DNA from: Psammoneis japonica
Lineage: Eukaryota
Direction: 5' to 3'
DNA length: 64,000 bases
Assembly: GCA_008632985.1 (NCBI GenBank)
Contig: QPGO01000005.1
Coordinates: 1-64,000, forward strand
This document shows positions 1 through 64,000 of this stretch, piece after piece. A program made the translations under genes and the position numbers. Within the stretch, counting starts at the first letter, position 1; the number at the start of each line of letters is the position of its first letter. The notes beneath the pieces were generated by a model. That model did not search any database. It had not been told where the DNA came from and worked only from the letters and a program-made list of their open reading frames with translations.

Positions 1-1744
1 TTTGAGAACCATCTATGTTGGGATGATGTCTCTGATGCTCCATGCCCCAAATCCTTGTCTCCTCCAAGTTCTGCATCTCCACCAGCTGTTGCTGCAGGTC
101 CTGCTCCTGGGGACTTTGCTGAGGCCTCAGCCACTTGTTTGCCCCGTCCAAAAGAGCATGAGCAAGCTTTGACCAACTCATTGGAGAGTGCTTCACCTCC
201 ATCTGGGCCTCCTGGCACTGCTGCCATGACCTTGACTTTGCCCAGTGTTTCATGCACTTCCAATCCGAAAGGACTTCCTGAGGGTGAACTGGCTCATTGC
301 GATCAGGACATCTCCGGCGACTGTGATGGAATGGAGAAAGCTGCTGTGATTTCCACTGCATCTCTAACCTGTCTTTCGCATCCTCATGAGCTTGTGGCAT
401 CCAAGTTGGGCCAAGTTGCCGGGTCCAGCACATGCAACAATGATGCCACTGTTGCATCTCATGTTGCAGATGCACTCGCCATGGACACTCGGATGGACCC
501 TGCGGATGCCAATTCTTTGAACATCAAGTCCATCAAGTCTGTTGTGGCATCTGCGGGTGAGCCACCTGGCAGCTCTTGATTCTGGATCCCTCGAATTTCC
601 TGCCGAGTCCATGGTGCTTCCTGCCGAAGTCCACACCTGCCTGCTCAAGACCCAGAAGTTTTTTGTGTCTGGCGGTCCCATTGTTTCATGCAATGGTGGT
701 TGTTTTAATCCATTGGATGGAACACACTGTGTTGCCAAGGTCACCAATGAGCTGTTTGCTGCCTCTCTGGTGCCGTCGTGTGACACGCATGATGCCCAAG
801 GATGCAGCCAGAGCTCTGTTGGTTGTCAGGTTGACACGTCTTTGGATTTTTGGCTCGGCTGTCATCAATTTCGGACATGCGCTGCTGCCATTCCTTCCAT
901 CATCCGAACAAGACCAATGGAAGCGGGGTGGTTGTGAAAGAGGGCCAACGAGTCTTGCTGCCTTCCGCCATCCGGTCTCTTTCCTTCACTCTCAGGACCG
1001 TTGCGATGTCGAGTGGCATTTTTCCTGGTGCTCCCGACCTGTTGACCATCCCCGATGATGACCCTGCACTTTATGATCAGATGAGGGTTTCCCACAGTGC
1101 AGAGGAAACAAAGAAGGCTGTTGAGAATTACAAACTCAATCAAGAAACCTCACTTGACGACCATGATTTGAATGCCGTGCGATGCTTGCCTGCGATGCGT
1201 CACTGTTCTTCCGATGTTGAGCAACACTGCGATGCACTTTGCATGTCCAACACATTTTTCAGGGGCGACACAACTGGTGGTAGAAGCATTGGCTTGTCAG
1301 ATGGATTGCTGTTGGCTCATTTTCACCGCATCATCCGCCATGGTGGTTTTCCAATTTTTGGCCTCATCTCTTTGGATCTGTTTTGGCGACGGCATGACTC
1401 GCCAGAATGTCCCATTGCGGTCGATTGTTTGTGGATTGACGAACTTGTTCTTTGTTGCACGACTCAATTTATCCAAAAGATTTGTTGGGAACTGCCTTTG
1501 ACATTTTTTGTCGAAGACCGATGCACTTGCTGCGGGTTGGGTGCTTCCTTGCCGACACGCTCATTGTTTGATGGGGTGTTGTTGTTGATTGTTGTCATGT
1601 TTGCAGATCAAGTCTTGGCCATTTCTTTTGGTCCTTCTCTTTGTTCTGCCATTCTGGTCCTCATTTTTTCTTCGGATTGTCTCTTTTCTTTCTTGATGAG
1701 CTGTTGCATTGCTCATCAGGGGAGGGTGACAGACATCCGAGATG

Positions 1745-2021
1745 GGGAGCACACTCCCTTGTGTCGGACAGACTGGCATGGACAGCACAGAGAGATCTGA
1801 TGATCTCTCTCTGCTCACTTTCTTTCTCATCTAGCACACGATTGTCATCTGTCCCAAACATCCGTTAGATTGTCCCGATGCCGGGAGCACACTCCCTTGT
1901 GTCGGACAGACCAGCACAGACAGCACAGAGAGATCCGATGATCTCTCTCTGCTCACTTTCTTTCTCATCTAGCACACGATTGTCATCTGTCCTAGATGTC
2001 CATTGGATCATCCCGATGCCG
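1745..2021 (+). repeat. Tandem direct repeat, two ~138-bp units
   Basis: GGGAGCACACTCCCTTGTGTCGGACAGAC...CATCTAGCACACGATTGTCATCTGTCC...CCCGATGCC begins at 1745 and again at 1883. Confidence 0.9.
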
Positions 2022-3690
2022 CTAGTCCGCAACCTGCTCACCAGTGTTAATCTGAAAACACTTGTGGCCACCAGCCCCGGTGCACTTTTGTGAGCTCCTC
2101 CTTGAGATCAGCGTTGCACAGCTGTGCCAAGGCCCATCTTCGTCAATCCAAATTTTCCAACCCAAACATCCCTCTCTTCTCCAAGCACTCTTCCTTCTCC
2201 TCATCCTGGCTCCTCCAAGTTTGATGCTCACCTTTCCCCAAGTCTGGTCCATGCTGTGTGTCTCGCAGCCTCCTCCACAGCGGCCTGGGGGGCTCCCTCC
2301 TCTTGATCCTCAACACCCAGCCAATTTTCTTTGTTCACAATGATGCTCCAATCAAACACAAGCTGATCATCTTTGCTGACCCCTCTGTTGCAGACATTGT
2401 GGGTGCCAACCTTCAAGGCTGTCCAGGTTTTCTTGCTGCTGCCCAACTCTTCAATCTTGTTCATTCATTCATGCCAACCTCCCCAACTCAGCCCCACCAA
2501 CCCTTCTCCTGTGCTCAAGCCGCCAAGCAACCTTCCCAAGACACCCATTCTGAAACCACCTTTTCTCTCTTTGCTGTGTCTTGGCACCCTCCTCTGCCCT
2601 CCTGACTCTCCTCACCTGCCCAGAAGTGCTTCTTCCCACCCTGCTGAGACATTGACACCAACACTGATGCAGAAGCTCTGTGCCACACCTCTTTTCACAC
2701 CACCTCTTGGTTGGAAGGGGGTGCTGGGTGAGGTGGAGGTGCCAGAGGGCTCCATTTCTGGAGGGTGGACCTGAGGAGTTGGGGCTGTGATTGGAGCAAA
2801 TGGCTTCTCTTGCAGCAGGGCAACCTGCTCCAGGGAGTGACAGGCGACATGGCATTGAGCACATGCAGCAAAGGTGTGTCAACAGCATGGCAGTCATGTT
2901 GGCAGTGAACAAGATCCATGCTTTCAGAGGGGGTTGTGTTGTCAGGACCTGGCCCACCTCCTCTGGGACCATCTTGTCATGGCCCACAAGCACCAAAGCA
3001 TTCTTTGAAATGTCCTTCTTGATTCCTTCTTTGAGCAACACAATCTTTGCCCTTGTTGATGCCATCAAAAAATGCTGAGATTTGTCTGTGCAACTCCTGC
3101 CTCAATGCCCACATTGCCAACAAGCACCATTGCCCCCACACCTCTGCCAGCCTTTGACTCATGTCTTCTGGCCACCCTTCAAAAAAAAATGCCTGGCTGG
3201 ACCTCTTCCCTCCAGTGGCTTGAAGCCCTCACTCTCACACCTTTCCCTTTTTTGAGCCTCCCTCTGGCACAAGCTGTCCTCATCCTCCTGCCTCCAAGCT
3301 TGTCACACCCTCCACCCTCTCATCAGCATTGACACCTCTGCCCCTGTGGACAATGACTCCCCTCCCCTTGGCAAACCTCTTCAGCCCCTTGTTGGAAACT
3401 CCTTTTTCTTTTCAAGTCCCTTGTTCTTTGCCCCTGACCCAAGACATCTGACCAGCCACACTTGTTCTCTGCCCTCATCTCCAAGTGCCTTCCCTTTTTG
3501 AAACAGCCCAGTTTGCTCTTTGGATGACTCCTCTCAAGTCTCAAGCAGAGCCTCCCCCACCACCCCTTCTGATGACCCACCCAATTTGATGCCTCTTTGC
3601 CAGCATCCCAACCAGCACCATGACCACCATCTTCAATGGCCACCCTTCCTTCAGCATGAAGGTTTTGTCCAAGGTTGCCCCCCTGGCCCC

Positions 3691-3798
3691 ACTTTCTTGA
3701 GCCTTGTCCTCATGTGTGTGCTCACCCCACTTGACCAAGAACTGCATGCCAGTGCTTCTTCCCTCCCCACTCCTCCCCAGATCCAGCACACCAGCCAT
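3691..3798 (-). pseudogene. Possible degenerate chromodomain fragment
   Basis: VLDLGRSGEGRSTGMQFLVKWGEHTHEDKAQES resembles the chromodomain (F/Y)LVKWxGYxxxxxxWE motif with Y->H. Short and heavily decayed. Confidence 0.3.
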
Positions 3799-6700
3799 TG
3801 GAGTGCAGATCACAGACAGAAAATGGAAGGTGTCATTGTTCTGCAGGCTGAAAAAATGGTCGGGAGACAAAGAAAAATCCTTTTGGGAACAAAAAATGAT
3901 GTTGGCTTGATTGGATCACAAAATGATGAAGTCAAAAAAGAGAGCACATCACAGAGTTCAGCAACACAGCTCAAGGCCACAACCTGAAAGAGTGCTGAAG
4001 GGCAAAGAGAATGTGGTGACATGACAGGCTCCCCAAATGCTGGGGCTGTGGCGGTGGTGCAAGCACCAGCAGAAGAGAATGAGAGGAGGACAGCAATGTG
4101 GCAGACTCCATGAGCACCAGGGCTGTGACAACATGAGCACCATCAGAAGAGAATGAGAGGTGGATCTCAGAGAGATTTGCTCATCAGTCCAAAAGGGTGG
4201 TCTGGTCATCATCCATGTTCAGTCTGTCCATGGTGTGAAGATTGCTTTCTGGAAAAGATTTGCAACCAGCAGCTCTTCTGCAGGGTCTTTGGTCTCTGGT
4301 GGGCTCACATGATTGAGGGCATGTTCTTGCAAGAGATCAGCCACAGCATCTTATGATTTTGCACGTTTGGCATCACAAAAAAAAGTTGAGCCCAACAGTT
4401 CTTGAGCCACCACAAAGGCAGCACAAATGCTCAGAAGCCCCACTGCAGCGAGGACACAGTTGGAACACTGTGCTGATCTCCACAAGGGAGTCAACGACAG
4501 TCTTTTTGAGGGTCAGATGTGCCACAGTGGAGGGCAAAAAATGCACACACACCACAAAACAATTTTGTTGACAATGCTGGGAAATGTCAGCTGCAGAAAC
4601 AAAAAATGGGCTGGCTTGATTGGCTCACAAGCAAAACAAGCCATGGTGGAATTTTCAACACAGAAAAGAGCACAAACTGCTCACAAGGCCACAACCAGTC
4701 AGAACAGCAACAGCCAGCTGAGCTGACAAGCACAAGAGTCCTCTCTGTAAACTGGCAACAGCAACAACACATGCACTGGTGAGAAAGAGTGAGAAGAGCA
4801 GATCTCAGAGAGATCTCACTCATCTGTCTGAAGGGTCTGGCTGTCATCCATGTGCAGTCTGACCATGTGCAATGGTCAGTCTGCTGACGCTCTCACAATG
4901 ACAGCCCAGCTTGCTGCCTCTCTGTTTCTCTTGGCAGCGCTGGCTGCCATGACATTCCTGATGCTGCAGCTGTCCTGCCCTCTCTCCATCTCTCTTGCCC
5001 ACTCTCTCCTCTTTGCCAAACAAGGCATCCACTCAACAGGTGCTGACCAACACTTTTTCCTGCCTCCCAGCTGGTCTGCTGCCCTCTCCTCCTGGTCTGA
5101 CCCGTGCCAATTTTTGATTCCTTGCCACTGCCCTCTTCCAACTTGACTCTCCCAGCTTTTCCTCTGTGTCTTCTTCTGTCTCCAATCACATCCTCCACAG
5201 TCTTCCTCAACAAACAACCCAACTTTGCTGTCATCAGCACAGTGCCCTTCTCCTGCTCCTGTGCCATCCTGACCTCCAACTGGCCCTCTCTTCCTGTTTC
5301 TTTTTTCCTTGCTGACTTGTGCTTCCATTCCCTCTCACAAGCCCATCCAAGTGACCATCTCTCATCCTCGTCCCATGTCTCCCTCCTCCTCTTCCTCTGC
5401 AAGCTCCACCGCCCTGCTGTCCTCCCTCCAACCTCTGACACACCTGCCTTGTTGCCCCTGTGGACAGCACGGCTCAGAGATCCCTTTGGTGGCCATGTGC
5501 TCACTTGCTCCAAGATGCGTGCAAGGGCCCTCTCTCCAGTGGCGTCTTTGACAAAATCTGTGATGTCATTGAAAACTGTGGTCCTCTCAGCAGCATTTGT
5601 CACTCTTGTCATCTCATGTCCTTCTCAAACTGCTGGCTGGTCATCCCAATCCCTGACTGCCCTCTCAAGTGACCTGCCAACATTGAAGCACAGCTTGCGC
5701 CAGGCTCAATGTGGCCTCCCTGTGCTCTGTGCTCCCTCCATCCACCACTTCCTTGCTTTCAATGTCATGGTCCCTCCAGCTCCTCCCCATCCTGCACTTG
5801 GTTGCCTGCTCCTTCCAGCTCACTTGCCAAGGCTTGCCCCTCAGCTGCACTTGTGACAACCTTCTGGGGTGCAGTGCCCCTTCCAACAGCAGCTCTTTTG
5901 TCATCATTGCAGTCAACCAATCCAGCCTTTTTCTTCTCCCCTTCACTCTTGATCACTGGGGTGGAATGGGCTGCCATTTCCACACCCTCTTCTTTGGCCA
6001 CTCACCCAACAACTCTTCCTCTGTCCCACCCCTGCATCCCAAGCTCCCCTGGAACAACCAGCCCAACTTCTCTCATTCTCATGCTTCATTTTTTTCATCC
6101 CACAAATCTTCTCTTGCTCCTTTTGCCAGTCAACCTCCTTGTCCAAGCCACCATCACCTGGAAACAACTTCTCGCCAATTGTTTTGGCTCTGTCCATCAT
6201 TCATCTGCCCCCCAGTCAATGGTCTGTTCAATTTCTTGGTGCCTCAACCTTGGCCTGGCTCTTTCCAACCACCTGCCAATCCTTTCTTTGCTTTGCTGCC
6301 CCCCTCTGCTTCCTTCCATCCATCTGTCTGCATCTCTGAGCCCAGCCTTGTTTTCCAAACCCAGTCACCACACACACTTGCACTGCCCCCCTGATCCTTT
6401 TGTGCTGCAATTTTCCCTTTGTTGCCACAAAACAACTTGGCCAAGTTGGAGCAGACCCTGATGGCTTCTGCAGCATTGCACGCTGCTTGTGTCAGTGCCT
6501 CCACATGCAAAATGTCAAGTGACTGTTGCATCCTGCAGCCTCATTGGAGCTCTTTTCAAATGAAAAGAAAGGCGCCGTTGGTGCTGGGAGGCAGAACACA
6601 GCAGTGCACACTCTCAAGAAAAGAGTGACAGGTGCAAAAACAGAGCAGAGGAAAGAAAAGCAACCACACAATGATGGCTGATTTGTCATCATCCATCCAT

Positions 6701-6867
6701 CCATTTTCATCTTGTGGCAGAGAATTTGGATGTTGGATGTGAGCCCAATGAAAACTTCCATTGTCCAGATCATGATGGATTGGGGGGGGGGGGGGGGATC
6801 TCTTGCTTGTTGCAGTGCTTTCATGTGTGCCAAACAACAGATTGTCAAAGGCTGGCTGTTGTGCCAA

Positions 6868-7106
6868 GTTGAATGCCATCTGCAATGCCACCCACAGTGT
6901 CATGTTGAAATGCTGGCCACCACCACATTGTGTTGAATGCCATCTGTGCAGTGTCATGTTGAATGCTGGCCATCATCATGTTGCATCAAACACCATCTGC
7001 AGTGTTTTGTGCTGTCATGTTGAGTGTTGAATGCTGGCTGTCACATCACATCAAATGCCATCCTGTGTGTTGCGTCAAATGCCAGCTGTTGCATCATGTC
7101 AAATGC
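6868..7106 (+). repeat. Degenerate short tandem repeats (GTTGAATGCCATC / GTGTCATGTTGAATGCTGGC)
   Basis: Several imperfect copies next to the Tc1-like remnant; possibly subterminal repeats. Confidence 0.6.
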
Positions 7107-7229
7107 AGTTGATCAAGATGCTTCAGAGCAGCAAAGTTCAGTTGACACATCAAAAAACAAAATTAGACAAACCAACAGCAACAGAGGCACAGGTGAAAAA
7201 GTTGTCAAAATCATTGCTGCCTGCTTCAC

Positions 7230-8230
7230 TTTTCTTGCTGCATTCTGGAACCCTGGCATTTTGAAAAAGTTGTGGGCTCTTGTTGGCATCATTTCTGCCA
7301 ACACAAGCTCATGACCCCAGTCCCTTGCAGCATCTAAATTGCATTAATTCCACCTTGCATGAGCTTCCCACTGTTGCCCTCAATGAGGTCACAAACTCTG
7401 TTGGAGATGTGAACAGATGCATTGTCTGCAACCACAGCCAAGCCTGGTTCATAAAGACAGCATTTCCAAAGTGCAGGAACCACTTTTTCTTCCACACGAG
7501 CCTTGAATCTGGCCATGTCCACTGTTCCACATTCTGTGTCTTTGTTGTTGGGATGATTGTGCACATGCTCCACCATCTTGCAAGATTCTTTCACAAACCC
7601 AGCATGTCATCAGAGGCAATTGGGGGTTGCACCACTTGTGGAAATCTTTCTCAAAATGCAAATCAACCACAGGTGGATTGTCCAGTTCCTCCCATCCTCC
7701 AGCATGCAGACACTGAGGCACATTTTGTTTTGGCTGTTTCATCAAGAAATGCAGCTGTTGTGGGTTTTGGTGGGAACACATCCAGCCATCTTTGATGCCA
7801 CTGCTTTTCAGCTTCACACCTCTGTTGGGCACAGACTGTGGCCTTCTACAAGCTGTGGCCAAGTCAAAACAGTTGGCACCACGTGTCACTTGGGCTCCAT
7901 GTTTTGCCATGTCTCTCCTTTCTGTTGCCAGCTGCATCTCATCAAGGTGCAAATGGGGCATCTCTCTTTGATGGCATGGAGCACATCATGATTGTCAGCT
8001 TCAGAAAATGAACAAGCAGCTCTTGTTGTGACATCATGCCATCTTTTCCAGCTTCTTGCTCTGTGATGAGTTTCAGCTTTCATCTCACCAGGCTGGAGCA
8101 GATGAAGCCACTTCCAAAAGGTTTTGCATGGGGTGCTCTTCATCCAAGAGCCATCTGTTTCCTGCCAATCATCTTTGTTGAATGTTTGCACTTTGTTCCC
8201 ATCATTCTTGCCAGCACAGCTCAAAGACTT
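7230..8230 (-). mobile_element. Decayed IS630/Tc1-mariner (DDE) transposase
   Basis: Frame-broken fragments in the expected order: PHLHLDEMQ (cf. PxLYLDE), AFLDETAK (first catalytic D) and GTVDMARFKARVEEKVVPAL...AVVADNASVHISNRVCDLIE (DNAxxH, second D). Confidence 0.75.
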
Positions 8231-9105
8231 GCCACCTGGCTAATCTGTTGTTGTTTCAATGTGTGCCTTTGGGATTTTCTTGTCATCATGCTGAACTCCA
8301 CCATGGCTTCATGAGGCTGGAGGACACAAACAAGCAAAGCAGTGCACTCCAGGTTTCACAGACCCCCCTGAATTGCATCAATTCTTTCTGTGCCCCCAAA
8401 ATGGTTTTTGCTTCTTTCTTCTTGCCACAAAAAGAAGCCAGAGCAACCGCGATGCAGGAAGCTGCATCAAAAAAAAAAGCGCCATTGGTTGCATGGTGCA
8501 TGACCACAACAAAAGGAGCACAGATTGTCATGACAACAATGCTTGCCATGACAGTGCAGCATTCAGACACTCTTCTCAGTGCAACAAACAAATGATGTGA
8601 GCCATAAAAGCCAACGGATGAAGCCAAATCAACAAAGCACAAACAACATGGCCAATGGCATGTGGTCAAAGCCCACAACCGTGTGGTGTGCAAAATGACT
8701 TTTTGTTGTGTGATGACACAACAATGCAACAATCAGGCCTTTCTCAATGCAGTGAACAAACAATGCAGGCCATGAAAGCCAACAGATGAAGCTGAGTCAA
8801 TGAAGCACAAACAACATCATGGGGCTGCTGACAGATGCAAAAACATGCAACATCAGTGGAAGTGGCTCTTTGAGTGCTTCTCAATGAGCCCACAATCAAT
8901 TTTTGAAGAAAAGGCAAAAAAGCAGATTCTTGCATTGATTTCTGATTCAATGATGCCTGGCTGAATTTCAAAAGAGGTCAAATGGGGACAAAAGTGTGAC
9001 AGCATCTCAACAAGTGCTGCTGTGTGGCACAGCTGCATTGAAAAAACTCACATTTTGCTTCTGCACGTGCAAGATTTCATGCTTGGGGCAAAGTGTGCAG
9101 AGTGT

Positions 9106-9510
9106 TGGAGGGGCAAAAGTTGCAAGCTCAGAGCGGGGCCAATGGCAAAGAACAGAGACAATGGCAACAAATGCATGTGCACACATGTGGTGCCACAAGG
9201 GCATGTTTGGTTGGAGGGTGATGCCCCGTTGTGCTCAACAGATTCCTGTCATTGTGGTCTGCCCAGCTCATTTGCAAACTTACTTTGAGGTTGTTTGGGC
9301 TTTTGTTTGTGGCCTCTGGGGTGAAGTCTGGACATGCATGGCTCCTCCAGTCTGTTTCTTCAATGAGAACAACCTGTGCTGCTGCTGTCACCAGAACAAA
9401 TGCTCTGAGACAGATGATGCAAGCTTCACAGCTGACCTCACTCTGAATGGCCACAGTCCAAAGTCAATGAATGCACTCTGTTTGTGCTTGACTGCCAGCC
9501 TGGCAAAGGC
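9106..9510 (+). pseudogene. Hypermutated copy of IMP1-like exon 2 and its 3' flank (source ~31131-31525)
   Basis: Colinear with the source. NKCMCTHVVPQGHVWLEGDAPLCSTDSCHCG vs DKCMSTYVVPQGHVWLEGDAPLCSIDSRHYG, followed by indels and stops. Confidence 0.92.
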
Positions 9511-11445
9511 AAAAAGACACAGACCTGGTTTAAAGTTCTGTCACACCATTGACTGGCATGTTCAACATGGGCCAACCCACACTTCTGGCACACTGACATG
9601 CAGCAGAAGGGGAAAGGATTGGCCAGAACTGGCATCACCTGATGGCAACACCTTTCAGAAATGACTGACAATGGGGTGGGCACCACAAATTGCAAAGTGC
9701 GTCACCTCCTTGATTGTGCTCCATTTGAGACAACGCTTGCATGCAGAAACCCAGCTCTGCATTTTAGCCACACAGAGTGGGTGGGGTGTTTTCCTCTGCT
9801 GAGTCCAAAAGCAACTCTTGATCCTCTGCAAAACGGTTTTGACACCTGTTGCACACAGCCATGGATTCAGCCTCAGGAGCAAGACAATGATGTTGAGAAG
9901 TCTTTCTTGAGTCAACATCACAACCATGAACTTGTTTGTTGTGTGACTGCCACATGCTGTGTAAATTGTGGGGAGCTCAAAGCACTGTTGGGTGGCACCA
10001 GATGTTTAACAGGTGCCTGCTCAAGTTCTGGAACACTTTCCAAACCACTCACCTTCATGAAACTGGAGCCCACAACAAGCACCAAGCTCAAGAGGAGAAC
10101 AAACCCCCTCCTGATTGAGTGCTCTAAGTTGGGCACTTCATTTGGAAATTGTGATGGGAGGTGCCATTTCATCATGGGTCCAAGCTTCAGGTGCAAAGAA
10201 GAGAAAATCTTCTGGAGAGGATGTGTGTGGTGTCAAGTTTGTTGCCATGCTTGTGAAGCCCTTGAGGGAACTTCCCATGCTGAGGCTCATCCGAGGGACA
10301 CTTGACAGCGTGGTCACAGTCTTCCATGGGTGCTCACAAGACAAGCATCAGTGCCATCAGGCAGGATTGCACCTGCAAAGAACAATCTTGTTTGTGGGAA
10401 GAAGCAGACACAAGTGTCATCTGTTCTGACAATGAACCAAGCTGGTGTGAGCGACCGTCCAGTCAATGAGAGCTGAGTCAGATGAGTGTTGCCAGCTGCA
10501 CTCACACATGCACTCCAACAAGGGAGAAGCAATGGCAGCACATTGCTTGGGGGTGCTTGAGCCTGGCAGAAACAATGCCATCTGATGACAAAAGTCAAGC
10601 TTGACAGCGAGGAAAGGGAGTTGCAACAGGCATGTCATGAGAATGTCACCCATGAAGCTGATTGGCCAATCCATCAACTCCAACATTGACCCAAGCATTG
10701 AGGGGCAACAAGTCTACCAGGGATGTGCAATTTTGATGACTTGTGAACCAAGACACTGGTGAGCCAACCATGAGGAGGAAGAATCCAAGTGAGAAACAAT
10801 GGCACACAACAGCTGGCAAACTTTGTTGACAACACCCCAGTCTGAAGATGGGACATGTGTGCCATGTGGCATCACAGCCAAAAGTCCATCTTCTGATGGT
10901 CTGCACCAGAAGAGTCCAATGAAGGCCTGGCAACCAAAAGGTGGCTGGGCACACCTGCCAGACCTTGTTGTTGCAGCGCGGGGGCATTGATGCCCAGGCA
11001 ACAGGATGCGCTGCAATGCTCCAAGAGCTGAAACAAAAACCTGCAAACAGATGGCACACCACAGGCTTCAACCAAATGCTGGTCAAGCAACCGCCAATCG
11101 TGAGACAGTCTCCGAAAAGCCAAAAATGGCGCCATCGTCTCTTGATGCACACGGGGACCATTGCCACCTGCTGCAGAGTGCAAAGCAAGTTGACAAACAA
11201 CCTCGGACAAAGGGACGTTAAATGATGCCAACTGAGAGACGAGCAAGACTCTCACTGGGGCAAGGATCTGAGGCGAGCAGAGAACACGTCAGGGGGGGGA
11301 GGAGGCTCGAACATTGCCAGTTTGGAGATGGGGGGGGGGGGGGGCGGGGGCCAAAGATCCAGCAAGTGCCCACCATAGAGTGTAGACAACATAACCCAAT
11401 GTTGTCGCCGAGTTCCAAGTTTAGTAGATTACACATGGGTGTCTA

Positions 11446-12026
11446 CCAGCAAAAAACCGAATTGAGTCCTCATGACTGAACTGAGTCCTTGTCCGACCCA
11501 CATGTTGAATCGATCGATAAAATGATGAAAAAACCAAGTAATCAAACTGTTTTTTTTGCTGTGATAATCTTCAATTGCTGCTGCTTCTGACCATGTGTTT
11601 GGATTTGGGTGTTTCAGTTTTCTCCGGCTGCCCGTTGCCGTCGAACATGGTCGTTTGCATTTTTTGAAGCGGAAACGAGATTCAACAATTCTCATGTAAT
11701 TTTTTTATCAAGACACGTACATCATATATCCTCACTGCTCCGTGCTGCTTGCTGATTTGGAGATATGTTGAATTTCTTCTGGTACTTGACACGTAGAAAT
11801 GTACAGGGGGGCCGAATTGAGTCATTACGCGAAAAAGGTGCAACTTTGGCAGCTAGATTAAGCTAATCCCAAGCCCATTTCACAACCGACTATCATCAAA
11901 GAACTCGTTAAGAGATGATGAAAAGCTAGGAAATGCGAAGAAATGGTCAGTTTTAGGCCAATGATGGGCAAAAAATGGCCATTCAACATATGGCAAAAAT
12001 AAGGACTCAATTCGGTTTTTTACTGG
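11446..12026. mobile_element. Non-autonomous DNA transposon (MITE, Tc1/mariner-like), 581 bp, 28-bp TIRs, TA target duplication
   Basis: TA|CCAGCAAAAAACCGAATTGAGTCCTCAT (11446-11473) ... ATAAGGACTCAATTCGGTTTTTTACTGG|TA (11999-12026); 26/28 identity. Confidence 0.85.
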
Positions 12027-12530
12027 TACGGGGTCGTACCGGGTAAGAGAGTGCGTGGTCGGTGGTGCGCAGTGTGCTGGGTGGTGAAGTGAAGAAGGAC
12101 GGACCGAGGGTGCGGACATACGGGCGCGCGAGTGGTGGCGGTGGCTCCGTTGAGCGGGTGTACGGTATGTCGTCGAAGAAGAGCTTGGTAGTTGGAGAGA
12201 TGTGTTGAGAGGGCGAAGCCGAAGCTAAGGCGCATGATAGATGCTGTGTCTATCTCAGTGATAACATCATTCCTACATAGGGCCCTACGGTAGATACTGC
12301 GATCTCTTTTTATCGGCCTCCTTATTAATTGTGTTGTCTTTGACATGCAATAAACTTGATTCGTCGAACGCAATCATTCCTACGTAGATACTGGGATCAT
12401 TATCACTGTGTGCCAAAAATGCCAATGAAAAACGTTCTGGGGCACGCACGTGCAGTTAGACTATACCGAATACCATTCCTCAGAGGGATAGCACACCATA
12501 CCGGTATGCAGCTGCATAGGCTAGCAGAGG

Positions 12531-12903
12531 TATGACGTTTGGAGACCTACGACGTGTCTTCCGACTCACAATCTGCCCGCTTTCCCAAGTGGTTCTTCTG
12601 AATTCGGATGGGTGGTGGTTCATCCCTGGCTTTTTCTGCTCTCGCATGACTGCTCTGAGAGTTGCGACCCTCTTTTCCTGTTTCTCGATCTTTTGTTAAA
12701 CTTGGCACCAAGTTCCTGGTGGCACTGAATGTTCTCAGCAAAAATGGCCATGCATTCCTCGAACGAGCCACAGCCGAGATCGTTTCTCTGCAAATGAACT
12801 GAGACCTTGATTGCATCAATCCGCTGTTTCGAGTCATTTGTCAAACCCGAAACGTCGTCAAGTCGTTCCAAACAGCGCATCACGAAATGCAAGGATCTCT
12901 CAA
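12531..12903 (-). pseudogene. Deleted copy of the 3' end of the BTB-like gene (source ~31531-31985)
   Basis: MRCLERLDDVSGLTNDSKQRIDAIK...CGSFEECMAIFAENI and RDEPPPIRIQKNHLGKRADCES match the 31546-32613 protein. Carries internal deletions and a frameshift. Confidence 0.92.
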
Positions 12904-13144
12904 TGCTTCATCTGGTGAGACAAAAAAGGACAAATGACAGAAAAGAGTTCTTCTTGGCGTGAGCAATCGATCCTGTATTGAGGACAGTTCTTCATTCTGC
13001 AGCAATGTAAGCAATTGTTGACAGAACCACGACCATTATATTGCGATCTTAGTCTTCCATACTAAAACCTGTATCGACTCTGCCCCAGTGTTCAAAAATT
13101 GGTTTCCTTGTCCTTGTAGATTTGACTCGCCGCCACGACAAACT

Positions 13145-13855
13145 ATGCTAGGGTATAAAGCTTGTCGGAGTGTTGCCCTTTCGAAACTAAACGTGTCGCA
13201 ACACATCGCTGCAAAGACGAGCATTGTGCTGAACGCCGCCAATCACGTAATTATCGAGAGCCTCCACCTCCACCGACCCATGTACAGCTTCTTGGCGGTC
13301 GTTGGGTGAATACGAAATCACCTTGGAAAGCATTGTATCGTAGAGAGGCGTCACGACAAAGGCACTTGTGACACCCGGATCGACACAGACAGGGCTACCA
13401 GGAATATTCGCAGCGGGTGTGCGTGGAAAGAGTTTGAGAAGAGTACCTTGTGAGTTATGAACAACTGCACAAATAACAGCATATCATTCCGTACTCATCT
13501 TCTGCATAAATTCTTGCTTCGAGCGCATTTTCAAATTTGTGTGGCATAAAGACGTGAGTTTATTGTCCAGATGGCGGCTTACATTCTTAGGGCAAACCCC
13601 AACCGGCACCCGCATACAGCATACCCTTCACGAAATCGACGTTGTGAATTGTGAAGACACGGCTTCAGTAAAACGGGATGTTCCACCTGAAGGCGATTGT
13701 TCATTTCCATGAAGTGAAAGTCCTGTTGTTCATCGTTCATCCACCGAAAACTCGACTGCACTGGCACTGGTGTAATCCACCTCCTCGATAAACTTGACGA
13801 CTTGTTTCATCATGGCCTCACGTGTTGACGGCAACAACAGACAGGATGGCGATGC
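13145..13855 (-). pseudogene. PCCA: Biotin carboxylase-domain pseudogene fragment, most like propionyl-CoA carboxylase alpha
   Basis: Manual translation across frames: SPSCLLLPSTREAMMKQV...AVEFSVDE / FHFMEMNNRLQVEHPV / VDFVKGMLYAGAGWGLP* / ALEARIYAED / VCVDPGVT...TPLYDTMLSKVISY...ALDNYVIGGVQHNARLCSDVLRH*FRKGNTPTSFIP*. Multiple stops and frameshifts. Confidence 0.85.
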
Positions 13856-14400
13856 TCATGTATCAATTCAAAGGGCCTGTTCGGACATTCGCCTGTGATT
13901 GGGTGCCTGTCCTAAATCGTCCGCGTCTCTCTCGCTCAACAAGGCTGTATTCATGATATAGACGCAACAGGCAAGAAGGATTGGCGGGATTGGTGTGTGG
14001 TTGGGTCCCTCGTCCAGTGACACACACTCTTCCGACCGTGCCATTTCATGGTCCAATTCTTATGAAACCGCAAAGCAGTGGTTGGCGAGTATTTAAAGTA
14101 GAAAGGGCTCTTTGTTGACTTGTTGTCACGAGCGTGTATGTAAAAGTACGGTACTTTTTCTTTTCTACAATGAGCGGTCGATAGAGCATCTCTAGAGAGC
14201 ACACGTTTTGCTGATGACAAATATATTTTAAAACGCTTTTGCCGGAGCAGTAGCAACTAAAGTAGAATCGTAGATTGAAATATGTTTTGCAAGGAGCACT
14301 GCGGTTGCAACCCACATTTCTCAAAGAAAGCCAAGTAATTTCTCTAGGGTAGATAGCCAAGTAGATGTTTCGATTCATGTAACACAAAGCATGCAGGAAC

Positions 14401-15813
14401 CTATCTAGAGTTTTGGGTCCGAAATTCGCGGAATGTGACTGGAACATAAAAGAGTGGACGATGCGGCGGAATCGGTTCCAGGTCGTTCGACTCTTGTGTT
14501 GGCAATGGTCGTCCAACCTGATACTCAGATACTTGCTGTCCAGAAAGGGCAACAGGAATAATATCCAGGATTATGGGAATTGTCGGTCTGCATAATGGTG
14601 CATGATTAGAAGTGCCATTGTTTGTAGTAAGCGTTGGACTCGGTACTGCTGATTTCGGGACGAAGTACGGGGTGCCGTAGTTAGATATTACCGTCGTGAA
14701 GGTGGCATTTCCACTCTGGTTTTTTGTAGCTACTTGATCTTGGGGGAGGGTGCTGCTACTGCCATAGGCAAGATCCATCGTAACTGTTGGTTCGGCAGCA
14801 ACAGTTGGTGCTTCTGAGACAATCCCGCCTTGGAAAAGCGTGCTTGCAAAGTCTGTCTTGCATGGTCGTTGGGCGATCTGGGGAAACACATCAGAAGGAA
14901 CCTTGTCGAACTCGGAGCATTGCATTTGCTGTTGCAATGTCGACACGGTAAGTTCTCGTTCGGTTGGTTTGTTGACAAAATGAAACAGCTCTCCCGATAC
15001 TTTCACACCGGTCTTCCTGCCATCTACAGGCATAGAAGTTCGTACTACAGGAGGCAGTTCGTAGAAATCTGGTTCTAATCCCAAGAATCGGGCTTGACTT
15101 GGGGTCCGTTTAGCTCGTCGTGGCTGACGAGCAATGTCACAACAGAGATCTACTCTATCACGCAAGAAATTTGGATGGTAGTATGCCCCCTTATCTGGTC
15201 CGTGCTTCATTCGCACAAAGCCGTACGCCTGGAGCTGTCGCAAGAAAGATGCCATTTTGGTTTGATTGAAGTACCATTGGATGATGTTCATCTCAAAAGC
15301 ATCCTTGTCATGCACTTTGAAAGCTCTTCCATGAGGTCGCCAAGATGCAATGTTCTCCATACCCGACTTTTCCAAGTCACTCAAGAGCCCATGAAGGACC
15401 AGAGGAAATGGCTCATTGGCTCTCGTTTGCAGAGACATTGTTGTTGGATCAACAAGTCGTTCGCCATGATTAAATTCGGCTTCGGCCTCAAATGGGGCCA
15501 GTGGCTGGTGATTCACGAATGCATCATTGTCAGGGTTCTCTTCCCTCCTCGTCTTTTCTGCGTCGTCCTCTGGATCCGAACCGAGAAGACCATCAAAAAA
15601 TGACTCCATTGTTTGATCTTCCGCAAGATACTTTAACATCAAGTCACCGAGTGAAACTGGAGAGCTGCTTCTAGAAGTGGGAAGAGCAGCCGTCACGGCG
15701 GGCTCCTCGTTCATGCTCGCTTGATCATTCAAAATCATGCAGCTGTTGTCCTCTGCCGAAGTGTCACAAATGGCCTGAACATTGTGGCGCAAGGCATCTC
15801 CACACTTTTTCAT
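14401..15813 (-). CDS. Heat-shock transcription factor (HSF DNA-binding domain protein)
   Basis: FPLVLHGLL...SWRPHGRAFKVHD...YFNQTKMASFLRQLQAYGF...GPDKGAYYHPNFLR. First in-frame ATG at 15813; true start uncertain. Confidence 0.92.
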   Translation of the reverse strand: MKKCGDALRHNVQAICDTSAEDNSCMILNDQASMNEEPAVTAALPTSRSSSPVSLGDLMLKYLAEDQTMESFFDGLLGSDPEDDAEKTRREENPDNDAFVNHQPLAPFEAEAEFNHGERLVDPTTMSLQTRANEPFPLVLHGLLSDLEKSGMENIASWRPHGRAFKVHDKDAFEMNIIQWYFNQTKMASFLRQLQAYGFVRMKHGPDKGAYYHPNFLRDRVDLCCDIARQPRRAKRTPSQARFLGLEPDFYELPPVVRTSMPVDGRKTGVKVSGELFHFVNKPTERELTVSTLQQQMQCSEFDKVPSDVFPQIAQRPCKTDFASTLFQGGIVSEAPTVAAEPTVTMDLAYGSSSTLPQDQVATKNQSGNATFTTVISNYGTPYFVPKSAVPSPTLTTNNGTSNHAPLCRPTIPIILDIIPVALSGQQVSEYQVGRPLPTQESNDLEPIPPHRPLFYVPVTFREFRTQNSR

Positions 15814-16779
15814 TAGCACTGGTGGACAAGCTGAGTGCACGCCATCAGGGTCGATGTTGTCTTTCGAATTGTAACCTCTTCGTCACTACTGTAGGGCTAG
15901 TGGTACCATGTTGCATGAAGACCAGGCACTAGGGCCCTACAGTACTTACTCTAGCTGGGTGTTTTCAATGAACTTGGATTTGTGATGTGTGTGCGGCGGT
16001 CATCCCGTAGAAACTCCACAGTTCTGTACGGTACGACAGACTACTACATAGACTCAGACATAGACTGCGTCAGTACAGTACATAGAATGTTCTACTTGAC
16101 CGGCATTTCTGGGGGAAATGGTGGACATTTATGTAATCATCTGTTTGTCTCAAACAAGACGCAGCATAAATGTGGGGCCAGCCACAGTGGAATGGAGAGG
16201 GTCATTCCTACATCATCACACATCATGGACAGTGGATCACTCTCAGGTTCATCCGGTCCACTGTGGCGGCACCCCAATTCTTACAGTGTGTGAAAATGAC
16301 CCTTTTTCCTCTGCTGCACAATGAATCTGGATGGGGTCATTTGATCTCTTGAAAGCGACTGGGTGACACATCGTGGCAACGTGGGTGGCCTGGCATGCAA
16401 CGGAGCACCAAACACCGCCAGCTGCTGCCAACTCTGATGTTTGTCAGCCATCAGTGCCCTCAAATCCTCCCTCCCTGCTGCAAGCCAAATGGCGCTTGGG
16501 GGGCAAAAATGGCCTGAAAATGCTGTGTGTGACCAGTGTGTCCAAAAATTGAAAAATGTGCAGGTGGGTGGGCAGCCAATGACCTCTGGTGGCAGTGGAG
16601 AGCCGGCGACAATGCAGGCTGGCCCACGAACAGAAGCAAGGGCAGTGCACAACCCAGCAGCAAGAAAAAAGCCTGCAAATCATCAAAATTCTCAAGGAGG
16701 TTTTGGCTGCATCTTGTTGACAGAGTTCTCTGCAACTGAGCTGGCGCCCTCCAAAGCCACTGTGTTGTTGCCTCAAATT

Positions 16780-17780
16780 TGTTGATGAACAAGTTGTGGC
16801 TGTTGGGCTTCTGAGCTGACAACTGCTGCTGTGGCCACTGTTGCTCTGCTTGCCACTCTGACAGAGCAACAGCTGCTGGCTGCTGTGGCGGTTGCGTGGC
16901 TCCTGCAGCCGGGTGGCAATTTGGAGATGCAGTGCCAGCCAGGTGACCAGCGCAGGGGCAGCACAGCACTGCTGCTGCAGCTGTTGCTGTCGGCACCTGC
17001 CACAACCACTGCCACAACTGCCACAACCTGTGACTCTGGTGGAACAACTGCCACTGCTGCTGCAGTGACTCCTGTGGCTGGGTGACAAAGGGGGGTGCTG
17101 TGCTCTGGCCAGGCGACAAGTGGCAAGTGTGGAGATGTGCCACGCACCACTGCTGCTGCCCCCCCCCCCCCCCCCCAACCACTGCCGCAACTGGCTGCTG
17201 CTGTGACAATCACTGCTGCAACTGTTGGCACCTGAGACTTCTCTGGCAGGGCAACAAAAACTGCCGCTGCTGCAGCTGTGGCGATTCCCATGGTCGGGTG
17301 ATGAGAAGGGGGTGCAGTGCTGGTTTTGGGTGATGAGAAGGGGACAAGCCACCACTTCTGCAACTGCTGCTGCTGTGACCAACTGCTGCCACACATGTTG
17401 CCACTTGTGACTTTGGTGGGGTGACAACAACCACCACTGCTGTGACTGCCACATCAACTCTTCCGCAGTCAGGTGAGACAAGGGGGGGTTGCAGCACGGG
17501 TCAGGTGATGAGAAGGGGATGCACTGCTGCTGCTGCAACCACTGCTTCCCCAACAACTGCCACTGCTGTGACCATCAACTGCTGCAGTCATTGCCACTTG
17601 CAACTCTGGTGAGTTGACAACCACTGCTGCAACTGCCACAATGATTCTTGCAGACAGACAATGAGAAGGGCACTGTCAGGTGATGAGAAGGGGATGTTCC
17701 ACCACTGCTGAAACTGCTGTTCCGCCCCGATGGTGATTCCCAGCCGGGTGATGAGAACTGGAGCTGCTGCTGCTGCAAGG
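16780..17780. repeat. Low-complexity (CTG/CCACTGCTG) region with recurring GGTGATGAGAAGGG motif
   Basis: Motif or near-match at about 17297, 17329, 17504, 17660, 17679 and 17747, within CTG/ACTGCC-rich sequence. Confidence 0.7.
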
Positions 17781-20372
17781 AGTTTGTGTGCTTGGACTGC
17801 TTGGTGGTTGCTTCTTGGCCACTCTCATTTTGGCTTTTGTGGAGGCTGTGTTGCTTGCCAGTTGGGCATGACTCTTTTTGTGTTGTCTTCCACACCTTGT
17901 CCATTGGCAGCAGTGGCTGCTGCATTCCATGACACTCATTTCCAGCAGAGGTTTTGGACTGATGCTTTGCTGGTGCATCAACACATGCTCCTCTGATTGC
18001 CTTGAGCTCAGCTTCTCAACAAGGTGAGGATCAGAGTTGCATGCACTGCACGTGGCTTCACAGATTGCTTGCACTGCCTGACATGCCATGTGTTTTTCAC
18101 TTCATTCCAGCAGAGACTTTGTTGCATGTGTTTTCATTGTGTGTCCATGAAGCTGGCCTTGCCAATGTCTTCCTCTCCCTCCTCTGCTCCACAGGATGAT
18201 TCGGCCATTGTTTGAGATTGTGGTTTGTGAAAGAGAGCCTTGCACACTCATCTAAACTGGGGGACAATGCCAATGGACACATCAACATTGGAGCCCAAAG
18301 CTGGTGCTCCTGCCTTTGCCCAAAATGTGCCTTGATGAAGCTTTGGAGGCATTGAGGGCAGTGCTGGTTCAAAATGATCCCACCCATGCATGGTCATGTG
18401 CTGTCCGATGTCAAGATCCGGACAGATTTTTTGGGCTGAATCTGTCAAAAGAGTGGGACCCGCCCTTTCATTCTCAAAGCACAGGCCAAATGCTTTGTCA
18501 AAATGCTTGTCACTCTTCAAGAAGGCTGTGCAGCATGGCTCATCATGCCAATGAACGTCAACATCTTCAGGCTTTGGAAAGCACCTTGCAAGACGACCAC
18601 ACAGATGCAAGCACACAGGTCATGCCCCCCCCATTCTCCTCTTGCTGTCCACAACATGAGCACATCAGACAGAATTTGTCACTGACTTGACAGATTTTGA
18701 TGATGACACAAGTCCATCAAACCTCAACCAAATGGTGCTTGGCAACAGATTTGAAAATCATTTGGATCCACCAGCAGCAAGTGAGCCTGGTGGCATTTCC
18801 ACTTTACCCAAAACTTGCCAACAGATTCTCTCCACAAATGGTCATGGATTGACTGCATTTGCACAAGCTGGCAAGCTTGCTGCTGCAGCAAGCTGTGGCA
18901 CAAAAAACTCTGGAACAACAAATGTGTGCAGAAGCAGCACCAGGGCCCCAGCAGAAATGCCACAAAAGTCCGGAATTTTGTAATTTTTTGACATCCCTGG
19001 TGCTGATTCCATGACAGATTCTACGCAGTTTGTTGATGTTCCAGACTTTTTGACATTTCTGCTGAGGCCCTGGTGCTGTTTCCATGGAAATTTGTTGTTC
19101 CAGAGCTCTTTTGCAAGGTGGCAAGCTGTCAGACTGTGACACAATGGAGCAAGCTCTTCCTTTTCCAAGTTTGTTGGCAAGCTGTCCATTGCCTTTGCTG
19201 CCTTTTGCTCTTTGGGTTGGCTCTCATGTCAGAAACTCTGCATTGGACAAAGCAGCTTTTTGCAATGCTCTGATTTGCTTTGGCGCCCAGTGTGTGGTGC
19301 TTGATGGCCCCACCCTCAACTTCAGATGAGTTTGATGTTCATGTGCTTTTGCATTTGGCAAGCTTCTCAAAACACAGCCACATTTGTGTTTTGATTGCAA
19401 TGCACACATCATGAGCAAAGTTTGCATCAAAATTGTTTCATTGACTCCTTGTTGCAGCCAACAAAGCAAAAGTTTTCAAAAGCACGTGCTCATGTGTGGC
19501 ATCTCCAGCTTGTCTTCCAACCCTGCATCTGTTGTTCACAACAATGGAGTGTTCTTTGTTGCCTCCAATGCTGGATGTCCCACCAAGCTGGCATCGTTGC
19601 TGACACACAGCAGCACTGTCTTGTTCTTTAGCCACATTTGTGCAACTCCATGGTGAAGGCACAGCCTGTGGCCACCTTGGAACCACTGGTTTTGACTTTC
19701 ACAGGGGCCACAAAGCTTGTTGTCATTGTTGTTTGTCATGAGTTGGTTTTGGGCAGCAAATGAAGGATGGTCTGTGGTTGGAACAACCAACACCAACCAA
19801 GCATTGTTGCCTGCATGAGCCCCCCTTTTCACACTGAAAAAGAGAATTGACAATGAAAATGAGAGCTGAGGTCAGCTGCACATGCAAAATTTTTGAGTTT
19901 TGTGCATTGTGGTTGCATCCACTGATGCCAAGTCTTGAAGCTTTGGGGAGCCCACATCTGGGAGGAACTTGGTGCTTGCACAGCAACAGGCCCTGGCACC
20001 ATCTTCCCACTGGGGTTGCATGATGCTGATGATCTGGTGAGAGGAAGGGATTCTCAAGCCTCTCAAGCAATGCTCATTCTTGCAGCTACAAATCCACTTG
20101 CTTCAAAGTGAGTGTGGCTTCTGCCACTTGTCTGAGAGTCATGACATGATCATTTGCAAGGTTGCTTGAGCTTCTTTGCAAAACAACCCATTGCACAATG
20201 CCACGAAAGGTGTGGGGCAATGGCTTGCTCAAGGCACGGCTTGAGACATTTGCATTTTTTCTCCTTTTTTGTGATCCAACAGGAGAACTTGTTCTGGAGT
20301 CTTAAAAAGGCAAGACTTGGCATCAGCATTTGCAATTCTCACACTGAGTGCGTCAATCATGTGTGCCCACCA

Positions 20373-20606
20373 AGTCACGACTCAACGTCATTCTGGTCGC
20401 ATCTCACGACCACAACCCAGACTCAGATTTTCTCTTCAAAACAATTGGCTCATCACAAAATCGATTCAAACAGAAGCAACGACATTCGTCATAATTTCTA
20501 GACAACGACTTTCAACAAGCGTCTGTTTACCTCTGTCGCTGTTCACATTGCTGCCAACCTCCGAGGTCTCATCCATCCTGCTCAGCTGCAGGACTGTATC
20601 TCGACT
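20373..20606 (+). repeat. 5' LTR (234 bp, AGTC...GACT)
   Basis: Direct repeat of 27372-27605; preceded by TSD CACCA. Confidence 0.95.
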
Positions 20607-20768
20607 GGTTGTAGAGACCAATTTACGCGTTGACGAGAGCTCCTGACCGAGTCATCGTCACGGACGCTTTCGGTTTTTGATTTTGAAGCAAACCCGGGAA
20701 ACAGCTGAGTCTCTCTCGCTTCTCTCGTCTTCACTCTAACAAGAACCTCCCATGCTGCACTCTCTGTC

Positions 20769-23700
20769 ATGGCTGCCATCGACCCAGATGTTCTGGCGAA
20801 GGCGTTTGCCGATGCAATGGCCGCTGACGCCGCGGCGACCGCTCATCCGGCTCCAACCAAGCCGTTACGTGGTGGAATTCACCCAACCCACGGGGTTTAC
20901 ATTGGTGGTTCCAAACTCAACAACAACTACGAACAATCCAACGATAGAACCTGCCGATTCGCCTCTCAGCGCCGTCATCCCAAGGCTCTCGACTCGATAG
21001 AACGATCTCTCCGCGATCAACAAGCTTCCGCAATGACTTCCAAGTTCAACGGTCGACTTGAGATTTCGGACGGTCCCATCAACGAGCTTGACAAGGACCA
21101 TTTCGTCAAGACTGTTCGAGATCTAGTAGAAGCCCACGGTCAGCAGACGTTCTACCATGTCAAGGACAGCGACGACAAGGTCCAACATGTCTTCGACCAT
21201 CTTCACGAGTTTGCTGTGACCGATCTCGTGAACGAGTACACGGCCAGGAAAGCAGCTGCCGATGACACCAAGTACGACGAGATCGAGCTCGACGATGTCG
21301 GGCTCTCTCAACTTCTCGTTCACTCAAGAATCACTAACACCTTTCGCGAGAAAATCGAGACCAAGTTCAACCATCTTTTGGACTGCCAAGACTACCCTGG
21401 ATCTGTTCCATTCATGATGGCTCTCGATGCTTGCAATGCCAGCGCTCTAACGGACATTGAGACGGCTGAGAAGCAGCTAGAAGACCTTGGTTTGGTTGAC
21501 TGTCCCGGCGAGGATTGCACGGACTTTGCTGCCGAAGCTCTTCGCATCGTGAAAATTATGCAGACCGACTGCGCGCTTCCGGCGAACACAAGCTCCAAGC
21601 TGCTCCACAAGATCTCCTCTACGTCCTCTGAATGCTTCAATCGCCGAGTCTACAACAAGCTCGACGACGTCAAGGCTATGGAACGCAAGCACCGCCTCAA
21701 GAATCCTGCTGACATCGTGTCCGACAGCGATTGCAGAACGCTCGGACCGGTCGGTGTCATTGCGTGGATTCAAGAGCAACACAACGAACTCGTGAAGGAC
21801 GGGGAATGGCCTGCATTAGTCGCCAAGCTACCCGAGAGTAATCTTTCGACTACGGACAACCCTGGGAAGACGAAGCACTGTTGTGGTTGCGGTCTCGAGG
21901 GGTGCACCAAGAAGACGTGTCCGAAGTGCAACGCCAAACCGCCGCGCGATGATCCTCCTCCCAATCCGCCGCCTGCAGACGACCCTTCCAAGAAGAAGAG
22001 GCGACCCATCGCTGTCTGGCGCACTAAATTTGACGGAGAAACGAAGAAGGATAAGAATGGCAAGGAATGGAAGTGGTGTGCCACGTGCAAGGCGAAGGGT
22101 GCCGACAAACCTGGAATCCACCAGAAGCACTCTACCGCGGAACATGCCGACGACCGCAGGCAACCTCCCAAGGAGACCCCAGCCGGGAATTTGTCTTCCG
22201 TTGCTGATCCAGATAGTGGCGTGCCCATGGGTCCGCCCGCTCAGACTACCAAGGCACCAGAGGGAGACGAATCCGACCCCAACGAGTTGGTTTTCACGGG
22301 AATGTGGTGCGCGGCTACGGATCCCGTTACCGACCCGGATTTCTGTTCCGCCCCTGTCACTGCTGCAATTGTTGTTACTCCGGCTTCTTCGGCCGAGAGG
22401 GAGAGCGACACAGTCGTTAGTGCTGAGGTGGTTTGCATCGAAACGAGCCCACCTGCACTCACCTCAGTCGTGGATCCAGTCGTGTCTCCCATCGTGGTTG
22501 AGACTGTCACTCCCGAAGACGCCGATGACTTCTACGAATGCTCCGACGCTTTCTCTACCTTTGAAAACGAACCACCGGCTGTTGAGTTGTTTCCGGCCTC
22601 GAAGCTGTACTCCATCAAGCATCCAGATGAGTTCTTTGACGCTCCCGCACATTTGACGGATGTGCTGTCAGACGACACCAAGTTAGATCTCATCCTTGAA
22701 CACGACGCACACTTTGAAGACGCATGCTACGACTTGCCTCCGTGTGTTACGTATCGTGGCTTCGATTTCTACGATCCAGAGGTCCTGGACACGGATGATT
22801 GTCACGAGGACGTCGAAGACGAGCCCACTTCGCGTCGCTCACTCTTGGGTCGAGTCAAGCCACTCACATTCTGGCTCGCCGCCATGTTTTGGGAAACGGT
22901 GCTACATCTTTGCTTTGCTCCGATCCCATGTGTTCCTCGAGCTCTACGCCGCCAGCGCAAACTCCCAACTTTGCACGGGTTTCCAGCCTCCTGGATGGTC
23001 CCATCCATTGCAGTGATGGCATGGTCAGCAGTTTACGCCGGTCAACAGCCCGAGCATCCCTTCTCGCACGTGCCAAGTCGTTTTTCGACCGCCAGCTCTC
23101 AAGTCTACCACATTGTGGAAGAGCTGGATGACCGGATAGTGCCAGATGCGGGGTCACTGTTCGAACATCACAGGATCAAAGGCACGCAGGTGCTCACCGA
23201 GTTTGTCACGCGCCATCCGTCACACGCACTGAGCACTCGTCTCAAGGCCTGCTGGGAGAGCCCAGAAGTGGCTGAACGGTCTGATGCGATAGACGAATCA
23301 GCCTTCTTTGACACCTGTGAGGAACTGGAACCTCTCGACGACCAGAAGCATTTCTTTGACGCTCTTGAGGACTTCAGCCCGGATTTCTTCCGGTTTGACG
23401 AGCTCTGTCTGCCGCATCACATCGTGGACACCACCCATTTTCAAGATCCTGTGGAGCCATTGGAGGAAGCAAGTGTTAGACCAGTCGTCTGTGATGCCTC
23501 CACCATCCAACCACTCACCGGACAATCACAAGCCGACCTCCTTGCATCCGATCCGCAGGCACTCATCGGTCTGTCGGACGAGGCTCTCACGGTCGTCATG
23601 GATGCTGGTGCCACGTTAGCTGTCACCCCCGATGAAGATGATTTTACGGGGCCTGTGACTGTTCCCAAGAAACCCTTACAGATCAATGGGATTGCCAACG

Positions 23701-26700
23701 GTCTTACCATCCAGGGTGCCAGTCCGGTTGCGTGGGTGTTCACAACGCCGAGTGGGGCTACCATCCAACTGAACACCATGGCATGCCACGTCCCTGGAGC
23801 CCGTCAGCGCCTGCCATCGCCTCAACGCCTCTTCAACGAAGAGAAGGGGGTACGTGGGAAGTGTGAGGGCGATGAAACCACTTTCCGTTTACATGTTGAC
23901 GGGACAGGCAAGTTGGTCGTGCCATGTCATCCATCAAGCCACTCACCCATTGCGTCGATGACCAAGGGCGCATCTGCCGCTCCTCAAGTGAACCTTCAGA
24001 TCCTTGACGAGGAGAATCAAAACCTCACGGCAGGCCAAAAGCTTCTTCTCGAAATGCACGCCCGTTTTGGCCATTTGAACTTTGGTCGCGTCCAAGCACT
24101 TCTCCGCGCAGTTCCGTTCCTTTCGAACCGTTTCAAGTCCGCAGCGAAGTGTGACCACCCAAGATGCGAGGCATGCGAGTGTGCTAAAGGTCACAGACGC
24201 TCTCTTGGATCTACTCACAAGTCGACAGTCCCTGAACACGACGGGGCCCTTCGAGCTGACCATCTTCGACCGGGTCAGGCTGTCAGCGTTGATCATTTTG
24301 AGTCGCGCCTTTTAGGCCGCACCTTCGACTCTTATGGCACAGCCACGTCCAAGCAATTCAAGGGCGGTTGTATCTTTGTCGACCACGCCTCTGGCTATGT
24401 CCAGGTCGAGCACCAACTAGGTTTCTCCGCTGTTGAGACGATCCGCGCGAAGCAAGCGTTTGAGAAACATGCTTTGGACCACGGGGTCATCGTCCAAGAA
24501 TTTCTTGCCGATGGTGGCGCTTTCAAGGCCAACGCTTTTGTACAACATGTGCGAGAACATGAACAACGTCTCCGTTTTTGTGGAACCAACGCCCATCATC
24601 AGAACGGCATCGCAGAGCGGGGTGTCCGCAGCATCTCCAACATGGCGAGAGCGATGTTGCTTCATGCATCAATCCACTGGAAGGGGGGAATTGACAGCTC
24701 CCCATGGCCCATGGCAGTTTCTTGTGCCACGTGTGTCTACAATGTCACCCCAACTTCCAAAGGACATTGCCCAGCGGACATTTTCACCGGCTCGACAGTG
24801 CCAAGACATCGGTTGCGCGACATTCACACATGGGGATGTCCAGCGTGCGCACTTGACCCGACCCTCGCTTCCGGGAAGAAGCTCCCACGTTGGGAGCCTC
24901 GCACTTGTCGCGCTTTGTTCGTGGGACTCAGTGCCATCCATTCCAGTGAGGTTCCTTTGGTCCTCAATTTTCAAACTGGAAGTGTCACACCTCAGCATCA
25001 TGTGGTCTTTGACGATCTCTTCACTGCCGTCCCATCAATCGAGAGGGAGACGGATCCACCTGATCACTGGGAACACTTGTGCCTCAACCAATCAACATGC
25101 ATCCCTCTGGAGAAGGATCAGGCAGTTCATTTGCACGATGAGTGGCTCACCCCTCCAGAGCGTCAATGTAAAGAACGAGAACTAGCCAGAGCAACACGCA
25201 TTCGCGGGCATTTTGAGCCTGCTCCATCGATTGCTGTGCCGGATTCACCCACTTCTCGCGACGACGTCACCGATCGAGTCGCACCTGCGACTCAGCAGCC
25301 AACGCCACCAGTCCCACCTGCGACTCAAACTCCCACAGACTCTACGGACTCTACACCAATTCAGCCACCTGAACCTCAAGACAGTGACGGACTTCCGCCA
25401 CCCGAAGCGCCGACGGAACCAACAGCTCCTCCCCCAGTCGAGACACCTCCCATGACGAATCCAGAGGGAGTGCCAGGGCTGCGACGGTCTTCACGGTCAA
25501 CCAAGGGACAGTTCAACTCTGCCAAGTTTGTAGATGAGGTCTGCTTCAGCTCCGTCGAGGAAATGCCGCTGCCGATCGGACACGAGGCTCAACCAGCGTA
25601 TCTGGTGACTCTCGAGACGGATTTGGACAGTGGTGCCATCAATGTCGGCGATCCACGAGCCCACGCAGCTAGCAAGAAAACCAAGGACCCTGACATGCCT
25701 TCGTCACACAATGCTCTGAAAGGTCCGGACGCCGACGAATGGATCAAGGCGATGAAAATTGAAGTCAACGCACTCATGCATCGTCGAGCCTGGAAAGCAG
25801 TCGAGCGTCAGCCGCATGTGAATGTACTTCCAGGCACATGGGCACTAAAGCTCAAGAGACTCCCAGATGGAACCCCTCTCAAGCACAAGGCCCGATGCTG
25901 CATCCGCGGTGATTTGCAGAAAGAAGGAGTCGACTGCTTCGAAACCCACGCACCGGTTGTGCAATGGTCCAGCATCCGACTCATGCTCACTGCGGCATTA
26001 AAGGAGGGATGGACTGCATGACAGGTGGACTGTGCCACAGCCTTTTGCCAAGCTGACATCGCCGAGGAAGTTTGCACAACACCGCCGAAGGGATTTGCGC
26101 CAAGGTCGGGATTTCTCAAACTTTTGAAAGGACCATGCGGCCTAAAGCTGTCTCCCAAGGGCTTCTACGAGAAGTTGCGAGCTGGTTTAACCGAGCGCGG
26201 ATGGGTGCCTTCAGCCATAGATCCCTGTTTGTATTTCAAAGAGGGCATGATGTGTGTGGTGCACGTCGACGACACCGTTTTTGCTGGAGCTTCAGCTGAA
26301 GCTCTAGAAGCCGAAATTTGCAAGTTAGGAGTCTCCGACGACGAACATCGCCACGCATTTGAACTTAGAGACGAAGGAGAAGTCGGCAACTTTCTCGGCA
26401 TCAAGATCAAAAAGCTCTCCAAGGGTCGATTTCTACTCACTCAACCCGGTCTAATTGACAAGGTCCTGCGCACCGCACAGATGCAGGATTGCAATGGAGC
26501 ATCTGCTCCAGCTCCACCTGCGGCCATTGGTGCCGACACAGACGGCCTGCCTTTTGATGAACCCTGCGATTGTCGCTCAGTTGTTGGAATGTTGATGTGC
26601 TTGGCAGCGAACAGCCGGCCAGACATTGCACATGCCACACATCAAGCAGCTCGATTCTCGTTTGCACCCCGAGCGTCCCACGCTGCTGCAGTGAAGCGGA

Positions 26701-27350
26701 CACTCCGACACCTCAAAGCAACTGCTGCTGAAGGTCTCATTCTCAAGCCTGCGCAAGATCATCGAGTTGATTGTTGCGTCGATTCTGACTTCGCGGGGTC
26801 ATTTGGTGTGGAAGATGGTCAAGACCCAGTTTCTGTCAAGTCCAGGACTGGATGCCTTGTCTGCTGCGCCGGCTGCCCGCTTGTCTGGGTGTCCAAGCTA
26901 CAGACTCTTGTGGCATTGTCGACTGTGGAAGCGGAATGTGTCGCACTTTCTCAAGCCATGCGCGATCTCATCCCTGTTCGTGAAGTTCTCAAGGAGCTCA
27001 ACCACCACGCATTCGGAAAGTCTGACCGCCAAAACCCAATCACGACTCACTCCAAGGCTTTTGAGCTCGCAACCCAAGGCACCGATGACTCGCCTGTAGA
27101 GCAGAATGTCCCACCTGCGTCCGTTGTGTGCGAAGATAACTCCGCGTGCCTCAAGTTCGCACGTGTGCCCAAGTTGTCTCTGCGAACCAAACACATCGGT
27201 ATCCCGCACCACTGGTTTAGGACTAAAGTCGAACAATTGGAGATCGACATCCAACCCATCAGCACTCTAGAGCAACTGGCCGATCAGTTCACGAAGGGAC
27301 TGCGGACCGATGCGTTCCGTGCGGCTAGAAAGGCTCTCATGGGCTGGTGA
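20769..27350 (+). pseudogene. Copia gag-pol polyprotein, one in-frame stop and numerous Tyr->Cys/His substitutions
   Basis: Zn knuckle CCGCGLEGCTKKTC, protease MDAGAT, integrase HARFGH...CEAC, VSVDH and QNGIAER, RT KARCCIRGD and VVHVDD, RNase H DSDFAG/EAEC/EDN/ADQFTK. The two long ORFs are in one frame, split by TGA at 26019-26021 (likely from CGA). Confidence 0.95.
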
Positions 27351-27371
27351 GCTCTCTCGGTTGAGAGGGAG

Positions 27372-27605
27372 AGTCACGACTCAACGTCATTCTGGTCGCA
27401 TCTCACGACTGCAACCCAGACTCAGATTTTCTCTTCGAAATGATTAGCTCATCACAAAATCGATTCAAACAGAAGCAACGACATTCGTCATGATTTCTAG
27501 ACAACGACTTTCAACAAGCGTCTGTTTACCTCTGTCGCCATTCACATTGCTGCCAACCTCCGAGGTCTTGTCCATCCCACTCAGCTGCAGGACTGCATCT
27601 CGACT
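27372..27605 (+). repeat. 3' LTR (234 bp)
   Basis: Follows the polypurine tract; followed by TSD CACCA. Confidence 0.95.
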
Positions 27606-28855
27606 CACCAGCCTTGGCATGGGATGTCTCTGTGGCTGCCATCTCTTGGCTTTTGAAGGAGTTCATTGGCACACTCAGCAAACTGTTCTTGGGTTGGCTG
27701 TTGGCAGCTGGGCTTGCATGGTGGTGACCAGGGTTGACAACAGGTTTGCCCCCCAGCAGCAGAAGGCATGGTCATTGCTTTGGCCAACAACCCACCAAGT
27801 TTGTCGCACACTTCGTCATCATGTCATGAGATGACTGCCCCCCCCCCTTCTTACGTTGAAGGGCATGGGCTCATTTGTCACAGTTGTGCAAAGTGCAGCA
27901 GGCAGGAGAGTGGCTGCAGAAATGCAAAAAACAACATGGCCCGCACTCAAAATGGGCTGTCATTTTTCGCACCACCTGGGGCTGGAATGTGCTGCATGTT
28001 GGGTGGAGAGTTTGCAGCCGCCACACTTGTCACATGTCTCAGGTGGATCAGGAGGCTCATGGCCAAGTCTCAACAAACAAAGGGCATCTTGGAACTCTTG
28101 ATGTGAGAGCTTGGCGCCATTTGGCGCTTCTGCGTCTCAGTGCCCAGGCCATTTTGTTGGGTGGAGTGCTGAGGAGATCAACTTGAGTGCATCTCCTCAT
28201 GCAGCTTGGCTCTTTCCTTTTGACCATTTCCCACTTCACTGTGCCAAAAATGTCCTTGCAGACAGCCAAGGTGAGTTCAGCACAGCCACAAAGTGAGCCA
28301 ATCACGCAAGAACATGCGAGGGTGCTTTTTGCGTCAAAGTTTTGCTTTGTTGGCTGCACTGGACAAGGGATTGACAGCCATGCAAATTTGATTGGGAGGG
28401 CAGACAAGACTGCTCTTGGGTTTTGTTGTCTGCCAAGGTCTTGCCAAACAGCGCTGCCCTCTTCGACATCAGCGAGCACGACTTGCAGCCCTTGGCCACT
28501 TTGCAGGCGCTGCCACTCTCGTGTTGTGGGGGCTTCTGCACACTGTGCTCCATGGGTGGCACCACATCACCATTTGGGATGAATCTTGAGCAACCAAGGT
28601 CCATGCATTGGATTTCTCCGCCACCCAGCAGCCAAAAGCTTGGGGTGGCAATTGAGCTCCGCACACACCAGCGGTGGTTCCCATCACAAGCTCAATGGCT
28701 TTTTGCCTCCTCAGCTGACAGGGGTTGTTCATGTGTGTGTGGCAGGCACAGTTTTGTTTTGGCAGCAGCAAGTTTGAAGCAAGTGTCGAACCATCACTGT
28801 GGTTCGATTTTCTGCCCGAGTGGGGCCATGGGCTGGTGTGTGTTGAAACACCCGT

Positions 28856-29120
28856 GATGGCGTCATCGCGAAGTGGCGACATCCAAGGATGGCCGCGTCA
28901 TCACGAAGCGGCGACACCAAGGATGGCGTCATCACGAAGCGGGCGGGGCGCGACGTTGCATCCGCGCGGCAGGATGGCATGCATCGCATCACGAAGCTTT
29001 ATGTATTGCCTGCATCTCATCAGCTAGCTCGCGGCATCCAGGTACTGTAGCATAATAGAGGATGGCGTCAACACGAAGCGGCGACATCCAACTGCTTCGC
29101 ATTGACGTCATCACGAAGCA
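28856..29120 (+). repeat. Cluster of ~6 imperfect GATGGCGTCATCACGAAGCGGCGAC repeats
   Basis: Copies at about 28856, 28888, 28922, 28973, 29061 and 29105, irregularly spaced. Confidence 0.8.
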
Positions 29121-29431
29121 ATGCAACTCTTCATTTTCCTTGTGTTGATTTCTTTTCGCTCTTAATTGTAGAATCATCATACGATGCGGCGTAGGCCCTA
29201 CTGTACTGTACGTCGAAGCTTCGCGTGATGCTTTCGCCACTGATTGGCTCTCACAAAATTCAAAATTTCAAGTCCAGTAGAGAGGTGCGTCCCGTCAAAA
29301 CAGATTTGCAAACTTCTGTTGAGGTGTTGGCTTCTCTTTGTGCTGTTTTGTACCTCTGTCCCTCTCCTTTTTTGCGCCGCCTCACCCTTTTGTCATCTCC
29401 GTTCCCTTTTTTCACGTCTCAGACTGTCGAG

Positions 29432-29745
29432 ATGAAGATTGCTTCTGCTCTCCTCCTTGTTGCTGCCTTGCTTGCTGCCCTGCTCTCTCCAGCTCATGCA
29501 GGGGCTCATGGCACCCGTGGCACGAAAACGAGAAGCGTCAACTCCAGACTAACGGTCAGTGTTTGAAATTTTGCAAGGCTATCATCCAGGCGGCTGTAAC
29601 CGGCGCTTGTTTCGGCAACTGTGGCCAGGTGTGCAGTCTATTTGTACCTCCGGGGCCCGATCGCGGAGCATGTACCAGCGCATGCGCAGATGGATTCCCC
29701 AGCGCTGCAAGTGCTTGCAACGAGTTTTTCTGCAGCCAGTCCTAG
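29432..29745 (+). CDS. Small secreted Cys-rich pre-pro-peptide (needs one extra base near 29522)
   Basis: Signal peptide MKIASALLLVAALLAALLSPAHA in one frame; ENEKRQLQTNGQCLKFC...CNEFFCSQS* (RxL motif, 9 Cys) in the adjacent frame. Confidence 0.65.
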
Positions 29746-30294
29746 CTTTGTGCCGACAAAATGCAGAAATGTGTGTGAAAAGATGAGCCTTGTGCCGACA
29801 AAACCCAGAAAAAGTAAAAGATGAGCCTTCGTGCCTTGACAAAAAAAAAAAAAAAGAGTCCAAGTTTTCTGCTAGTTAACGAGGCGCTATAGTACTTTCC
29901 GCCTTGACATACCCGAGTATTTGATTCTGTGTAGCAAAGATTTTTTTCTGTTGCGGATATGAAGCTCGCTCCACGACAGCAACGTCATGTCACCACAGCT
30001 CGGCACTGTGTCGCAAGTCGTAACGCTGCGCCTTGACGTTCGAATCAAAGTGCTTCAACAGATTTTGGTCAAATTCGAGAGCTTAAGTGACATCCAATAA
30101 AAATGCTATTAACTCGAGGACGATTAGCAAAAGTTGATGGTGTAATTGGCTCTATCGTTGCTTCCCAACTTCAAAAACACTGAGAGCTGATCTGAGCACT
30201 GGGAAACCCACGCGGCGCGGATGTTCGCGCGTTTGATGGGTGGCGGAGCACCGGAACACCGAACTCGCGAACGAGCTGGAGGCTGGAGCTGACC

Positions 30295-31473
30295 ATGACG
30301 GCTTCCGCAGCGTTGCGAAATCGAATAGCATCGCTTCAGTATGGACATCCGCTTATATCGATGCATCCTTATACTGGTAGAATGTTGAGTGGCTGTTGTC
30401 CCCTAAAGCCTCGTTGGACAACTTTTGAGATGAAAAGAAAGGTGTCGTCGACATCGGGAGGTAGAATACAGAAGCATGCGCTCTCAAGAAAAGAAAGACG
30501 GGCGCGAGAACGGAGGAGAGGAAAGAAAAGCGATCGCATAACGACGACTGATTCGTCATCGTCTGTGAATATGACGAAGCAGCGACAATCATGGAGAGAC
30601 AGACTCAAGCAGTTTTCTCGACGCTTGTATCCAGCGTTGAAAAGACCAGGTGGAGAGAACGGTTATTACAAACGAGAACATGTAGTTGCAATGCTAAAGA
30701 GATTTCCAATATGGGCTGGACTGGTGCTGTTCGCGACGCTCGATGAGACTTCACCGTTTGTAATTGATGAAGCCGGCGGGCCTAGTATGTTGCCTACAAT
30801 ATTTCCAATTGACGATCTTTTTCTGAGAAACACCTTGGCGTGGCATAGGCTGTTGGGATGGCACTGCAATTATCAAGTTGGAGACGTAGTAGTCTGGAGA
30901 AATCCAGAGACTCAAATGTACTCCTGTAAAAGAATAGTGGGACTGGAGAGTAAGAAATCAGTATTGAATTCGAGGTTAAGGCAGCCGTGTCAAACAACAG
31001 GTTGTTTTCTCACGTGACTTTCAATGTTTGCCCGGGCAGATCAAACGGTATTGCGATACGGAGAGTTTGTAGAGCTATACAAGGATCGACCAGATCTTGG
31101 AATTCACTGGCCTTTTGATGATATGACCGCTGGAGGGGTGAAAGTTGTGAGCTCCGAGTGGGATGCGACGGCAGAGAACGGAGACAATGCCGACAAATGC
31201 ATGAGTACGTATGTGGTGCCGCAAGGGCACGTTTGGTTGGAGGGTGACGCCCCATTGTGCTCGATAGATTCGCGTCACTACGGTCCAGTCCCTGTGGACT
31301 TGCTTCGAGGTCGTTTGATCTTTCGTTTGTGGCCTCTTTGGCGAGCTCCAGATGTGTACGGCTCCTCAGGTCTGTTTCTTCAACGAGAACGACCCCTGCC
31401 GCTATCAACAGAACAAATGTTGCAAGATGGACGGTACAAGCTCTACAAGCGACCTCACCCCCAACTTCCGTAG
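30295..31473 (+). CDS. IMP1: Mitochondrial inner membrane peptidase subunit (S26 family, IMP1-like), 2 exons
   Basis: GPSMLPT (catalytic Ser), KRIVGL (Lys), VPQGHVWLEGD...DSRHYGPVP. GT-AG intron 30950-31039 joins the frames. Start codon uncertain. Confidence 0.88.
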
Positions 31474-31545
31474 TTCAAAGTCAACACACGTCTTCTGTTT
31501 ATGCACGACTAGTCTAGTTAAGGAAATTACATGAAGTTTGGAGAC

Positions 31546-32613
31546 CTACGACTTATCTACCGACTCACAAGCTGCCCGCTTTCCCAAATGGTTCTTCTGG
31601 ATTCGGATGGGTGGTGGTTCATCCCTGGTATCGGTGCTCTTGCCAAAGAGCTTTTTCTGCTCTCGCATGACTGCTTTGAGAGTTGCGACCCTCTTTTCCT
31701 GTTTCTCGATCTTTTGTTTAATGTATTCAGTTGCATGTTCACTTTCCGCATCCTCTAGACCCAACTTGGCATCGTGCAAACGTTCCTGGTGATAACTAAT
31801 ATTTTCAGCAAAAATGGCCATGTATTCCTCGAATGAACCACAGTAGAGATCTTTCCTCTGTAAATGAACTGAAGACTGAATGGCGGCCTTGATCGCGTCA
31901 ATCCGCAGTTTCAAGTCATTTGTCAAGCACGAAACGTCGTCAAGTCGTTCCAAACTGCGCATAATGAACGATAAGGATCGCTCAAACAGTAGAGAGAGGT
32001 TGAGACGATCGGCCAACTCGCAAAGCGAAGAGCAATTGTCCGAATCAATCGATCTGACCAAAATGTTCACCATGGCATCCAAAACTGGAAGGCACTGAAC
32101 GTAATGCGCAATCTCGCAGCATGCAACCACAAAGTCACACGAAACGTCCTCACTGCTTTTCTTCTTCAAGACGAGGTCAACAAACTCTCGCACTGCTTCC
32201 AATTCAAACGACTCCAACGAAAAGTGGAGGTGACTTTTATTCTCTGGCTTTCCAGAGCGAAACAGTTCTCGCGAAGAAGCGAGTGCATAAATCGTATCAC
32301 ACGCCTCTGCGATGGGTCTCAGTGGTAGATACGGTACGGTTCCTGTCGAGGTTTGAAAGTCAATTGTATCGGCCTTCAAAGTATCCAAAAAGCTCTGCCT
32401 CCTCTTTTCATCCCCACTCGGATCTTGCTCAAAAATGGACGCATGGACCTCCCTCTGATACTTCTTGGCATCTTCTACTCGTTTCTGAGCCAACTTGTAC
32501 CCTTCCTCGCTGAGTTCGTTCGGGTCAAGATCTTCCAACCCATGCGTCTGCACGTAATGATCCAAGTCCTGGATCAACCGATGACCATCTCCGTTCTCCT
32601 GCTGCTCGTTCAT
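31546..32613 (-). CDS. BTB/BACK-like domain protein with C-terminal coiled coil
   Basis: Intact ORF. The stretch FELEAVREFVDLV...CEIAHYVQC...IDSDNCSSLCELADRLNLSLL has the BTB-BACK pattern. ATG at 32613. Confidence 0.7.
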   Translation of the reverse strand: MNEQQENGDGHRLIQDLDHYVQTHGLEDLDPNELSEEGYKLAQKRVEDAKKYQREVHASIFEQDPSGDEKRRQSFLDTLKADTIDFQTSTGTVPYLPLRPIAEACDTIYALASSRELFRSGKPENKSHLHFSLESFELEAVREFVDLVLKKKSSEDVSCDFVVACCEIAHYVQCLPVLDAMVNILVRSIDSDNCSSLCELADRLNLSLLFERSLSFIMRSLERLDDVSCLTNDLKLRIDAIKAAIQSSVHLQRKDLYCGSFEEYMAIFAENISYHQERLHDAKLGLEDAESEHATEYIKQKIEKQEKRVATLKAVMREQKKLFGKSTDTRDEPPPIRIQKNHLGKRAACESVDKS

Positions 32614-33225
32614 GGCAGGCCCTACAACGTCAAAACTGAGCGCAACAACGTCAACACGCACACTCAAACACTAAACACAACAAGCTCTTCGAAATTCTGA
32701 GGAGTGCCCTCGGGCGGATTTTCAGTTTTCAGGGAGTCAGTCGAGTGGTTCCAAATTTTAGTGTGAATATTCATGCGTGCATACATAGTCTACATCATGT
32801 ATATATCATATGCGCTATGTCAGTGCCTTAAATTGGCGGCCTGTCCATAGTACGGTTCGGAGGTGGTCGGTCTGTGAAGTGAGCCTCAAATCTAATCTTT
32901 GTTGGTCCTGTTGTCTCAGACGACGACTCTCTCTCTATTGTCTATCGTCGAATGATAGAAGTAGTACAAACTCTAGAAGCTTACCTGCATCGTCCAACCA
33001 CTACGAGGAAACGACTTCTAACTCCGTGTAGGGATTGAGTCGGAAGGTGAAACATAGTCTGAATCACTCTCGCTAGCGAGAATCTGACAAACAACAACCT
33101 TTCATCAGCTGTGCTGTCACAAACGCCAGCGCACTAAGAAGTATCAGAATGATGATGGTGTGAGCGACCATTCCCATGACGAACCGCTGCACTTCTAGGA
33201 CTATACCCCTGGTAGCGAATCTATT

Positions 33226-36200
33226 TTAGGTTTCTCGACCAGCTACATCATTCTTTGTACCGCCGTTTTGCTTTCCCGCATACGCGTGAGTTGTTTTTCG
33301 CTGTAACCGCGAGAAGACGTCTTCCTGCGATATTGCTCGAGGAGGCGAAGCTCTGCCAGTAGAATTCGATCGAGACGGTCTCTCGTGCGCATCGTTCGTC
33401 GAGGTGTCTCCAACAACAGTGCGTATCGGAGGCGCATTCTTCTTTCCCGCGTATGCTTGCGTTGTTGTCTTTTGCAGACGCTCAAAGACGTTTGTGTAGG
33501 AGGGCTCGTCTGTAGGAGGGGGCGAAAAGACCTGCTCAGTACACGAAGCCAATCTGTCTTCGTCCGTCTTCTTTGAAGAAGTCCCATGCTCAGCCGATGC
33601 ACGAGCAGAAGGAGCATGCTTCTTCACGGCGTAAGAATGCGTCGTCGTTCTTTGCAAACGCTCGAAGACGTCCTGTTGTGTGTAATCTTCCACCTTGCTG
33701 GAAGAACGAGCAGCAGTGATGGCACCAGATTTCTCTCCGACACCATCGTCAAGTAGGTCGTCTAACAATTTGTCTGCTTCGGCGTCGTCGTTAGGGTTAG
33801 CTTTTTCACTTGCTGCAGCCTTCTGGACACCGGTGTAGCTCGAAGGGCTCATCAACCTGTCAAAAACCGAGCGACGAGTTCGCGAGTCTCCTTGTTCCCC
33901 CATTTCTCTCGCGTCCTCAACATGTTCAGGGTCTTCGATTCGTCCTTGGACGAGGTTCTCACGACCATTCGTATTCCTCGCCGAGTTTAACTCGGGAACC
34001 GCAATTTTGTTGAGGCGTTCATTAATGGCAAGCGACAACGACAACCTCGCCTCCTTGTCAGTTGTCGTTTCATGTTGTTTTCGGTGCTTCCCCGTAGCGA
34101 CGTTCTTTTGGATACCTGTGAAGTTCCCAGGATCAGTTAGCCTTTCAAAGACGTCGACCTTTTGTGGTTTTGCATCACCTTGATCCAGATCATTCGAAAG
34201 CTCTTTTGCGATCGGTGTGTTGCGAAGAGAAGGTGGCATCTCACCTTCGGCAATTAGAGCCAAATCTTCCATGATGTCCCCTGCCCATTCAGGTGCACCA
34301 TCGTCATCGCTGTCACTGCTATCCATAAGCTCAATCTGACGCCCAAGCGATGGCGACAGAAATCTGACAGGTGACTTTGAAGTGGTCGCCGCCCGATGCC
34401 TGACCCTCGCACTGCTATTATCAGGGCTTCCCTCGAGAGATGGGTGGAGACTGTCAGACAGAATCGCATGCACACGTTCAATAATCACACGATCATTCTT
34501 GCCGCTTGTCAATCGGCCGACTTCCCCAGGATCCTGGGCGTAGCCGAGTTGTTCTGTATCATCTTGAGAAATGACATCCCGAATCTCGCGAAGGTAAGAG
34601 TAAGCTCTATTCACCTCTCTTGCAACTCTTCGTTCAAGCGATCCTTTGTCGCAAGCGATTCAATCGCATCCGATGCCCTCGCTTTATCGGCGATTAGCGA
34701 TTCCTTTTCTTCCTCCATTTCACGAAGCTGCTGCTCAAGTACTGATATCCGTTCATTGGCCAATACCAACGACCTTGAGTCAATTCTCCCGAATGATATC
34801 TCGTGTGCGCTTTCATGCTGATCTTCGCTTGTCGTTGTCTCATCTTCAGAAGTACCCGCTTCGTCTTTCTCCTTTACCATCGCCATTAATGAAAGGATTT
34901 GCTCCTGCTGATTGCGAGTCATCGATGCTCGATTCTGTCGTTCTTCTTCCATATATGATCTGAAGGCGGCATCAACTGATGATGCCTTTTCTTCAGCAGC
35001 CAAAACACGCATGTCCAACGAAGCTGCAGTTCTCACGAGAGCAGCAACGCGCCTTCTCTCTCGTACGACCATGCCAAAAGACTTTCGAGGCTAAGCGACC
35101 GATGGTGGCGTCAGACATGCCGCCGAACAGAGATTTGAAAGCTCTTTCCTCGAAAAAAGAATGTCGTTCCGAATTTGTCGAAGCCGATGGTTGCTTTCCA
35201 AGACGTCGAGCGAGCTGACGAATTCGACCCTCTTTGTAGTGAATCTGAACGTCAAGTGCATCCACTTCTTCATCCGAGCCGCTGTCTCCGAGCTGCTGTA
35301 AAAGTTCCTCCCGCTTGGAAACGAGCTCCAGGTGCTCTTCCCATTCAACGCCACTTTGTCGGCCGTTGTTTCTTTCTGACCAATCTCTGCTATTTTTTCG
35401 TCAAGGTACGAACGTATGGATTCCACATCAACGTTATCCCTTGTTGATTTCTTCCTTGTATTGTCTCGACGGCCGACGAGGACAGGGTCAACGCCAGCTT
35501 TGTGCATTACCCCTCGCTTTAAAGTTTGCATTCTAAGTTTCTTCTCCGCCTCCTTGTATTTCGAACGAAGCTGACCGACTTCATCTAGACGACTTTTAGC
35601 AATACGTTGAGCTTTTTCAGCTTCCTGTGCTTTCCTGTCTGAGATCTTCTTGTACTTTGACGCTTCCTTCTCCCTTTGCATTGCCTCCTTTTTCAGCTTC
35701 TTAATCTCGTTGGCATGATGTTTTCGTTCGTGAGCGATCTGTTTCTGCAACTCAACTTTTTGTGCTTCATGGACACCACGTCGTTCTTCAGTCGAAGGAT
35801 TTGTGATTCGTTCTGAGACGACACCTTCGTGAGACTAAGAAGCTCGTTCTTCTTCTGGCGAAGACCAGCGATATGCTCGTCCTTTCGTGCCAGACGCTGC
35901 TGAAGGTCCGTTTTACTCGTATTAGACCCCGGGTGAGATTCCTCGAGCTTCTTCAATTCTTGGGCGAGCTGCTCGCGTTCGGCTTCTCTTTCTTTCACTT
36001 GGTCCTCCATCTGTCGCAACTTCTCCTCGTAGAACTCTCTCATGGTCTAAAATAACGGCAACATTGAGTATAATTTTTGGAAAACGAAAGACAGGTACTG
36101 CTTCCCCACACGTGGTTCTTACCGCATACTTCTGCTGACTCAAATGAAGCTGCTCGATTAATTCCTCTTTGGCACCGATGCTCTTTGACAATTCAGTGAG

Positions 36201-38373
36201 GTGTGCTTCCAGCTGTTGTCGCCTACGAAGAGATGCCAAGTCAACTTCATCAGTGGTCGTTTCTGGATCCGTATCGAGTTCGTTAGGGGCTTCGTCATCT
36301 GAATCATCATCAACAGAGTACCTTTTGGTCATTGCTGTTAGTTCGGCTTGAGCTGCGGCTTCCTCCGCTTCCAGCTGATCAGAAAGCGAAATGGACCCAA
36401 GTACCCGAGCCCGAAGACTCACCAGCTCTGGTGAATCCGGGCCTGTTTCTGCCGTTCTATTCTTTTGCCGCCTATTTGGTGTGGTTTCTGCAGACCGTAC
36501 AAGCTCCTCCTGAAGATTGCTTAGCGCTGCCTTTTCCTCGTCGAGAACTTTGCTAGCTTTCTCAATCACGGCTGAGTCGTTTGTAACTCCTGCGCCAGCA
36601 CGATACTGTGCCTTACTTAGAGCTTCCTTTAACGAAGCAATTTCTTGTTCATATGCACATGCTTTCTCCAAGAAAGCATTGCCTTCACGATCAACAACCC
36701 GTCTCTACTCGCACCAGCATTTCCAGCCTTTATCTTGTACATCTCCATTTCCGCTCTTGTAGCACAGAGCTCCTTTGACGTCGCACCCAGCGTTTCCTCT
36801 AGTCTATGGACCACTTCCTTTGTAAGCTCGAGTTCCTTATTATTTCTAGATGGCGCATTCGCGGATTCTTCGATCTCCAAGGTAGTGCCGGATGAATCAG
36901 TCCCACCAGCCAGTGTTCGTAGCGTCTCTGTCGAGATTTTCCCTTCCATCGTACTGCGACCCTCGCGCACGTTCAAAAGCTCGGTGGCCAAGGACTGCAC
37001 CTGCCCACGAAGCTCGGCAACTAAACGAGACCCATCGTCGACATTGACAACGGCCTTGTTTTGAATATTCTTTGCTCGATTCGCATATCGCAGACAATTC
37101 AGACTTTCCTCCATGTTACTGCTTGAAGGCGAGATACAGGCAACCATCAACGTCTTGTGATTGCCGCCCAGGCTCCCCTTGAGTAACCGCGTCAGTTTTG
37201 AGTCTCGATATGGCACAAAAGTTTTGCCGCGCTTTTTTGGATCCCCTAGCGCCGAGATTACATTCCCCAGAACGAGCAAGCCCTTGTTGATATTGATGCC
37301 TTCTTGTAGTCGTTTCCCAACTGCATGAGTTCGTTTTTGTCGTTCTGAACCAGCCAAGTCCACAAAGTTGAACCTAAATATGAAATAAAGATTCGTGTAA
37401 GCTGGAATGCCAGGCATGTAATCAACTTCTGAGTGCACGCATATCATTAGAACACTTACTTGGATCGCTTGACCTCTACATGTTCGGGTCGTCCCTGTGT
37501 TGGGTCATTTTCTCCGACACTCTTCATTACAGAAGTCTGCTCCACAAGAACAGACAATATGGCATGCGATCGGCTGCTTGAAGCATTCATAGCTGTTGCA
37601 CCTGTGACTCGCCGAAGCATTCCACGAGTCAAGCATAAGAGCGCTTCTTCTGCTGTCTCCACCTTGTGTTGCGTTGCCCCCAAGACCTCTGGTTCTGCCA
37701 TTCCAACATCTCTAATAGTCAATCGCTCTGAATCCGACTGGCTTGCCAACAAGTCATGAATATCTTCTCCATAGACCTCGAGAAACTGAACTCGCACTTC
37801 GTATTCATACGGTTTTCGGTCGCTGCTCTCTCGCGGTCGATTCTCCTTTTCTGGTATCTGCTGTTGTCGTGTTTTTTCCAATTCATCAAACAGACTTCGT
37901 AAGGCACGTGGAATGACGCCTGCAGCATGTTCGTCTTGCATTGCAGTCGACGTGGCCGGTCCCATAATTGTATGAGTTTTGCCACTGCCAGTCTGCCCAT
38001 AGGCCAGAACGGTAGCATTGTATCCTTCGAGGCAAGATTGAACAAGAGGCACAACTCTGATTTCAAAGACGCTCTGTTGATTCGATGTCATTGGAAACGC
38101 CTCATCAAACGTAAAGGTCGGTCCCGATTCACCTCCAATCCGAACAACACGGCGGTTGCCCGAGTCGTCGCTCAACACATCAATGCATGGCGTTGTGCCT
38201 GCTTCAGACGGTAACATGGGCCTTACACGGACCGCTACTTGAACGGAAGATGCATCGGCGTCGGACACATGCTGTGCTGTCGTCACCTTTGTTGTTTCGG
38301 CCGTCAAAGAGCTAGAACCCGTCATGGTGGTTGCGTCTTTTTCGCATTGTAGTGCTTCCTTCTTCCTTTGCAT
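33226..38373 (-). CDS. Kinesin-4 family (KIF4/KIF21-like) motor; 2 introns plus about 5 apparent frameshifts in the stalk
   Basis: [60 protein letters not shown], long coiled coil, and a tail with repeated (D/N)VFERL motifs. Confidence 0.88.
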
Positions 38374-38656
38374 CTTCTGCGCATCCCGAAAATACTTTCA
38401 ACTTCTTCGGGTGCGGGCAAGACTGGCCATGAAAACTGAATGTGTAAGTATTATAGATTATTCAGAATCAAATATCATCAATCGTTTGAAATGGATAGAT
38501 CATCAACCTAAATAAACATTCATAAATTAATACAAATATGGATTATCAAAGAAACAGACGTCTAAAGACGATAAACAACTTCTCTGACTCAATGTCTGTC
38601 GGCGGACAGATCGCTCTATTTCTGAAAAATCAAACATCGAACAACACGACACCACC

Positions 38657-39941
38657 ATGATGCGTTTGGGGACGGCTCTCCCCGTCATGCGGCGAGCTAC
38701 CTTCACTTTAGGTAGCAAGAGTTCTTACCCGAGTCGGGCCATATCCTCTCTGGTGACTCGTCAGAGCATGCCGCTCGCGGCTCAACTTTCCAAGTCGAAA
38801 ACGGTGACTCGGACCATGTCTTCGTTGGCGGTTCGTCAGGGCGTTTCGTTCAATTATCGGTCCTTCGCCAATGCGCAGAGCATGCCACTTGCAGTTCACC
38901 TCGGTTCCATTCAGCATCTGAGCTCATGGCCTGGCGGAAACAATCCAAAAGGATCGGGCCGTCTTGGTGCTGGTCTTGGAATCGTGAGTGCGGGAGCTTT
39001 GCTTTTGGGAAAAGGCAAATACTTGTTGGGGGCACTCAAGCTCACAAAGTTTGCATCGCTGGGATCCATGTTTGTTACGTAGGTGTCACAATCGCTGTCT
39101 GATTCTTCATGGCTCGCATCGTCTTTCTGCATCTCACGTCTTCCTGCATCTCACGTCCGTCGTCTTGGCGAATAGAATTGGCACGTATTCTATGTTCTTC
39201 GGATTGCCATATGCTGCGGGTATGGTGGGATTAATCACGGTGCACGAGGCAGGTCACGCGTTGGCAATGAGATATCGGGGTATTCCGTTCTCTCCCATGA
39301 TCTTTGTTCCTTTTGTCGGAGCAACCATTGCCATGAAACGTCTACCGGGAGATGCATGGGAGGATGCTCTTATCGCTTACGCTGGTCCTGCACTTGGTTC
39401 AGCTGGAGCGGCTGTGGTGGCTGTCAGTGCGCACGCCACACAATCTCAGCTTCTTTTCGCGTAAGTCTCTTGTATGGATGGTGTTCGAGTCGATCAACCC
39501 TTATGAAATACCTTTCTCATGCTGCCGTTCCGTTGCTCGCTTATGAATAGCCTCGCGGATTTCGGATTCATGATTAACTTGTTCAATTTGATGCCTCTTG
39601 GAATGATGGATGGTGGTCGCATTTGTGGTGCTCTGTCTCCTTACGCTGGAGTGGTTGGACTTGGTATCGGCGGGTCGCTGGCTATGTCGGGCGCGATTTC
39701 CAATCCAATCTTTTACCTTGTGTTGCTGGCGGGAGGATATGAAACCTTTCAGCGCTTTTACAATCCAGGACGATTGCCTCCAAACTATTACAGAATCACT
39801 CCTACACAACGTGCCGCGATTACTGGTGGCTATTTTGGTCTAGTTGCTGCACTTTTCATGGCCATGTCGGCCAACGGAAGGTACAGAAAGCCGCCGGAAG
39901 TTTTGCAGCGTGAACGCGAATTGCATTTTGACATGATGTAG
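38657..39941 (+). CDS. Peptidase M50 (site-2 protease-like) membrane metalloprotease, 3 exons
   Basis: HEAGH, AGP and NLMPLGMMDGG motifs. GT-AG introns from ~39079 and ~39461. Arg/Ser-rich N-terminus resembles a mitochondrial transit peptide. Confidence 0.88.
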
Positions 39942-40014
39942 ACCACAGTAGGAAGGATAACACGTTCTTATTAGTTTCAGTCGGGGTCTCGCGTCTTACC
40001 CTGCGGTACAATAG

Positions 40015-43000
40015 CTATAGCCACGGCATCCATCCTACATAGATTTGAACGAGATTTTCAGAACTGGTAGCTTCTGCAATCATCTTTTGAACTTGACCCT
40101 CGACCGACAGTGGGATCAAATGGGATATGTCATCGTGGTTCTCTCGGCCATCGGTTCGTCTCACTCGCCTTGCCGGTGGAACGCGCAAGTTGTAGATACC
40201 CTTGAGGCGCCCGTCAATGGTGGTCATGGATCGTTTGGCTGCCTTTGTTTCGCGACTACCTTGCGACTTGTCGTTTCCCTTTTGCTGACTTCGGTGCCTC
40301 TTCCAATCAATAACCGGATCCTTCAGAAAGGGCTCAAGGACCGACAAGAGAGTGTCACGATTCGCTCGCAAAGTGCTCATGGCGGTGGTGAGAGAACCAC
40401 GAAACGTTCCGTCGGCTCCTGTCGGACCAAAAGCGTCGAGCATGTTCTGCGTCAGGCGAAAGGGGACTATTTCTGGTTGCGGAAGGTTCAGGCCCTTGTC
40501 AAAGATACTAGCCGTACACATAAGTAAATAACAAACAGTCAAGGTTAGCAACGGACTTGGCAAGAAAACGAGAGACCGAACGATGGCACGTACCAATCAA
40601 AATCCACGTGAACACAGTCGCCGCTCGATGTGTCGACCAAGACGTTTTCAGAGTGGCGATCACCAAGCCCAAGCACGTGTCCTACTGCGGACCAGGCCGC
40701 AACGGAAGTCGCAAATCGAGTTCTGGCCTCATACCATGAGTGTGGGTCCAAGAAATTTTGAATGAACCACCAGTAAAACAGAGGCGGGTAAGGCCTTAAG
40801 CACTGTTCCTCAAACATGGCTGCAGCCCGAACCAAATTGCCAGTCGTCTTGTAGAGCGTTTGGCACGATTCGAATGACTTCCGCAAGTTGACGTCGGTGA
40901 GGTTGCTTATGCGACGCCCGCGACGCCGTATCGAGAATTGCTCGGCTTGCGGATTATATGATACCCGCACTAGGTTGCGCAAGCTGTCTGTGTTTGGGAC
41001 CCATTCCAAAACGCCGCATTCCTCTGAAACACACACAACAGAAAATGTTCTCAAGCGTAGCAAGCGTCGCTGTTTCGAAGATGTTCCCACAGATGAGCAA
41101 CTCGAAGTGGCCAATAGGCGGTTGATAACATTGTTGAGATCCTGCACGCGAGCGTCCTTTCGTAAGTCTCCCTTTGCCTCTTGTTTCACTAGAAAATGCA
41201 TCTCGCCGATATCCTCTGGTTGTCTGCCCTTGGCCAAGGCAGCACTTGTTTGTTTGCGCGGCGATTTCAGGTGTTTCGCAGGAACAGCGTAGGCCTTCAA
41301 CTTTTTTGGTCGAGCCTTTGACGTCATTATTTGAATCTGGCTGCTGAATGCTCTCATTCGGGGAATCAACGCGGAGAATACATCCCGATTATGAGTTTTG
41401 TGCACATCAGGCTGCAATACAGTGAGAGCCGCTTGAATCGGGGGAACAAATTCCATTAGCTCCACTTCGCCTTTCCAGGAGCGAATGTTGCACGTTTTCT
41501 GATTCTGATCCTTAGGTTGATACCTAGATCATACATGCAGCAGAGTAAGAATGGGGCTCGCCAGTAACACCTACAGAGGAAACAAGCGACAAGACTACTT
41601 ACTTTGAAAGGTCAATGAAATATTTGAACAGCGACTTTGAAGCAACCAAAAGATCGTGGTGTTTCCTGTCAGTTTTTGCAAACGACCGCTGTGCGTCCTT
41701 GAATAACTTCTCGCCAATGCTCGCCCGTTCTTGACTCACAGAGTTTCGCAGCCATGCTAGGGCCCACATAGCGCGGGTTGGGAATTTACAAAGTACCCGT
41801 ACTAACGCGAAAATTACAAGCCTCACCGTGTCCGGGTTTCGGTGGCTAACCCGTGATATCAGCTGGGGCATCGCCGTGTACAGTGATTGGGATGGAACCG
41901 ACTTAAGAATTCCGTGCATGACTTGATTCACGTCGCCCTGGAAATTGAGAAAGCGATCTGCACATCAACGGACGCACGTTGGATTGGTCTTCACAAAAGG
42001 ACATAATAAACATAAACCGCAAATTTCGTCAAGAATCAACTCACCTATCCCTAGATCAGCTGCTGCAGGATGGCCCCGACCACCGGAGCTACTCCCAATC
42101 GACGGAACAAACTCATTGCCATCTATGGACATAAAGTCGAACCACAGCGTGAGTAAGCGGGGAAGATTCTGGTAAACATGCTTCGAGCCCAACGTCAGCG
42201 CCTCCCCGTACTGCTGTATAGCCAGAAGTAAGTACTTCTGACATGAAGTGTCCATGTAGAACAGCCGTGATCGGGCGGCAACGTCGTCTGCGTTGGCGTT
42301 GATTTGATTTGCCAGCGCCGAGAGTCGACATTCGAGAAGTGAATCAACATGTTTAGCAAAGTGAAATGAAGCTTTCTCTAACTTCGGGCACAACCGCTTA
42401 ACAAGACGAAACCGCTCAACGACCTCTGCACCGCCTTTCAGACCCGCTTCAGCCATCCACTGCGTTGACTGCAGCAGCCGCTTTGCGAATCGACTGAGAC
42501 ATTCAATGTCACCTCCTTGCAAGCCTCCAAGAGACTGGGAACTCGCCATTTCTATTTCCGCAACTTGAACACGCAAGCTGTCGTCATCCAGACCAATCAG
42601 ATGAAGAATGTCATCTTGCCCGAGAATTTGAAGCGCAGACGCGCTTTCTCCTTGGACGTGCTGAAGCTTCGCTAGCTGCATTCTAACAGAGCTAGTACTA
42701 TCGCCGGTGACACCAAGGCAGGTCGCATCGATGGTCTGCGCATTTAGGCGTCTGAAGGAAGCATCGGCCTGTGCTAATGAATTTTCTGCGATATTGTAGA
42801 GCCCACTTTTCCTGGCAGACTTCCCGATACGAAGATAGAGGCGACCCTCGAGATCAGAATCCCCGGCAAGTCGTGCGAGAGCGAGTCTCACATTGACAAT
42901 GGCAGACGCACCATCCGAAGAAACGACGTCAAGCCGGGCATCCCATTCGCATGCATCAGCAAGGCTCGACACTGGAATTTGTGGTACGGATATTGAATCG

Positions 43001-46000
43001 GTTTTCTGTGTAGCGGCTTCAGGCGAACATAGAGTAACACAAGCATTTTCAATCTCCCTCAGGCAATGCAGCCGCAGCAAGTGATTGTAGCAACGAGAAT
43101 AGCTTTCACGAGCAAAGCTAGACAGGTCTGTCATGACGGCATTCCTTGCCCCTTTCACCGCCTCAGACACATCAGACGCAGCTTTTCGCACGAGGCCAAG
43201 CATAGCACGGCCAACGAAAACTTGGTACATCTCTTCTGCATCCTTGCCTTCGTAACCGGCGAGATTCTCTAACACCGACCAGCGTCCTAGACGCCAGGCA
43301 GCTTCGACAGCAGAAGGAATCGTGCCAGAATCCTCCGATGAAGCAAGCGAAACATCTGAACCCCACCCACCAGCCCTCGGATTGATAATACCTGTCACTT
43401 GATTCAAAACACTCTCAAACTGTCCCAGTTCTAAAAGACAATTTAGCATGCCTCTCCGTAGCTTAGGAGTTTCACGCCGCTCGACGTCCAACTGCAGCGC
43501 CCGTTCATAATCCTGAATGGCACCAACCCAGTCGCCCATTGCTACCTTTTCCCTTATGCTATCCTTTGCTTGTGTCAAAAGCTCCCTCATGCAACTATCC
43601 TGGCCTACCGCTTTCATCGTGAAGCAGTCATCGAGCTCTCCTAGTATTTCCTTCAACAACCCAAGATCAATGCCTTCGACAAGATGTGCACCGATGGGTC
43701 TTTGCGGTGCTTTGCTTCGCCCAGTCTTGTCCTTCCTTCGTGGCTCGTTCGGACGATCAAAAATAATGTCGACGACAGATAAACGCCCCGCCATCTCGAG
43801 CAGCCTAAGCGCGCGGGCATGCATACCGACTGCGGCCGCGGCACGGGCCCGAAGTGAAAGCGGGATCGCCTTCAATGTGTCATCGATCTTACTGATGCTT
43901 AGATCCGACGGCCAATTGGTGTCGTCCGTCTTTGAGGTTGACTTTAAATCTAACCTCTTTCTTCCTTCCGCAGATGCTTTAGATCCCTTGTGTCGAGCTT
44001 CGGTTTCACTCTCAGCCCACTGCTCAAGAATGTCAATGACCATGAACGATGAACTCACGGCTTTCTGGCGCTCGCCCTTGTTCATACTTGCGACAAAGAG
44101 CGAGATATCATCCTCAGTATTGAATGTCAATGATTCTGTGAGCTCCTGCAAAGCCACGCGTTCGTCCAATTCGTCGCCAAAACAAAGGCTGTCTAACACT
44201 AGCAGCGGGAAAAGAAATTCGGCAACGCTGATTCCAGCGGTAGACTTGATTGCAGTACGGCAAGCAAAAAATGTCTCCCTCCAGCAACTAGCGGCATTTT
44301 TATGTGAACGTTCTATCATGAACCCGCACCACCTAGAGAGCCACTGGAAGTAGGACACAGAGGTACGGAAGAACGGTGGCTCCCTACTTTGTGGCCTTTC
44401 GCTCTGTCACAGCGATTTCAATGTGAGTTGTTGCACTCACATCGTGACTATAGTGAAAAACATCGAAAAACATACCTGCTGGAATGATGTTAGCCAGAAA
44501 GGCTCAATTATCTCAAGGACGCCTTCCCTTTTCAGCATGTCAACGAGCCACGGGCTCATGGTCCCTCTGCCGCCCTTGGAGATGTCCTCGGAGCCCATGG
44601 AGCCTCCACGACTATGGGTTGCTGTGCTACTCTCTATTTCGCGGCTTCCTGATGCGTCAAGGAGAACTAGTAACTGCTGAATAGCAAATGCAATTTTGTG
44701 CTGGTCAATGGAAGTTGGAGATGCTTTCAGAGCAACCACCAGGTGCTTTGACACTAGCCGGGATTCGTACCGCAAACTAGTTCGAGAAGATTGCCATGGT
44801 GGGTTCGACAATCTCCAGGAGCTGTCACTATGTAGTTCAGTGGTAGGTGCAGGGTTGATGTCTTCGATTCGCATGAAATCGATTGCACCGAGCTCCCCTA
44901 AAGCGGTTGCTATGAGTAGTCTCGCTTCGCCGTCATCCTCAAAAATGCATCTCGTTAGAAACGCCCCTATCAATGACTCAACGTTTCCGGTGGGACCTGC
45001 TCATCGAGGAGAATGGGAACAAGAGCTTTGTAAGTTAACGCCCTGAAGGACTCATTCAATAGCTGAAAAAACACCTACCGGCACTCGCTCCAGCAACTGA
45101 AAAATCCTTTGTCAACTGACGCTGTGCAGATGTGCCGTTATGATTCTTGATAACCCTATACCACAGTTGCCGGTTCGCACTTATAAGATCAGTGACATAT
45201 CTCAAAACTACTCTGCGGACGCTAACGTTCTCGTGAGAGAGTAGTTGCGTCAACATTCCGAGTCGATTGTGCAGTGCTGCTTCCAAATAAGGACTGAAGT
45301 GAAGCGCCCCATCGCTTCCACTTCCACTGGACGTCAAGCCCTGCGTTGCGGTGCCTGGTGTAGCTGACAGTACCAACAGATTATCAAAGTTGACACCGTT
45401 TGCTTTCAGGGCTGAACGGACTTTGTCGAGACGAGGCGTTGGAGGCAGAAAAGGTATTTCGCTGAAAAACGGTGCAAGATCCTTCCCAAGTTGTCCCTGT
45501 GAAAGCCATTCTAGAAGATCAACAGCGGCATTTGTCGCTTCCTGAAAGTAGCGAAAATTTCCCTCGTTACGGTTGTCCACGGGCGACAGTACTGGAAACA
45601 TAGATACCACGATCGGAGTAAGATTTGGGCCAATAGCCCTGACTTCATGACCCACGACAAGGCGTACAAAATGCGACAAGGACTGAACGGCGAGACGGCG
45701 TAAAAGGAAGATGTCTGAACCACAACTGTCATCTGACATGGCCATATTGATTGAAGCCATGATTTGAGGGATGTACTGTGCAGAATCAGGCGCCTTAAGG
45801 AAGTACAAAATTGCCCGCAAACATCTTATGGCCTCAATCCTTTCTGGTGCCGAACGAAACTTCCATCTATGTTGACAGACATTGACCAACAGGAACATGA
45901 ATTTTGAGGTGATCCAATTTCGAACGGCTTGCATAGACTCGTATTCGGCTGGTAAGCCGCCAGCGAGCGAACCGAGAGGCGATGAGCAGCGGTCCGACAG

Positions 46001-49000
46001 ACTAAGTCCGCTTTGTGTTTGTTTGCCTTCGGGCTTCGGCGCGTCGTGCTCCATCACTACGGCGCATTTTCGTATCGCTTGCACGACGGGAGAATCCAAC
46101 ACAGCTTTCATGTCGACGCTCGTCTCGCTCTCGAACAGACGATCACGTCCAAGATCCATTACCAGTGTTCTCAACAATTTCAGCCTCGCATTTTCAACCA
46201 AGCGGTGTAATGTCATCTTCCCTTTTACCACCGTAAGTAGAAAAAATATGAGTGGTTCGCCACCTGAATGCAGCAGTAGCCTCCGCAGGATATGATGCAG
46301 ATGCCCTGGAGATACACAGATCAGCTTTGCGTTCTCCTCTAGCTCCTTCTTGCTTTCTTTCACTCCTGTGGCCTTCAAACGCGATTTCAAGACCGATGGC
46401 TCAGAGAGAAGCTGACCTACAAGGAGGTCGCGGTGGTGCGAGTCCAGGTTCCCCTCGTTTGTTGCCATTCGCTGTATCCTGCGTTTCTCGCCAAGAAGAA
46501 ATAACCGAAACCCAGTTACCATGCAGAGCGCTTCATACTGTTGCTGAACCACGAGCGCAGGAAGCACATCAGGAAAGACTTCGTCGACAAAGAATAATAC
46601 CTGAAGAAGACACTGGTTGTCACGAGCGGAACCGCCATCCCCACCAAAGCCAACGTCATGACTTGCTGAAAGGAGGAAGGACTGGACAAAAGCAATCAGG
46701 AGACGATACTGTCTTTCTCTTTGTTCGGGGGCGAAACAATCGAAATCCTGCTGATCACCATTTTCTGTAATTGGACTCCCGTTCGGCAACAATATGCAAG
46801 AAAAGATCGCGGGCATCGCTCTCTCTCTGCTCTGGCTGCTCAAAATAGCAGTACGAAGAGGTCGATGTCTGTTCAATCGAGATAATTCTGCGAATGCCAC
46901 AGAAGGTATCGAAATGTTAGCATCTTCATCTGTCATGTTTTCCTCTTTGGAATCTTCCGCTGCGGCCCAAAACCGAATAAGCCGAATCAAAGCTGATTCA
47001 AAAACTGAAATCCCGCAAGCCGTTTTGGTATCAGCGTGTTGACATAGTGATGAAAGTGCATACACCGCTGAACGGTCGCGCTGATCGCTGTGACACGGTG
47101 AAGTTACAGCTTCTCCGTCTGAAGCGGGAGCAGCCGCATCTTTTGTTGCACTGGTCTGAGACTGGGACGAACTGGAACTACAGTATTGATACATTAGAGC
47201 GTCGATAACCTGAAAAAATCTCGCAACTGCTGGTGTCGACGGGTCTTGGGAAACGCTGTTCGAAGGCTGTGACGAGCAACGACTCAAGAATCTCCATTCA
47301 TCGTCGGTCGTAAAGAGACAGTGCAACAAATGTGAACTTCTTCCTAAAACAACTCGGCCAATATCTCTAGCGGCAGCGTCACGCAAAGCCGTGTCAGGAT
47401 CTGCAAATGCCGTTTTCAATACCCACAACGTAGCGGAAAGGAAAGGATTTACTGGGACGACATCTTCGTCGACGATAGGTTCTTGTTGTGGTAGGCTTGA
47501 ATGTTCTGTGGCAACCCTGACCATGCGATCCAGGTCAATAACGCGGTTTTGAAAATCCGAACGCCTGGAATGTAAGCACGTCCACGTCATACATTTCCAC
47601 ACCTGCAACCGGGCAGCTGGGGGCAAAATCGAGGCATTCTGAGAAAGCCGTGTAGAGAGCAATGAAAACCGAATAGAATCGAGGAATTTTGCTTGATCAG
47701 GATCACCTCGAGCACTAAGAATGATTCTCGAGTCTGACCCATAGCTGTTTGAAAATGCATAGGTAATAAGATCACAGATGCTCACGGGTGCGCTGAAAGA
47801 AAAGCGAAAAGAAAGTACATTCTCTGTTGGAAGATCAGACAGTTCTGTCGGCTCAAGAAAAGCTTGAAGATGGCCAAGAGCCGACGTGAACGAAGAATCC
47901 ACCGAAACGGGCCGTGGCGAAGTCAAAAACAGCAAAAGCTGCTGAATACTTTGAAGGGAATTTCCAAGCCCCTCGCTCTTCAAACTTTCCTCTCCCGCAA
48001 TGCTGGGTCTCGATGATGACCCCTCGCTAGAATTCGCCAGCGTGGGGGCAATGAGCGAGAAAACTAAAACGGGCAGGACAGAAACAGCTTCAGTTGCAAA
48101 GGATTCCGCAGGCTTTGATTGACTTCTGGCCGCGGAGCCGAGAATTCTCGACACCAGATTGACTGTTCTATCCGCACCAACGTTCACTAATTTCAATTCC
48201 TGGGCGACATTATCACAACGAGGGTCTCCAGTGACGAGGGGACGAAGGCACGAAAGCAATGTATAGCTGCGAAGTTACCAAAAAGACTTTGTGTGAGGAG
48301 GACGAACAACGACGAAGAACACGTCTCATTGATGGAGCACGCCCACTTACGCGAACTGAGTTGGGAGGGCATCGAGCAAGAGTCGTGTACAGGCGTCCAA
48401 AAAATCCGCTCCCGCACTAGGATGACGCGTTCCCAGTCTTCGAGAAGTGCAACAAACAGCATCTTCATGTTCTGCCTTCCGAAACAAGTTTCTGCGGTCG
48501 CCGATTAAGAATCGGCACAAGCATGGCGTAATCGACAACGTTGAAAGAGGCGAGATATTATTGGACGGAAAGCTTCTGCCAATATCCAACCAGTGGTCAC
48601 AGTAACAACCATGATGAGAAGACTTGTTTTCGTTATGACTTCCAGTTATGCTGATCTCAGAAGATGCATTCATGGAAGCTGTTTTCTCCATCACGGAAGA
48701 AAATGTGTTCTCCCATGTACGCAATGCAAGATAAGAAATGACATCGACCACGACATTCAGGTCACCCGTCGAATGCGGTAATTGAATAGATACGCTAGAT
48801 AGCAAAGCCGCCAGTGCAAAGTGAGAGTGAATCCCAAAGCCAATCAAGAGCGCCCGAGTCGTTTGGGCATTGCTTCCAAAGTCACCAGCGGTCGAAGCGT
48901 CAGCGGATAGAAATGCCACCGACAGGTGCTTCAAAGGCCGGAAGATCTGGCATAAAAACTCGAAAATGTCCACCAGTTCTCGAAACTCGCCTTTCTGGTC

Positions 49001-51302
49001 TTGAATAGCAGAATGCGATTTGCTAAACTTGAGTAGGATATCTAGTACAAGCCGGGAAGCACTCGTCACCGCTAAAACGGCGCTGGATAAAAAACTGTCA
49101 TGAACCAGGCCTTCACTCTGATCCATCGTGGCACCTGCAGTTAATTTCTCGAGATTGGTGGTAATTGTAGTGCCGCTTTCTAGAGCCGCACTAAATGTTT
49201 CGGTAAGACACGACTCCAGAGATCGCGAAGCGACCTGTGGAGACGTGCCTGTCTCGACAGTTGTGCCGCCGTCAGATACAGACAGCGGAGTTGACATTGT
49301 GCTTTCCAGCGATCTCCTTCGCTTTGGAGAGCGCTCTATTTGAAGCTGCGTTAGTTGAGTAGTGCGAGAACCTTGTTGTGACTCGCTCTGACGCTTTCGC
49401 TTCGAACCTGATGGAGTTTGCTCTCCTGAACCGGAGCCGTCTCCATCGACGCTGGTCTCGAAATCGCGCGGACTGTAGTCAACCGATGCTATGCGGCACG
49501 CTTTGGCAATATCTCTTAATCCATTTCCTGAGCTGCTGTCAGCGTCCCACATTAGCTTTGATAGAATAGCAATGACAACATTCGACAGGTCAATTTCGTT
49601 CATGAGCGAAAAGAATTCAGGATACAGCCCCCCCGCGGCGCAATGATTCGCTGCATGAAGACTTAGCGATGCACCATTGCACGAGCTCGGACTTTCAGTG
49701 TAGATAGAGCAATGTATTGTCCGTAGCACAAGAGTCCGTAGGGCATTTTCTTCTTGAGTCCATTTCATCGGCGACTGAATTTCATTGCACTCTCCTCCAT
49801 CTGAATTATGTTTGACAAGCATAGCAACGCAGTCAAGCATCAAGGGTAGTGCTTGGCTACGAATTGTCCACAACATCTCAGAGAATCGATTGTCATCTCC
49901 TCTTTCTGGAGGGAAGAGTATTGTATCACAGACCATCTTTGAAAGAAGCTTCACGTAGGCAGCCTTTTCTCTTTTTATGGAGAAGCATTCCCTTGGGACT
50001 GTCGAAACGGAGCGGAAGTACTCAATAACCGCCATAGAAACCAACCGAGATAGCTCTATCACTGTGTTACACATCAGCTCTTCTCCGCATTTGAAATCGT
50101 GAAGTAACATGGTCATCCCCGATAAAGCTGCAGCCTTACTGCGAAGCGAAAAGGCCCATACCATGTCTTTCTCTTTTGACGATCCCATCATACTCGTATC
50201 CGGAGTTGGGTTCGGCGACCAGAGCAACGCATGCTTTATTGCTGCAAAAAACGTAGAGATCAAATCATCATCGTCCATAGCATTGAAAAAGTAGCAGTCA
50301 ACACTGGCTGCAGTCAAACCATCATGAGACCCAATAGCCCGCGTCTCGACTTCCTTGGTTCGTTTCGTCTTTTGAAGCTTTAGCAAGGTTTCAAGTATGG
50401 TAAGTGTACCCGTCTGGATAACCAGGACTTCCACTGTACTGGATATTCGGAGGGTAGAATCAAGTGCAGCATCTCCGCAAATGTGAGTCAGGCTTTCTGG
50501 AAAGAGATCCACTTCTATTGAGTCCAAGTCTCGACCTTCATCCCTAGCCTTTTCTAGGAGCTTGGCTTCAATTATGGTCGACAAATCAAAGGCGAGCGCG
50601 ACCAAATCACAAATGATCGCCTTTTGAATACGAAACTTTGGAATAAGATTCAGCAAGTGCGCAATGGTTGTACAAATCTCAAGTAGCGTCGACGTTGGCT
50701 TGTCTTGTTTGGATGCATTTTTCTTTGCTGTCTTGTCGACAATGTCCTGAACGACACATCTGGAGAGCAAGTGACGATAGAGCTGATGAACCCTAATAAA
50801 AACTTAAACAAGCAAATAGAAAATTAAGCAGGATGTAAGCGAAACACAAAAAGTCGCCCAGCGCGAAGAATCAATCGGCTTTCAACAAGTACGTACTTGC
50901 ACGTAGATCTTCTCCCCAATTGAACAGAAAATGAGAATGCGGACAGAAGCCACCTTCAAGAACAAGCCAATAGAACTGACACATATTTGATATACTCGAG
51001 GCGTGAGGATCCCGGTTGCTGTCTTGATAAGCTTCTTCTACCTGTGGCAAGAGCAACGCAAGACTTTTCAGGTCTCTGTGGCATTTTTCTGGGAGAGGTT
51101 CCTCTTGATCAAAAAGAACACCCGTCTCGTTGTGGCACTGAGTTCGATGCTTCTTACAAGCCTCAAACAACCGAAACAAAAGCGGAGACGCGCTGTTGGT
51201 CGTGGTGGTTGCGACTCGATCATGAGTGTCGTCTCGGTATGCAGTTCTGGAGGAGTTGTCTGAGCGCGGGGAACGTCCTGAAGCGCGTCGACGTTGAGAC
51301 AT
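40015..51302 (-). CDS. ATR: ATR/Mec1 PIKK checkpoint kinase, multi-exon
   Basis: DLRKDAR, LRLRTFSV, GHVLGLGDRHSEN, HVDFDCIFDKG after splicing, PEIVPFRLTQN, FAT region (EAAWRLGRW, RESYSRCY) and FATC LVQIYVGWMPWL*. The ORF breaks I checked coincide with GT-AG introns. 5' exons less certain. Confidence 0.92.
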
Positions 51303-51672
51303 GACGCGATTAAGTTCTGCTTGATGCGAAGGATGTGATAAGCAATCACAGGAGAAGCAAAGCTCTAATGGTAGGTGATAGCATTTGAAGAGGAACAGCA
51401 GGGGACGTCGCAGCGGCAGGTTGTCATTGCCATGCAGTTTTGATTTGCGAGATAGATTGATCAATCTGGAATCGTCCGTCCTTACGTCGGTCGGATGTCG
51501 TCTTCCCCGTCTTCAGTCTACCGCCCGGTACTGCTGTTACCAAAAGGTACCACAGTACCGGTATGGTATGACGACTACCGTGACTTGCATTGTTTTTCTA
51601 CAATGTCACTTCTTGTGCTAACTGCACTTCAGACAAAATGAACGGTAGGCTAACTAGTGAGCTAAGCACTTA

Positions 51673-54600
51673 TTATATCATGAAAAAGAAGTGTTTCTTC
51701 ACGAGATAACTTCCAACGAAACACGCCGCGATAAGGGGTATGACCAGCGAGTTGACAATGTCTGTGTTGATGAGTCGATGCGAAAGCCCAACCATCAAGA
51801 TCTGAACATCGCCAGCAAACCTTGCAATCAAGCTCAAGTACGTCACAATAGACCCGCAATTAATGAGGGATCCTCTGAGCTTCAGTGGCGAGACCTTGGA
51901 CATGAGAGACAAAGTAGTGCCTTCCAGCGCGGTTAGAGAGACGAAGGTAATGATGAAGCCAAAAACATACTGATATGGTCCAAAGATCCAGTCATATGGA
52001 GGAACCTGGTTTGACCACGGTTCACTGTTGAACAAGGATTCCGCTTTGGAGACAATGTAGATCAACGACCCGACGTTGACCATCAACAATAAGCCGCACG
52101 TTGCAGCCGTCAACGAGTTCTATTCAGACGAGAGTGTGCGATGAGGTAAAATCAGAGAGCAAATAACGTGAAGCCAACGGAAGAGCACAATCTCACCTTT
52201 ATTACTGTTCGTTCATCGTACATGCGCGAAAAGCTGTCGCACATGTAGTCAATCGGGAGAACAAGCACAGACAAAGCGCCAAGGAGCAAGCCTGCAAAGC
52301 TTCCATGCCAACCAAAGTACCGGTGTGTGATCAACGCACACGACGTGAAAAAGACCTCATGTGCAAACTTTACCAGCACAATAAGAGCAAATGAAAGTGG
52401 AAGCGCAACATTGAATGTCATGACACTCAATAGGCGACCCGCAAATGTCTTCAGACCACGTTTCCTTCGCCGTCCTAGGTTTTCGTTAGTTGGCGTTTGC
52501 ACGGATGATCGAACCTCGCCAACAGCTGCCTTGGTAATTTGGGAGGCTGGAGTTTCGATTGCATATTTTTTTGTTCCAAAAGTTGCTTCGAGTTCGTCCC
52601 GCGTACACTCGGACGAGGATCGAAAAAGAATGCTATTGGGCGTCTCGGCGGCGACATCGATCGAGGACTCAGAGTCTGAATTCGATTCTGAATTTGATGC
52701 CGAGTCTTCAAAACTGGTCGCTGACGTCTTTCTTGCGAGAGGGATTGCTTCCAAATCAAGGTCTGAATGTCGACGATTATCTCGCGCTTCGTGAAAGTTA
52801 AAGCACAATCGTATCCACTGCACAAACCACAAAAGCGACAACAAGCAACTGCCTAAAGCATATCCTTTTACATCCCAGCTTTTTCCCATCGCCTCCACGT
52901 TGAAATCCAAAGATCCCATAAGCGATCCGAGAAGCAGACCAGCCGTGACACCAAGAGCTTGTGACTTCGCTAAGCGGGTGGAGTGGTTTTGAGTCGCGAT
53001 ATCTGGGAGTTGGAGAGAGAGGATAACCTGCCGGTGAATGATCTCGGACGCACCCAAACCAACGAGCAAGCGACCTCCGAAAGCCTGGAGTACCACGGGA
53101 ATTGAAACTGCAGTTGAGTACAGTGTGAAACGAATTCATAACTTCCTTTGCCATTCCTACTCACCATTGGGATTGAACTCCGATAGATTGCCAAAGCATA
53201 CAATGCATTCCCTCCGATAGGGAAGAACGAAGATAGTATCAGCGGGATACGAAAAAATGAGAGACTGTGAAATTTGCTCCCTTCGGCACCACGTGACATT
53301 AGTTTTGAATGCAATGCGTTGGATATTACTGCCGACAAGCTCGTAGCACCAATCAGACTTGCAGAATGCGCGGCAGTAGCCCCCGTGCTTACCACAAAGG
53401 CGTTGGCAGTGGGGTGTGCAATATAGTAGTTCATCTTGTTAGCGATGAAAACAGTATCAACAAGGATGAGTAATCTCCATGAACAATGGAACAATGGAGC
53501 ACACTTCAAGATTTTTGAGATACTTACGGTGTAAAGAAATAGCGACGCTCGATTGAGCTTCATGGTAATGTCGTCCTCGCAGGAAGCCGAATCGACGTTA
53601 TGCCGTCCGGCCCGATTTTCTCTGTTGACAAAATCAGACTCAGGCGTGATTGACAACGCATTCATGACTGTGTTTGTGCCATCGGAAACCGTCACGTAAT
53701 CGCCGACTGATAAAGCAGATTGAGAAGACGCGCGACTGGCAGTTGCTAAAGCTGATATCATCACAGTCTCAATTGGCAAATCTCGCCATCTGCCATCATG
53801 GAGACCTTCGTGGAGGGTGGATGGATCAAGAAGGAGTGCAACGTCTGGATTATAAGAGACAAAGAAATCCAGAGTCTCTCGTGAACATCCGTCGAGACCC
53901 TCCGCAACGGGCGGGCCTGGGAAAACAAGAGATGTACGAGCCAAAAAGGCCGCATATGTGTCTTCTCTGTACAGAGCAGCACGTCGTAGCCCAAAAATGG
54001 ATACTGCACTAAAACGAAGCCTTGTTAAGGACATGCTTGACGCTGTAGATGGTGGGCCATTGGATGCAACCGACGAAGCCAAGTCGTCGAGTGAACTGTC
54101 CCTGGGGACCTGAGATTCATTCTTGTAGGCTGAAGAAAGCCACCGTGACGCCGCAACCGCTCTCGACGAAATTGATTTTTGTTCGGTGGTCTCTCGATTG
54201 TCTCGGCGATGCGTATTCCTTGACAAGTTGGAGGAAGAATTGAGGTTTGCCAGCGCATTTGCTCGAGAGTGCGAGACCTCGTATTCTGAGAGCGCAAGCG
54301 CCAAACACGATGAAATAATCTGGACCGTGGATGAATTAGCAAGACTTTGGATCTGCATATCGAAAACGCCGACCAGTTTGTATCCCTGTGTTCCCTTGCC
54401 AGTAGATGAAAACTCTGACTCTCCGTCGTCTCTTGTTGAAGTTGAGAGAATCCCTCCGAGCGTCACCGGATCTTGATTGCTATCAGATACACGTTTCGCT
54501 GCACCTTTTTTTTTTACAGCCAGATCTTTACTGCGTTGTAGGCGATGATAATAACCTCCAAGCATTCGATTTGCCAACAAACGATCGTGTTTGCGGCAGA

Positions 54601-56374
54601 TCTTTCTAACCGCAATAACATTCACGCAGATGAAACGTAAAACATGCATCAGTTCAACTGCCACTGCTGTATAGCCATCCGCTTCATCCACGGCAGAAAG
54701 CAAGAGCAAATCCTCGCCGACAATGTGGTCGTTTCGCTGAAAGACTGGTCGCTGCTGTCGAAGTTCCTCGAAATGGGCAATTTGACGTTTCGCTGCATCA
54801 CGTATCTTGTTGCTTTGTAAGTTGCGCTCATCCAATACCTCATTGCCTTTGTCGTTTCTCTTGTCCTTGCTTCGCTGCCGGGACCGATTGTTCCGTTGCT
54901 CCGTGACGGCAGAAACACCACCGCCAGAGTAGGATTTTCGAAGACCCCTTCCTATGGGTGGGGAAAGAGGATTCTTACCTCCGTCGCTCACCTCTTCCTC
55001 ATCTGACGAATCCGACCACGGAAAAGGTCCCCTCCGACCTCCCATATCTTCTTCTTCAGAAGAAGATGCAGAGGGATGCATTCCTCCGTCCGAGAGGACC
55101 TCGTAGGGGCCAGCTGGAGATTGACGAGCTGGAAAGGACTCAGAAAAACTGCCATACTCGCTATCTTCATAGGAAGGGAACCGCAGTGAGCCAGCAGTGT
55201 CGGCAAGTTCCCCAAGGCGGGACTGAGCAAACAATGTAACCTTCTCCACCTCGGCACGCAACAAACCAAGAAAGCGTTCGGTAATGGCGCGAGCCTTTCC
55301 ATGAGCGACACGCAAATGCCGCGGAACACGCTGTTCAAGTTGCCGCCTCTTTTTCGCAATACGTCTACGGCGTTGCAGCCTCCGTTGCTTTCGGCGTTGT
55401 GCATCTCGCTCGTTTTGTCGTATTTCCGATGCCGTTAGCGGTGGCCGAGGAGGAGGCACATGATTTGCTTTCGGAAAGGGCTCGACACTGGTTCCCAATG
55501 TCATCCAGTTGACGCCTGATGCTCCTCCCGAGAAATCACGGGGTGGGGTCAGAGACGTATCCACATCTGTCGGAAAGCCGTACATTGTAGAAGACTGAGT
55601 CTGTGGGAGAAGAGATTGCTGCTCGGATGTAGCAAAACTTCCTCTCTGGAATGAAGTGTTCAATAGTGCTTGCTGTGACCTCGGATCTTCATTTTCTGGA
55701 CCTCCATCGTGACCTTCGTTCAAACCATCGTGACCGTCGTTCAAATCAAGTGCTCCCACAAAAAACTCCGTAGCCCCATCTCTCCGTTTGTCATTCAAAT
55801 CAAGTGCTCCCACAAAGAACTCTGTAGCATCGTCCCTACGCTTGTTTTTCTTTTTTGGTTTAGAGGTACGAGGCACAACCGCATGTTTTTCTCCACGTCT
55901 TAAAGCCCGAGAAAACGTTCCGCCAGCACACGCTCCCATTTCAGCATCCTCGTCTTCAAATTCATCCGACGAATCATGCGAATATGTCAAGGTAAATGGC
56001 TTTGTAATGGTACGATGAGCACCAGAAGACGATGTAGCCATCATGCCGTTGTCTGCAGCGTTGCGCGTCTCCTCGTCAGCAGACGATTGCCCCGAATCAT
56101 CATCATCTTCATACAAGTTTGAATCCGATGATAGAAACGCCAGGTCTGAATCCGACTCTAAAAACAAATCATCACGATAATCCCCGCTCACGCCCGGCTT
56201 TCGTTTTCGTCGGCCCGTTCCCGCACTGGGACTGCCATCGGTGAGGCTGTGGCCTTCTTCTTCGTAGACTGCCTCAATTTGACTCAAAAGTAACTTGAGA
56301 GTCTCGTAGTCCAAATACGCCCGTTCCCAGCCCGACCGCTTGGCTATGCGGAGCGCTGATCCAAAGCCCACCAT
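51673..56374 (-). CDS. SPX-MFS protein (vacuolar phosphate transporter-like), 4 exons
   Basis: SPX motifs MVGFG...WERAYLDYETLKLLL, FLGLLRAEVEKV and VNVIAVRKICRKHDR, followed by multiple TM helices. Introns near 53.5, 53.1 and 52.15 kb. Confidence 0.88.
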
Positions 56375-56861
56375 GAATAGAACCAGAAGATTAGCAACTA
56401 TCGTATTCCTAGAGGTTGCCGATTGCTGCTCGCTCAATCACAATAACATCACAACATATCACACCATATTTGTACTCAGTACGACCATGGCGGATCGCGA
56501 ACGCATCCTGATGGATTTTGCCTGGCTGATGGCGCACAGACGGGATATTCTGTTGAAGTCGCGCGTTCTTCCGCGCGCACTACTCGGAGCAATCGGAGTC
56601 GCAAGATGAGTTCTGCTGACGTCAACTCTTCCTACTCTGACGTGTTTTTGAAATTCATATGATGTACAAGCATATAAAAATTTGAATGATCCGTCGACAT
56701 GCAAGATCGGAACTTTTGCGTTCGGGACCGCAACGTGGTGGCACAACTTCCAGAAGTCACGAATTGGGGCGAGACCAAAACATCTGTTATTTTCAACACT
56801 GTTGCATGTTGTTTTGATGTTGCAAATCGTTCATTCCGAGAGACACTACCGCTAAACAAGA

Positions 56862-58097
56862 ATGGTGATTGCAACATCCGACTCGTGCAACACTCTAATC
56901 ACTCTTGAAAATGGCATCAAACAAGTCGTAGCAGGAGACTCTACAACACAAACAACAGCAGCAGAATCCTTTGAAAGAACGCAAATCCTTCTTCCGGCGG
57001 ATGATTTTGAATACGATCGTTATGACGATGATGAATGCGACGGCACTACTTGTACAATACAACAACAGAATCTGTATCTCCCAACGTCTTCTCCTGTGGA
57101 CTTGTACTTGAGAGCGATTCCCGAAGTCATGGAGAGTGCCGATGTCTTGTTGGCCAACGAGCCTCGAGTGTATACACGTGAATCACCAGAACAAGTCTTG
57201 TACGTGGGTCAAGGTGAAGTGGGTCACGCGGTCCCATCTCAGTGTGACGTAATTGCAAGCGATAAAGCAACGACATGCCACATACTTGCCATGAGAAGCA
57301 CTCTTGGAGAAAACCAGAGCTGTTCGATGCCGCTGGTTAGTCTGACCCATATCGACTCGCCTAGTTATGAAGATTGCATCCACAGCATGTTTCAGCAGCA
57401 CAAGACTCATCACTTTACAGTGTCTACTGATGAAGAAAAGAAAGAGGACGAGCCATCGTCAAGCGATTGTACGAGAATCAACATGGACCTTTACATTCTG
57501 GGCGGTTTTGAAGACGAGGACGGCACCTCTCGAGAAATCTCCAACTTTTTGCTGAAAACGCTGGCTCGATTGGCAAACGAGGAAGAATCTTCGGTATGCA
57601 TGACACTCCGTACTTGCGCCGTGACTTCCATGAATGATTCAGGCCTGGCGTCTCCCATTGGACGTGGCCTCGGCATTGACTTGCACACGGGTGAAGCGTT
57701 TCTGGCCAAGGTGGATCGAGACGTTGCCGGTCCGAGTCTCGAGTTGCGTGCAGTTCGTCTGTGGGCGGGCGTCGAGGGACAACAACAACAACAAGGCAAG
57801 ACCATGCTTTCTCTCATTCACACTCCCACCAGCAACATGCTTTCGATTTGTCCCTTTGAATACAAGGCATTCAAGGAGATTGGTGTATTGTTGCAACTTC
57901 CGGACCACGTGTTGCTTCAGTACACGTCTACATCACCACTGGTGGAACAAGATGATTTTTGCGCCAATCTTCGTTCCACTCTCAGTTTTATGCGCACTCA
58001 CGATTGCAATGACATTTTTGGAACCGACTGCGACAGTCCCCTTTTTTACAGTCGCGTCGACAACACAAACACTTGGAAGCTCATGACGGCGGCATGA
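56862..58097 (+). CDS. NTAN1: Protein N-terminal asparagine amidohydrolase
   Basis: VLYVGQGE, SDKATTCHI, HID, GGFED and STSP motifs of the NTAN1 family; intact ORF. Confidence 0.88.
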   Translation: MVIATSDSCNTLITLENGIKQVVAGDSTTQTTAAESFERTQILLPADDFEYDRYDDDECDGTTCTIQQQNLYLPTSSPVDLYLRAIPEVMESADVLLANEPRVYTRESPEQVLYVGQGEVGHAVPSQCDVIASDKATTCHILAMRSTLGENQSCSMPLVSLTHIDSPSYEDCIHSMFQQHKTHHFTVSTDEEKKEDEPSSSDCTRINMDLYILGGFEDEDGTSREISNFLLKTLARLANEEESSVCMTLRTCAVTSMNDSGLASPIGRGLGIDLHTGEAFLAKVDRDVAGPSLELRAVRLWAGVEGQQQQQGKTMLSLIHTPTSNMLSICPFEYKAFKEIGVLLQLPDHVLLQYTSTSPLVEQDDFCANLRSTLSFMRTHDCNDIFGTDCDSPLFYSRVDNTNTWKLMTAA

Positions 58098-58469
58098 ACG
58101 GAAGAACTACTTGCCCAATTTTTTAGAAACTCCCCAACCAATTTTTGAGACATCAACATGTGCAAATAGAAGGTTGATGTCGAAACAATTTTAGCTATAG
58201 AATATTTTTGAATTACACAACATTACACTACCTTATCGACCTTTATAATACCATTGTTGCGTTGGATGATCCGGCATCAGCTTGTGCAAAGTGCCGGTAT
58301 CTTTTTGCGTCTGCCGCGCGTCATTAGCGCGATCACTTCGTTTGTCCGTCAGTCGCACGGATCGTCTGCCTTTCGCTCCTCCAAGAACCAGCGCCATGGC
58401 GCATGGGCGGCCACCAGCGCACACCACACAAAAAGCCACCAAAGCAAGCACAAAGCACTAGTCATCACC

Positions 58470-60272
58470 ATGAGCAGCGGTCGAGGCAGAGGTGTATCGA
58501 ATGCTCCCGCATGGATGACACGTCCATCATCTGCTGGAGGAGGCGGTGGTCCTCCTCCTCCTCCTCATTCAGGACGACGTCCTCCATCTCCGGAACGCGA
58601 TCAGTATGGACGAATGCGTAGTTCTGGAGGTCCACCACCACCCCGAAGACGCCACTATGACGATGAACCTCCCCTTCCTCGTTACAACAATCGCGGTCCA
58701 CTTACTCCTCGTGGTGGACGCCATCGTGGAGGTGGTGGTGGTCGTCGTCCGCCGGTTGTGTTTCGTTCCTATGAAGAAGAATGTGACTGGGTCGAAGAAC
58801 GCCGTCGCAAACGCTTGGCACGCAAGTCGTTGTTTGATGTCCCACCGACACCGGAACAATTGGCAGCCGATGCGAAAATGGCCGCCATGACGAATTTTGC
58901 CGCCACGGACTTTTCGGGAATTAATTTTACCGCTGGTGGCAATGCGGCGGGTGCACAGCCCCAACAGACGCGTCATGCACGGCGTTTGTACATTGGGCAC
59001 TTGCCAGCCGGTGTCAATGAAGACGACCTTCACGTCTTTTTTCGTCAAGCCATTGAATCGGCCATGGGTGGTGGTCGTATGGACGATGATCCTATTCTAT
59101 CCGTCTATATCAATCACGAACGTCGCTTTTGTTTTTTGGAATTCAAAACAATCGAAATGGCGTCGGCGTGTATGGCACTCGACGGCATCAACGTGATGGG
59201 CCGTGGTAAGGTCAAGGTGAAACGTCCCAATGATTACAATCCAACTATGGTCCCGCCCATTAATCCAGCAGCAATTCCACAATTGGACGTATCGCGTCTT
59301 GGAATCGTCTCGGGGACAGTCGCAGATGGTCCCAACAAGGTGTTTATCGGGGGCTTGCACTATCACTTGACAGAAGATCAAGTCATGGAATTGCTACAGG
59401 CGTTTGGAAAAATCAAGGCGTTTCATTTAGTCAAGGAAGATCCGGATGCCACCACCTCCAAGGGATATTGCTTTGTCGAGTACGCCGATCCCAACGTGAC
59501 ACCGACGGCCGTCATGGGCTTGAACGGGATGGACCTCGGTGGAGGCAAGACTCTGACAGCACGCGTCGCGGCTGCACGCAACGCGGTTGCCATGAGTGCA
59601 GCCGCTGGACCCATCATGACGGCGGGTGCTGGTAGTGGCGATACGACGGGACGCAACATTATCAATGGCTATGATGTTGAACAGTTGGTGGATGCCGCCA
59701 TGGGATTGGCACCCATGCCGGCACCGCCCACGATTGACCCAAGCACGGGGTTGCCTACGGTGGGTGGTTTTATGCCCATGCAAGCGCCTGTTGTTCCCTT
59801 GCAAACGCCGGTTGTTTCCATGCAAGCACCCATGGCGGCAGCACCGGCAGTTCCCATGGCGACTACTCCAGCTTCGGCATTGGATATTGCCAATGCAGCC
59901 TTGGCGGCAGCCTATGGACCGTCAGCTACAGGACCGCCGCCACAAGCAACCATGCCACTCAAGACTCGTATTCTCGTCTTGCTCAACATGGTCATGGATG
60001 AGGATTTGGCCACCGACGATGATTACAATGGATTATCGGAAGAAGTACGAGAAGAGTGTTCCAAGTTTGGTCGTCTCGTATCCATGAAGATTCCACGACT
60101 TTCCGATGCAGGCGTGGACCCGTCGGCGGTTAAAAAGATTTTTCTAGAGTATGCCACGGTGGACGAGGCGGCTCGGGCCGAGCAAGAACTGGCGGGACGG
60201 ACTTTTGGATCCAATGTGGTGCAAGCATCTTATTTTAGTGAAGAGGAATACGCTGCTGGAAGGCTCAAGTGA
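58470..60272 (+). CDS. U2AF2: Splicing factor U2AF large subunit (U2AF65)
   Basis: Arg-rich N-terminus, QTRHARRLYIG RRM1, KRPNDY, NKVFIGGL...SKGYCFVEY RRM2, and a UHM with EVREECSKFG...LAGRTF. Confidence 0.93.
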   Translation: MSSGRGRGVSNAPAWMTRPSSAGGGGGPPPPPHSGRRPPSPERDQYGRMRSSGGPPPPRRRHYDDEPPLPRYNNRGPLTPRGGRHRGGGGGRRPPVVFRSYEEECDWVEERRRKRLARKSLFDVPPTPEQLAADAKMAAMTNFAATDFSGINFTAGGNAAGAQPQQTRHARRLYIGHLPAGVNEDDLHVFFRQAIESAMGGGRMDDDPILSVYINHERRFCFLEFKTIEMASACMALDGINVMGRGKVKVKRPNDYNPTMVPPINPAAIPQLDVSRLGIVSGTVADGPNKVFIGGLHYHLTEDQVMELLQAFGKIKAFHLVKEDPDATTSKGYCFVEYADPNVTPTAVMGLNGMDLGGGKTLTARVAAARNAVAMSAAAGPIMTAGAGSGDTTGRNIINGYDVEQLVDAAMGLAPMPAPPTIDPSTGLPTVGGFMPMQAPVVPLQTPVVSMQAPMAAAPAVPMATTPASALDIANAALAAAYGPSATGPPPQATMPLKTRILVLLNMVMDEDLATDDDYNGLSEEVREECSKFGRLVSMKIPRLSDAGVDPSAVKKIFLEYATVDEAARAEQELAGRTFGSNVVQASYFSEEEYAAGRLK

Positions 60273-61080
60273 TGATGGATCTTTTTTGTCTTTTTGTGAT
60301 TGCTATTCTTGATTTTTTTGGCGAGACGTATGTTTAGATCCATGCAGTCTTTTGTGACATGCTTGGTCAAAGTGGAGTACCGCAGGAGGGCTTACGCGTC
60401 AAGAAATTTTATTTTGTGGCTGTATTGTTATTTGTGGTTTGATTGTGGTTAAGAAAATGTGTGGAGTGACAAAGACTGAAGCAAACAAACCCATTACTCT
60501 ATTTTCTCTTTTTGTTACTCTTCTTCTATTTCGCGCGTTTACAGCATGTCTGCTTGTTAGAATGCTTGTCTCTTGGTGGGCGCCGCAAAAGAGCAAATAC
60601 TGGTGGAAGCAAACGTTACTTTCTCCTTGTGCATCCTTTCTTTCTTGTTGTTGCTCTCTATTACTTCTCGCGCGTGTAGTACAGTGAATGTGATCCTTTC
60701 ATCCCAGTATTACCTTGGTTTGAATTGTGCTTTATTCTCTCATCGTAAAAGAGACAGGCCGTATGTTTGTCGATCATGCTAGGGACAGAACCGAGCAGTG
60801 ACAGCGTTGCGCGGCTGCTTCTTTTTCGTCTTGGGAGTACGTATCAGATTTCGAAATTTGCCGAATTGTACGTTGAAGCTCGGCAGCTAGCGAGGCTCCA
60901 GCTTCGTAGAGAAAGTTCGCTTTGAGTACTGCTGACAATCCACCCACTCTCCTCATGTACTAGTCGTATGCTCGTCTTTCGAGTTCAGCGAACATTGCAA
61001 TGCAGCTGTACGATAGAGGTAGAGACTAGCTATAGTTTCTGTTGATCTCTATTGACCATATATTCTATGCTGTACAGTCC

Positions 61081-62490
61081 TTACTCGTAGTAGAGATCGA
61101 TTGCATGATCAATGTGCTCTATTAGGCTGCTCCCATAAGCCTTCTCGTCCCATGCTAGCGCTTGCTTCTTGGCAACAAGACCAGTCTTTTTCATTCGTGG
61201 TCGATCTCGGAGAATGGCTGACAGTTCCGTGATTCCTGGACCAGTCAAATCGGGTTCTTGTCGTCCACCATTCTTTTGTATGGGTGGCATTTCAACTTCA
61301 AAGACGCCTTCGCCACTCACAATGGCGGTTGCACCAATCACATTTCCGCTGGCAACCACAGACGGCACTCCAAACGCGGCAGCCTCGACAATTGTCATCC
61401 CATAGGCATCGTAGGAACACGGATGAAAGTTGAGCGCTGTTCTCGAAAAGACAGCAGCCAAAGCAGAAGGAGACAAGAAGGATTCAATAATGATAGCATG
61501 GGGAGCAACGCACTTTAACAGGCCCTTGACTCTGTTTGCGTAATCTTCGTCTGACGCCGCACCGGCTAGCAAAGGCGTCAAGCCGCATTCTGCTAAAATG
61601 TGAGAAGTTGCTTCGATAAACTTAATGAAGCGCATGGCATCCTTCTCTGGTGACAATCGTACCAGACAAGTTACAAAGCAATTGTGTTGTCCGTGGTAGT
61701 CCTGCATGGCGACTGAGTGTTGGCATGGTAAATCGTTGCTTTGAATCTGCTCTGGAGGCAGCTTGGCGAGCCTCTCAATGTCGGCTCGAAGCGGAGGGTG
61801 GAGAATGTGGATGCGTTCTCTTGCCGGAAATACCAAATCAGAGCTATCCATCAAGTCTTGTAGCGATTTTCTGTCCTTTTCGGATAACACAATAATTGTC
61901 TGGGCATTGACTAGAGCTTGACGTTCCATGTTATCATACCACTCATGCTCTTGCACATCTGAAACTCCGGAGCTGTAGACACGAAAGTTCAAATATACCA
62001 TTGGGGGCAAATCCACCTCATCACTCCAAAGGTCTTGTGGTATAGACCTGTAGGCGCACCCTCCAGTCCAATCGATTGTGCAGATCACATCCGCTTGCTC
62101 CAAAGCTGAGGCGAGCTTCGAGGAATCATCAGTCTCTGATAGAAATTGCCAGCTGAATTCTCTCCAACCCGATTCTGCGTCTAATCGACGCCATCCTACT
62201 TCCTCAGGTAGGGTTACTGCATACATGTCAAGTCGACTTGCGTCTTCTTCAGATATTTCGGGATATGCCAATGGATTATCGTCCGTACTAGCATGGTCCG
62301 GAGCCGGACGACAACACCAAACACTCAGCTGACAGCCTAGTTCTAGCAGTGACTTTGCGAGGCTTCTACTCAAGATACCATTCCCGCTAAAAGGACTATA
62401 GGTAAATTCATATGTCAAGAGCACAATGCGAAGAGGGTCGTTTGCTGCTGCCGTCAGATTGCCCATGATGCCGCATGTAACAATATTCAT
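61081..62490 (-). CDS. Glycosyltransferase, GT-B fold (GT4-like)
   Basis: SGNG N-terminal loop, VRLSPEK and PCSYDAYGMTIVEAAAFGVP donor-binding motif. Confidence 0.85.
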   Translation of the reverse strand: MNIVTCGIMGNLTAAANDPLRIVLLTYEFTYSPFSGNGILSRSLAKSLLELGCQLSVWCCRPAPDHASTDDNPLAYPEISEEDASRLDMYAVTLPEEVGWRRLDAESGWREFSWQFLSETDDSSKLASALEQADVICTIDWTGGCAYRSIPQDLWSDEVDLPPMVYLNFRVYSSGVSDVQEHEWYDNMERQALVNAQTIIVLSEKDRKSLQDLMDSSDLVFPARERIHILHPPLRADIERLAKLPPEQIQSNDLPCQHSVAMQDYHGQHNCFVTCLVRLSPEKDAMRFIKFIEATSHILAECGLTPLLAGAASDEDYANRVKGLLKCVAPHAIIIESFLSPSALAAVFSRTALNFHPCSYDAYGMTIVEAAAFGVPSVVASGNVIGATAIVSGEGVFEVEMPPIQKNGGRQEPDLTGPGITELSAILRDRPRMKKTGLVAKKQALAWDEKAYGSSLIEHIDHAIDLYYE

Positions 62491-62899
62491 ATTTGCATGT
62501 TTTTACAACAACATCGGACCTCCACGATTCAAATCAGAGATCCAAGATTCGAACCCCGTGTGCGATGCTCAGTCTCGAATCCCGCGGAAGCCGAGTCACG
62601 AATGCGATATTTGTTCCTAGCTTCGCGCTTGTTTAACTTCGCGTTTCCTTTAGATGGCAGCTGCATCTGCTCATAAAAACTGCTCATAATCTTTCTAACG
62701 CACTGATTATCACCTCTCAACTTTTGGTACAATAAAGTCACTGATTGATTGTTGCATCGCAATTACAGCTTTTAATCACTGAAAGTGCAGACGAATCTTA
62801 AAATTCTGGCTACTTTCCCACACCGCACTGTTACTTGCGCTCTTTTCTGCTGTCATCTCGGCGAACGAAAAATGCCAAAAAAGGGTCTGTGTGCCCATC

Positions 62900-64000
62900 C
62901 GTTCAGAACCGAGACTTATTGTGTTTGAGACCCTGTCCATGATGGACGCTCTTGTGATGTAATGTCAAATCATGTTATGAGCTTTCTAGACACTGCTTCC
63001 CTGGTGCTCTTGGCATCTTGCATCAGGTTCACCTCACTCACCCACACGTCAAGAGCCTGTGGTTGTGGGTGAAAATGCCAACTCTTTGGAGTCGTCTCCG
63101 CCGTTGACACACTGGTCTCTCGTCCTCTGTTGCAAGCGGTGAGCAGAGATCAAGCAACTGCGCCCAACACATGGAGGCAAGCCATCCTTGCTGGCTTGGT
63201 GAGTGCCTCTCAACTACAGACCAAGAAACTCTTGGTTCTTCTCCTCTCAGCAAAATCTTTGTTGTGGGACCCGGGAATGTGGAGAGTCCTCCACCAGCTG
63301 CCACAGCAACAACACAATGTTTGCAGAGCACTCTCAGACATGAGAAAATGAGCCTCATCAGCCTTGACCTTGAGCTGAGAGCATGACTCTTTTTTTTGTT
63401 CACACACACAACAGTGCTGCTGTGGCAAATGTCTTTGTGCAAAACTCTGTGCCACATGCTGCATTGTTGAATGCTGCCAAACAATTCTGTCACACTGTCA
63501 CAATGAAGTGCTGTGGTGGTGCAATGTTTCTGACACACCACCTTGTGAGAAGCACACAAGGCTGCCACAACACAACAGCCACAGCCACAAAAGAAAGAAC
63601 AGGCTTCTTCCTGGCAATGAGCTGACTGTCAGGAAAAGAGCTTTTTAAGGAATCAGAAGCAAAGCATGCCTTGAGCATGATTTGTGCTGCACCCAATGAT
63701 CTGTGCTCTTTGCTGCAGCTGGCCTGTGCTGTTGTGCAATGTTGGCAACTTGTGCACAACATGCAAGCCTTGGCACAATTGGGCCAAACGTGCACTGCAT
63801 CATGGTCTCATCATGGCTGATGACAACATCAGGAGGTTCATGAAAGGGCATTTTCCTTGCACATGAGCTGTGCAAAAATCACGCAGAACAAGAAATGGCC
63901 CTTGGCAAATGGAGCAGAGCAATTTTTGTCACAACACAAAGCACTTTTTCTCCACTTTTTGAAAGTGCATCTTTTTTTCAAAAACAAAAAAAGAGTCAAC
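62900..64000. other. Start of hypermutated domain C
   Basis: TA and then CG disappear within a few hundred bp of the glycosyltransferase 5' region. Confidence 0.85.

Follow-up and report, generated by a model that had tools for sequence, protein, structure and literature searches.

Genes of the window

The window, i.e. the whole stretch of 64,000 nucleotides of Psammoneis japonica DNA analysed here, carries an intact peptidase gene, an intact neighbour gene converging on it and, in three separate pieces, dead copies of parts of both. The intact partners are:

30196..31473, + strand: source gene, intact, Peptidase_S26 / IMP-like (mitochondrial inner-membrane-protease-like), with two open frames, 30196-31014 and 31018-31473
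31131..31526, + strand: source interval of the copy fragment F2, inside the intact S26 peptidase gene, of ordinary composition
31546..32670, - strand: convergent neighbour gene, intact frame of 374 aa, its 3' end being the source of the copy fragment F3

By its sequence, the source gene is predicted to be a member of the Peptidase S26 / inner membrane protease family. The frame 31018-31470 scored 30.3 bits against Pfam Peptidase_S26 (PF10502), above the gathering cut-off of 22.9, and the family motifs GPSMLPT, KRIVGLE and GD..S.DSRHYGP were found both in the window frames and in the Thalassiosira pseudonana homolog, the first two being carried by the upstream frame 30196-31014. The two frames are probably joined by a short intron of ~90 nt. 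The T. pseudonana matches are named "inner membrane protease subunit 1 / signal peptidase". A protein search restricted to relatives of near-identical length gave 3 matches only, and the exhaustive search gave 148 relatives at E ≤ 1e-10, many of them 336-441 aa long with the matching part in their C-terminal region. The best relatives with a name come from a diatom. No Pfam family was found for the neighbour gene 31546-32670. The other genes between 30 and 63 kb include those for a kinesin, an ATR-type kinase, an SPX protein, an N-terminal asparagine amidohydrolase, an RRM protein and a glycosyltransferase; these are ordinary eukaryotic genes, and the observed/expected ratio (o/e) of TA in this gene arm (30000-62900) is 0.53.

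A dead copy in which no source CG or TA survives

A preliminary description of this DNA had singled out positions 9106-9510 as a hypermutated copy of a host gene in which essentially every CG and TA was converted. The alignments confirm the copy, and all eight word pairs quoted in that description were found in them. We define the fragment as:

9106..9512, + strand: F2, dead copy comprising the 3' part of the S26 gene and ~50 bp past its stop codon

BLASTN of positions 8000-11000 against the window matched 9106-9493 with 31131-31510 (73.8% identity, 389 columns, E 7e-63). Smith-Waterman alignment paired 9106-9512 of the copy with 31131-31526 of the source, giving 395 aligned pairs with 298 identities (75.4%), 72 transitions, 25 transversions and 13 gap columns. 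None of the 26 CG of the source is kept in F2 (fates: 16 TG, 8 CA, 1 AG, 1 CC) and none of its 12 aligned TA (6 CA, 5 TG, 1 AA); the raw source interval holds 13 TA, one of which is split by an alignment gap. Altogether 35 of the 38 source CG and TA became TG or CA, and the 14 remaining dinucleotide types show 43-83% retention from source to F2. Divergence at non-target sites is 33/203 (16%), at which about 70-74% of TA and CG would be expected to survive. Taking 0.74 as the probability that a site is kept, 0/12 TA would be found with a chance of ~1e-7 and 0/26 CG with one of ~6e-16. Present-day F2 contains 2 CG and 1 TA, every one opposite TG or CA of the source; these are thus secondary changes and no survivors. 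Accordingly, TA o/e is 0.04 and CG o/e 0.08 in F2, versus 0.58 and 0.96 in its source interval. No F2-like stretch was found among the other DNA windows compared.

The direction of change was determined by aligning the source frame with 56 protein orthologs and reading the copy codons through the DNA alignment. Copy and source differ in 44 of 113 codons, and at these the orthologs support the source state in 38, the copy state in 3, with 3 ties; it is thus F2 that has mutated. All 56 orthologs share R86 (in the DSR motif), R125 and P128, and CG>TG/CA changes have turned these residues into Cys, Gln and Leu, respectively, in F2. Through TA>TG/CA changes, conserved Tyr gave way to Cys or His, Y88 and Y140 both turning into Cys through TA>TG, and F2 contains 6 in-frame TGA stops. 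The orthologs thus bear out the proposed direction, with the source ancestral and the copy changed, and they exclude at replacement sites that the TG/CA states are ancestral. A metagenome scan with the S26 frame for a DNA outgroup returned 4 distant loci (34-59% protein identity), the silent sites staying unpolarised. The suggestion that non-transposon host sequence is also a substrate holds as well.

Three collinear pieces of one segmental duplicate

Self-comparison of the window placed F2 between two further fragments:

6468..6693, + strand: F1, dead copy derived from 30334-30563 in exon 1 of the S26 gene (71.7% identity)
12532..12903, + strand: F3, dead copy derived from 31531-31985, at the 3' end of the convergent neighbour gene

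In F1, 1/17 CG and 0/10 TA are kept, all eight aligned TA having become TG or CA. F3 matches its source with 89.0% identity (372 aligned pairs) and has lost stretches of 22, 43, 6 and 12 nt. Here, only 1/11 aligned TA is kept versus 14/19 aligned CG (Fisher p 0.0017), and TG or CA is the outcome for 6 of the 10 changed TA. F1, F2 and F3 follow one another in the order and orientation of the source. The distance between F1 and F2 is 567 bp in the source versus 2412 bp in the copy, and that between F2 and F3 4 bp versus 3019 bp. Transversion divergence is alike in the three fragments (18/226, 25/395 and 17/372; chi-square p 0.23), which fits a single duplication event. Moreover, as the collinearity runs on into the convergent neighbour gene, the duplication took place at the DNA level and spanned at least 1.65 kb, and is no retrocopy of one mRNA. 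Hence F2 is one of three remnants of a duplicated segment that was at least 1.65 kb long, reached across two convergent genes and was interrupted afterwards.

A processed pseudogene was considered and rejected, as no A-tail follows position 9512 and the copy continues into the neighbour gene as F3; the intron-bearing interval is absent from the copy, so that intron loss is uninformative here. Transition-tolerant scoring of the missing middle (source 30564-31130), and of possible continuations outward of F1 and F3, gave values no better than those of shuffled controls. Neither terminal repeats framing F1-F3 nor tRNA genes were found. One contig of run X1 spans F2 with its flanks (7061-11344) and two other X1 contigs span both edges of F3. 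None of the X1 contigs listed bridges the poly-G tracts at 6774-6797 and 11327-11350, so the linkage of F1, F2 and F3 rests on the window assembly and on collinearity.

The parent genes are spared

Against 611 background windows of the same length (32-63 kb), the source interval of F2 ranks at the 66th percentile for TA o/e and at the 32nd for CG o/e. The whole source segment 30334-31985 has a TA o/e of 0.58 and a CG o/e of 1.01, and the non-duplicated part of the S26 gene 0.63 and 1.17. Counted over the source segments of F1-F3, a change to TG or CA would be silent for 17 of 32 coding TA and for 42 of 64 coding CG, and these sites are nevertheless retained; furthermore, the 53 bp after the source stop codon still hold 4 TA and 2 CG. 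The persistence of such silent-route sites indicates that the parent was not exposed, as a gradual mutator like that of Bigelowiella natans (see below) would have erased them. The preliminary description had called the source gene untouched, and the ordinary percentiles and retained sites agree; a loss of silent TA limited to the duplicated part of the source was looked for and not seen. Were the mutations to arrive in dense bursts, however, silent and lethal changes would be linked, and the source could after all have been shielded by selection. Seven sites in the F2 alignment have TG in the source and CA in the copy, or the reverse. We rejected these as a sign of source exposure, since a rough hand estimate, adding two-step changes in the copy and ordinary substitutions in the source, gives ~5 such sites.

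Depleted domains and two separable processes

F1 and F2 lie in one of several domains from which TA and CG have largely disappeared. The domains and the mobile elements near them are:

1..11375, no strand: depleted domain holding F1 and F2 (1-10976: TA o/e 0.04, CG o/e 0.16)
11444..12028, no strand: MITE-like element of 585 bp with 30-nt terminal inverted repeats, undepleted (TA o/e 0.48)
16300..20350, no strand: older, fully depleted domain left of the Copia element (TA o/e 0.03, CG o/e 0.15)
20373..27605, + strand: young Copia-type LTR retrotransposon within the older depleted domain, with RVT_2 and gag_pre-integrs matches
27606..28900, no strand: older depleted domain right of the Copia element, ending ~1.3 kb before the source open frame

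Over 1-10976, 16300-20350 and 27606-28900, TA o/e is 0.01-0.04 and CG o/e 0.15-0.33. The depletion of TA is bounded, with 0.03-0.04 over many kb of the domains versus 0.53 in 30000-62900 and 0.18 as the lowest value among the 611 background windows, and its edges are sharp at the 300-bp scale; the source gene, about 1.3 kb downstream of the nearest edge, is untouched. TpA is removed rather than produced, TG and CA reaching an o/e of up to about 1.9. On either side of F2, the DNA lacks homology to the source and yet is depleted to the same degree (TA o/e 0.02-0.10, CG o/e 0.08-0.11). The domain of F1 and F2, called a repeat domain in the preliminary description, may be of repeat nature; none of the 62 ORFs of at least 90 aa from 1-11288 matched Pfam. 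In run X1, most of the domain, F2 included, has single-copy depth, the bin 8457-8807 standing at ~130 versus ~57, and the word depth of the MITE-like element is ~10-fold.

The preliminary description had treated the loss of CG and of TA as one process, and this did not hold. F3 lost nearly all of its TA and kept most of its CG, and the Copia element has a TA o/e of 0.27 (93 TA remain) versus a CG o/e of 0.95. At the right edge of the first domain, CG is back from ~10977 and TA from 11376, the TA front reaching ~400 bp further. F3, the Copia element and the offset fronts thus separate TA loss from CG loss: TA loss is fast and further-reaching, and CG loss is slow and confined to old, large domains.

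The LTRs of the Copia element (234 bp) record the fast process. They differ at 14 positions, of which 13 are TA-related: ten make up five CA-versus-TG pairs, three belong to TA versus TG or CA, and one is of another kind. A CA-versus-TG pair implies one ancestral TA mutated independently in each LTR; since the insertion, the two LTRs have therefore diverged almost entirely by mutation of TA in place. Over F1-F3, TA>CA and TA>TG number 15 and 10, and CG>TG and CG>CA 23 and 17. Both strands were thus mutated about equally, which argues against the editing of a single-stranded intermediate.

Comparison with the run-X1 contig showed that the process has not come to rest. Among the 40 differences shown of 64 overall, 32 are listed for 6000-11375; 18 of these are interconversions between CG or TA and TG or CA, running either way, and a further two together make up a CA/TG flip. 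The CG at 9134 and the TA at 9281 of the window are TG in the X1 contig, matching the source, and at 9176 and 9186 the X1 contig has CG where window and source have TG. The few CG and TA of the domain are therefore young, ordinary transitions from the abundant TG and CA, which are again removed; the depleted domain is still turning over.

Does TA loss follow the position or the piece?

F3 is the most informative fragment with regard to targeting, and the evidence of the window falls on both sides. It lies in a TA-free islet at 12549-12975 (427 bp, 1 TA, CG o/e 0.91), the left edge of which is within ~20 bp of the edge of the homology. The flanks of the islet are TA-normal, with an o/e of 1.08 in 12029-12531 and of 0.52 in a frame-shifted biotin-carboxylase pseudogene fragment at 13190-13855. 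Such an islet, starting so close to the homology edge amid TA-normal DNA, is hard to reconcile with TA loss that obeys large domains alone. It fits targeting of the duplicated piece better than that of a broad chromatin domain, unless the left flank came in later: either TA loss was targeted to the piece, or the DNA of 11376-12531, which contains the young MITE, was inserted once the islet had been mutated.

The islet is covered by contigs of run X2, which is labelled "DNA?" but appears to be cDNA-like, as it varies in depth and has a contig that leaps over 13007-13088 (82 nt, GT..AG ends). A plus-strand, transcript-like X2 contig traverses F3, antisense to the pseudo-coding strand. X2 coverage is blank over 6000-11264 and beyond 16179, a blank that we do not take as silence.

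The preliminary description had favoured targeting by position over targeting by pairing. Depleted flanks, the spared parent and the undepleted MITE agree with this claim, the MITE showing by its ~10-fold depth that being repeated is insufficient for targeting; the F3 islet, which largely coincides with the duplicated piece, does not. The one-sidedness of the mutation does not in itself imply position-based targeting, as RIP (a mutation process of ascomycete fungi) leaks into single-copy DNA beside repeats and selection could shield an essential source. Targeting by position is thus supported in part: CG loss follows the domain, and TA loss appears to follow the duplicated piece as well.

Relation to known systems

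A TpA-restricted local hypermutation of integrated NCLDV and virophage DNA was recently reported for the chlorarachniophyte Bigelowiella natans (Mettrop et al., bioRxiv 10.64898/2026.01.13.699255). According to the same preprint, in mutation-accumulation lines, A>G or T>C made up 230 of 231 de novo mutations of two regions, all of these at TpA, with rates ~1000-fold over background; the NCLDV-derived hypermutable region is described as single-copy and transcriptionally silent, so that pairing would be unnecessary there. An ADAT2-like adenine deaminase is proposed in it as a candidate enzyme (bioRxiv 10.64898/2026.01.13.699255).

The P. japonica locus agrees with that report in that TA changes almost only to TG or CA, in sharply bounded regions, with the remaining genome normal. 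Long-term TpA depletion is likewise accompanied by CpA and TpG enrichment, and in B. natans the coding sequences for reverse transcriptase and DDE proteins are reported to be depleted too. The spectrum here is of the B. natans type, TG or CA being the outcome for 11/12 changed TA in F2, 8/8 in F1 and 6/10 in F3, with 13/14 differences of this kind in the LTR pair. Concerning the rate, the LTR pair, with at least 13 TA changes versus 1 other in 234 bp, is an indirect hint only. As to the target, parents and gene arm are spared, and what was hit is a host-derived pseudogene, with F3 lying under cDNA-like X2 contigs. Unlike B. natans, which belongs to the Rhizaria, the host here is a diatom (stramenopile). 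In contrast to the NCLDV region, for which the preprint gives a rho of 0.45, the loss is saturating (TA o/e 0.03-0.04); in further contrast to what is reported there, the target is a host gene fragment whose parent is present and polarises every change, and CpG loss accompanies TA loss in the older domains. Our literature search found no description of TpA hypermutation in diatoms. What we describe carries the signature of the recently reported TpA hypermutation, now in a second algal lineage and on host-derived DNA.

Fungal RIP resembles the present case in that closely spaced transitions in a specific context inactivate transposons and duplicated parts of genes, in its domain-like footprints and in its spill-over into adjacent DNA. 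Nevertheless, RIP changes C:G to T:A, mostly at CpA, and thereby creates TpA, whereas TpA is destroyed here; and RIP is described as mutating both duplication partners (PMC2621366), whereas the parent here is untouched. Neither the direction and context of change nor the mutation of both partners is therefore shared with fungal RIP.

The CG component looks like ordinary decay driven by 5-methylcytosine deamination: 24 of the 26 CG changes in F2 are CG>TG or CG>CA, and the loss is confined to silent, transposon-like domains. CG methylation of diatom transposons has been reported (Hoguin et al. 2023, PMC9998398), as has the presence in many diatoms of DNMT4 enzymes, which are relatives of RID (PMC9998398). 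Such decay leaves the TA loss unexplained, which is faster and further-reaching.

A proposed explanation and its alternatives

Our preferred explanation, to which as a whole we assign a probability of roughly 0.62, is mutation in place of an ancestral duplicate by two processes, with cis-acting, non-reciprocal targeting and a parent that was never exposed. An ancestral DNA-level duplication of at least 1.65 kb (30334-31985) would have comprised the 3' halves of two convergent genes. The copy would have landed ~22 kb away and would now survive as F1, F2 and F3, split by ~5.4 kb of extra DNA. A first, fast process, TpA-restricted A:T>G:C hypermutation (TA>TG or CA), would have affected all three fragments; adenine deamination in DNA is our leading guess for its chemistry. 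A second, slower process of CpG>TpG/CpA decay, most simply 5-methylcytosine deamination in methylated silent chromatin, would be limited to large depleted domains and would have reached F1 and F2 only. Targeting would act in cis on a silenced or non-functional locus and be non-reciprocal, so that the expressed parent genes would never have been exposed.

It is unlikely, though still a real contender, that what set off the TA mutator was instead the duplicated or non-functional piece as such, at sub-kb scale and non-reciprocally, e.g. through homology sensing or aberrant transcripts; a large depleted domain would then be many such targets side by side. This would account for a TA-free islet at F3 that largely matches the homology within TA- and CG-normal DNA, and it would suit the plus-strand X2 contig through F3, if its cDNA reading is correct. 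On the other hand, the flanks of F2, partnerless within the window, are depleted just as much as F2, a multi-copy MITE 500 bp from F3 is undepleted, and the hypermutable NCLDV region of B. natans is reported to be single-copy; moreover, the islet could be a relic left by the later insertion of 11376-12531.

A pairing-based, RIP-like process acting on the surrounding repeated transposons and leaking into the gene fragment seems quite improbable. RIP is described as needing repeats, mutating both partners and leaking into single-copy neighbours (PMC2621366, PMC3105345), and some pieces of the domain have raised X1 depth (8457-8807 at ~130 vs ~57). For the parent to escape, the homology would have to have been too short or too diverged, or lineages in which this essential gene was mutated would have to have been lost; yet the duplicate was originally at least 1.65 kb long and linked, and 17 silent-route TA persist in the parent. 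In addition, the direction of change is opposite to that of RIP, with TA destroyed rather than created, most of the domain including F2 is at single-copy X1 depth, and the reported B. natans target is single-copy.

We regard it as very improbable that the fragment was mutated before its arrival, on a transposon, virus or extrachromosomal intermediate with captured host DNA. F1-F3 are indeed interrupted by DNA without any Pfam family, but the TA of the LTR pair mutated in place once the element had inserted, both strands are about equally affected, unlike in the editing of single-stranded intermediates, the differences between the window and the X1 contig reveal continuing turnover, and the fragments preserve the order and orientation of two convergent chromosomal genes.

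Finally, an old pseudogene under neutral and ordinary CpG decay, with no special mutator, is hardly credible: the copy is old (16% non-target divergence) and CpG decay is commonplace in methylated DNA, but TA are kept in 0/12 cases versus ~9 expected, with 11/12 changed by a single transition to TG or CA, 13/14 differences of the young LTR pair are TA-related, and TA o/e is 0.03-0.04 over many kb versus 0.53 in the gene arm and 0.18 in the lowest background window.

Significance

Together, the gene fragment and its surviving parent form a natural experiment that polarises the changes, reveals host DNA as a substrate and shows a parent never exposed. By means of F2, F3 and the young Copia element, a fast TpA-specific process can be told apart from the slower CpG decay. 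As TAA and TAG vanish, long spurious open frames arise in the depleted domains, and the transposons in these domains become invisible to homology searches. The finding frames the question of how the cell chooses which copy to mutate. We consider it rather unlikely that a TpA-specific diatom mutator erases the TA of single non-functional or duplicated pieces at sub-kb resolution, sparing the parent and adjacent DNA. If it does, a sub-kb TpA mutator would be independent of, and act earlier than, the CpG-methylation-linked decay, and it would represent a copy-discriminating, non-reciprocal genome defence, unlike RIP pairing or the spreading of heterochromatin, and shared with Rhizaria. Should one TpA mutator serve both diatoms and chlorarachniophytes, genome defence by DNA editing may be widespread in SAR.

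Boundaries of TA and CG depletion

At the edge of the first depleted domain (1-11375), a stretch nearly devoid of TA and CG steps, CG is back within a 399-bp zone (10977-11375; 16 CG, observed/expected ratio, o/e, of 0.51) from which TA is still missing (1 TA), implying that the TA front lies about 400 bp past the CG front. The following features were found in and around this edge and elsewhere in the window:

6774-6797 and 11327-11350: pair of directly oriented poly-G tracts, each starting with GATGG
11444-12028: MITE-like element of 585 bp with 30-nt terminal inverted repeats (arms 93% complementary)
14404-15882, (-) strand: intact HSF-type gene
~63050-64000: further fully depleted domain (TA o/e ~0.05, CG o/e 0-0.1)

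The first poly-G tract follows the pseudogene fragment F1 and the second is placed about 25 bp ahead of the TA front of the domain. Contigs of sequencing run X1 stop at both tracts, which may be genuine boundary elements or assembly weak points. A single X1 contig links 7057 to 8347 and omits the 1289 bp between them; its shorter side is just 24 letters long. This junction may represent a structural variant inside the depleted domain.

The MITE-like element has a normal TA content (o/e 0.48), with the TA-free domain only 70 bp away. Run X1 covers it at about 10-fold word depth, and the element's termini coincide exactly with many loose ends of that run. The two arms mismatch at CCAGCA in one and CCAGTA in the other.

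TA o/e falls to 0.14-0.21 over 15250-15850, the 5' part of the HSF-type gene, within a few hundred base pairs of the next depleted domain (start ~16200); this dip could be spill-over or merely coding composition. The domain from ~63050 starts immediately past a glycosyltransferase gene.

A carboxylase fragment and a probable transcript through F3

A second host-gene pseudogene fragment adjoins the pseudogene fragment F3:

13190-13855, (-) strand: frame-shifted biotin-dependent carboxylase fragment (CPSase_L_D2 positions 128-186 and Biotin_carb_C positions 27-93)

The two domain matches are spread over three different frames, the fragment is not TA-depleted (o/e 0.52) and its parent is absent from the 64-kb window. 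Run X2 is labelled 'DNA?' and resembles cDNA in its behaviour. Over 12254-14215 an X2 contig omits 82 nt (13007-13088) whose ends are GT..AG on the plus strand, a skip implying that a plus-strand transcript traverses the carboxylase fragment and also F3, whose pseudo-coding strand lies antisense to it.

Repeats, open frames and element age

Tandem or near-tandem repeats lie at three places in the depleted domains, and one LTR pair belongs to the young Copia element:

1745-2021: tandem or near-tandem repeat, 139 bp, 90.6% identity
8573-8817: tandem or near-tandem repeat, 77-99 bp, 78-79% identity
17178-17723: tandem or near-tandem repeat, ~173-bp period, 68% identity
20373-20606 and 27372-27605: Copia LTRs, 94% identity

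Five differences between the LTRs are CA-against-TG doublets, each the trace of a single ancestral TA that was hit separately in the two LTRs. The age of the element would be overestimated by LTR-based dating. Because TAA and TAG require TA, long open frames abound in positions 1-11300 of the first domain: 62 reach at least 90 aa (for instance 8954-9661), none of them with a Pfam match. Such spurious frames of a TA-depleted domain can mislead gene predictors.

Follow-up and report, generated by a model that had tools for sequence, protein, structure and literature searches.

Silent and inserted DNA in the diatom Psammoneis japonica is probably subject to two separable mutation processes, a fast one at TpA and a slower one at CpG. 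The first would be an A:T>G:C hypermutation specific to TpA, which yields TG or CA and can strike either strand; it would convert most TA in newly inserted or duplicated sequence while ordinary sites are still unchanged, and would keep within sharp borders. The second would be a slower decay of CpG to TpG or CpA confined to part of the TA-mutated DNA, acting in block interiors and so far weakly in a nested copia element, while sparing block margins and a gene duplicate at 12.5 kb. This reading is built on features observed directly in one stretch of 64,000 nucleotides (contig QPGO01000005.1; hereafter the window): the direction and context specificity of the changes, their occurrence on both strands, the ratio of the two rates in the copia and the uncoupling of the two losses by place.

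Dinucleotide counts are given with the ratio of observed to expected from base composition (o/e). The main states of the window are as follows.

20373-27605: nested copia element; TA 100 (o/e 0.27), CG 507 (o/e 0.95).
16283-20367: left part of the older host block, stripped of TA and CG; TA 7 (o/e 0.03), CG 41 (o/e 0.16).
27611-28786: right part of the older host block, stripped of TA and CG; TA 1 (o/e 0.02), CG 21 (o/e 0.25).
29801-62800: gene-rich reference zone; TA 1143 (o/e 0.53), CG 2072 (o/e 1.05).
401-2200: TA-lost region that retains about half of its CG; TA 11 (o/e 0.10), CG 64 (o/e 0.57).

A preliminary description of this DNA had presented the nested copia as depleted in TA and rich in CG, and the host sequence on both flanks as having lost both dinucleotides; the counts bear this out. 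It had also placed the TA-poor, CG-retaining state elsewhere, which holds near 12.5 kb and at 28.8-29.0 kb, but only by half for positions 401-2200. When the whole window was cut into 320 windows of 200 bp, each classed by TA and CG state, both dinucleotides were kept in 202, TA was lost and CG kept in 46 (about 10 of these being chance lows within the gene zone) and both were lost in 71; the single one with TA kept and CG lost lies at the cut-off, within a gene. Because the reference zone has a minimum of 1 and a mean of 6.9 TA per 200 bp, the excess of TA-lost windows is far above chance. No block with CG lost and TA kept, the case named in advance as refuting the two-speed proposal, was found in this 200-bp scan of the 64-kb window. 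The borders of TA loss are sharp, both at the blocks and at a 444-bp island (12532-12975), the gene zone is spared, and TG and CA rise to o/e 1.6-2.1 where TpA is down to o/e 0.02-0.03 (TG 1.94 and CA 1.82 in the left host block). An alternative that we consider improbable is a single repeat-directed deaminase with two activities, efficient on A in TpA and weak on C in CpG. It would account for the 71 of 72 CG-lost 200-bp windows that are also TA-lost, for TA-lost and CG-lost domain borders that coincide within about 200 bp and for the shared end products TG and CA, and a recent preprint cites ADAT2-type enzymes for which deamination of A as well as C in DNA has been reported (10.64898/2026.01.13.699255).

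Paired LTRs and a 5-bp target duplication establish that the copia was inserted into the older host block.

20368-20372, forward strand: left copy of the target-site duplication CACCA, the identical 5 bp lying directly outside both LTRs.
20373-20606, forward strand: 5' LTR of 234 bp, 94% identical to 27372-27605 and followed by a TGG primer-binding-like start.
20709-27350, forward strand: copia polyprotein frame of 2212 codons with one internal TGA (weak Pfam matches to RVT_2 and gag_pre-integrs).
26019-26021, forward strand: TGA stop in the reverse-transcriptase domain, probably a former CGA (homologue column R/K).
27372-27605, forward strand: 3' LTR, recognised by the LTR match, with a purine tract at about 27363-27371 ahead of it.
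27606-27610, forward strand: right copy of the target-site duplication CACCA, matching the left copy.

Together with these features, a copia-type reverse transcriptase after the integrase identifies the element as Ty1/copia. Its polyprotein has 352 homologues at E<=1e-20; among the 120 listed, most carry PF07727 and many also PF13976, and Fragilaria crotonensis proteins occur among homologues at 40-60% identity. The TGA, which interrupts the RVT_2 match, had been read as a CGA->TGA change. The stop is present and its aligned column is R in 26 of 50 homologues, with R as the majority consensus of a closer set, but it is K in 24 of 50, leaving that origin probable, not proven. Judged by its sequence, the reading frame is open but enzymatically dead: what we take to be the catalytic motif YVDD reads HVDD, one TGA stands in frame and 23 of 27 conserved Tyr are lost.

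Conserved columns scored against 50 homologues indicate that the copia lost its TA by mutation, and specifically at TpA. Tyr is kept in 4 of 27 conserved columns, with 19 changed to Cys (12) or His (7), whereas the remaining conserved columns are kept at 546 of 630 (p = 9e-16 for Tyr versus these). Conserved Arg is kept in 44 of 48 columns, 34 of them with CGN codons (34 of about 37 such codons survive), and shows 2 CpG-type changes plus the stop. First-base A>G changes affect 11 of 13 conserved Ile, Thr and Met codons when the preceding base is T and 6 of 45 after other bases. The mutations fall on both strands, as seen in the two kinds of Tyr replacement and in five LTR sites that read TG in one copy and CA in the other. 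Tyr makes up 0.9% of the polyprotein but 2.6-3.9% of each of the 50 homologues, and none of the 10 conserved Tyr of the reverse transcriptase-RNase H part is kept. That the low TA is instead native composition, evolved by avoidance, or that the whole pattern is an error of assembly or base calling where bases are modified, is very improbable. Modified bases do cause systematic long-read errors, and the metagenomic relatives L040 and L053 are poor in TA and CG yet keep most conserved Tyr codons, so that living TA-poor lineages may exist. However, when 11 conserved Tyr columns of the same part are compared, each of 80 relatives has at most 2 of 11 as Cys or His, set against 0 of 11 kept in the copia, whose catalytic motif is itself altered. 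A deterministic calling error would not give opposite outcomes at the five LTR sites, which share their context, and the TA- and CG-free host block is reproduced at 0.1-0.8% difference in contigs of run X1, a run possibly related to the sample behind the window and hence not fully independent support. Even less credible is editing of the retroelement during replication, whether A-to-I at the RNA level by an ADAR-like enzyme or by an APOBEC-like one. ADARs prefer a 5' U. Editing of retroelement intermediates is itself well known, as treated in published work (PMC4866542, PMC5224506). Yet such editing would be expected on one strand and on the element alone, while here both strands are mutated and the signature extends to non-retroelement DNA (gene duplicate, host block and margins), and the G>A/C>T changes of APOBEC run in the opposite direction to TA loss.

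All 14 of the 14 mismatches between the two LTRs are interconversions among TA, CG, TG and CA, 13 letters falling at TA-derived sites, and 0 other mismatches occur in the 234 bp (about 200 non-TA/CG sites). TA-derived sites read TA in both LTRs at 2, TA against TG or CA at 3 and TG against CA at the five mentioned above; CG sites read CG in both at 12 and CG against CA at 1 (1/13 differ). By maximum likelihood the TA loss per LTR is 0.75 (support interval 0.53-0.89), and of the CG sites, counted over both LTRs, 1 of 26 was lost (confidence interval 0.1-20%). The TA figure, set beside 0 of about 200 other LTR sites, puts a bound on the excess of the TA process over background. The per-site ratio of TA to CG conversion rates is about 35 from the LTRs, an estimate drawn from the 10 TA sites that can be seen and one CG event, and about 23 from the coding region, or about 20-35 overall. 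A single rate of TA loss for the copia is a simplification, because loss is uneven along the element (TA survival is higher at 20.4-22.8 kb) and the 100 TA left are mostly in CTA/TAG context. With these ratios and interconversions, the earlier claims that TpA conversion is faster than CpG loss and that both converge on TG/CA are upheld.

No such ratio would exist if the TA had been lost in a single burst, upon recognition of the copy or on its cDNA, and if the copia had kept CG as unmethylated DNA, an explanation that we think unlikely. In its favour are the lack of any background change between the LTRs and the 12.5-kb piece, TA-lost DNA that has kept CG for a long time; in addition, the corresponding process in Bigelowiella natans is reported to have been active in no more than 11 of the 15 lines, which suggests that it is episodic (10.64898/2026.01.13.699255). 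Against it, TA/TG and TA/CA differences between the window and X1 occur in non-element DNA (20088, 29278, 29639, 29645 and 29959), which indicates that chromosomal TA is being mutated. Moreover, the copia has CG-type losses (1 in an LTR and 2 in Arg codons, plus the stop), has lost CG at 4 positions that are still CG in every other family contig, and shows a pairwise CG difference between its LTRs (1/13) similar to that of the old block versus X1 (9 of about 69). With two processes at work, the TA loss of the copia could still possibly have come as one burst at or before integration and not at a steady rate, and the LTR differences taken alone could be compatible with editing of linear cDNA. 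At 21755-6, 24623-4 and 25777-8 the copia copy has TG where all other family contigs have CA, a pattern not simply expected if a shared TA had decayed independently in each copy.

Differences between the window and single-copy X1 contigs change in kind from the old block (9 CG-type, 1 TA-type, 2 TG/CA flips and 4 others) to 29.0-30.0 kb (4 TA-type, 1 flip and 1 CG-type), meaning that CG still segregates where TA is exhausted and that TA segregates at the young edge. X1 contigs cover the left host block with 11 differing letters. This part of the block contains tandem repeats of about 180 bp at 16817-17774; a Pfam search of 53 host-block ORFs gave 0 matches and did not show the host sequence to be a transposon.

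The uncoupling of the two losses by place is seen in an old gene duplicate, of which three pieces and the source copy lie in the window.

30349-31985: source copy with normal TA and CG (the 'before' state), found by sequence matches to the duplicate pieces.
6483-6696: first piece, within a fully eroded block; 74% identity to 30381-30563 (94% in purine/pyrimidine coding).
9103-9494: second piece, within a fully eroded block; 74% identity to 31131-31510 (92.6% in purine/pyrimidine coding).
12532-12975: third piece, a small TA-lost, CG-kept island; TA 2 (o/e 0.07), CG 23 (o/e 0.92).

Around the island, TA positions end at 12531 and restart at 12976, and its left edge is the start of homology to the source copy. 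Compared with the source, the third piece has lost 6 of 7 TA and 2 of 16 CG, and the first and second together 14 of 14 TA and 38 of 39 CG. Transversion divergence is alike (17/372 versus 32/562, p = 0.55), whereas CG loss is not (p = 4e-10). Source CG in the eroded pieces became TG at 22 sites and CA at 16, in both orientations, and was kept at 1; the source copy itself lost 3 CG and otherwise keeps TA and CG. A similar uncoupling occurs at 3 of 4 block edges, in TA-free, CG-kept margins of roughly 200 bp.

28787-28999: TA-free, CG-dense margin; TA 0, CG 25 (o/e 1.26), GC 0.615.
10977-11218: TA-free, CG-kept margin; TA 0, CG 11 (o/e 0.64), adjoining block 2201-10976 with CG o/e 0.08.
62988-63170: TA-free, CG-kept margin; TA 0, CG 7 (o/e 0.51), adjoining 63171-64000 with CG o/e 0.07.

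Because equal-age pieces and margins differ in CG, the loss of CG depends on place as well as time. A single deaminase with two activities is hard to reconcile with equal-age pieces that have all lost TA and differ so widely in CG, or with CG kept at o/e 0.5-1.26 in TA-free margins; furthermore, 8 of 80 metagenomic copia relatives, which come from organisms other than P. japonica, combine a CG o/e below 0.4 and a TA o/e of 0.42-0.75 (L036, for example, has CG 0.03 and TA 0.47). The partial independence of the two processes that the preliminary description proposed is thus supported, and of its two-speed clock the faster TA loss in the copia stands, but the single time axis does not. The 12.5-kb copy is no early stage, its transversion age being equal to that of the fully eroded pieces, and 28.8-29.0 kb, likewise taken for a stage in time, is one of several block-edge margins and so part of a spatial pattern.

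As to agents, we infer that the TpA process would be an enzymatic deamination of adenine within chromosomal DNA, which is what has been proposed for B. natans, and the CpG process deamination of 5-methylcytosine in CpG-methylated repeat domains. One might go further and regard TpA hypermutation as a first-line, insertion-triggered genome defence of this diatom that marks and kills a new copy before ordinary substitutions accrue, over a region exceeding the later CpG-methylated core by roughly one nucleosome, with CpG methylation and decay following only in large silenced domains. We offer this tentatively and consider it possible but on the doubtful side. If true, TA erasure would precede, and possibly seed, heterochromatin, and LTR dating would be invalid in such genomes, since TA loss inflates LTR divergence.

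Several known systems resemble parts of this picture. The element is like the described CoDi Ty1/copia elements of diatoms in its LTRs, 5-bp target duplication and copia domain order, and its LTR identity of 94% is within their range of 94-100%; unlike those described, its LTRs end in AG..CT and not TG..CA, and the present copy is enzymatically dead (PMC2806351). Where a TA mutator is active, an element is younger than its LTR identity suggests. In fungal RIP, C>T transitions increase TpA while depleting CpA/TpG, and both copies of a duplicate are mutated. Here TpA falls, and the source copy at 30349-31985 keeps its TA and CG. The likeness to RIP, as described for Neurospora and other fungi, lies in transition hypermutation of duplicated or mobile DNA, sharp borders and inactivation of transposons (PMC3318451). 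Diatom LTR elements are reported to be CpG-methylated (PMC2806351), and methylation of diatom transposons to depend on DNMT5a (PMC9998398). The CG loss is like methyl-CpG decay of such transposons in yielding TG/CA, in its restriction to repeat domains and in being slower than the TA process, and unlike it in its great depth (38 of 39 CG, whereas in an equal time the source copy lost 3). The nearest known precedent is the TpA hypermutation of B. natans, on which a 2026 preprint (Mettrop et al., bioRxiv 10.64898/2026.01.13.699255) counts 231 de novo mutations across two viral inserts, 230 of them TpA>TpG/CpA, at about 1000 times the background rate and in some lines only. It also reports an excess of reverse transcriptase and DDE domains among TpA-poor genes. 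As described there, the changes are A:T>G:C only, at TpA only, giving TpG or CpA by strand, and are confined to foreign or silent DNA in TpA-poor, CpA+TpG-rich clusters while genes are spared, all as in our window. That host is a rhizarian alga and ours a diatom; the rate there was measured in mutation-accumulation lines, whereas here the footprint alone is known; and the reported TA o/e in the viral region is 0.45, as against 0.02-0.03, near completion, here. CpG has 0 occurrences in that preprint, and in the diatom the TA loss is coupled with CG loss in space, not in tempo.

The window is eukaryotic DNA; its genes are long and intron-poor, with an ATR-like FAT domain, SPX, HSF and N-terminal asparagine amidohydrolase among the Pfam families. 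Dinucleotide tables of the window also reveal sharply bounded eroded blocks in which TG and CA are doubled and TA and CG are nearly gone. The features, with observed over expected frequencies (o/e), are as follows.

Features of the window (forward-strand coordinates)
2201-10976, 16283-20367, 27611-28786 and 63171-64000: eroded blocks, TA o/e 0.02-0.03, CG o/e 0.07-0.25
29801-62800: gene zone, TA o/e 0.53, CG o/e 1.05
401-2200: region with TA lost and CG partly kept, TA o/e 0.10, CG o/e 0.57
28787-28999: block-edge margin, no TA, 25 CG
12532-12975: island with TA lost and CG kept, TA o/e 0.07, CG o/e 0.92
20373-27605: copia LTR retrotransposon, 234-bp LTRs, 5-bp target duplication CACCA, inside the second eroded block
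6483-6696, 9103-9494 and 12499-12903: collinear pieces of an old duplicate, source copy at 30349-31985

When the window was divided into 200-bp windows (n = 320), 71 had lost both TA and CG and 46 had lost TA alone; a single one was low in CG alone, at the cut-off and within a gene. TA-free margins of 180-240 bp that keep CG (o/e 0.51-1.26) lie at three of four block edges (10977-11218, 28787-28999 and 62988-63170), and such a margin is weakly visible at the 16.3-kb edge. The TA-poor, CG-retaining state that the preliminary description had named at several further places is present at 28787-28999, 12532-12975 and 401-2200, the last with CG about half retained (o/e 0.57). The interval at 28.85-29.0 kb, one of the places named there, is a block-edge margin of this kind. 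As to what the blocks are made of, none of the 53 block ORFs (each at least 110 codons) matched a Pfam family at E ≤ 0.01, and the label of transposon was withheld from the host block. When the window was compared with itself in purine/pyrimidine coding, nothing outside the host block proved related to it. The block carries a run of ~180-bp tandem repeats (16817-17774) and a ~210-bp palindrome (18902-19111); at 16.8-17.8 kb TG stands well above CA (~31 versus 19 per 200 bp).

The nested copia is, as the preliminary description held, poor in TA (100, o/e 0.27) and rich in CG (507, o/e 0.95), and the older host sequence on both sides has lost both (TA o/e 0.02-0.03, CG within 0.07-0.25). The two LTRs of one element are identical at synthesis, and the present pair differs at 14 bases, 14/14 of them within TA, CG, TG or CA steps, with no other difference in 234 positions. 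By site, both LTRs have TA at 2, TA faces TG or CA at 3, TG faces CA at 5, both have CG at 12 and CG faces CA at 1. Since single-step CG differences are rare, the five TG-versus-CA sites must stem from TA struck independently in each LTR. Under a simple model the ancestral LTR had ~14 TA, of which each LTR lost 0.75 (support 0.53-0.89); for CG the loss is 1/26.

The polyprotein gives the same picture at conserved columns, defined as at least 80% identical across 50 full-length homologues (the long ones of 120 listed; one stop in the copia was read as X). Only 4 of 27 Tyr columns are kept, 12 having become Cys, 7 His and 4 other residues. Arg is kept at 44/48, of which 34 are still CGN, the CpG-type changes being just to Gln (CAA) and Cys (TGT); the remaining conserved columns are kept at 546/630. 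Against 52 closer homologues, the RT-RNase H part keeps Tyr at 0/10 and Arg at 11/12, and the RT motif reads HVDD in place of YVDD. In conserved Ile, Thr and Met codons, A>G at the first base occurs in 11/13 cases with a preceding T versus 6/45 without. TA loss in the copia is thus mutational and specific. The Cys and His outcomes mean that both strands were struck, which rules out editing of one-strand RNA or cDNA as the sole cause. Nor is the long frame of the element a sign of health, because TA-free DNA contains neither TAA nor TAG and TGA is the sole stop possible.

Relative to gene-zone density, surviving copia TA stands at 0-0.25 in ATA-type contexts and 0.74-0.81 in CTA-type contexts, and among 20 surviving Tyr codons none follows A and 11 follow C. 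This neighbour bias hints at an extended target preference. The tetranucleotide contexts of the surviving TA did not fit a simple per-strand trinucleotide model.

Taking the rate as minus the log of survival, separately for TA and CG, we obtained 1.38 versus 0.039 in the LTRs (ratio ~35) and 1.91 versus 0.085 in the coding region (ratio ~23), over an LTR background of 0 changes at ~200 non-target sites. Because the CG rates derive from 1 event in the LTRs and 3 in the coding region, the ratio should be read as an order of magnitude and not as a constant. On these values, TA sites in the young copia were converted ~20-35 times faster than CG sites.

Time is not the only variable, as the old duplicate makes clear. 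The 1.6-kb segment that was duplicated covers parts of two convergent ORFs. Its copy is now interrupted twice, first by an insert of ~2.4 kb and then by one of ~3.0 kb that has an eroded half (9494-11218) and a normal half (11219-12531). Transversions from the source copy number 32/562 in the two pieces inside the block versus 17/372 in the 12.5-kb piece (p = 0.55). The two in-block pieces have lost TA at 14/14 and CG at 38/39 sites; the 12.5-kb piece, in otherwise normal surroundings, has lost TA at 6/7 and CG at 2/16, a CG loss no greater than that of the source copy itself (3). Its TA-free island begins where homology begins (12531/12532) and ends at most 72 bp from the end of homology. Pieces of equal transversion age therefore differ in CG loss, which varies by place, and TA loss does not: the two processes are uncoupled in space. 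A TpA conversion faster than, and partly independent of, CpG loss, as first proposed, is supported, and the rate ratios put numbers to it. A single clock is not, since CG loss of 2/16 versus 38/39 at equal divergence means that location counts too.

Contigs of the DNA sequencing run X1, with 0.57 of words shared with the window (two other runs of the same sample share next to none, and no RNA run was among the matches listed), offer a comparison with another haplotype or strain, made at contig level; X1 may be related to the window's source sample. Contexts come from 40 of 334 variant places, those listed, with a minority of the copia-family differences among them. The single-copy host block (depth ~55) shows 29 other letters, 25 of them listed and classed by context; among letters listed, the old block has 9 sites of CG type, 1 of TA type, 2 flips between TG and CA, and 4 of other kinds, and 29.0-30.0 kb has 4 of TA type, 1 flip and 1 of CG type. 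At 29278, 29639, 29645 and 29959 the window has TA and X1 has CA or TG, so TA erosion at the block edge differs between haplotypes or strains. CG varies where TA is exhausted and TA varies at the young edge, which fits TA going first. The X1 contigs, together with opposite outcomes at identical LTR contexts, also speak against an assembly artefact. Compared in pairs, the LTRs differ at 1/13 CG and the host block differs from X1 at 9/~69, which suggests that CG in the copia may decay at about the block's rate; given this similarity, youth alone suffices to explain its kept CG.

Summed X1 contig depth is 3300-7000 over the copia versus ~55 in its flanks; the family is therefore abundant, and many tens of copies within 85% likeness are suggested. 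At 21755-6, 24623-4 and 25777-8 this copy has TG and every other X1 family contig CA, which makes simple independent decay of a common TA inadequate; two strikes, or a CA>TA>TG path, are required. One X1 contig (record 5, depth 50) joins 25 letters of left flank (20343-20367) straight to 27606 onward, the gap 20367>27606 of 7238 bases equalling the copia plus one target duplication, as in an empty site. With a short side of 25 letters, below the 31-letter bar, the joint was not counted as bridging and is no more than a hint of a polymorphic insertion.

Among the copia's relatives are proteins that carry the name of the diatom Fragilaria crotonensis. Metagenomic relatives, which come from other organisms, bear on whether the two processes can be separated, not on their order within this genome. 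In each of the best 80 of 523 confirmed loci, at most 2/11 conserved Tyr had become Cys or His, versus 11/11 in the window's copia, in a scan whose patterns included Tyr and were thus biased against TA-mutated copies. CG o/e fell below 0.4 in 10 of these 80, 8 of them with ordinary TA. Locus L036 (1-5315) has 8 CG in 5.3 kb (o/e 0.03), TA o/e of 0.47, an open RT frame and AGR at 15/17 Arg codons: CpG has been lost or avoided there without TA loss. L053 (1-4349) and L040 (1-1776) have whole-contig o/e of 0.12 and 0.18 for TA and 0.09 and 0.10 for CG, and keep conserved Tyr at 9/11 and 7/11; 11/15 TA in the L053 RT frame are Tyr codons. These two may represent a lineage persisting under TA pressure, with TA retained just where selected. 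As CG can be lost without TA in other organisms, the processes are separable both ways, and the TA-first order is a feature of the Psammoneis japonica genome.

To our knowledge, this is the first relative timing of both erosion processes in these repeats. The gap in tempo and the spatial uncoupling narrow the choice of mechanism: two rules of targeting are indicated, not a single enzyme that obeys a single rule; that enzymes stand behind both processes we infer. Direct predictions follow from the two-process picture for what a methylome and mutation-accumulation lines would show. The findings also call for caution, since LTR identity, open reading frames and Pfam scores mislead transposon dating and annotation in such genomes; the copia LTR pair, for example, is 94% identical with 0 ordinary substitutions.

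RIP runs in the reverse direction and mutates both copies; the window was tested for each and shows neither, its change running the opposite way and sparing the source copy. For the CG process, LTR elements of diatoms carry CpG methylation (PMC2806351), which depends on DNMT5a (PMC9998398). For the TA process, full-text literature searches turned up no diatom study that describes mutation directed at TA. The nearest known case comes from Bigelowiella natans, where integrated viral DNA undergoes TpA>TpG/CpA hypermutation, to which 230/231 de novo mutations in two integrated viral regions belong; it was active in 11/15 lines, and an ADAT2-like deaminase has been proposed (10.64898/2026.01.13.699255). 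That preprint makes no mention of CpG, whereas in the window CG loss stands beside TA loss. The TA process has been published just once before, in an unrelated alga.

Follow-up and report, generated by a model that had tools for sequence, protein, structure and literature searches.

A regional process that acts after integration and turns TpA into CpA or TpG very probably struck one recent insertion of a high-copy, CoDi-like Ty1/copia retrotransposon in the window (the whole stretch of DNA that was analysed, 64,000 nt). The host of the window is a diatom, and the DNA is part of its nuclear genome. The mutation spectrum, its polarity, TpA specificity and strand symmetry, the regional borders and the post-integration timing were demonstrated in this study, and we infer that an enzyme drives the process as a defence against DNA that is silenced or foreign.

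Structure of the Retrotransposon Insertion

A repeat search and alignment by MAFFT gave a single direct repeat pair, 20373–20606 and 27372–27605, with 234 nt in each copy, 94% identity and no gaps. The letters CACCA were found at both ends of the element; it is therefore one insertion with its 5-bp target-site duplication. The parts of the element were as follows:

20368–20372, no strand: target-site duplication CACCA, left copy, from the letters in the sequence
20373–20606, + strand: 5' LTR of 234 nt, from the direct repeat pair; its 8 inferred ancestral TpA sites read CA at 3, TG at 3 and TA at 2
20769–27350, + strand: Ty1/copia gag-pol frame of 2193 codons, from the ORFs and the Pfam matches RVT_2 and gag_pre-integrase
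27363–27371, + strand: purine run GAGAGGGAG, a putative polypurine tract judged by its letters, adjoining the 3' LTR
27372–27605, + strand: 3' LTR of 234 nt, from the direct repeat pair; the same 8 inferred TpA sites read TG at 4, CA at 3 and TA at 1
27606–27610, no strand: target-site duplication CACCA, right copy, from the letters in the sequence

In the polyprotein, the Pfam match to gag_pre-integrase covered residues 1096–1140, and the match to RVT_2 ran from residue 1674 on. The element thus has the marks of the Ty1/copia group: an LTR pair, a 5-bp target duplication, and an integrase upstream of a copia-type reverse transcriptase (RT). The gag-pol frame was open except for a single in-frame TGA at 26019–26021, at a column where the homologues had R (25) or K (20). 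The ends of the LTRs were AGT...ACT, and the best named relatives of the element were from Fragilaria crotonensis. When 60 of the 120 homologues were compared with the window by tblastn, 103 segments were obtained and none lay beyond the element, so that no further copia fragment was found by this search.

Differences between the Two LTRs

The earlier note had counted 9 variant sites (14 nt) between the LTRs, without indels or transversions, and this was reproduced by script and by MAFFT. The recount gave the same classes of sites: five CA/TG, two TA/TG, one TA/CA and one CG/CA. It also agreed that about a dozen CpGs are kept in both LTRs (12 in the recount) and that TA is present in both at only 2 sites. 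All 14 nucleotide differences lay within YpR dinucleotides, and the 124 positions that belong to no YpR step were identical in both LTRs, against an apparent divergence of about 6%; the warning that LTR dating would overestimate the age of this insertion was upheld. A change from TA to CA or TG fits 13 of the 14 differences. The CG/CA site is ordinary CpG decay. At least five adjacent pairs arose from 14 random differences in 0.04% of 200,000 trials, in which adjacency only was tested. Summed over the 8 inferred TpA sites of both LTRs, the outcomes were CA 6, TG 7 and TA 3.

The same spectrum was found in a second repeat pair of the window:

1745–2020, + strand: tandem pair of 138-nt units (1745–1882 and 1883–2020) with the same YpR-only spectrum as the LTR pair

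The tandem units differed, per 138 nt, at four CA/TG sites, one CG/TG, one CA/TA, one CA/CG, one TA/TG and one other transition. The tandem pair is unrelated to the LTR pair.

The LTR differences were compared with two other explanations. The first is ADAR-like A-to-I editing of the element transcript before reverse transcription. Such editing predicts changes from TA to TG only, on the sense strand, and identical LTRs. Because one template yields both LTRs, editing before reverse transcription cannot make them differ; the LTRs observed do differ, and CA and TG are about equal. The flanking blocks described below, which are not transposon, were hit harder still than the element. A 5' U preference of ADAR, mentioned in the Discussion of a preprint on Bigelowiella natans (10.64898/2026.01.13.699255), would suit RNA editing, which could also underlie some inherited, family-wide TA depletion. 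As the source of the LTR differences, RNA editing is very improbable.

The second is gene conversion, by which the differences would have been imported from other, differently mutated copies of the family. Donors were plentiful: in contigs of a public run (X1), the summed depth was about 3000–7400 across the element and 50–130 in the flanks, and transitions predominated among the copies, at 460 of the 535 variable places, the other 75 being transversions. Donor copies would themselves need the same TpA process to give this spectrum. All 9 variant sites were YpR with no linked non-YpR variant, although the family has those 75 transversion places, and the hit rate of the LTRs was equal to that of the ORF. 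Gene conversion is thus an unlikely source of the LTR differences, although less so than RNA editing.

Polarity and Dinucleotide Specificity of the Changes

In an alignment of the polyprotein to 45 homologues, columns were scored where the homologues keep Tyr (TAY; n = 33) or Arg (n = 51). At the 33 conserved Tyr columns, the element had Cys (TGY) at 14, His (CAY) at 8 and Tyr at 4. The YVDD motif of RT was HVDD in the element. Tyr made up 0.9% of the element's residues, compared with 2.2–3.9% in all 120 homologues. Arg, mostly coded by CGN in the element, was retained in 47 of the 51 conserved columns, with 2 CpG-type changes.

From the LTRs, the earlier note had concluded that the mutated sites were ancestral TpA, hit close to saturation after insertion, and not CpG. 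The loss of Tyr (22/33) and the retention of Arg (47/51), a test independent of the LTRs, argue for this conclusion. The support for the polarity of the nine LTR sites is indirect, coming from the polyprotein comparison and not from other copies of the family.

The specificity for TpA was seen at several codon positions. A-to-G change at codon position 2 was found in 2 of 170 columns where A, C or G precedes, and Tyr-to-Cys in 14 of 33. T preceded 12 of 19 first-position A-to-G candidates and 10 of 101 unchanged codons starting with A; the 7 of 19 candidates without a preceding T count against a strict TpA specificity. Among second-position T-to-C candidates, A came next in 9 of 10. The TpA hit rate in the ORF was about 0.8, matching what the classes of LTR sites require. 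Biased gene conversion was also considered, and it was ruled out because W-to-S changes outside TpA were rare (2/170).

No strand clustering was seen in the ORF: counted by eye, the 22 Cys and His outcomes formed 10 runs compared with about 11 expected, and so they are not clustered at that spacing. TA counted in 500-nt steps over the element showed no significant patchiness (chi-square of about 16.6 with 13 df, by hand).

Under ordinary methylated-CpG decay, the CA/TG sites would be former CpGs at which one LTR was deaminated on one strand and its partner on the other. The CpG hit rate was about 0.04, and by arithmetic this gives about 0.01 such discordant double hits, compared with 5 observed. 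The 12 CpGs kept in both LTRs, with one single hit, the retained Arg and the CpG observed/expected ratio of the element (0.95) disagree with this explanation, and it accounts neither for the loss of Tyr nor for the TA observed/expected ratio of 0.27. CpG decay was itself active in this DNA, as indicated by the CG/CA site, by at least 10 window-specific changes in the element and by the CpG ratio of the blocks (0.03–0.25). As the origin of the CA/TG sites, it is hardly credible.

TpA-Erased Blocks around the Element

Depletion of TpA was not confined to the element. The following blocks and repeat copy were found:

1–11200, no strand: TpA-erased block; TA 29 in 1–11000 vs 687 expected
6511–9493, + strand: hypermutated repeat copy A, compared with its unmutated copy B at 30381–31510
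16283–20372, no strand: TpA- and CpG-erased block adjoining the 5' LTR; TA 7 vs 235 expected and CG 35 vs 247 in 16501–20372
27606–28999, no strand: TpA-erased block adjoining the 3' LTR; TA 1 vs 72 expected, CpG partly lost (46 vs 103)
62988–64000, no strand: start of a further TpA- and CpG-erased block that continues past the end of the window; TA 2 vs 68 expected and CG 10 vs 57 in 63001–64000

The TA observed/expected ratio was 0.00–0.13 in the flanking blocks, 0.27 in the element, which retains 100 TA, and about 0.55 in host genes. The CpG ratio was 0.95 in the element and 0.03–0.25 in the flanking blocks; this loss of CpG in the older blocks had been missed in the earlier note. In the block at 1–11200, CpG was also erased from about 2500 on (CG 41 vs 516 expected in 2501–11000), and the longest TA-free runs were 2416 and 2304 nt. 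Stops in the six frames of 2501–11000 were TGA in 429 of 453 cases. The borders of the blocks were sharp, and the host genes in the window had a normal composition. At the border at 16283, for example, 16 TA were counted in 16008–16282 and the next TA came only at 18253. The thresholds for B. natans clusters were reached in 17 of 64 1-kb windows, in runs of 11, 4, 1 and 1. A Pfam search gave 0 matches for 9 long ORFs within the TA-free blocks and 0 for 2 ORFs of the copy-B region. The sole match in that search was to an HSF gene, which lies in an island of normal composition.

Copies A and B were compared site by site. The 14 TA of copy B were CA at 9 places, TG at 5 and TA at 0 in copy A; its 41 CG were TG at 22, CA at 16, CG at 1 and other at 2. 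Copy B has a normal composition and lies outside the blocks, whereas copy A is saturated and lies inside one. An unmutated copy beside a fully mutated one makes the targeting look regional and not homology-driven.

We also considered whether errors of assembly or base calling at modified bases could have produced the pattern. X1 was the one run found to contain the locus, with no RNA run among the hits. Run X1 may be the assembly's own sample, and the platform of both is not on record. Its independent de Bruijn contigs, at a depth of about 50–57, nevertheless repeat the TA-free flanks nearly letter for letter: the two lengths compared, 573 and 595 nt, contained 1 and 9 differing letters, respectively. 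At 20088 the window and X1 differed by TA against TG, at most a hint of a de novo event. Miscalls from mixed strands should yield TA and CG too, and both are absent; the sharp borders and the normal host genes also disagree with miscalling. It is highly unlikely that an artefact produced the pattern.

Other Copies and Relatives of the Element

At no fewer than 4 internal places (at least 4), essentially all other copies had the opposite dinucleotide (CA vs TG), and at at least 3 internal places the window had TA where the other copies had TG. To accommodate these places, a simple model of independent hits in situ would require subfamilies or a master lineage that was already mutated in part. 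Compared with the other copies, the element had at least 10 window-specific changes from CpG to CpA or TpG.

None of the 45 aligned homologues had more than 3 His or Cys at the Tyr columns, and none of 80 related metagenome loci had a TA observed/expected ratio below 0.34. In 12 terminal-repeat pairs of related metagenome loci, 0 of 25 differences were CA/TG and 8 were transversions. Judged by these sequences, the signature does not belong to the element family as such. It was absent in all sampled relatives and is therefore not general to diatoms.

Proposed Mechanism and Its Significance

In the proposed mechanism, TpA in the integrated DNA copy was changed on both strands, T-to-C giving CpA and A-to-G giving TpG, and about 70–85% of the TpA sites of the element have been converted. 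The LTRs were struck independently, so that the two often show different products, CA and TG, of one ancestral TA. No new stops arise because the process destroys TAA and TAG, and only TGA from TAA is possible; thus the 2193-codon frame stays open while conserved Tyr, including the active-site Tyr of RT, is replaced. A second, slower process would change CpG to TpG or CpA, as expected of methylated-cytosine deamination, and was probably the source of the single TGA stop. Acting together, the two processes have left the older neighbouring blocks with CA or TG at each YpR step. For the chemistry, we favour deamination of adenine at 5'-TA in DNA, which is also the proposal of the B. natans authors; the alternative would be thymine oxidation, with mispairing to G.

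A wider reading is tentative, and we consider it rather doubtful. Diatoms, or at least this lineage, may have a mirror image of fungal RIP, in which DNA is edited at TpA in silenced regions, by adenine deamination or another conversion of the T:A pair, until none is left and elements are killed by missense changes only, with frames open. Together with CpG decay, and perhaps with one enzyme for both, YpR would become CA or TG. If true, this and the B. natans case would be an old defence common to stramenopiles and rhizarians and not an oddity of a single species.

The result would carry a process described in 2026 in one chlorarachniophyte over to the diatoms. Diatoms are major, genetically tractable algae, and the enzyme would therefore be easier to look for. 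Passages of a bioRxiv preprint (10.1101/2025.10.24.684338) describe dating of diatom retrotransposons by LTR or consensus identity with one constant rate; applied to elements hit by this process, the method would err by a large factor. Because TAA and TAG are removed, long open frames persist in inactivated elements and in junk blocks, and gene finders will annotate them. Genome-wide screens would be simple: Tyr depletion with an excess of Cys and His, and kilobase-long TA-free runs.

Comparison with Known Systems

RIP of Neurospora and other fungi changes CpA/TpG to TpA and creates many stop codons. The process in the window resembles RIP in that it acts on DNA, is transition-only and dinucleotide-specific, inactivates transposons and confounds dating. 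Its polarity and chemistry are opposite: TpA is destroyed here, with 1 stop in 2193 codons. RIP is also cited in PMC9998398 and PMC7296669. RIP mutates all copies of a duplicated sequence, whereas here copy B is unmutated and copy A is saturated.

Methylated CpG is well known to decay in silenced transposons. This decay accounts for the CG/CA site of the LTRs, for the TGA at the R/K column and for the CpG-free older blocks, but fails for 8 of the 9 LTR sites and for the loss of Tyr. Copia elements of diatoms are reported as CpG-methylated (PMC2806351).

The element was also compared with the CoDi-type Ty1/copia retrotransposons of diatoms described by Maumus et al. 2009 (PMC2806351). It shares with them the LTRs, the 5-bp target duplication, RVT_2 and gag_pre-integrase, and it is CoDi-like. 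The copy in the window differs in that it was inactivated by missense changes, and its LTR ends are AGT...ACT, not the usual TG...CA.

No report of this TpA spectrum in diatoms was found in literature searches, which took in PMC2806351, PMC4504042, PMC9998398 and the available portions of 10.1101/2025.10.24.684338; the supplements of preprints may bear on this. The closest known system is that of B. natans, for which TpA-only hypermutation of integrated viral DNA is described by Mettrop et al. (bioRxiv 10.64898/2026.01.13.699255). According to the portions of that preprint available, only TpA is changed, to TpG or CpA on both strands, and the changes are confined to certain regions of foreign or silent DNA; TpA-depleted genes are enriched in reverse-transcriptase and DDE domains; the de novo rate in mutation-accumulation lines is about 1000-fold over background; and an ADAT2-like candidate is proposed as the enzyme. 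The B. natans process was measured in those lines, whereas the diatom case is known from sequence alone. The host there is a chlorarachniophyte (rhizarian) and here a diatom (stramenopile), and the target there is viral DNA and here an LTR retrotransposon with unannotated repeats. The TA observed/expected ratio given for the NCLDV region of B. natans is 0.45, compared with 0.00–0.13 over kilobases here, and loss of CpG is coupled to the erasure of TpA in the diatom blocks, unlike in B. natans. Near-exclusive A-to-G and T-to-C change at TpA, on both strands and regional, was found in both systems. By its signature, the diatom case matches TpA-only hypermutation of the B. natans kind.

LTR Pair and Identity of the Element

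A repeat search within 19000–29000 found a single direct repeat pair, 20373–20606 and 27372–27605, of 234 nt with 94% identity. These repeats are the LTRs of the retrotransposon at 20373–27605. The alignment had no gaps, and the differences came to 14 nt, clustering into nine sites and all transitions, which reproduced the manual count of the earlier note (nine variant sites, 14 nt, no indels, transitions only). Over the 234-nt alignment, the sites were five CA/TG, two TA/TG, one TA/CA, and one CG/CA. Twelve CpGs were intact and two TAs survived in both LTRs, in agreement with the earlier figures of about a dozen and two. None of the 124 LTR positions outside any pyrimidine-purine (YpR) step differed. 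Five or more adjacent pairs among 14 randomly placed differences occurred in 0.04% of trials. CACCA adjoined the element at both ends as a 5-bp target duplication; therefore, the element is one insertion and not a recombinant of two elements. The LTR termini (20373–20375 and 27603–27605) read AGT...ACT; usual LTR termini are TG...CA.

The outcomes at eight LTR sites were strand-symmetric (CA 6, TG 7, TA 3). Since the outcomes were symmetric and the LTRs differed at all, the target of the process was integrated double-stranded DNA rather than RNA, which supported the proposal of mutation in genomic DNA after insertion. ADAR editing before reverse transcription was rejected on the same two grounds. 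APOBEC-like strand-biased editing was also rejected.

The internal region was one frame of 2193 codons (20769–27350), broken only by a TGA at 26019–26021. It matched the Pfam copia-type reverse transcriptase (RVT_2) and gag_pre-integrase domains. The element is a CoDi-like Ty1/copia retrotransposon. The closest relatives had 56–64% identity, and the named ones among the matches listed were from the diatom Fragilaria crotonensis and MMETSP. The ATR kinase gene of the window was closest to those of Seminavis, Odontella, Amphora, Nitzschia, and Cylindrotheca (about 40% identity). Given these diatom-like relatives, the window is diatom nuclear DNA. The active-site motif YVDD of the reverse transcriptase had become HVDD, so this copy is very probably dead. 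In the one public run containing the locus, summed contig depth was about 3000–7400 over the element versus 50–130 over its flanks, so the family is abundant.

Direction and Specificity of the Changes

The polyprotein, with the stop as X, was aligned with 45 homologues, taken in order from the 120 matches listed with 1900 aa as the minimum length. At least 70% of the homologues agreed in 736 conserved columns. The element had Cys in 14, His in 8, Tyr in 4, Phe in 3, Ile in 2, Thr in 1, and Trp in 1 of the 33 conserved Tyr columns. None of the 45 homologues had more than three His or Cys at these columns. Tyr content was 0.9% in the element and 2.2–3.9% in all 120 homologues listed. TAY to TGY or CAY is exactly TpA to TpG or CpA. 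Arg was kept in 47 of 51 conserved columns, with one Gln and one Cys among the losses, and the Arg codons of the element were 92 CGN versus 21 AGR. The loss of Tyr with Arg retained supported TpA rather than CpG as the ancestral state, as had been suggested. Most remaining residue classes were kept at 82–93%; Ile (15/27) and Thr (17/30) were kept less, mostly through first-position A-to-G changes.

After T, codon position 2 had changed from A to G in 14 of 33 columns; where A, C, or G came before it, the change was seen in 2 of 170 conserved columns. T preceded 12 of 19 first-position A-to-G candidates and 10 of 101 unchanged A-starting codons, and A followed 9 of 10 second-position T-to-C candidates. 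The specificity of the changes for TpA is high.

If each TpA in each LTR is hit with a probability of about 0.8 (author's arithmetic), the ancestral TA sites should divide as follows: 0.04 escape in both LTRs, 0.32 are hit in one LTR only, 0.32 are hit in both and now read CA/TG, and 0.32 are hit in both and end alike, so that they leave no visible difference. The observed sites were 2 unhit, 3 singly hit, and 5 doubly hit with different outcomes. About 15 ancestral TAs fit the visible classes, in line with the near-saturating independent hits claimed earlier. The CpG hit rate in the ORF was about 0.04, and 18 candidate CpGs would give about 0.01 CA/TG sites (author's arithmetic). The lone CG/CA site agrees with the prediction from this rate. 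The homologues had R (25) or K (20) in the column of the TGA stop, which is compatible with CGA to TGA.

Erased Blocks around the Element

The element lies among erased blocks, which are regions almost without TpA. The surroundings of the element show the same process, gone to completion.

Dinucleotides observed/expected in the erased blocks and the host genes
1–11000: TA 29/687, CG 113/676
16501–20372: TA 7/235, CG 35/247
27606–29000: TA 1/72, CG 46/103
63001–64000: TA 2/68, CG 10/57
29001–63000 (host genes): TA 1171/2208, CG 2124/2040

The longest TA-free run was 2416 nt. The block borders were sharp, as with 16 TA in 16008–16282 and none in the next 1971 nt. The cluster thresholds used for Bigelowiella natans were passed by 17 of 64 1-kb windows. 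At 28501–29000, TA was 0 and CpG observed/expected was 0.74, so that TpA was gone while CpG was partly kept; in the young element CpG was intact (0.95). Therefore, TpA conversion is the faster of the two processes.

The six frames of 2501–11000 held 429 TGA versus 17 TAA and 7 TAG. With TAA and TAG nearly absent, the block has many long, overlapping, meaningless ORFs on both strands, without a Pfam match among the nine long ORFs of the TA-free blocks that were compared, for example:
4893–5624, minus strand
5101–5856, plus strand
5673–6461, plus strand

The span 33226–62502 held ordinary host genes in which introns were few or absent. These and a further gene were:
14401–15882, minus strand, HSF-type factor, in a stretch of normal composition with an erased block on either side
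37456–38397, minus strand, kinesin
about 40545–50803, minus strand, ATR kinase (PI3/4-kinase, FAT, and M-HEAT domains)
52970–56437, minus strand, SPX protein
56856–58097, plus strand, N-terminal asparagine amidohydrolase
58212–60272, plus strand, RRM protein
61081–62502, minus strand, glycosyltransferase

A repeat with one copy at 6511–12903 (copy A, reaching into an erased block) and one at 30381–31985 (copy B, outside) shows the direction of change directly. At the 14 TA of copy B, the in-block part of copy A had CA 9, TG 5, and TA 0; at its 41 CG, copy A had TG 22, CA 16, CG 1, and other 2. The segment of copy A outside the block (12532–12903) was partly changed, with TA mostly lost and CpG kept at 14 of 19. 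Because copy B was unmutated, targeting looks regional rather than homology-driven. The ORFs of the copy B region (30196–31017, plus; 31546–32670, minus) had no Pfam match.

The tandem pair at 1745–2020 had the same difference spectrum as the LTRs. Short tandem and inverted repeats also occurred in the erased blocks at 8551–8817, 17178–17723, and 18902–19111. Copies of block repeats differed largely by CA/TG swaps, with 5 in 97 nt (8551–8817) and 2 in 73 nt (18902–19111).

Relatives and Other Copies

The control set was 80 metagenome-contig loci encoding related polyproteins. Their TA observed/expected averaged 0.60 (SD 0.14), none of the 80 being below 0.34; that of the element was 0.27. The 37 control loci that reached 5.5 kb (author's count) yielded 12 terminal repeat pairs, with 25 differences in 2039 aligned nt plus 12 gap columns; this control is rough, as several pairs extended precisely to the ends of their contigs and may reflect overlaps in the assembly. 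Of the 25 differences, 8 were transversions, 7 were CpG-type and 3 TA-type changes, and 7 were other transitions; none was CA/TG. By this control, the TpA pattern is a property of the P. japonica genome and not of the element family, and the process is not a general trait of the relatives sampled. Two metagenome loci (L052 and L067) had strong CpG loss (observed/expected 0.22 and 0.37) with CA/TG gain but only mild TA depletion (0.40 and 0.41); in these loci CpG has decayed in the ordinary way, and the TpA process is absent.

Transitions made up 460 of 535 variable places among the copies in the public run (A>G 134, T>C 127, C>T 95, G>A 104; transversions 75). Judging from these summary counts, about 200 ancestral TA sites hit independently would yield such numbers. 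Among the 33 in-element rows listed, 10 were window-specific CpG to CpA/TpG changes, 3 had TA in the window and TG in other copies, and 1 had CA in the window versus TA elsewhere. Another 8 formed four CA/TG swaps at which nearly all other copies agreed with each other. These swaps require subfamilies or a master lineage carrying part of the mutations, and are the main loose end.

Seven flank differences between the run and the window were listed: 20088 (TA vs. TG) and six places at 27731–28141, five of them of CpG type. Apart from the TA/TG place, two were CG/TG, two CA/CG, and one TG/CG. Since the differences were almost only at YpR steps, existing flank polymorphism also lies there. The differences may be allelic or strain-level, which would suggest that the processes are recent or ongoing.

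Mechanism and Comparison with Known Systems

The kind, place, and direction of the changes, on both strands and after integration, were observed in the DNA; we infer as their agent an enzyme aimed at silenced chromatin. Adenine at 5'-TA on either strand would be deaminated to hypoxanthine, which would be fixed as G upon replication. This chemistry is favoured at roughly even odds; alternatively, thymine may be oxidized to 5-hydroxymethyl- or 5-formyl-uracil, mispairing with G. CpG loss would most simply reflect 5-methylcytosine deamination within the same silenced domains, and one enzyme for both the TpA and CpG steps is possible but unsupported. There are direct consequences for LTR dating and gene calling in genomes so affected.

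Fungal RIP was rejected, because the process in P. japonica has the reverse chemistry and is its chemical mirror. The spectrum of the element matches the TpA-only hypermutation of integrated viruses in the chlorarachniophyte B. natans (10.64898/2026.01.13.699255). According to that report, 231 of 302 mutations in mutation-accumulation lines fell in two integrated viral regions, where every AT-to-GC change was at TpA. The long-term trace was low TpA with high CpA and TpG, reverse transcriptase and DDE domains were enriched among TpA-depleted genes, and an ADAT2-like DNA adenine deaminase was proposed as the enzyme. The literature searched, preprint supplements excepted, held no report of TpA hypermutation in diatoms. 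The finding represents a kind of hypermutation that was described only very recently, here at saturation and in a host lineage new to it.

Follow-up and report, generated by a model that had tools for sequence, protein, structure and literature searches.

In the diatom Psammoneis japonica, a Ty1/copia LTR retrotransposon probably inserted recently into silent DNA and was then mutated, as integrated DNA, from A:T to G:C at TpA dinucleotides only. Within the 64,000-nt stretch analysed (hereafter the window), the changes run in this single direction, are specific to TpA, fall on both strands without forming runs and took place in integrated DNA, and TpA loss is sharply confined to regions without transcript cover, located beside genes of normal composition. 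According to the favoured sequence of events, the retrotransposon would have entered a stretch of silent DNA, its insertion being still polymorphic, and a mutational process would thereafter have converted A:T to G:C solely at 5′-TpA-3′, the strand struck setting whether TpG or CpA is produced. In the silent blocks around the element the same process would have nearly exhausted its sites, and a slower and separate decay of CpG to TpG/CpA would then have followed there, as expected for the deamination of methylated cytosine. The features of the window are collected in Table 1.

Table 1. Features of the retrotransposon and of the DNA around it (positions in the window; o/e, observed/expected).
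Feature	Position	Strand	Remarks
TpA-poor block with about half of CpG	1..2048		TpA o/e 0.10, CpG o/e 0.51; tandem pair 1745-2021
Block nearly without TpA and CpG	2049..11218		16 TA, 55 CG in 9,170 bp; TpA o/e 0.028
Normal-composition island between depleted blocks	11219..16282		TpA o/e 0.58, CpG o/e 0.85
HSF-type gene	14404-15882	-	Nearest clusters HSF_DNA-bind; within normal island
Block nearly without TpA and CpG, left of copia insertion	16283..20372		7 TA, 41 CG in 4,090 bp; TpA o/e 0.028
Target-site duplication CACCA, left copy	20368..20372		5 bp, present at both element ends
5′ LTR of Ty1/copia element	20373..20606	+	234 nt, 94% identity to 3′ LTR
gag, protease, integrase, N-terminal RT open frame	20709..26018	+	Pfam and homolog alignment
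In-frame stop TGA	26019..26021	+	Arg in homologs (consensus ...GWxTRQVDY...); CGA>TGA, a CpG transition
RT/RNaseH open frame, 442 aa	26022..27347	+	2 Tyr, 20 Cys
3′ LTR of Ty1/copia element	27372..27605	+	Pairs with 5′ LTR
Target-site duplication CACCA, right copy	27606..27610		5 bp
Right part of copia-invaded block	27606..28999		1 TA in 1,394 bp; TpA o/e 0.014
Another TpA/CpG-free block, runs off window	62988..64000		2 TA, 10 CG in 1,013 bp; TpA o/e 0.029

The element carries the hallmarks of Ty1/copia retrotransposons, namely two LTRs, a 5-bp duplication, the order protease-integrase-RT-RNaseH and an RT of the RVT_2 type. Pfam recognised gag_pre-integrs, RVT_2 and, weakly, SH3_retrovirus in it, while the integrase core was not recovered from the element at E<=0.01; homologs carry PF07727. 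An earlier note on this DNA had reported the absence of frameshifts, and a single frame was indeed followed from 20709 to 27347, its only interruption being the TGA codon, which had been overlooked. The Tyr and Cys counts given there for the RT/RNaseH ORF (2 and about 20) were also recovered, as was the altered protease motif, which now reads D-A-G (gat gct ggt, 23601-23609). The two remaining Tyr codons sit where homologs have Phe. Summed depth over the element reached 3,450-6,200, against 54-84 on the flanks, a depth figure that is not equivalent to copy number; the element is a retroelement with many related copies. When 120 copia homologs were compared with the window by tblastn, just two weak matches fell outside the element, both at about 31020-31094. 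A search of the protein collection with the RT/RNaseH ORF, covering near and shorter lengths, gave a best identity of 63% and no member of the same family.

The TpA erasure described in the earlier note proved real, and stronger than stated there; it shows in the loss of tyrosine from Pol. In comparison with 60 homologs of the RT/RNaseH ORF (50-61% identity), all 11 conserved Tyr columns were replaced, eight by Cys (TGY) and three by His (CAY), and YVDD became HVDD in the RT (CAC at 26262), whereas 209 of the 243 other conserved columns were kept (Fisher p = 1.8e-9). The possibility that the family naturally carries Cys or His there is not borne out by the homologs, since all 60 retain Tyr and the pattern of loss occurs in 0/60. 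Among the 45 replaced conserved residues of this ORF, 18 are explicable by TpA>TpG/CpA alone. Over 849 Pol residues aligned with 38 longer homologs, Tyr was kept in one of 16 conserved columns and other residues in 271 of 315 (p = 1.6e-11); the 15 losses comprise nine Cys, five His and one Trp, with the columns at 25662, 25935 and 25947 reading His, Cys and His. Given that the protein collection yielded nothing closer than 63% identity from this family, part of this internal loss could descend from a source copy that was already mutated.

The dinucleotide context of these replacements was evaluated by codon position. At position 2, A>G was found in 9/16 cases at TpA (Y>C) and in 1/84 at ApA, CpA and GpA (K>R, N>S, Q>R, H>R, D>G and E>G; p = 5.6e-8), which upholds the TpA specificity claimed earlier. 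At position 1, T>C was found as Y>H in 5/16 cases and elsewhere in 1/42 (F>L, W>R, C>R and S>P; p = 0.005). All 25 polarised Pol events are A>G or T>C by the design of the test; an independent check on the type of substitution is provided by the Tyr losses, 14/15 of which led to Cys or His. The change of ancestral TAY to TGY or CAY agrees with the direction stated in the earlier note, opposite to that of RIP, and the involvement of both strands was likewise verified, the products being 16 TG and 9 CA arranged in 12 runs against 12.5 expected, with no strand clustering detected along Pol. CTA/TAG sites are spared, a flank effect, and Tyr codons at CTA sites gave two TG and two CA products in what is a small sample. 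By rough arithmetic, the surviving TA dinucleotides per 500 bp along the element follow approximately a Poisson distribution.

The timing of the changes can be read from the two LTRs, which differ at 14 bases, all within TA/TG/CA/CG interconversions: five TG<->CA doubles, three TA<->TG/CA differences and one CG<->CA difference. A contig of run X1 joins 20367 to 27606 with five shared letters, representing the empty site, where CACCA stands once. It shares 30 letters with the contig of the left flank, the pattern seen where two alleles branch, in line with a recent insertion that is still polymorphic. Since all 14 LTR differences are of the TA/TG/CA/CG type and the empty site is present, the changes postdate recent integration and occurred in chromosomal DNA. 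From the LTR comparison, each LTR would have carried about 15 ancestral TpA sites, of which about 10 appear to have changed in both copies, three in one and two in neither; five of the approximately 10 doubly changed sites are visible as TG<->CA. This would amount to about 77% of the LTR TpA sites changed, against none of about 200 other sites per LTR, which sets an indirect bound on the rate of the process. Similarly, 12/13 differences within a 139-bp tandem pair are of the same type, including four TG<->CA doubles, so that 26/27 LTR and tandem-copy differences are YpR transitions, with 1/27 at ApA and 0/27 at TpC. CpG transitions account for one LTR difference, 2/13 tandem-copy differences, the in-frame stop and many allelic differences, in view of which a single machinery may conceivably act on both TpA and CpG.

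These copy-pair data bear on two rival mechanisms. The first is editing of RNA or cDNA by ADAR- or APOBEC-like enzymes that was fixed at integration, or else a TpA avoidance intrinsic to the family. In its favour, the element is a retroelement with many related copies, and ADAR-type enzymes prefer a 5′ U according to a recent preprint (bioRxiv 10.64898/2026.01.13.699255). APOBEC3 and ADAR provide examples of enzyme-driven, context-specific transition hypermutation against mobile elements. However, such editing is strand-asymmetric and acts on RNA or replication intermediates, whereas here both strands of integrated DNA were struck, the 14 LTR differences are all of the TpA type beside an intact target duplication, and flanks of single-copy depth without recognisable retroelement domains were struck even harder. 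TpA avoidance, in turn, conflicts with the destruction of the catalytic YVDD Tyr and of the protease motif, which is no functional adaptation, so that this whole group of explanations is scarcely credible. The second rival, error-prone repair at WA in heterochromatin by a Pol eta-like polymerase, maybe triggered by the repair of deaminated methyl-cytosine, was an option of the earlier note. Pol eta has an A>G bias at WA, and A:T>G:C and CpG transitions share the same blocks. However, WA covers ApA, where K>R and N>S together occurred in 0/26 cases in Pol and where a single one of the 27 copy-pair differences lies, and TpA was lost without CpG loss both in the element and in 28501-29000. Since ApA is unaffected, this option is unsupported and very improbable.

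Mutation of integrated DNA at TpA, the explanation favoured here, is also in line with the composition of the surrounding DNA. The contrast between depleted and normal DNA is seen within the 64-kb window itself: genic DNA at 29000-62987 has a TpA o/e of 0.53, while the block at 2049-11218 shows TG and CA o/e of 1.89 and 1.67 and contains TA-free runs of 2,416 and 2,304 bp, the longer of which would have a probability of about 1e-37 at genic TA density. A U2AF-like gene is present as well. The blocks end abruptly, with edges at 16282/16283 and 28999/29000 and transitions no wider than a few hundred bases. Across the depleted blocks, CpG o/e is 0.10-0.17 (0.51 in 1-2048) and TG/CA o/e 1.7-2.0, and the allelic differences within them are mostly CG<->TG/CA; judged from composition, this CpG depletion with TpG/CpA gain would be as expected for 5mC deamination. 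That process cannot remove TpA, and a metagenome locus with CpG decay alone (CpG 0.03, TpA 0.47) spares TpA and keeps Tyr in 11/11 columns. The copia element presents the reverse (TpA o/e 0.267, CpG o/e 0.95), and therefore TpA loss is not tied to CpG decay. Likewise, 28787-28999 is CpG-dense though TA is absent, indicating that the two losses are separable. CpG decay in the element has just begun (one LTR site, the CGA>TGA stop and three sites that read CG in other copies), and TpA loss thus appears to precede CpG loss there.

The earlier note had proposed targeting of repeats or heterochromatin, a claim that appears to stand in its regional part, concerning silent or foreign DNA, and looks doubtful in its repeat-induced part, the most depleted blocks being at single-copy depth. 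X1 depth over 2049-11218 is 57-61, the single-copy level. Of two diverged sets of paralogous segments, that at 6511-6693/9106-9493 is depleted and that at 30381-31510 is not. TpA is also normal in a stretch at about 11.0-12.3 kb that is multi-copy and has X2 cover. Depth, paralog pair and multi-copy stretch would argue against a duplication trigger. Since the most depleted blocks are at single-copy depth and only one of two paralogous segments is depleted, targeting looks regional rather than repeat-induced. X2 contigs, apparently spliced RNA from one run, cover 11629-15866 alone and skip 82 nt bounded by GT..AG; the absence of cover elsewhere is weak evidence of silence. Run X3 contributed no contigs to the window. 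In a Pfam search of the depleted blocks and their edges, none of the 56 stop-to-stop ORFs (110 aa or longer) matched a family, and Rfam gave no match on 10500-16800. Because recognisable protein domains are absent, a mobile or foreign origin of these blocks is assumed.

It could be argued that the depletion is an artefact of base-calling or assembly on modified DNA, the true sequence being TA and CG, since neither the assembly nor X1 has a recorded sequencing platform and the region is known from a single study. However, the separately assembled X1 contigs show the same bases, reproducing the depleted blocks with 5-16 differences per 1.4-2.6 kb at a word depth of about 55 (5 differences in 2,572 nt for the block at 16283..20372), although X1 possibly comes from the same sample, which limits its independence. 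In both the LTRs and the tandem copies, one copy shows TG and its partner CA within identical contexts, a pattern that disfavours a context-driven base-calling error. In addition, two unrelated metagenome contigs (L051 and L042) and a protein (P0329) are similarly depleted, and the precedent described below was called from Illumina reads. An artefact is thus highly unlikely.

The earlier note was aware of no such hypermutation in algae, yet one has now been reported. In a 2026 preprint on Bigelowiella natans, DNA of giant viruses and virophages integrated in the genome was hypermutated at TpA, and 230 of 231 mutations in hypermutable regions were A>G or T>C, all on TpA (Mettrop et al., bioRxiv 10.64898/2026.01.13.699255). 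There, a silent single-copy integrated virus mutated at about 6e-7 per site per generation, around 1000-fold above background, as de novo mutations in mutation-accumulation lines sequenced with Illumina; the viral region has a TpA Rho of 0.45, and reverse transcriptase and DDE domains are over-represented among TpA-depleted, CpA+TpG-rich sequences (bioRxiv 10.64898/2026.01.13.699255). Both systems show almost exclusively A:T>G:C changes confined to TpA, with TpG or CpA produced on either strand, in particular regions beside normal genes. In B. natans these regions are silent and derived from invaders, and since a single-copy region is affected, homology is not the trigger there. They differ in that the host there is a chlorarachniophyte (Rhizaria) and here a diatom (Stramenopila), and the target there a virus and here an LTR retrotransposon with unannotated blocks. 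Additionally, TpA o/e here falls to 0.014-0.10 over kilobases, CpG decay is layered on the process, CTA/TAG is spared, and the process was deduced from sequence rather than measured in mutation-accumulation lines. It is probable that targeting in the diatom is regional, directed at silenced or foreign DNA and not triggered by homology, and that the process is of the same kind as in B. natans. The observation thus adds to a very recently described kind of process, with its precedent in an unrelated alga. A literature search confined largely to openly accessible journals found no report of TpA hypermutation in diatoms.

Among other known systems, fungal RIP is likewise substitution-only and dinucleotide-specific, acts on mobile chromosomal DNA within sharp limits and destroys coding capacity without frameshifts. 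However, RIP converts C:G to T:A and creates TpA, whereas here TpA is destroyed and target GC rises, with no strand-coordinated runs and no sign of a duplication trigger. The methylation-driven decay of CpG shares the low CpG and the TpG/CpA excess of the blocks, differing on TpA as discussed above.

The earlier note placed a mutator on A at TpA; the mutator at TpA stands, and its action on A is an assumption, given that TpA is self-complementary and A>G is indistinguishable from T>C. The palindromic site therefore fits an attack on T equally well, in which a TET/JBP-type dioxygenase would produce 5hmU or 5-formyl-U at TpA, with mispairing with G or faulty repair leading to T>C. 5-Formyluracil does mispair with G, and dinoflagellates belong to the same supergroup as diatoms. 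To our knowledge, no thymine modification has been described in diatoms. Dinoflagellates use a TET/JBP homolog to make 5hmU, a T:A-pair modification enriched on repeats that aids transposon silencing, and an old report on Crypthecodinium cohnii had thymine preferentially replaced in TA and TC; however, the base-resolution map of Breviolum shows 5hmU without sequence preference, and the mark is described in these sources as epigenetic rather than mutagenic (PMC11572971, PMC11071213). It is not known to leave a mutational footprint. Furthermore, no TpC excess is present here, S>P in Pol being 0/12, in agreement with the copy pairs. Attack on T is accordingly considered unlikely. Returning to attack on A, the adenine following T would be enzymatically deaminated to hypoxanthine, which is read as G, a candidate enzyme being a deaminase of the ADAT2/TadA type. 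The natural tRNA substrate of ADAT2/TadA is A34, preceded by U33. This chemical step is advanced tentatively, as a possibility falling somewhat short of even chances. Slightly more speculative is the idea that a dedicated enzyme system, common to diatoms and chlorarachniophytes and perhaps to much of the SAR supergroup, may edit A:T to G:C at TpA in the double-stranded chromosomal DNA of silenced invaders. We know of no characterised natural enzyme for chromosomal A:T>G:C editing at a fixed dinucleotide; such an activity would be new, a report on amphioxus ADAT2 cited in the B. natans preprint excepted (bioRxiv 10.64898/2026.01.13.699255).

If the favoured explanation is true, several practices in the study of mobile DNA would be affected. 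LTR divergence, which is 6% here, would strongly overdate insertions; rapid divergence of copies makes repeats appear single-copy; and protein searches fail on TpA-hypermutated products. Additionally, TA-free DNA has few stop codons, resulting in long spurious ORFs in all frames, and the process lifts the GC content of mobile DNA, counter to the usual AT-ward mutation bias. Under the more speculative idea of a shared enzyme system, nature would possess a DNA adenine base editor serving genome defence, quick enough to erase about three quarters of the TpA of a retrotransposon while its insertion was still polymorphic, and acting to saturation. The enzyme could be sought by comparing signature-bearing with signature-free genomes and by diatom genetics. 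A mutator resembling genome defence, first reported in 2026, would thereby be known from two distant lineages, making it a general process.

The copia element is a complete Ty1/copia LTR retrotransposon with a 5-bp duplication, CACCA, on both sides. Its coding region was found in a single frame (20709-27347), broken solely by a TGA at 26019-26021, which bears out the earlier claim that frameshifts are absent, and Pfam searches recovered RVT_2 together with weak gag_pre-integrs and retroviral SH3-like domains. Since homologs have Arg at the position of this stop, it would fit an origin by CGA>TGA, a CpG transition, which is the sole stop-codon route left open by the substitutions seen. Comparison of the RT/RNaseH ORF with 60 homologs (50-61% identity) showed that all 11 conserved Tyr columns are replaced (8 TGY Cys, 3 CAY His), versus 209/243 other conserved columns kept (p = 1.8e-9). 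The earlier note had raised the case of relatives naturally carrying Cys or His there, and this pattern was absent from all 60 homologs aligned. In an extended Pol alignment (849 residues, stop read as X, 38 homologs with a length of 560 aa or more), Tyr was kept in 1 of 16 conserved columns, the losses being 9 Cys, 5 His and 1 Trp, versus 271 of 315 non-Tyr conserved columns (p = 1.6e-11).

The dinucleotide context was evaluated by codon class on the conserved Pol columns. A>G at codon position 2 occurred at 9/16 sites preceded by T (Tyr>Cys) versus 1/84 sites preceded by A, C or G (Lys>Arg, Asn>Ser, Gln>Arg, His>Arg, Asp>Gly, Glu>Gly; p = 5.6e-8), the enrichment at TpA over ApA, GpA and CpA that the earlier note had named as a check. 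T>C at codon position 1 was likewise commoner where A followed (Tyr>His, 5/16 sites) than where the next base was T, G or C (1/42; p = 0.005). Because ApA was untouched, Pol-eta-like repair, previously listed as a candidate source of these changes, is unlikely. TpA>TpG/CpA alone accounted for part of the 59 replaced conserved Pol residues, and such changes also span codon boundaries, as in Thr>Ala where the previous codon ends in T. The 25 polarised TpA events in Pol comprised 16 TG and 9 CA products, so that both strands are hit, as the earlier note proposed, and these products showed no strand clustering (12 runs versus 12.5 expected). The TpA that survive in the partly mutated element lie preferentially in CTA/TAG contexts, which keep 63-79% of the genic share; ATAC, GTAT and TTAA retained about 20%, and no ATAT was left. 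The RT/RNaseH ORF retains just two Tyr codons (26166 and 26232), both at Phe positions of the homologs; one lies within CTAC, a spared context, and one within GTAT.

Features of the window, with observed/expected (o/e) dinucleotide ratios
Feature	Coordinates	Strand	TpA o/e	CpG o/e	TA count	Remarks
Block	1-2048		0.10	0.51	12	
Block	2049-11218		0.028	0.10	16	
HSF-type DNA-binding protein gene	14404-15882	-				nearest clusters: commonest phylum Bacillariophyta
Block	16283-20372		0.028	0.16	7	
Copia element	20373-27605		0.27	0.95	100	
5' LTR	20373-20606					234 nt; 94% identity to 3' LTR
3' LTR	27372-27605					234 nt; 94% identity to 5' LTR
Block	27606-28999		0.014	0.45	1	
Genic DNA	29000-62987		0.53	1.04	1171	
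Block	62988-64000		0.029	0.17	2	

TpA loss was also found in blocks outside the element. In the four most depleted of these, TG and CA reach 1.5-2.0 times expectation, and the longest TA-free run, 2,416 bp, has a chance of about 1e-37 at genic TA density. The edges are abrupt, with TA dense until 16282 and dense anew from 29000, and an island between two blocks (11219-16282) is of normal composition. Within the window, cover by contigs of sequencing run X2 is restricted to this island; as they skip 82 nt with GT..AG ends (13007-13088), they look like spliced RNA and the skipped segment like an intron. The host is eukaryotic and intron-poor, and the best named relatives of a glycosyltransferase in the window are from diatoms (Attheya 47%, Seminavis 46%), with all matches at or below 50%, so that Bigelowiella is ruled out as the host. 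Together with the HSF-type gene, these relatives tentatively mark the host as diatom-like. The depth of the blocks in run X1 is 54-84, that is, single-copy level, and no Pfam domain was found in them. Since TGA is the only stop codon possible without TA, many overlapping ORFs (110-376 aa, all frames) occur in 1-11218 and 16283-20372, none of which matches a Pfam family; such long ORFs of TA-free DNA can easily mislead gene prediction. Damage to flanking DNA without retroelement domains, together with the alteration of both strands without strand runs, argues against RNA or cDNA editing during retrotransposition.

At about 11000-12335, X1 word depth is 407-455, versus about 55 around it, TpA is normal, and X2 contigs end with several different continuations. 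No Rfam family matched this stretch, which looks like a short multi-copy segment with transcript cover. Directly before the edge at 29000, 28787-28999 contains about 26 CpG in 200 bp and zero TA, and may represent an unmethylated promoter inside the TpA-erased zone.

A base-calling or assembly artefact would have some footing in the fact that a single study covers this DNA, X1 included, and that no sequencing platform is recorded for its runs. However, X1 contigs, assembled separately at a word depth of about 55, agree with the assembly across the depleted blocks apart from 5 differences over 2,572 nt, 16 over 2,344 nt and 11 over 1,395 nt, chiefly CG<->TG/CA, TA<->TG and TG<->CA. In addition, the same context reads TG in one LTR and CA in the other, unlike a context-driven miscall, and similar depletion is present in unrelated data. 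Two of 80 metagenome copia loci, L051 (1-2500) and L042, distantly related elements from environmental assemblies, have TpA o/e of 0.12 and 0.18 and CpG o/e of 0.09 and 0.10, and the protein P0329 has Cys or His in 4/5 conserved Tyr columns. An artefact is therefore highly improbable.

The LTR pair of a retroelement is identical at integration. Here, 14/14 differing bases fall within TA/TG/CA/CG interconversions (5 TG<->CA doubles, 3 TA<->TG/CA, 1 CG<->CA), and the comparison of 5' and 3' LTRs revealed no difference at any other kind of site. A TG<->CA double is the expected trace of one ancestral TpA hit independently in each copy; if doubles make up half of the sites hit in both LTRs, each LTR is estimated to have had about 15 ancestral TpA, about 77% of them hit. 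Likewise, tandem 139-bp copies at 1745-2021 are 90.6% identical, with 12/13 differences being such interconversions, including four doubles. An X1 contig joins 20367 straight to 27606, representing the empty site with a single CACCA (five shared letters), and shares exactly 30 letters with the contig of the left flank, as where an assembly graph branches. Empty and filled sites thus seem to coexist, which would make the insertion heterozygous or polymorphic in the X1 sample. The insertion is young, and since a polymorphic element shows 6% LTR divergence, all at one dinucleotide, we infer that TpA mutates several hundred times faster than the average.

About 1.6 kb at 30381-31985, which includes part of a signal-peptidase-like gene and of the adjacent one, recurs as a diverged second copy (73-74% identity) at 6511-6693, 9106-9493 and 12532-12903, split by two insertions. 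The first two segments, within a depleted block, have lost TA and CG, a loss absent from the third, in the X2-covered stretch; 30381-31510 is also undepleted. Given this undepleted paralog and the single-copy blocks devoid of Pfam domains, targeting looks regional rather than homology-triggered. As a label for the proposed repeat- or heterochromatin-targeted process, "repeat-induced" is unproven. TpA is lost and CpG retained in the copia element and in 28501-29000; another of the metagenome loci, L041, has CpG o/e 0.03, TpA o/e 0.47 and Tyr kept in 11/11 columns. Judging from composition, the two losses are separable, and TpA loss would come first and fast, CpG decay later and slowly.

These findings confirm the original observation, support its interpretation in essentials, and demonstrate that integrated DNA has undergone A:T>G:C change specific to TpA on each of its strands, in the window only in regions without cover by the apparently spliced X2 contigs. 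A targeted enzyme is more likely than passive decay, given how fast the change is, how sharp its edges are and how strictly it keeps to one dinucleotide. In tRNA, TadA/ADAT2 acts on A34, next after the invariant U33, so that a 5'-T rule would come with this fold. Deamination of an adenine preceded by T, giving A:T>G:C at TpA, is tentatively preferred as the chemical step, at somewhat less than even chances. Since TpA is its own complement, sequence alone does not discriminate between A and T as the target, and "acts on A", as in the earlier note, is unproven. The main rival is a TET/JBP-type enzyme that would oxidise the T of TpA. It draws on the 5hmU carried by dinoflagellate repeats and on an old report of a TA/TC preference (PMC11572971, PMC11071213), but it is improbable, no TpC effect being seen in the window.

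Full-text search retrieved one description of the TpA signature (Mettrop et al., bioRxiv 10.64898/2026.01.13.699255), so that the earlier statement that none was known in algae does not hold and the process is not categorically new. According to this 2026 preprint, in mutation-accumulation lines of Bigelowiella natans (Illumina), 231/302 nuclear mutations fell in integrated giant virus and virophage, 230/231 of these being A>G or T>C and placed by the text on TpA, at a rate per site and generation of about 6e-7, which exceeds that of the rest of the genome roughly 1000-fold. Reverse transcriptase and DDE domains were over-represented among its TpA-depleted coding sequences, and an ADAT2-like adenine deaminase was proposed. 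A literature search for TpA hypermutation in diatoms found nothing, and the accessible parts of P. tricornutum papers on retrotransposons, mutation rate and DNA methyltransferases make no mention of it. The process thus has a second and distant host in the window, where it targets an LTR retrotransposon rather than integrated viruses, erases TpA much more completely, shows a preference for certain flanking bases and is overlaid by CpG decay. This case could help find the enzyme.
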